A DNA stretch of 16,019 nt, from NCBI GenBank assembly GCA_963735035.1, contig CAVTJJ010000001.1:1-16019 (forward strand), read 5' to 3'. Shown piece by piece: positions 1 to 16,019 of the stretch. The notes beneath the pieces were generated by a model. That model was not told where the DNA came from, ran no database searches, and worked only from the letters and a program-made list of their open reading frames with translations. The DNA is from an uncultured candidate division Zixibacteria bacterium (GTDB lineage Bacteria > Zixibacteria > MSB-5A5 > GN15 > FEB-12). Both the position numbers and the translations under genes were made by a program. Position 1 is the first letter of the stretch; each line of letters begins with the position of its first letter.

Positions 1-1080
1 CTTGGTCGTATATATGAGAATCCTCGTCAGACCGGAGTCGCTTCGGTAGATCATGTCCACATCTTCTCCGTGCAGCACCGGGATGACCTCACCTTCCACC
101 ACCAGTGAAGCGACACCAAGCGAGTCAACGGTGTCGAAGTACACATTTCCAGACTGCGAGTACCAGTACACATGTGTCGGGTAATTTGCCGGAGTAATCT
201 GCTGACCTGGCTGAAGGCCTCCAACTATAACGCCAAAGAGATACTGATAGTCCTCAACCGTCAGAGGTACTTTGTCCCCATTGACATCAGAGGCCTGAGT
301 GGATCCCTCGACGTGTTCGCCGAAAACCGCCGTTCCGTCGATAAAATAGTACCTGAACATGACAGCGTCGGCGATTTCGTAGGAGATGCCGTTCAGATTG
401 ATGTCGCCCACGGTTTCGACGGGATCAACGCAAATGAAGCCAACCACGCCGTTGAAGTAATCAACACGACGAAGCGTCTTGTTGGGAAGTGGCGGGTTGT
501 CATGAACACACTCGTTCTGCGCACCACGATAGGTTGGGAACGGATCTTGTCCCGAAGACAGCGCGTAAACACCGTCAACATAGTCATATACCGACGATGA
601 CAGATACATTTCACTGCCATTGAAATTCGCCAGGGTGTTGTCACTGCAATCCGTCCAGAAGAAGCGGAGCGGCGCCCGCCAGCAATCATATCTCTCGTCA
701 TTCACAGTCAGGAACCTGAGAGTAGTAAGCGTTACGGGAACTGACGACACCCACCCTGGATTATTCGCGGCGCAGGCGACATTGGGATGGACGTCACCGT
801 TAACAGTCTCAGCAAGGCCGATAACGCGAACCCGCCCGGTGGGACAGGTCAGCTGGCAACCCGTGTCGACAGCGAAACGATAGGTGAAATACTCCCAGGC
901 GCAGGAGTCATAGAGGGCTCCTTCAGCGGCCAACTGGAATGTCAGCATTGATACGTCAAACCCTATCTGAAAATCAAAACCGCCCAGACCCTGAGCCTGG
1001 TCGAACTTATTCAGAGTGACCGGCACATCAACGATGTTGCCCCGGGCCAACGCTTCAACCGCCCCAATACGCACCGAGTA
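1..1080 (-). repeat. Protein-level repeat unit 3 (truncated by window edge)
   Basis: Begins YSVRIG at 1080. WEYFTY at ~897, 1198 nt from unit 2. Dockerin-like GDINLNGISYEIADAVMF...SDVNGDKVPLTVEDYQYL from 408 down. Confidence 0.8.
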
Positions 1081-4000
1081 AGGAACCGTGGGAGCATCGC
1101 TCCCGGTGATTTCCAGCTTGGTCGTCACCGCCCTACCTTCGCGTGTGGATGCCTGGATTTCGACTATCCCGGTGGCGCCGAGGATCTTCTCAATTGGTCC
1201 CGACACAATTGCAGTGGTGCCATCATTCGAGAAGATCACTATTCTCGTCAAGTTGCTGTCTATAACAGAAACCGTCTCTTCGCCTGACAGAGCCATGGGT
1301 GTGATTCCACCCTCCACAATCATGTAGACTGCACCAAGCGTATCTGTCGTCGATACACTCACGACGCCGGTGACGGTATCCCAGGTGAACACAGGCCTCG
1401 TTGGGCGACGGTAGCAGCGGCGCAGGAAGAGCATCGCCTCGCTAATTCGGTAGAAGATAGACAATATCAGCAATTGTATTTTGTCCGTCCATGTTGATAT
1501 CGGCGCACTGGAGGGTATCGGTTGTGCCAGGACCAGAGTATACATTAAGTAGGTAGTTGGTCGCAAAACGCAGCATCGGCGATTTCGTAGGGGATGCCGT
1601 TTTGTTTATGTCCCGCCGACAGTCAATTGTGTCACGCCCATTCAACTCCAGAGCACCATTATAGAAATCGACCCAACGCGTGGAACTTCGGCCCGGACAC
1701 GAATTGTCAAAGACACATTCCGGCTGGGCTCCCCGATAAGTCGGAAAAGACCCTTCCTGCGAGATCACTGGTCCGTAATAGTCATACACGAGCGAAGACA
1801 CATACGTCTGGCTGCCATCGAAATTGGAAAGCGCGTTGTCCCCGCAACCGGTCCAGAAAAAGCGAATCGGCACCCACTGACCGGCTAATTCGACGTCACT
1901 GCTGACCAAGAATCGGAGATTCGCCAGCGTCACCGGAACCGACGACACCCAGCCGCGACCGTTCAAGGCACAGGACGGATTGGGATGATAATCACCGTTG
2001 TTGGTCTCAGCCAGACCGACGATGCGGATCATGCCACTCGGACAGGTGGGTCCACAACTCGTGTCCGGGTTGAACCGGTAGGTGAAATACTCCCAGGCGC
2101 AGGAATCGTAGAGATCGCCTTCGGATGCCAATTGAAACGCCAGGGCCGAAGCGTCGTAACCAAGAAGCAGGTTGAACCCCGCCAGACCCTGAGTCTTATC
2201 GAACCTTTCCAAAGTAATCGGCAGGTCGACATAGTCACCCTGCACGACTGAGTCCTTGATGCCGATTCGCACTTCGTACGGAACTTTCTGGGAACCGGGT
2301 ATGTCAATTTTCGTCGTAACCGCCCGGGCGTCATAGGTTGCCGTCTCAATTGAGACGATTCCTGTAGCGCCGGAGATCGATAGTAAATCGCCGGATACTA
2401 TCTTCGCTCCTTCCAGCGACCAGATCAGAATTCTCGTAACGACATTGTCGGTCTGGCATTTCATTTCCATTTGGGAAGCATGAAGACTCGGGACTACGTT
2501 GCCGCTGACTACGAGGTACACGGCGCCCAACGTATCAAGTGTTGACAAATCTACGACGCCGCTTCCAACATTCCAGGTAAAGGTCGCCACATTCGGCGAT
2601 GGTGTAAGCTGGCTGTATGGCTGAGCGTCACCCACGATGACGTCGATCAGAAAGACCAGGTCGGCAATCGTCAAGGTCTTGCCGTCTCTGGTCACGTCTG
2701 AAGCGGCAATCGATCCATCCACGTGTCCTTCAAAAGCAAGTAGACCTGAGACGAAGTAGTTGCTGAACATGACAGCATCGGCGACTTCGTAGGCAATGCC
2801 ATTTATATTGATATCGCCGGGTTCGTCAGGATCATATGGGCAAATAATCTGAACCCCGCCGTTGTACAAGTCTACTGCCCGAAGAGCGTATTTGTTTGTC
2901 GACGCGTTAGTGATACACACACTCGTCCTGCGAGCCGTTGAAGGTCGGGAAGTCGCACTATCGGTCAGTCGCTGTATTCCCAAAGTCAAACACGTCATTC
3001 GAGAGATACAACTCGCTGCCATTCAAGTTTGCATAGTGACGTTGTCACCACAGTCGTACCAGAAGAAACGCATCGGCACAAACTGACACTCCAAAGTGCG
3101 GTCGTTGCTTACCAGGAATCGCAGATTGGCCAGGGTGACCGGTACCGATGATTCACATATCCGAGATTGTTCATGATTACATCCCGGATGATACGGGCCC
3201 GTTGTTGGTCTCGGCCATTCCGATGACACGTAGCTGACCGCTCGGACGACTAGAGTCGCTGGCGCCACGCGGGCCAAAACGGTAGGTGAAATATTCCCAG
3301 GCGCATTGAGTGTATAGATCACCCTCGGCGGCCAATTGAAACGCGAGCGCTGAGGCGTCATAGGCAATCATGAAATCGAAGCCGGCCAGACCCTTGGTAG
3401 AGTCGTACTTTTCGAGCGTAATCGGCACGTCGCAGTACTGCCCCTGGAATTGATCATTCAAATATCCCAGGCGAACGATGTACGTCGGCAGCAGGGGCGC
3501 GACCTCGGCAAAGATCCTACACTCACGGGTAATTGAATCCGAAGTAAGGGCAACGGAAATGACAAAACGAATATTAGCGTCCGCAGAATCGGGTCTGAAC
3601 ACCACGGATTTCCCAACGGAATCATAGGCGAAGAATCCTGAGGGTGTGGGGCTCACGAAGACCGAATCGATCCTTGCTTCATCACAAACATCCGGATCGA
3701 AGGGCGTGAGCGGCGCAACCAGGCTGTCACCAACCGTCAAGGCGAAATGACGGTAGCATCCCTCTTCAAGCATCGGGGACTGGTCTTCAACGCGTACGCT
3801 AAATCGGCAGTTCTCATCTGAAGTAGTGGTATCATTCCCTTTGTAGGCGGCAATCTCCACGGAATCGTAATAGCGCGGAGGCAGGTCTTCCTTCTCAGGA
3901 TGAAAGCTCCACAGTCCCGTCTTTTGATTAATTGTCCCCGGACCGGAAACCAGGATGTATTTCATCTCCGGACATTGTTTACCGGTCGACAAGTCGATCG

Positions 4001-4160
4001 CCACCACCTGGTAGAACATCGAATCGCAGTGAAAGCCCCGAACATATGGCGGGCAACCGGTGAAGAGTATTCCCGAAGTGCTGTCCTGGGCGGAGATATC
4101 CCCGGCCGACAGCCCCATAGCTAAGCAGCTAATTCCAACGAAAAGGCAGGTACGCCACAT
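1..4160 (-). CDS. Large secreted multidomain protein (scaffoldin-like): signal peptide, probable Ig-like domains, then >=3 repeats of cohesin-like + dockerin-like + beta-sandwich modules; 3' end outside window; apparent frameshifts at ~3200-2905 and ~1615-1390
   Basis: ATG at 4160 (MWRTCLFVGISCLAMGLSAGDISA, signal-peptide-like) preceded by CAGGGGT. ORFs 3177..4187, 3023..3367 and 1442..3022 join by homology to an unlisted open frame from ~1394 to the window edge (VFTWDTVTGVVSVSTTDTLGAVYMIVEGG...RILIYTTK). Motifs that recur three times: VPI/VTL..FD...GLxGFDF.I.YDAS.L.FQLAxEG.LY..CAWEYFTYRF and GDINxNGIxYEI/VADA. Confidence 0.8.
1081..2278 (-). repeat. Protein-level repeat unit 2 (~400 aa)
   Basis: Begins YEVRIG at 2278. 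WEYFTY at ~2095, 1204 nt from unit 1. Dockerin-like DIN.NGIPYEIADA (in a shifted frame)...ADINMDGQNTIADIVYL at ~1615-1450. Confidence 0.8.
2279..3482 (-). repeat. Protein-level repeat unit 1 (~400 aa)
   Basis: Begins YIVRLG at 3482. WEYFTY at ~3299. Dockerin-like GDININGIAYEVADAVMF...SDVTRDGKTLTIADLVFLI at ~2818-2630. Confidence 0.8.
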
Positions 4161-4361
4161 CGCAGACCCCTGTGTGAAGGTTGACACAATTTACTCGACC
4201 ATCCGATATCGTACGACACCGGATTATCAGAGCGCCTCTTTGAGAGCCTTTATCGCAGTGATCAATACTCGCCAGCAACCAATGGGTTACGCGGGTACAA
4301 TGAAGAATCGTCGAGCCAACCTCGGCAACCGGAGGCTTTTGCCCAGCGATCGCTACATCTT

Positions 4362-4389
4362 AATATATCACGCAAACCGGCTTTGTCAA
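4362..4389 (-). promoter_or_regulatory. Putative sigma70 promoter for the large secreted protein
   Basis: Minus strand has TTGACA (4389-4384), a 16-nt spacer ending in TGA (extended -10 TGn), then TATATT (4367-4362), ~200 nt upstream of the ATG at 4160. Confidence 0.55.
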
Positions 4390-4416
4390 TCCCCGATTGA
4401 GGATAGAGATAATCCC

Positions 4417-4445
4417 TTGGATACAAGCGAGTTAGTGTTTATTTT
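4417..4445 (+). promoter_or_regulatory. Weak candidate sigma70 promoter for the M64 peptidase
   Basis: TTGGAT-N17-TATTTT in an AT-rich stretch 65 nt upstream of the ATG at 4510. Confidence 0.25.
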
Positions 4446-4509
4446 GGACGGTCGTCAGGTCTCGCGGGAACTGTCCGATTATGTATATGTTACCCTGATT
4501 GGAGCAATG

Positions 4510-6345
4510 ATGTTCACCCGACTTCGCTGGCCTTCTTTCACAGTCGTTTTATTCCTCTCGATCATCACGGTCGGAACGGCGTTCGGCAGTACCAACTGGC
4601 AGTTGGTTTTTCGTTATGATGCCGGTTCGCTGCAGCTCCTGAAGGCCGACCCAATCAGAGCTACCGAAAAAACCGTACAGACGCCCGGACTCAACTCGGC
4701 TGCGATTCGCGTAGCCTATAATTGCGACTGGCTCGACGCCTCCGGCAAGGCGGTCTATGCTTCGTCCACCGAGCTGCCCCTCGGCGTTCTCGTCCCGATG
4801 AGGGATTCTCTCCCCTGTCGTTGGTATGTTCCCCAGACTGGAATTATAGTAGTCCGGCTAAGCGGGCCCGACCCCAAGGCAACTTTCGGAAACATTCGTC
4901 TGTCTCAGACCGGGGTGGTTAATCGAGCGCCCGCAGCGGTATCGCTCCCGGGCGCGTTTCAAACTCGGAACTGGAATTTCGATGCCACAAGCGCTATGGC
5001 TGTCGCCGCCCCTACCGTGGGTCCCGTTGGGGTACAGAAGATTCGCGATACCGGCCCGGACGCCAATCGGCTTGTGATCGTTGTCATGGGTGACGGTTAC
5101 ACGGCCACCGATTTGGGCACCGGAGCATTTACTACCGCAGCTGCGTCGCTCGGATCGGCCATTGAGGCCAAATCACCCTGGAATCTCCTGTTCGGGGCGA
5201 CCAATATGTACCGGGTGGACATCGAGAGCAACGAATCGGGAGCAGACAATGAAGTGGTCGGTGTCATGAAGGACACCTATCTGAACTCGTCGTTTTGGGT
5301 GAACGATATCGAGCGTCTGCTGGCGCTGACCGGCGACGGTTACTATAAGGCGATACTGGCGGCCGACGCTCAGGTGGGAGCAGGCGTCTGGGACATGATC
5401 TTAGTGCTGGTCAATTCCACCAAATACGGCGGCTCCGGTGGGGGCATTGCCGTATCATCGATAAACTCCGCTTCCTCGGAAGTCGTCATTCATGAGACCG
5501 GGCATACCATAGCCGATCTGGCCGATGAGTATGAGACGGCCTACCCCGGCTTTCCCCCGGGTGATGCCGAGCCCAATGTAGACTATGACTCCGCAGGTAC
5601 CGGTTTGAAATGGCTCACATGGGTGGACGCCGGCACTCCCCTGCCGACACCCGAAAGTTCGCCATATCTGACCACGGTCGGCGCTTTCGAAGGGGCTCGC
5701 TACCTCACGACCGGGATCTACCGCCCCTGGTACAATTGCGAAATGCGTTCGCTCAACCGTCCGTTTTGCCCGATTTGCCAGGAAGCCCACGTGATTAGCT
5801 TCACGAACCTGGTTTCGCTTACCGATGCGGTCACACCGGCGGTTGGAACCTACATCAGTGTCGGTGTCACGGGCGCGACATTCACCGCTACGCCTATTCC
5901 CGTAAGTGGTTTGCAGTACGAATGGCAGCTCGACGGCGTCCCAATCCCCGACTCTGTAAGCCCTAGTCTCAATATGACTCCTGACTTGATGACGGCCGCC
6001 ATCCAGACCCTTCGTCTGAATGTATCGCTGGTCACTCCGTTGGTACGGAAGACGACTATTTCGAGAAGTTATACCTGGCCGGTCCATAAGCAGATGCCTT
6101 CGTGCTGTATCGGCATTGTCGGCGACGCCAACAACAGCGGCGACTATGAACCGACGATTGGTGACATCTCGGCCCTCATCGAACACATCTTCATTTCTCA
6201 AATCCCTCTCGCATGCTACGAAGAGGCTGATATCAATCAATCGGGTGGCGCCAATCCGAGTACTGCCGACATCACGATCGGAGATATTTCTGCTTTGATC
6301 GACCACCTGTTTATCTCAGCTTTGCCCCTGCCCAACTGTTACTGA
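4510..6345 (+). CDS. Secreted M64-family (IgA peptidase-like) zinc metallopeptidase with C-terminal dockerin-like domain
   Basis: GGAG 5 nt before ATG 4510 and signal peptide MFTRLRWPSFTVVLFLSIITVGTAFG. M64 motifs: IVVMGDGYT, KYGGSG, HETGH..ADLADEY (5491 onward), FEGARY..GIYRP..NCEMRSL..PFCPIC. C-terminal duplicated motif GDANNSG..PTIGDISALIEHIF / ADINQSG..ITIGDISALIDHLF (6103-6342). Confidence 0.9.
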   Translation: MFTRLRWPSFTVVLFLSIITVGTAFGSTNWQLVFRYDAGSLQLLKADPIRATEKTVQTPGLNSAAIRVAYNCDWLDASGKAVYASSTELPLGVLVPMRDSLPCRWYVPQTGIIVVRLSGPDPKATFGNIRLSQTGVVNRAPAAVSLPGAFQTRNWNFDATSAMAVAAPTVGPVGVQKIRDTGPDANRLVIVVMGDGYTATDLGTGAFTTAAASLGSAIEAKSPWNLLFGATNMYRVDIESNESGADNEVVGVMKDTYLNSSFWVNDIERLLALTGDGYYKAILAADAQVGAGVWDMILVLVNSTKYGGSGGGIAVSSINSASSEVVIHETGHTIADLADEYETAYPGFPPGDAEPNVDYDSAGTGLKWLTWVDAGTPLPTPESSPYLTTVGAFEGARYLTTGIYRPWYNCEMRSLNRPFCPICQEAHVISFTNLVSLTDAVTPAVGTYISVGVTGATFTATPIPVSGLQYEWQLDGVPIPDSVSPSLNMTPDLMTAAIQTLRLNVSLVTPLVRKTTISRSYTWPVHKQMPSCCIGIVGDANNSGDYEPTIGDISALIEHIFISQIPLACYEEADINQSGGANPSTADITIGDISALIDHLFISALPLPNCY

Positions 6346-6370
6346 TTCGGCCTGCTCCTTTCTCCGACGC

Positions 6371-6399
6371 TTGACAAATCGGTCGTTCCGGGCAACATT
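6371..6399 (+). promoter_or_regulatory. Putative sigma70 promoter of the methyltransferase operon
   Basis: TTGACA (6371-6376)-N17-AACATT (6394-6399). RBS AAAGGAG at 6457-6463 precedes GTG 6471. Confidence 0.45.
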
Positions 6400-6470
6400 G
6401 GTGAGGTCCGGCGCCGCACTCGGCTATTGCGCCGGTCCTGTCATTCTGTCCCGGCGAAAGGAGCCGTCCC

Positions 6471-7928
6471 GTGAGACCGAGAGTCCAATTTCTCACCGAA
6501 GAACTCAGGAATCGGATCATATCAGAGGCCCGCGAACTGATCTGTCGGCTCGGCGTGGAGATCCACAACGACGGTGTGGTATCATTGTTGCACAGCCACG
6601 GCGCCAGAGTCGACCAGAACAGTAAGCGAGTATTCTACACCGAAGAGATTATTGACCGGAGCCTCAACGCGGCGCGCCACGGGTTTGCGCTCTACGATTC
6701 TATGGGACAACCAGCGGTCGATCTTTCCGGAGACAATGTCAACTACACGCCCGGTTCGGCCGCGATAAATCTACTCGACAGCGTTACCGACCTCCAGCGC
6801 CGCCCCACGACTTCTGACTATGTCGCCTATGCTCGCCTCATGACGGGGATGAAATATGTCGCGTCGCAATCGACCGCCATGATCCCGTGCGACGTCCATG
6901 AGCGGATATCGGACAGCTACCGGCTGTATGTCAGCCTGATGTATTGTGAGAAGCCGGTAGTAACGGGCACGTTTACGGTCGAGGCGTTCGAGATCATGAA
7001 GGATCTCCAGGTTATCGTGCGCGGATCGGAAAAGTCTCTGGCCGAGAAACCGCTGACGGTATTCTCCTGCTGTCCGACCTCACCGCTGAAATGGAGTGAT
7101 GTTACCTCGCAAAACCTCGTCGACTGTGCGAAATATGGCATCCCGGTCGAGTACATTGCCATGCCGCTCTCCGGATTCATGGCGCCCGTGACACTGGTAG
7201 GCACGCTCGTGCAGCATACCGCCGAGACTTTGAGCGGTCTGGCGATCAGCCAGTTGACCCGCCCGGGCACACCGGTACTTTGGGGCGGCTCGCCGGCCGT
7301 GTTCGATCTTCGCTACGAGACTACCCCCATGGGGGCGATCGAGACGATGATGATCGACTGTGCGTACAGTGAAATCGGTAAGCATCTCGGACTTCCAACT
7401 CAGGCGTATATCGCCCTTTCCGATGCCAAACTGCTCGACGCCCAGGCCGGACTCGAAACGTCGATGGGCGCTACGCTGGCGGCACTGGCCGGCATCAACA
7501 ACATTTCCGGACCGGGTATGCTCGATTTTGAGAGCTGTTTCAGTCTCGAAAAGTTGGTACTGGATAATGAAATCTGCGGCATGACCGCCCGGATGCTACA
7601 GGGCATCGAACCGCGCGAGGATTTCCCTTCCCTGCCTCGTTTCGAAGAACTTCTCCGCGAACAACACCTGCTGATTTCCGACCACACGCGAAAGTACCTT
7701 CATCAGGAGATCCTCTTCCCCGGGCCGGCGATCGACCGTGCCAATCGTTCGCGCTGGCAGGAAGAAGGCAGCCGGACGTTGAAGCAGCGCGCTACCGACA
7801 TTGTCAACAAACTGGTCGCTGAAGCCCGCCCGGTGCAACTGCCAGAGCAAGTGAAGAGAGAGCTTACCGCACGCATGAGCGCCGAAGCCCGAAAGTACGG
7901 TATGGAAAGATTGCCGAGCCTGTCGTGA
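6471..7928 (+). CDS. Trimethylamine methyltransferase (MttB) superfamily protein, non-pyrrolysine (MtgB-like amine:corrinoid methyltransferase)
   Basis: 485 aa with strong RBS. Family motifs: PTSPLKW, MPLSGFMAPVTLVGTLVQHTAETLSG, QLTRPGTPVLWG, SDAKLLDAQAGLE, GMLDFESCFSLEKLVLDNEI. No in-frame amber codon. Confidence 0.92.
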   Translation: MRPRVQFLTEELRNRIISEARELICRLGVEIHNDGVVSLLHSHGARVDQNSKRVFYTEEIIDRSLNAARHGFALYDSMGQPAVDLSGDNVNYTPGSAAINLLDSVTDLQRRPTTSDYVAYARLMTGMKYVASQSTAMIPCDVHERISDSYRLYVSLMYCEKPVVTGTFTVEAFEIMKDLQVIVRGSEKSLAEKPLTVFSCCPTSPLKWSDVTSQNLVDCAKYGIPVEYIAMPLSGFMAPVTLVGTLVQHTAETLSGLAISQLTRPGTPVLWGGSPAVFDLRYETTPMGAIETMMIDCAYSEIGKHLGLPTQAYIALSDAKLLDAQAGLETSMGATLAALAGINNISGPGMLDFESCFSLEKLVLDNEICGMTARMLQGIEPREDFPSLPRFEELLREQHLLISDHTRKYLHQEILFPGPAIDRANRSRWQEEGSRTLKQRATDIVNKLVAEARPVQLPEQVKRELTARMSAEARKYGMERLPSLS

Positions 7929-8647
7929 TAACCCATGAGATCGACATAAGCGTCGAGCAGGTGACCCCGACGGTAGAGGCCATCCTGGAAGCTCAGGGGA
8001 TGCCGGCTCATGCCCATACCGAACGGAATACCCGTTTGGCTGCACAGGCCGTAGAGGAGTTTTGCCGTCTGGCCCATCCGGAGGCAACTACCTGCGAGAT
8101 CACGCGTTCGAACTTTCAGAGTGTCTATGAGGGCGAAGGACACAATGCCGTTCCGGGCGTAATTGATCAAATACTTCCGGAAGCCGAACATTTGACTTTG
8201 TTCGCCTGCACCCTGGGACAACTAATCAGCGATGAGATTGCCGACCGGTTCGAAAGAAATGATTTCGCAGCGGCGACTATGCTCGACGCGGCGGCATCGG
8301 CTGGGGCTGATCAGGTAGCCGATTTGGTCGAGCGCTTCTGGGCGGAACAACTGAAAGCGACGGGTCATCTCGACGGCGACAAGGACATACTGCGGTTCAG
8401 CCCCGGTTACTGCGGCTGGCACATTTCGGGACAGAAGAAACTGTTCGACTTCCTGCAGCCGGAACGGATAGGTATCAGATTGAACGAGTCATATCTGATG
8501 CATCCGCTGAAATCGATCAGCGGCGTCCTGATTGTCGCGCCGTGGCAGGCATTCGACATTGACGACACATTTCCATTCTGCGCCGATTGCAAGACCCGTT
8601 CATGTCGCGATCGGTTCGCTGAGATTAGCAAAAGACATTCGCACTAA
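7925..8647 (+). CDS. Stand-alone vitamin B12-dependent methionine synthase activation (reactivation) domain protein
   Basis: Motifs LFACTLG, MLDAAASAGAD, RFSPGYCGW, IGIRLNESYLMHPLKSISG, and C-terminal CADCKTRSC. GTGA start/stop overlap with the upstream gene. Confidence 0.85.
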   Translation: MITHEIDISVEQVTPTVEAILEAQGMPAHAHTERNTRLAAQAVEEFCRLAHPEATTCEITRSNFQSVYEGEGHNAVPGVIDQILPEAEHLTLFACTLGQLISDEIADRFERNDFAAATMLDAAASAGADQVADLVERFWAEQLKATGHLDGDKDILRFSPGYCGWHISGQKKLFDFLQPERIGIRLNESYLMHPLKSISGVLIVAPWQAFDIDDTFPFCADCKTRSCRDRFAEISKRHSH

Positions 8648-8662
8648 TATAGGATCAGATGT

Positions 8663-9301
8663 ATGGACCTAATTCAGCAGATTTCCGAGGAACTTCAAAA
8701 AGGTAACGCCGAACAAGTGGCCTCGCTCACACGCCGGGCCATCGACGACCGAACCGACATCAAGGCGATTCTGGACCGCGGCCTTATTGGCGGGATGTCG
8801 GTAGTCGGTGAGAAGTTCAAGAATCACGAGATCTTTCTTCCCGATGTACTCATGGCGGCCAAGGCCATGTATGCCGGGCTCGACCTGCTCAAGCCGCTCC
8901 TGATAGCGGCCGGAATTCCGAACATCGGCAAAGTCGTGATCGGTACGGTTCAGGGCGATCTGCACGATATCGGCAAGAACCTGGTCGGTATCATGCTCAA
9001 GGGCGCCGGGTTTGAAGTGATAGATCTCGGCAAAGACGTCCCGCCGGAGAAATTTGTAGATACCGCCATCGCCGAGAAAGCCGACGTGATCGGTCTCTCC
9101 GCTCTGCTGACTACCACTATGCCAATGATGCAGAAGGTCATTGAGATCGCCCGGCAGAAAGGTATTTACGGCCGGACTCGCGTAGTGGTGGGCGGAGCGC
9201 CTCTCACCGCCGAGTACGCCCGCCTGATCGGCGCCGATGCGTATTGTTTCGACGGCGTCAAAGCGGTGGAATGTATCAAAGGCTTTATGGGAGTTCGCTG
9301 A
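8663..9301 (+). CDS. Cobalamin-binding corrinoid protein (MttC/MtgC-like; MetH cap + B12-binding domains)
   Basis: Cap motif GMSVVGEKF...IFLPDVLMAAKAM. B12-binding GTVQGDLHDIGKNLV (DxHxxG), GLSALLTTT and VVGGAP. Confidence 0.95.
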   Translation: MDLIQQISEELQKGNAEQVASLTRRAIDDRTDIKAILDRGLIGGMSVVGEKFKNHEIFLPDVLMAAKAMYAGLDLLKPLLIAAGIPNIGKVVIGTVQGDLHDIGKNLVGIMLKGAGFEVIDLGKDVPPEKFVDTAIAEKADVIGLSALLTTTMPMMQKVIEIARQKGIYGRTRVVVGGAPLTAEYARLIGADAYCFDGVKAVECIKGFMGVR

Positions 9302-9302
9302 G

Positions 9303-10196
9303 ATGTCTGCGCTTCTCGATCGCATTTCCGCCGGGACTGTCGTTCTCTGCGACGGCGCCATGGGCACGATGCTGATCGAACGGGGCCTGAAGCTCGGCGA
9401 CTGCCCGGAAGCCTGGAACCTGTCGCGTCCGGAAGTCCTGACCGAAATAGCCCGGCAATATGCCGAGGCGGGCGCGGATATGGTCGAGACCAACACTTTC
9501 GGAGGCACCCCGCTAAAACTGGCTCAGTATGGATTGGATTCACGGACAGAAGACATCACTAGAAGCGCCATCCGAGCCGCCCGGACCGGAGCCGGCGCCA
9601 ATGTTCTGGTTGCCCTTTCCTGCGGACCGACCGGTCGCTTGCTCAATCCCTTTGGCGACACCGAGCCGGAAGAAATTCTCGCCTCTTTCGAACGACAAAT
9701 CAAAGCGGCGGTTTCTGAAGGAATTGACGCTATTATTATCGAGACGATGACCGACTTAACCGAGGCCACCCTGGCCATTCGGGCGGCCAAACAGTGTGCC
9801 CCTGGAATTCCGGTGGCAGCCACGATGACATTTGACCCGACTCCCAGAGGCTTCGTTACGGTCATGGGCGTCACAATTGAACGAGCCGCCGCCGGATTGA
9901 TTGCGGCCGGAGCCGACCTGATCGGGTCCAATTGTGGCAACGGAATCGACCAGATGGTGCAGATAGCCAATGAGTTCCGCAAACAGTCCGCGACGCCTCT
10001 GATTATCCAGGCCAATGCCGGTCTTCCGGTGCTGAAAGACAACCGAGCGGTCTACACTGAGTCTCCCCCATTCATGGCCGAACGGGTGAGACAACTGCTT
10101 GAAGCGGGCGTTGCGATCATGGGAGGGTGTTGCGGGACCACCCCGGACCATATTGCGGCTTTTCGACGAGAAATCGACCGTGCACATGCCATCTGA
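9303..10196 (+). CDS. Homocysteine S-methyltransferase family protein (MetH N-terminal Zn domain, stand-alone)
   Basis: Motifs DGAMGTML, ETNTFG, IIIETM, GSNCG, QANAGLP and GGCCGTTPDHI (Zn ligands). ATG 9303 lies 1 nt after the upstream TGA, so it is a better start than 9237. Confidence 0.93.
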   Translation: MSALLDRISAGTVVLCDGAMGTMLIERGLKLGDCPEAWNLSRPEVLTEIARQYAEAGADMVETNTFGGTPLKLAQYGLDSRTEDITRSAIRAARTGAGANVLVALSCGPTGRLLNPFGDTEPEEILASFERQIKAAVSEGIDAIIIETMTDLTEATLAIRAAKQCAPGIPVAATMTFDPTPRGFVTVMGVTIERAAAGLIAAGADLIGSNCGNGIDQMVQIANEFRKQSATPLIIQANAGLPVLKDNRAVYTESPPFMAERVRQLLEAGVAIMGGCCGTTPDHIAAFRREIDRAHAI

Positions 10197-10327
10197 AGGT
10201 GAAAGATCATCGCGAAATCGCTCGCCTTATCACCGGCTATCTTCAACCGGGACAATGGACAAACACTAACGAGCACGGATCGTGGCGTATTCTACAGGAT
10301 TTGGCTCTCAGATTAGTGTCGATTAGC

Positions 10328-10345
10328 TTGTGCAAAAAATCACTT
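10328..10345. promoter_or_regulatory. Rex/CRP-FNR-like operator candidate upstream of the cytochrome cluster
   Basis: TTGTGCAAAAAATCACTT resembles TTGTGAAnnnnTTCACAA, with the TGTGA-N6-TCACA geometry. Confidence 0.35.
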
Positions 10346-10456
10346 GCAAAGAGACCGGAAATGTCCGATATGAGGATTCTAAGTGACCCGCCTGGCGGGT
10401 AGCGGATGGGTCTGTCGTACGGCCTCCTTTGCGACAGCGAAAATGGTTGGGTTTCT

Positions 10457-12427
10457 ATGTTAATTAATAGACTGCTTGGCTTTGCCATACTATTGTCGGC
10501 TCTCCTCGGGTTCTCCGGATCATCTGTCCGGGCCGAGAATCTCGAGCCGCCTACGAAGAAAAATTGTCTGAGTTGCCACGAGAAGGACACCCAGAGAAAC
10601 GAAGAACGTGACCTGGCGTCGTTACTGGACTCATCATCGCACGCCGGGCTGGAATGCGTGGACTGTCACGCCGCCATCAAAGGTCTCCCCCACGACGAGA
10701 CAGTCGCGAAGGTCGACTGCGGAAGTTGTCACTCTGACATAGCGACAATCTATGATCGTCACGGACGGAAGAAACTCGGCACTGATCCGGATATTCCGGA
10801 ATGCGCCGATTGTCACGGCCATCACGACATACTAAGTTCCCAGAACCGCCGTTCGAGCACCAGCGCAGAGAACCTGCCTAACACCTGCGGCAGTTGCCAT
10901 GAAAACCTCGACTTGACCACCAAGCATGAGATTTTGTACGGCAATGCCATATCCGCCTTCAAGAGTTCGGTTCACGGACGCGCAATTACGGGAGGTGTTC
11001 TACTCGCTGCATCGTGCAACGACTGCCATTCCGCCGGAGGCACCGCCCACCGAATTTACGCTGCAAGTGACGCCCAATCGACGATCAACCACTTCAATAT
11101 TCCGAAGACCTGCGGACGGTGCCACTCGAGTGTGGAGCAGGAGTACTGGGAAGGTATACACGGCAAGCTGGTGGCGCGCGGCGAAGTCGATGCCCCGGTC
11201 TGCACCAACTGCCACGGTGAGCACGGCATCATTGCTACCTCCGACCCCCGGTCACCGGTCAGTCCGACCCGCGTGGCCGAAGCTACTTGTTCCCCGTGCC
11301 ACGAATCGGCCTACTTGAACGACAAGTACGGCATCCCCGGCGGTCGTTTGCGTTCATGGTACGACAGCTATCACGGATTGAAGAGCCGGGCCGGTGACGT
11401 GACCGTCGCCAACTGTGCCTCGTGTCACGGAGCGCACATGGTACTCCCCCGAGCCGATGCTCGCTCGTCGGTCAATCCCGACAACCTTCAAAAGACCTGC
11501 GGCCATTGTCATCAGGGGATTTCTTCGGAAGTGGCCAGCACCCCCATTCACGGCGAACCGGGGGTGTCACGGACTGAGGCCGCCAACGTCATTCAGAAGG
11601 TATATGTCATTGCGATTATAGTCATTATTGGCTCAATGCTGTTGCATTGGCTGATTGATCTAAGAAAACAGATCAAAAAGGTTCGCAACAAACTTCGCTT
11701 CAGACGGATGACGGTCAATGAGGTCGCCCAGCACTACTTCCTGATGATTACATTCATCGTCCTGGTGGTCACCGGCTTCTCGCTACGATACAAAGAATCC
11801 GGCTGGGTTACCTGGCTATTCGGCTGGGAAGGCGGCTCGCAGCTTCGCGGTGAAATTCACCGAGTGGCAGCCGTTTTGTTTACGATCGCGTCTTTCTGGC
11901 ACATGTTCTACCTGATTTCTCCGCGCGGCCGCCAGTTCCTGAAGGACATGATGCCGACCAAGAATGACTTTGTCCAATTCCTGGCGATGATACGCTTCAA
12001 TCTCGGAATGATTCCCGAGAAACCGGGTTTCGGCCGTTTCTCATACGTCGAGAAAGCCGAGTACTGGGCGCTGGTCTGGGGGACGGTTGTGATGGCCGCA
12101 ACCGGCTTCTTCCTCTGGTTCGAGAATCTGGCGGTGGCCTGGTTCCCCAAGGGAGCGCTCGACGTCATCCTGGTTATACATTATTATGAAGCCTGGCTCG
12201 CCACGCTGGCGATCTTGATCTGGCACATGTACTCCACCGTTTTCAGCCCCGGAGTATATCCGATGAATACCGCATGGATCGACGGCCAAATGCCGCTATC
12301 GGTATATCATCACGAGCATTCGGATGATCCGGAACTCAAGACCCCGGAGATGGCCGCCAAAGTGGCCGCGGCCAAGGCCGGAGCGGAAGAACCAAAGATT
12401 GATTACGGCCCTGCGGCGAGGATGTAG
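10457..12427 (+). CDS. CbcL-like inner-membrane multiheme cytochrome c (11 CxxCH) fused to a cytochrome b (FdnI/HydC-type) membrane domain
   Basis: Signal peptide from ATG 10457 (MLINRLLGFAILLSALLGFSGSSVRA); alternative start 10406. 11 CxxCH counted. C-terminal TM helices with candidate heme-b histidines (QHYFL, EIHRV, VIHYYEA, IWHMY) and RFSYVEKAEYWALVWG. Confidence 0.9.
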   Translation: MLINRLLGFAILLSALLGFSGSSVRAENLEPPTKKNCLSCHEKDTQRNEERDLASLLDSSSHAGLECVDCHAAIKGLPHDETVAKVDCGSCHSDIATIYDRHGRKKLGTDPDIPECADCHGHHDILSSQNRRSSTSAENLPNTCGSCHENLDLTTKHEILYGNAISAFKSSVHGRAITGGVLLAASCNDCHSAGGTAHRIYAASDAQSTINHFNIPKTCGRCHSSVEQEYWEGIHGKLVARGEVDAPVCTNCHGEHGIIATSDPRSPVSPTRVAEATCSPCHESAYLNDKYGIPGGRLRSWYDSYHGLKSRAGDVTVANCASCHGAHMVLPRADARSSVNPDNLQKTCGHCHQGISSEVASTPIHGEPGVSRTEAANVIQKVYVIAIIVIIGSMLLHWLIDLRKQIKKVRNKLRFRRMTVNEVAQHYFLMITFIVLVVTGFSLRYKESGWVTWLFGWEGGSQLRGEIHRVAAVLFTIASFWHMFYLISPRGRQFLKDMMPTKNDFVQFLAMIRFNLGMIPEKPGFGRFSYVEKAEYWALVWGTVVMAATGFFLWFENLAVAWFPKGALDVILVIHYYEAWLATLAILIWHMYSTVFSPGVYPMNTAWIDGQMPLSVYHHEHSDDPELKTPEMAAKVAAAKAGAEEPKIDYGPAARM

Positions 12428-12457
12428 TTATCTGATGTATTGGAATGAGGTCAGAGC

Positions 12458-15262
12458 TTGAGTCGTCAGTCGAACATACATCAGATTCTTTTCGCTGCGC
12501 TGTTCGGCCTGGCGCTGTTGCTAATCCCGGCCGTTGCGACCTCGCAGACCAACGACGACTGCATGGGCTGCCATGCGGACAAGGAACTAACCGGTGAACG
12601 CAACGGTCGAACCTTCTCGGCTTATGTCGACGCCAAGCGTTTCGCCCGCTCCAGCCACAAAGACCTCGATTGCATCAATTGTCATGCGTTTCTCGAAGGC
12701 GTAGAGGATTTCCCGCACAGCGACGTCAAACCGGTGCCGGTGGATTGCTCTACCTGTCACGATGACGTCGCCAAGCTCTACAATCAGAGTCTGCACGGTA
12801 AAGCCGCCGCCGCCGGCGAGGCCCTGGCGCCCCGATGCTGGGATTGCCACGGCTCCCATGATATCGAGCCGCCCAGCGCCGAGGATTCGCGGGTAACTAA
12901 GTTCAACATTCCCGTTATGTGCGGTCGGTGCCACAAAGAGGGTTCGCCGGTAGACCGCACCTATAATATCCCACAGGACAGCATCCTCGATCATTATTCC
13001 ATCTCGATGCACGGCGAAGGGCTCTACAAGCGCGGCCTGACCGTAACCGCCGTCTGCACCGATTGCCATACCGCCCATTTTGTCCTGCCACACACCGATC
13101 CCAGATCGAGCATCTTCCGCAACAATGTCGCCACGACATGCCAGAAATGTCACGGTCGTATCAAGGAAGTGCATCGGAAGGTCATTCGCGGCGAGATGTG
13201 GGAAAAGGAGCCGGACAAGGTTCCGGTCTGCGTCGACTGTCATCAGCCACACATGGTACGGCGCGTCTTTTACGACGAGGTATCCGACACCGAATGCATG
13301 AAGTGCCATGCGGATCGCAATCTCAGCATGATTCGAGACGGCGATACGATTTCCCTCTTCGTTGACACGCTCGAAACGCACAGTTCGATTCATCGGGCCA
13401 AGGCCTGCGCCCAGTGCCATACCAACGCCGATCCGGGCATGAAGCGACCCTGCGCCACAGTGCCCAACAAGGTTGACTGTGGCATCTGCCATACCGAAGT
13501 CGTGGACATGTTCGCTACTTCCACACACGGTATCCTCGACGATCGCGGAGATCCAAATGCTCCCAAGTGTGTAGATTGCCACGGCCGACACAACGTTCGT
13601 GGTCGGCGCGACCCCAAGTCACCTACTTTCCCGACCAATGTCCCGGCCATGTGCGAGTATTGCCATCAACACGGCGGGCAGGCGGCCATAAGGCGCGAAG
13701 CACGCGGCTTGACGGCCGATGCCGGCAAGTATCCCGAAAGTATTCACGGCAAAGGCTTGTTGGAAAGCGGTCTGGTCGTGACGGCTATGTGCACGGACTG
13801 CCACACGGCCCATCATGTGCTCCCGAAAGATAACCCGGAATCAAGCGTCAATCATAAGAACGTACCGCATACTTGCGCCAAGTGCCACAACGGTATTTAC
13901 GAAAAGTACGTCAAGAGCGTCCATGCCGATACGCTGGGAGTCTCCGACAAGAAGCTGCCCAACTGCGCCGACTGCCACCGTTCGCATACCATCGTCCGCA
14001 CCGACAGCCAGGGCTTCAAACAGCAGATTCTGAATCAATGCGGCAGTTGTCATATAGATGTAACCGAGACTTATTTCCAGACCTTCCACGGCAAAGTAAA
14101 CCAGCTCGGTGGGACGGTGGCGGCCAAGTGTCACGATTGTCATGGCTCGCACGACATCTTGCCACCGGACGATCCTAATTCGCACCTGTCACGTAATAAT
14201 ATCGTGGCCACGTGCGGCCAATGCCATGAGGGATCGCACCGCCGGTTCGCCGGGTACCTGACCCATGCGACACACCACGATCGGATCAAGTACCCGATTC
14301 TGTTCTACGTCTTCTGGTTCATGACCTGTCTGTTGGTCGGTACGCTCGCAGTAGCGACTGCCCACACCCTTCTTTGGTTGCCGCGCTCGTTCCAGATGAT
14401 GCGCCAACACCGGGCGATGCTGACCGAAGGTCATGATCGACGAATATATCGTCGCTTTACTCGGCAGCAGAGCGTCCTGCACATCCTCATGGTCACCAGC
14501 TTCATAGGCCTGGCGATCACGGGCATGACGCTGAAGTTCTCCTATCTTGGCTGGGCCCAGTGGTTATCCGAACTGTTGGGCGGTTTCGAATCAGCCGGGT
14601 TCATTCATCGCACCTGCGCGGTGATTACGGCGATCTACTTCTTCTCTCATATCTACTCCCTTATTAAGATGAAGCGCCGCGAGAAGAAGACCTGGATGGG
14701 CCTGCTGTTGGGCAAGGACTCCATGCTGCCGTCCTTGACCGACCTCAAGGAGATTTGGGGCACATTCAAGTGGTTTATCGGCCGAGGGCCGCGCCCCAGC
14801 TATGGTCGCTGGACGTACTGGGAGAAGTTCGACTACTTTGCGGTCTTCTGGGGCGTCGCGATCATCGGCTCCACCGGCCTGATGCTCTGGTTCCCTGAGT
14901 TCTTCACTCATTTTCTGCCGGGTTGGATGATCAACGTGGCAACCATCATCCATTCGGATGAGGCGCTCCTTGCGACCGCTTTCATCTTTACGGTCCATTT
15001 CTTCAACACGCATTTCCGGCCGGATCGCTTCCCTATGGATACGGTTATCTTTACCGGTCGCATGACGGTCGAGGAACTGAAAGCCGACCGACCGCGCGAG
15101 TATGAGGAGCTCGTTGAATCAGGCGAACTCGACAAGAACCTGACCGAGCCGCTGCCTGATACCGTGGTCAAAGCTATGAAAGTTTTTGGAGCTGTGGCCC
15201 TCATAGTAGGGCTCTCGCTTATTGTATTGGTCATCTACGCCGAGGTGTTCGGCTATCGTTGA
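12458..15262 (+). CDS. CbcL-like multiheme cytochrome c (19 CxxCH) fused to a cytochrome b membrane domain
   Basis: TTG start after GAGGT, then a signal peptide. 19 CxxCH counted. CbcL-type motifs YLTHATHHDRIKYP, RWTYWEKFDYFAVFWG, IIHSDEALLA, VHFFNTHFRP and FPMDTVIFTG. Confidence 0.92.
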   Translation: MSRQSNIHQILFAALFGLALLLIPAVATSQTNDDCMGCHADKELTGERNGRTFSAYVDAKRFARSSHKDLDCINCHAFLEGVEDFPHSDVKPVPVDCSTCHDDVAKLYNQSLHGKAAAAGEALAPRCWDCHGSHDIEPPSAEDSRVTKFNIPVMCGRCHKEGSPVDRTYNIPQDSILDHYSISMHGEGLYKRGLTVTAVCTDCHTAHFVLPHTDPRSSIFRNNVATTCQKCHGRIKEVHRKVIRGEMWEKEPDKVPVCVDCHQPHMVRRVFYDEVSDTECMKCHADRNLSMIRDGDTISLFVDTLETHSSIHRAKACAQCHTNADPGMKRPCATVPNKVDCGICHTEVVDMFATSTHGILDDRGDPNAPKCVDCHGRHNVRGRRDPKSPTFPTNVPAMCEYCHQHGGQAAIRREARGLTADAGKYPESIHGKGLLESGLVVTAMCTDCHTAHHVLPKDNPESSVNHKNVPHTCAKCHNGIYEKYVKSVHADTLGVSDKKLPNCADCHRSHTIVRTDSQGFKQQILNQCGSCHIDVTETYFQTFHGKVNQLGGTVAAKCHDCHGSHDILPPDDPNSHLSRNNIVATCGQCHEGSHRRFAGYLTHATHHDRIKYPILFYVFWFMTCLLVGTLAVATAHTLLWLPRSFQMMRQHRAMLTEGHDRRIYRRFTRQQSVLHILMVTSFIGLAITGMTLKFSYLGWAQWLSELLGGFESAGFIHRTCAVITAIYFFSHIYSLIKMKRREKKTWMGLLLGKDSMLPSLTDLKEIWGTFKWFIGRGPRPSYGRWTYWEKFDYFAVFWGVAIIGSTGLMLWFPEFFTHFLPGWMINVATIIHSDEALLATAFIFTVHFFNTHFRPDRFPMDTVIFTGRMTVEELKADRPREYEELVESGELDKNLTEPLPDTVVKAMKVFGAVALIVGLSLIVLVIYAEVFGYR
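12560..14029 (+). repeat. Internal tandem duplication of an 8-heme module (period 735 nt / 245 aa)
   Basis: Heme motifs 1/9 (12560/13295), 6/14 (13055/13790) and 8/16 (13229/13964) are each 735 nt apart. HGEGLYKRGLTVTAVCTDCHTAHFVLP matches HGKGLLESGLVVTAMCTDCHTAHHVLP. Confidence 0.85.
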
Positions 15263-15263
15263 C

Positions 15264-15300
15264 CGCGGAACCGGCGCCTCGGAGCGCCGCACGATCCGCG
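15264..15300 (+). other. GC-rich intergenic stem-loop without U-tract
   Basis: CGCGGA-ac-CGGCGC-ctcgga-GCGCCG-cacga-TCCGCG, a nested inverted repeat just after the stop codon. Confidence 0.45.
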
Positions 15301-15330
15301 CGTCCGTTCAGAAAGGATGATAAGGGACAT

Positions 15331-15986
15331 ATGGAGCGCAAACTGCCGCTTGCCTATTATAACTGGATCAGTATTATCGGCGCCTACATTGCATCGGTAT
15401 CACTTCTGCTGATTGTACTGTTCCTGGGCATCAGTATATTCTTTGAGTTCGCCTCAAACCCGTATCTGGGCATCGTCCAGTTCTTGATTCTTCCCGGGAG
15501 CTTGATGCTCGGGCTGGTGCTGATCCCCCTCGGTGCCTGGCGTCAGCGTCGTCGAATCCGCAAAGGTGTCGGCCAGGAACGCCGCCAGTGGCCGCGCATC
15601 GATTTCAACCTGAAGAGTCACCGGAACGCAGCAGCTATCTTTGCTTTTGGCAGCGTACTCGTCGTGTTTGTCTCGGCCGTGGTCAGCTATCAGACTTTCC
15701 ATTACACCGAGTCAGTGGAGTTTTGCGGGACCACCTGTCATCAGGTCATGAAACCGGAGTACACCGCTTACCAGAATTCTCCGCACGCTCGTGTTGCTTG
15801 CGCCTCGTGTCACATCGGTTCGGGCGCCAACTGGTATGTAAGATCCAAATTGTCGGGTGCATACCAGGTATATGCCGTCATTGCCGGCAACTATCCACGG
15901 CCGATCCCCACTCCGGTGGCGAATCTGCGTCCGGCGCAGGAGACTTGCGAGCAGTGTCATTGGCCTGAGAAATTCTTCGGAGCCCA
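15331..15986 (+). CDS. ImcH-like NapC/NirT-family inner-membrane multiheme cytochrome c (3' truncated)
   Basis: Not in the ORF track because there is no stop in the window. Manual translation from ATG 15331 (after AAGGGA): MERKLPLAYYNWISIIG...NPYLGIVQFLILP...three hydrophobic helices...YTESVEFCGTTCHQVMKPEYTAYQNSPHARVACASCHIGSGANWYVRSKLSG...LRPAQETCEQCHWPEKF. Confidence 0.88.
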
Positions 15987-16019
15987 AGCAATACGCAACG
16001 GAACCAAGCAACGCCAACA
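15987..16019 (+). other. Probable untrimmed Oxford Nanopore ligation-adapter remnant (technical artefact)
   Basis: AGCAATACGCAACGGAACCAAG matches adapter AGCAATACGTAACTGAACGAAG (recalled sequence) at 19/22 positions, at the very end of the sequence. Confidence 0.75.

What the first reader, a model, noticed from the sequence alone, without database searches (positions are those of the whole stretch)
6471..10196. Split B12 methionine synthase with an MttB-family amine demethylase in place of the folate module
Seen: four tightly packed genes (GTGA overlap, 15-nt and 1-nt gaps) encode three MetH modules as separate proteins (reactivation, cap/B12, homocysteine-binding). The pterin-binding module is missing from the operon and an MttB-family methyltransferase is present. 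Known: MetH takes its methyl group from methyl-THF, while MttB/MtgB enzymes methylate corrinoid proteins from methylated amines, usually passing it to THF or CoM with RamA/RACE activators. Inference: folate-independent methionine synthesis (amine -> corrinoid -> homocysteine) with SAM-type reactivation. As I recall, a comparable glycine-betaine route exists in marine alphaproteobacteria, so the concept is not wholly new, but this compact operon and lineage may be.
Basis: partly seen in the sequence, partly recalled or inferred. Interest (0 to 1): 0.7.

Follow-up and report, generated by a model that had tools for sequence, protein, structure and literature searches.

The report
MttB-fed folate-free methionine synthase cassette
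Four tightly packed genes in a probable Zixibacteria genome look like a vitamin-B12 relay that moves a methyl group from an unidentified non-folate compound onto homocysteine to make methionine, an idea published in 2022 and, as far as I could find, never tested.

Summary
The four genes mttB-like, MetH-type activation protein, corrinoid protein and homocysteine S-methyltransferase sit exactly as described, with their catalytic motifs intact.

All four genes occur together in 48 of 80 related loci from more than ten phyla. Williams et al. 2022 (PMC9324843) already described this cluster and proposed the same idea. My literature searches found no biochemical test of it. This scan has also met it before on other DNA: 39 earlier findings hold my search words.

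What this window adds:
- The 97%-complete genome has no MetH, MetE or MTHFR, no pterin module except FolP, no RamA, and no MetX or MetA. It does have SAH hydrolase. The cassette is therefore its only recognisable route from homocysteine to methionine, and probably recycles homocysteine without making it de novo.
- None of the four glycine-betaine-binding residues of MtgB is kept. The donor is unknown and probably not a betaine.
- A same-genus genome keeps only the homocysteine gene at the syntenic site, so that enzyme may also work alone.
- The activation protein carries four invariant cysteines that T. maritima TM0269, the one homologue I compared, does not show. They may form a metal site.

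Verdict: a new member of a published but untested kind. Interest is moderate.

The parts
6346..6470 (+). Upstream intergenic region of the operon, 125 nt. It holds an AGGAG before the GTG start.
   Evidence: Sequence read. No riboswitch or other Rfam family was found at E<=1 in this stretch. No promoter-like site passed the simple scan here. A TTGACA at 6371-6376 is visible by eye only.
6471..7928 (+). Non-pyrrolysine MttB-superfamily methyltransferase, 485 aa. Proposed role: methyl donor:corrinoid methyltransferase, donor unknown.
   Evidence: PF06253 2.4e-73. TIGR02369 scores 334.8 bits, below its 525 cut-off. PDB: MtgB 9yce 7.3e-52, MttB 7xcl 4e-48. Leu316 is at the Pyl334 position. Pocket residues S96, Q311, L316, S346, D352, F353 and E354 are kept in 68-72 of 72 orthologues. 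Relatives in many phyla are 63-76% identical.
7925..8647 (+). Stand-alone MetH-type (SAM-binding) reactivation protein, 240 aa, with four invariant cysteines.
   Evidence: PF02965 4.6e-12. A profile of 45 orthologues matches T. maritima TM0269 (1j6r) at 1.2e-10 over residues 6-200. AF2 model pLDDT 95.3. Foldseek: 1j6r_A E 3.4e-10, TM 0.80 normalised to the target; E. coli MetH reactivation domain 6bm5 8.7e-8. R157-F-S-P-G-Y162 fits the RxxxGY motif, which I recall and did not take from a call. C163, C219, C222 and C227 are invariant.
8663..9301 (+). Corrinoid (cobamide-binding) protein, 212 aa, cap plus Rossmann B12 domain. Proposed methyl carrier.
   Evidence: PF02607 2.7e-19 and PF02310 5e-31. 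D99-x-H101-x-x-G104, S146-x-L148 and G177-G178 are invariant in 33 orthologues. It is the only B12-binding_2 match in the genome.
9303..10196 (+). MetH-type homocysteine S-methyltransferase, 297 aa from the ATG at 9303. Proposed role: methyl-corrinoid:homocysteine methyltransferase.
   Evidence: PF02574 6.8e-67. T. maritima MetH Hcy module 1q7m 1.6e-53. C211, C276 and C277, the presumed Zn ligands, are invariant in 32 sequences. It is the only PF02574 match in the genome.

Best explanation
The four genes encode a folate-independent, cobamide-dependent homocysteine methyltransferase system.

Proposed steps:
1. The MttB-like TIM-barrel enzyme takes a methyl group from an unidentified, already activated methyl compound. 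This is most likely a cationic methylated compound without a carboxylate. It is neither glycine betaine nor methyl-THF. The methyl goes onto Co(I) of the corrinoid protein.
2. The MetH-type Hcy module, with its Zn site, passes the methyl from methyl-Co(III) to homocysteine, giving methionine.
3. When the cobamide is oxidised to Co(II), the stand-alone MetH-type activation protein restores it by reductive methylation with SAM. It may use a metal centre held by its four invariant cysteines.

In this genome the homocysteine probably comes from SAH hydrolase. The cassette would then close the activated methyl cycle and bring outside methyl groups into the SAM pool. It would not complete a de novo methionine pathway.

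What is shown: gene content, motifs, conserved synteny and genome context. What is inferred: every transfer step, the direction of methyl flow, the donor class, the metal site and the physiological role.
For: 1. Anatomy and motifs.
- All four domains are present and tightly coupled.
- DxHxxG, SxL and GG are invariant in the corrinoid protein.
- Three Cys aligned with the T. maritima MetH Hcy module are invariant.
- The activation protein has the TM0269/MetH reactivation fold and RFSPGY.

2. Conserved linkage.
- 48 of 80 loci carrying an MttB orthologue (63-76% identity, more than 10 phyla) hold all four genes. 39 of them are complete and in the same order.
- In the phylum sample, 18 of 19 other genomes with an orthologue have hcy about 2.2 kb downstream on the same strand.
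- No other neighbour family recurs in more than 4-5 loci.

3. Folate independence.
- The own genome is 96.9% complete in 6 contigs. Its only Pterin_bind match is DHPS.
- It has no MTHFR, no MetE and no second Hcy module.
- In the same order, MTHFR and a MetH-sized ORF occur in exactly the same 14 of 43 genomes.
- 7 genomes with the MttB orthologue have neither of these, nor MetE; in 6 of them hcy lies beside it.
- Among 36 cassette genomes from other phyla, 10 lack MTHFR, a MetH-sized pterin ORF and MetE. One of the 10 is a closed chromosome.

4. No ATP-type activase was found (RACo_C_ter/RamA). The only PF02965 match in the genome is in the operon.

5. Hcy source. SAH hydrolase is present. 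MetX and MetA were not found.

6. Predicted hcy + corrinoid complex: weak support.
- Score 0.53, best of 3 controls 0.02.
- The mark was reached by 116 of 157 solved complexes and 2 of 215 mismatched pairs.
- At 0.60 or under it was reached by only 18 of those 157, and by both mismatches that passed.
- The runs agree in at least 60% of contacts; partner pLDDT is at least 77.
- MetH structures with both domains are solved, so the pass may reflect likeness only.
Against: - My literature searches found no biochemical or genetic test of this cassette.
- The donor is unknown. No transporter or regulator is conserved next to the cassette. No SAM or B12 riboswitch lies upstream.
- hcy orthologues (54-68% identity) nest inside the cassette clade yet stand alone in G064, G097, G102 and G105. 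G064 is the same genus and the site is syntenic.
- No MttB orthologue or activation domain was found in those four genomes. No B12-binding_2 protein was found in three of them; G102 has one match elsewhere. The Hcy enzyme may therefore not need the corrinoid.
- 20 of 80 loci with room lack at least one partner: 7 have mttB+cor only and 6 have mttB alone.
- 22 of 43 genomes of the same order have no recognisable methionine synthase at all. Lacking MetH and MetE here does not prove the cassette is needed.
- 26 of the 36 cassette genomes from other phyla also have MTHFR, and at least 19 of the 36 have a MetH-sized ORF. The cassette is usually an addition and not a replacement.
- CobS and CbiC were not found, so the system would depend on imported cobamide.
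Confidence: 0.7

Rival explanations
1. The homocysteine S-methyltransferase works alone and takes the methyl directly from a small donor, such as S-methylmethionine or SAM (as MmuM does) or a betaine (as BHMT does). The mttB-act-cor trio would be a separate demethylation module whose acceptor is something else. Its linkage to hcy would reflect shared regulation only.
For: Four hcy orthologues (54-68% identity) keep the invariant Cys and nest within the cassette clade. They stand alone in G064, G097, G102 and G105. No MttB orthologue or activation domain was found in those genomes. No B12-binding_2 protein was found in three of them. NCBIfam also matches the BHMT model PRK07534 (203.5 bits, below its cut-off of 338) and the YitJ-type model.
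Against: The order mttB-act-cor-hcy, with overlaps or tiny gaps, is kept across more than 10 phyla. The best solved relative is the Hcy module of MetH (1q7m, 1.6e-53). BHMT scores 1.8e-19 and MmuM-type 5dml 7.9e-14. No other methyl acceptor module of pterin type exists in the genome. The predicted hcy-corrinoid complex got weak support. The stand-alone copies could be leftovers of recent deletions.
Confidence: 0.12
2. The relay works as proposed, but the donor is glycine betaine or another carboxylate or phosphate quaternary amine, or trimethylamine.
For: All characterised non-Pyl MttB-superfamily members use quaternary amines (abstract and Results part 1 of PMC13080624; Discussion of PMC12478193). 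The corrinoid protein's best NCBIfam model is MtgC. The region 171-450 is close to true MttB (4e-48).
Against: MtgB's Y97, R312, H348 and F356 are S96, Q311, S346 and E354 here, and these are nearly invariant in 72 orthologues. The paper reports R312 conserved in MtcB, MtpB, MthB and MtyB, and R312L as inactive. There is no pyrrolysine (Leu316), and MttB's Tyr364 is Ser346, so the TMA mechanism is not available. BCCT was found in 0 of 21 MttB-orthologue genomes of the phylum sample. OpuAC was found in 4 of 21 against 8 of 31 genomes without the orthologue. Neither was found in the own genome.
Confidence: 0.1
3. It is an ordinary split MetH that still uses methyl-THF, with a pterin-binding subunit and MTHFR encoded elsewhere or missed. 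The MttB-like protein would be accessory.
For: Split MetH systems exist. P. inhibens and R. pomeroyi have a separate pterin subunit that is essential. The genome is not closed: 6 contigs, 96.9% complete.
Against: The only Pterin_bind match is DHPS (334.5 bits to TIGR01496). There is no MTHFR. The same holds for seven relatives of the order, 96-100% complete, and for a closed chromosome, G007. A non-canonical MTHFR was not searched for.
Confidence: 0.03

Closest known systems
Four-gene cluster of Ca. Electryoneota MAGs and 'diverse bacteria' (Williams et al. 2022, Environ Microbiol, PMC9324843; I read passages only)
   Same: The four families are the same: a non-Pyl MttB/MtgB homologue, a Hcy S-methyltransferase, a corrinoid protein and an activation protein. 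So is the hypothesis of corrinoid-dependent methionine synthesis from an unknown donor. Ca. Hatepunaea meridiana is among my loci (L053; MttB 65% identical, all four genes present).
   Different: Those MAGs also encode a full-length MetH. This genome has no MetH, MetE or MTHFR. In L053, two extra ORFs lie between cor and hcy. Their Table S4 and Figs S2-S3 are in a PDF supplement that I did not open. I therefore cannot say whether Zixibacteria are listed there.
MtgBCDE of Ruegeria pomeroyi / three-part MetH of Phaeobacter inhibens (Mausz et al. 2025, PMC12478193, Results part 1 and Discussion read; Price et al. 2018, PMC5764234, passages)
   Same: A pfam06253 methyltransferase, a shared stand-alone corrinoid protein and a stand-alone Hcy module (MtgE) link the demethylation of a methylated compound to methionine synthesis.
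   Different: There the pterin subunit MtgD is essential for both functions. The genes are dispersed, reactivation uses a RamA-like protein plus DUF1638, and the donor is glycine betaine. Here there is no pterin subunit, the operon is compact, the activation protein is MetH-type, and the betaine-binding residues are absent.
MtgB/MtgC/MtgA of Desulfitobacterium hafniense (glycine betaine:THF methyl transfer; PMC13080624, abstract and Results part 1 read)
   Same: An MttB-superfamily TIM barrel methylates a cognate corrinoid protein. MtgB is the best full-length solved relative (9yce, 7.3e-52).
   Different: The acceptor module there is a pterin-binding THF methyltransferase, whereas here it is a MetH-type Hcy module. 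The residues Y97, R312, H348 and F356 are not kept.
MetH of E. coli, T. thermophilus and T. maritima (T. maritima has a separate activation protein, TM0269)
   Same: The Hcy module, the B12 His-on motif and the SAM-type reactivation fold are shared. TM0269 is the best solved relative of the activation protein.
   Different: There is no folate module. The corrinoid protein is of the methylotroph type. The activation protein has a C163 plus CxxCxxxxC tail. TM0269 has Gly at the C163 position, and its chain ends about 12 residues after the aligned region.
Folate-independent core methionine synthases MesA-D (Price et al. 2021, PMC7857596; abstract from the search listing and one passage seen)
   Same: The concept is the same: methionine synthesis without methyl-folate. 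According to the abstract, these enzymes probably rely on corrinoid proteins in vivo.
   Different: Those are relatives of MetE. PF01717 gives no match in this genome. That paper's text holds none of the terms MttB, PF06253 or trimethylamine.

Membership tests
Williams-2022 cluster (MttB/MtgB homologue + Hcy-MT + corrinoid protein + activation protein) | All four gene families are adjacent on one strand. | tested here: met
Williams-2022 cluster (MttB/MtgB homologue + Hcy-MT + corrinoid protein + activation protein) | The MttB homologue lacks pyrrolysine and belongs to the same clade as the Ca. Electryoneota protein. | tested here: met
   No in-frame stop; Leu316 at the Pyl position. 65% identity to the L053 (Ca. 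Hatepunaea meridiana) protein, with the same gene set. I built no tree of the MttB family.
MttB, pyrrolysine trimethylamine methyltransferase (TIGR02369) | Pyl334 encoded by an in-frame UAG, and Tyr364. | tested here: not met
   Leu316 (CTT at 7416-7418) and Ser346 at the aligned positions. 334.8 bits against a cut-off of 525.
MtgB, glycine betaine:corrinoid methyltransferase | Betaine-binding residues Y97, R312, H348 and F356. | tested here: not met
   S96, Q311, S346 and E354, by the phmmer alignment to 9yce (chain index +2 gives the paper's numbering). The four substituting residues are conserved in 68-72 of 72 orthologues. The residues come from PMC13080624.
MetH, cobalamin-dependent methionine synthase | Hcy module with three Zn-binding cysteines. 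| tested here: met
   C211, C276 and C277 are invariant and aligned to the Cys of 1q7m. That these are the Zn ligands is recalled.
MetH, cobalamin-dependent methionine synthase | B12 domain with DxHxxG, SxL and GG. | tested here: met
MetH, cobalamin-dependent methionine synthase | Pterin-binding (methyl-THF) module. | tested here: not met
   Not in the operon. The only genomic PF00809 match is DHPS.
MetH, cobalamin-dependent methionine synthase | SAM-binding reactivation domain. | tested here: met
   PF02965. Fold match to 1j6r, 6bm5 and 1msk. RFSPGY is present. SAM binding itself was not tested.
MtgBCDE (R. pomeroyi type) | Essential pterin subunit MtgD, and RamA-like plus DUF1638 reactivation. 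| tested here: not met
   No pterin subunit. No RACo_C_ter match. DUF1638 was not searched for.
BHMT / MmuM-type direct homocysteine methyltransferases | Acts without a corrinoid, with a donor-binding site for betaine or SMM/SAM. | tested here: inconclusive
   Below the cut-offs of PRK07534 (203.5 against 338) and PRK09485 (87.2 against 215). Stand-alone orthologues exist in relatives. Donor-site residues were not examined.
Core-MetE (MesA-D) | Meth_synt_2 (PF01717) catalytic domain. | tested here: not met
   No match in the genome.

The most novel reading that the evidence does not exclude
This cassette would be a fifth, MetH-derived kind of folate-independent methionine synthase. In a set of Zixibacteria that lack MTHFR, MetH and MetE, it would be the only entry of methyl groups into the SAM cycle. 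It would draw them from a so far unknown class of methyl donor, without a carboxylate, recognised by an invariant Ser/Gln/Ser/Asp/Glu pocket. It would be kept active by a new type of SAM-dependent reactivation protein. That protein would carry its own Cys4 metal centre, possibly Fe-S, as the electron entry point in place of flavodoxin docking.
Probability: 0.3. Interest if true: 0.75.

Novelty: new member of a known kind. Interest (0 to 1): 0.5.

Why it matters
If the relay works as read, methionine regeneration in many uncultured sediment and soil phyla can bypass folate entirely. It would tie the SAM cycle to an environmental methyl compound and to imported cobamide. The phyla include Zixibacteria, Ignavibacteria, Acidobacteriota, Planctomycetota, Gemmatimonadota and Marinimicrobia.

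That would change auxotrophy predictions for these MAGs. Pathway predictions that count only MetH and MetE would score genomes like this one as lacking a methionine synthase. It would also add a substrate class to the MttB superfamily.

This window supplies a clean test case, because the genome has no competing methionine synthase and no MTHFR. The Cys4 signature of the activation protein gives a concrete, cheap biochemical question.

Tried and rejected
- **Riboswitch or other RNA upstream.** Rfam at E<=1 over the whole window gave only a PYLIS_3 match inside the gene and a chance snoRNA match.
- **Promoter and terminator scan.** Nothing above the shuffles.
- **Conserved neighbours that might name the donor.** Clustering 805 ORFs of 80 loci plus the window gave no family beyond the four in more than 4-5 loci. 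Some of those are antisense shadow ORFs. The neighbours of mttB+cor-only loci are unrelated housekeeping genes, with no pterin methyltransferase among them.
- **Transporter association.** BCCT and OpuAC show no link with the cassette.
- **Remnant of cor upstream of the lone hcy in the same-genus genome.** A by-eye resemblance is not above chance. 285 of 300 shuffles reach the score over the operon, and 265 of 1000 over the cor 3' end. The polarity of the change (loss in G064 or gain here) therefore rests on the tree only.
- **Complementary distribution of cassette and MetH/MetE within the order.** It is not clean, since 22 of 43 genomes have neither.
- **Expression.** The look-up of sequencing runs listed no run, so no RNA holder is listed.
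- **Tree.** The careful tree search did not finish, and the quick tree is what I cite.
- **Not done.** The pocket geometry and the Cys-Cys distances could not be measured, because no model coordinates are returned. DUF1638, non-canonical MTHFR, flavodoxin/ferredoxin and cobamide transporters were not searched for.
- **Unused tools.** The search for homologous proteins, the listing of cluster members and the protein-atlas search were not used.

Full report
**1.

The window has four + strand ORFs at 6471-7928, 7925-8647, 8663-9301 and 9303-10196.

Pfam assigns the four proteins as follows:
- MTTB, 2.4e-73.
- Met_synt_B12, 4.6e-12, covering residues 80-206 only.
- B12-binding_2 plus B12-binding.
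- S-methyl_trans, 6.8e-67.

No pterin-binding domain is in the operon. The MttB-like frame has no internal stop.

**2. The parts look functional.**

*Corrinoid protein.* It has DxHxxG (D99, H101, G104), SxL and GG, all invariant in 33 orthologues. It is closer to methylotroph corrinoid proteins than to MetH's B12 module. NCBIfam gives MtgC_2 208.7 bits, and PDB 1y80 scores 2.7e-53 and MttC 2.7e-38. MetH's module scores 138.1 bits and 1bmt 2.7e-28.

*Hcy enzyme.* It is nearest to the Hcy module of T. maritima MetH (1q7m, 1.6e-53). C211, C276 and C277 are invariant in 32 sequences.

*Activation protein.*
- A profile of 45 orthologues matches the stand-alone T. maritima activation protein TM0269 (1j6r) at 1.2e-10 over residues 6-200.
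- The AF2 model has mean pLDDT 95.3.
- Foldseek finds 1j6r_A at E 3.4e-10 with a TM-score of 0.80 normalised to the target. The E. coli, T. thermophilus and human MetH reactivation domains follow.
- It keeps R157-FSPG-Y162, which fits the RxxxGY SAM motif. I recall that motif; it comes from no call.

**3. It is not MttB and not MtgB.**

- In the phmmer alignment to M. barkeri MttB (7xcl), the pyrrolysine position 334 is Leu316 here (codon CTT at 7416-7418). MttB's Tyr364 is Ser346.
- The four residues shown by mutagenesis and a ligand-bound structure to bind glycine betaine in MtgB are Y97, R312, H348 and F356 (PMC13080624, abstract and Results part 1 read). They align to S96, Q311, S346 and E354.
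- That paper states that R312, the partner of the acid group, is conserved in MtcB, MtpB, MthB and MtyB.
- In 72 orthologues of the window protein the residues are nearly invariant:

| Residue | Kept in |
|---|---|
| S96 | 70 of 72 |
| Q311 | 72 of 72 |
| L316 | 72 of 72 |
| S346 | 68 of 72 |
| D352 | 72 of 72 |
| F353 | 72 of 72 |
| E354 | 71 of 72 |

The clade therefore has one specific substrate, and that substrate is unlikely to be a betaine. TMA is also unlikely, since the pyrrolysine mechanism is not available.

- BCCT transporters were found in 0 of 21 MttB-orthologue genomes of the phylum sample, and in 1 of all 52 genomes searched.
- OpuAC was found in 4 of those 21, against 8 of 31 genomes without the orthologue.
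- The own genome has neither.

**4. The cassette is conserved and self-contained.**

A scan of GTDB species genomes found 397 relatives of the MttB-like protein. The best 80 were kept. They are 63-76% identical and come from Zixibacteria (the closest), Ignavibacteria, Acidobacteriota, Planctomycetota, KSB1, Gemmatimonadota, Marinimicrobia, Cloacimonadota, Calditrichota, Lentisphaeria, WOR-3, Actinomycetota and others.

Of the 80 loci:

| Class | Loci |
|---|---|
| All four genes | 48 |
| Cut by a contig end within 1.2 kb | 12 |
| Have room but lack at least one partner | 20 |

The 48 break down as follows:
- 39 are complete in the order mttB-act-cor-hcy.
- 2 Bacteroidota loci have act first.
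- 3 have only a partial act match.
- 4 have hcy cut by the contig end.

The 20 break down as follows:
- 7 have mttB+cor only.
- 6 have mttB alone.
- 4 lack hcy.
- 2 lack act.
- 1 lacks cor.

No other neighbour family recurs in more than 4-5 loci.

**5. Genome context.**

The window is the start of contig 1 of a 3.61-Mb, 6-contig genome rated 96.9% complete. In that genome:
- The only Pterin_bind match is DHPS.
- The operon's Hcy module, MttB, B12-binding_2 and PF02965 matches are each the only one in the genome.
- MetE, MTHFR and RamA-type RACo_C_ter give no match.
- SAH hydrolase is present.
- A cystathionine beta-synthase-like and a gamma-lyase-like gene pair is present, which suggests reverse transsulfuration.
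- MetX and MetA were not found.
- CobS and CbiC were not found.

I therefore read the cassette as the only route from homocysteine to methionine. It would act on homocysteine released from SAH, in an organism that must import cobamide and, very likely, methionine or its carbon skeleton.

**6. Lineage survey.**

I searched 80 high-quality genomes of the same phylum.
- 19 have an orthologue at 66% identity or more.
- In 18 of these, hcy lies about 2.2 kb downstream on the same strand.
- In the remaining one (G089), mttB and hcy are on different contigs.

In the window's order (43 genomes besides the window's own):
- MetE is found in 0.
- MTHFR and a MetH-sized ORF occur in exactly the same 14 genomes. 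In the pairs I checked they lie about 3 kb apart on the same contig.
- 11 have the MttB orthologue. Of these, 4 also have MetH+MTHFR and 7 have neither.
- 22 have no recognisable methionine synthase.

These numbers support folate independence, because the cassette occurs without any MTHFR. They also show that this lineage often lives without a methionine synthase. The cassette's indispensability is therefore not shown.

I also searched 36 cassette genomes from other phyla.
- 10 lack MTHFR, a MetH-sized pterin ORF and MetE. One of the 10 is a closed chromosome.
- 26 have MTHFR.
- At least 19 have a MetH-sized ORF.
- 4 have a strong MetE match.

**7. A result against the simplest reading.**

The same-genus genome G064 is rated 100% complete, and its locus is syntenic with the window's. 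A peptidase M64 gene is followed after 52 nt by an hcy gene that is 68% identical. Farther on lies a cytochrome c7 / cytochrome b gene. mttB, act and cor are absent from the locus. No MttB orthologue, B12-binding_2 domain or PF02965 domain was found anywhere in that genome.

In a quick maximum-likelihood tree of 54 Hcy enzymes (the careful search did not finish):
- This lone copy is sister to the window's (SH-aLRT 96).
- Three more lone copies (G097, G102, G105) fall inside the cassette clade (SH-aLRT 96).
- One of them is sister to a cassette copy (SH-aLRT 99).

Two readings are possible. Partners may be lost repeatedly and recently, or the Hcy enzyme has a use of its own. I found no remnant of cor upstream of the lone gene above chance.

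The predicted hcy-corrinoid complex got weak support:
- Score 0.53, best of 3 controls 0.02.
- The mark was reached by 116 of 157 solved complexes and 2 of 215 mismatched pairs.
- At 0.60 or under it was reached by only 18 of those 157, and by both mismatches that passed.
- The runs agree in at least 60% of contacts, and the partner's pLDDT is at least 77.
- Solved MetH structures may explain the pass.

**8. A feature my searches did not find noted before.**

The activation protein has four invariant cysteines. C163 follows directly after the RxxxGY motif (PGYCGW). The other three form a C-terminal C219-x2-C222-x4-C227.

TM0269 has Gly at the first position, and its chain ends about 12 residues after the aligned region.

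A profile search of 1.84 billion representative proteins found 278 clusters at E<=1e-30. Of the best 150, 145 are 220 aa or longer. Among these 145:
- 144 have CxxCxxxxC in the last 60 residues.
- 138 have PGYCGW.
- 137 have both.

I infer a metal site, either Fe-S or Zn. If it is Fe-S, it could be where the electron for reductive methylation enters. As I recall, ThiC binds a [4Fe-4S] cluster with a CX2CX4C motif. That is only a lead. I tested nothing about this site. A word search of this scan's notes found no earlier mention.

**9. Prior art.**

- Williams et al. 2022 (PMC9324843, passages read) describe this very cluster in Ca. Electryoneota and state that it is found 'in diverse bacteria'. 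They hypothesise a novel corrinoid-dependent methionine synthesis from an unknown donor. Their MAGs also have MetH. Their Table S4 and Figs S2-S3 are in a PDF supplement that I did not open.
- Mausz et al. 2025 (PMC12478193, outline, Results part 1 and Discussion read) show by genetics that R. pomeroyi MtgC and the pterin subunit MtgD serve both betaine demethylation and methionine synthesis. It is folate-linked.
- Price et al. 2021 on core-MetE families does not hold the terms MttB, PF06253 or trimethylamine.
- A 2025 paper proposes that MttB in Zixibacteria and other phyla feeds HgcA. It rests on docking only (PMC12484752, passages).
- Six full-text searches found no biochemical or genetic test of the cassette.
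- This scan has met the cassette before on other DNA. 39 earlier findings hold my search words, and 19 windows share short words with the MttB sequence. Those I saw reached the same reading.

**10. Verdict.**

The kind is already published as a hypothesis, so this is a new member of a known but untested kind.

This window adds four things:
- A clean genome context with no competing pathway.
- The reading of the cassette as homocysteine recycling.
- The lone-hcy sister locus.
- The Cys4 signature of the activation protein.

Noticed in passing
window 7416-7515 (+): Rfam PYLIS_3 (pyrrolysine insertion sequence of mttB) matches above its gathering score: 42.4 against 38 bits, E 5.5e-6. The match starts exactly at codon Leu316 (CTT), the position of the UAG/Pyl codon in true mttB. 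There is no UAG here, so I read it as coding-sequence similarity to mttB and not as a working PYLIS.
   Followed up: partly
window 7925-8647 (+), residues C163, C219, C222, C227: The activation protein has four invariant cysteines, in PGYCGW and a C-terminal CxxCxxxxC. T. maritima TM0269 has Gly at the first position and its chain ends about 12 residues after the aligned region. Both motifs are present in 137 of 145 full-length representatives of the family. This may be a metal (Fe-S or Zn) site.
   Followed up: partly
L084 (G064:C1:66000-82000), 5702-8489: The same-genus genome has the syntenic locus with peptidase M64 followed directly by hcy (68% identical). It has no mttB, act or cor there, and none was found elsewhere in that genome.
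   Followed up: yes
window 10406-12427, 12458-15262, 15259-16017 (+): Downstream of the operon lie three genes for multihaem cytochromes c. Two carry c7/c3-type domains fused to cytochrome b561-like membrane domains, and the third is NapC/NirT-like. Together they look like an electron-transfer module. A similar c7/b561 gene lies in the sister locus.
   Followed up: no
window 4060-6345 (+); 1-1566 (-): Upstream lie a 761-aa peptidase M64 (IgA-peptidase family) protein and a cohesin-domain protein. Two large ORFs (1442-3022 and 3177-4187, - strand) have no Pfam match.
   Followed up: no
L001 (G000:C4:1040989-1044714), 6-800 and 742-1275: FtsH is read as two overlapping ORFs, covering model positions 199-419 and 445-597. 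This is either a frameshift or an assembly error. It lies just upstream of folP and cdaA.
   Followed up: no
G100:C73:165-3365 and G120:C12:21517-24521: Two genomes of the phylum have more distant MttB homologues (49% and 46% identity) with an hcy gene upstream instead of downstream on the same contig. This may be a second MttB subfamily linked to a Hcy module.
   Followed up: no
phylum sample, e.g. G066:C4:123524-127202: In other families of the phylum, a 610-660-aa Hcy-MT/MTHFR fusion (YitJ-like) sits next to two tandem ~330-aa Meth_synt_2 ORFs, which look like a split or core MetE. In the window's order, metH and metF always occur together.
   Followed up: no
L039, L043 (Bacteroidota); L046, L053, L055: There are variants of the cassette. 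In two Bacteroidota loci act lies before mttB. In L046 and L055 extra ORFs are inserted between mttB and act, and in L053 (Ca. Hatepunaea) between cor and hcy. None of the inserted ORFs that I scanned, those of L053 and L055, has a Pfam match; the two in L046 were not scanned.
   Followed up: partly
G000 whole genome and 8 relatives: No CobS and no CbiC were found in the own genome or in the cassette-only relatives. They are probably cobamide auxotrophs, so the cassette would depend on imported cobamide.
   Followed up: partly
L100 (G000:C4:27113-31225), 2-1102 (-): An ORF next to the CBS-like and CGL-like pair matches the C-terminal part of a TIR-domain anti-phage retron reverse transcriptase model (3.4e-21, well below its cut-off).
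   Followed up: no
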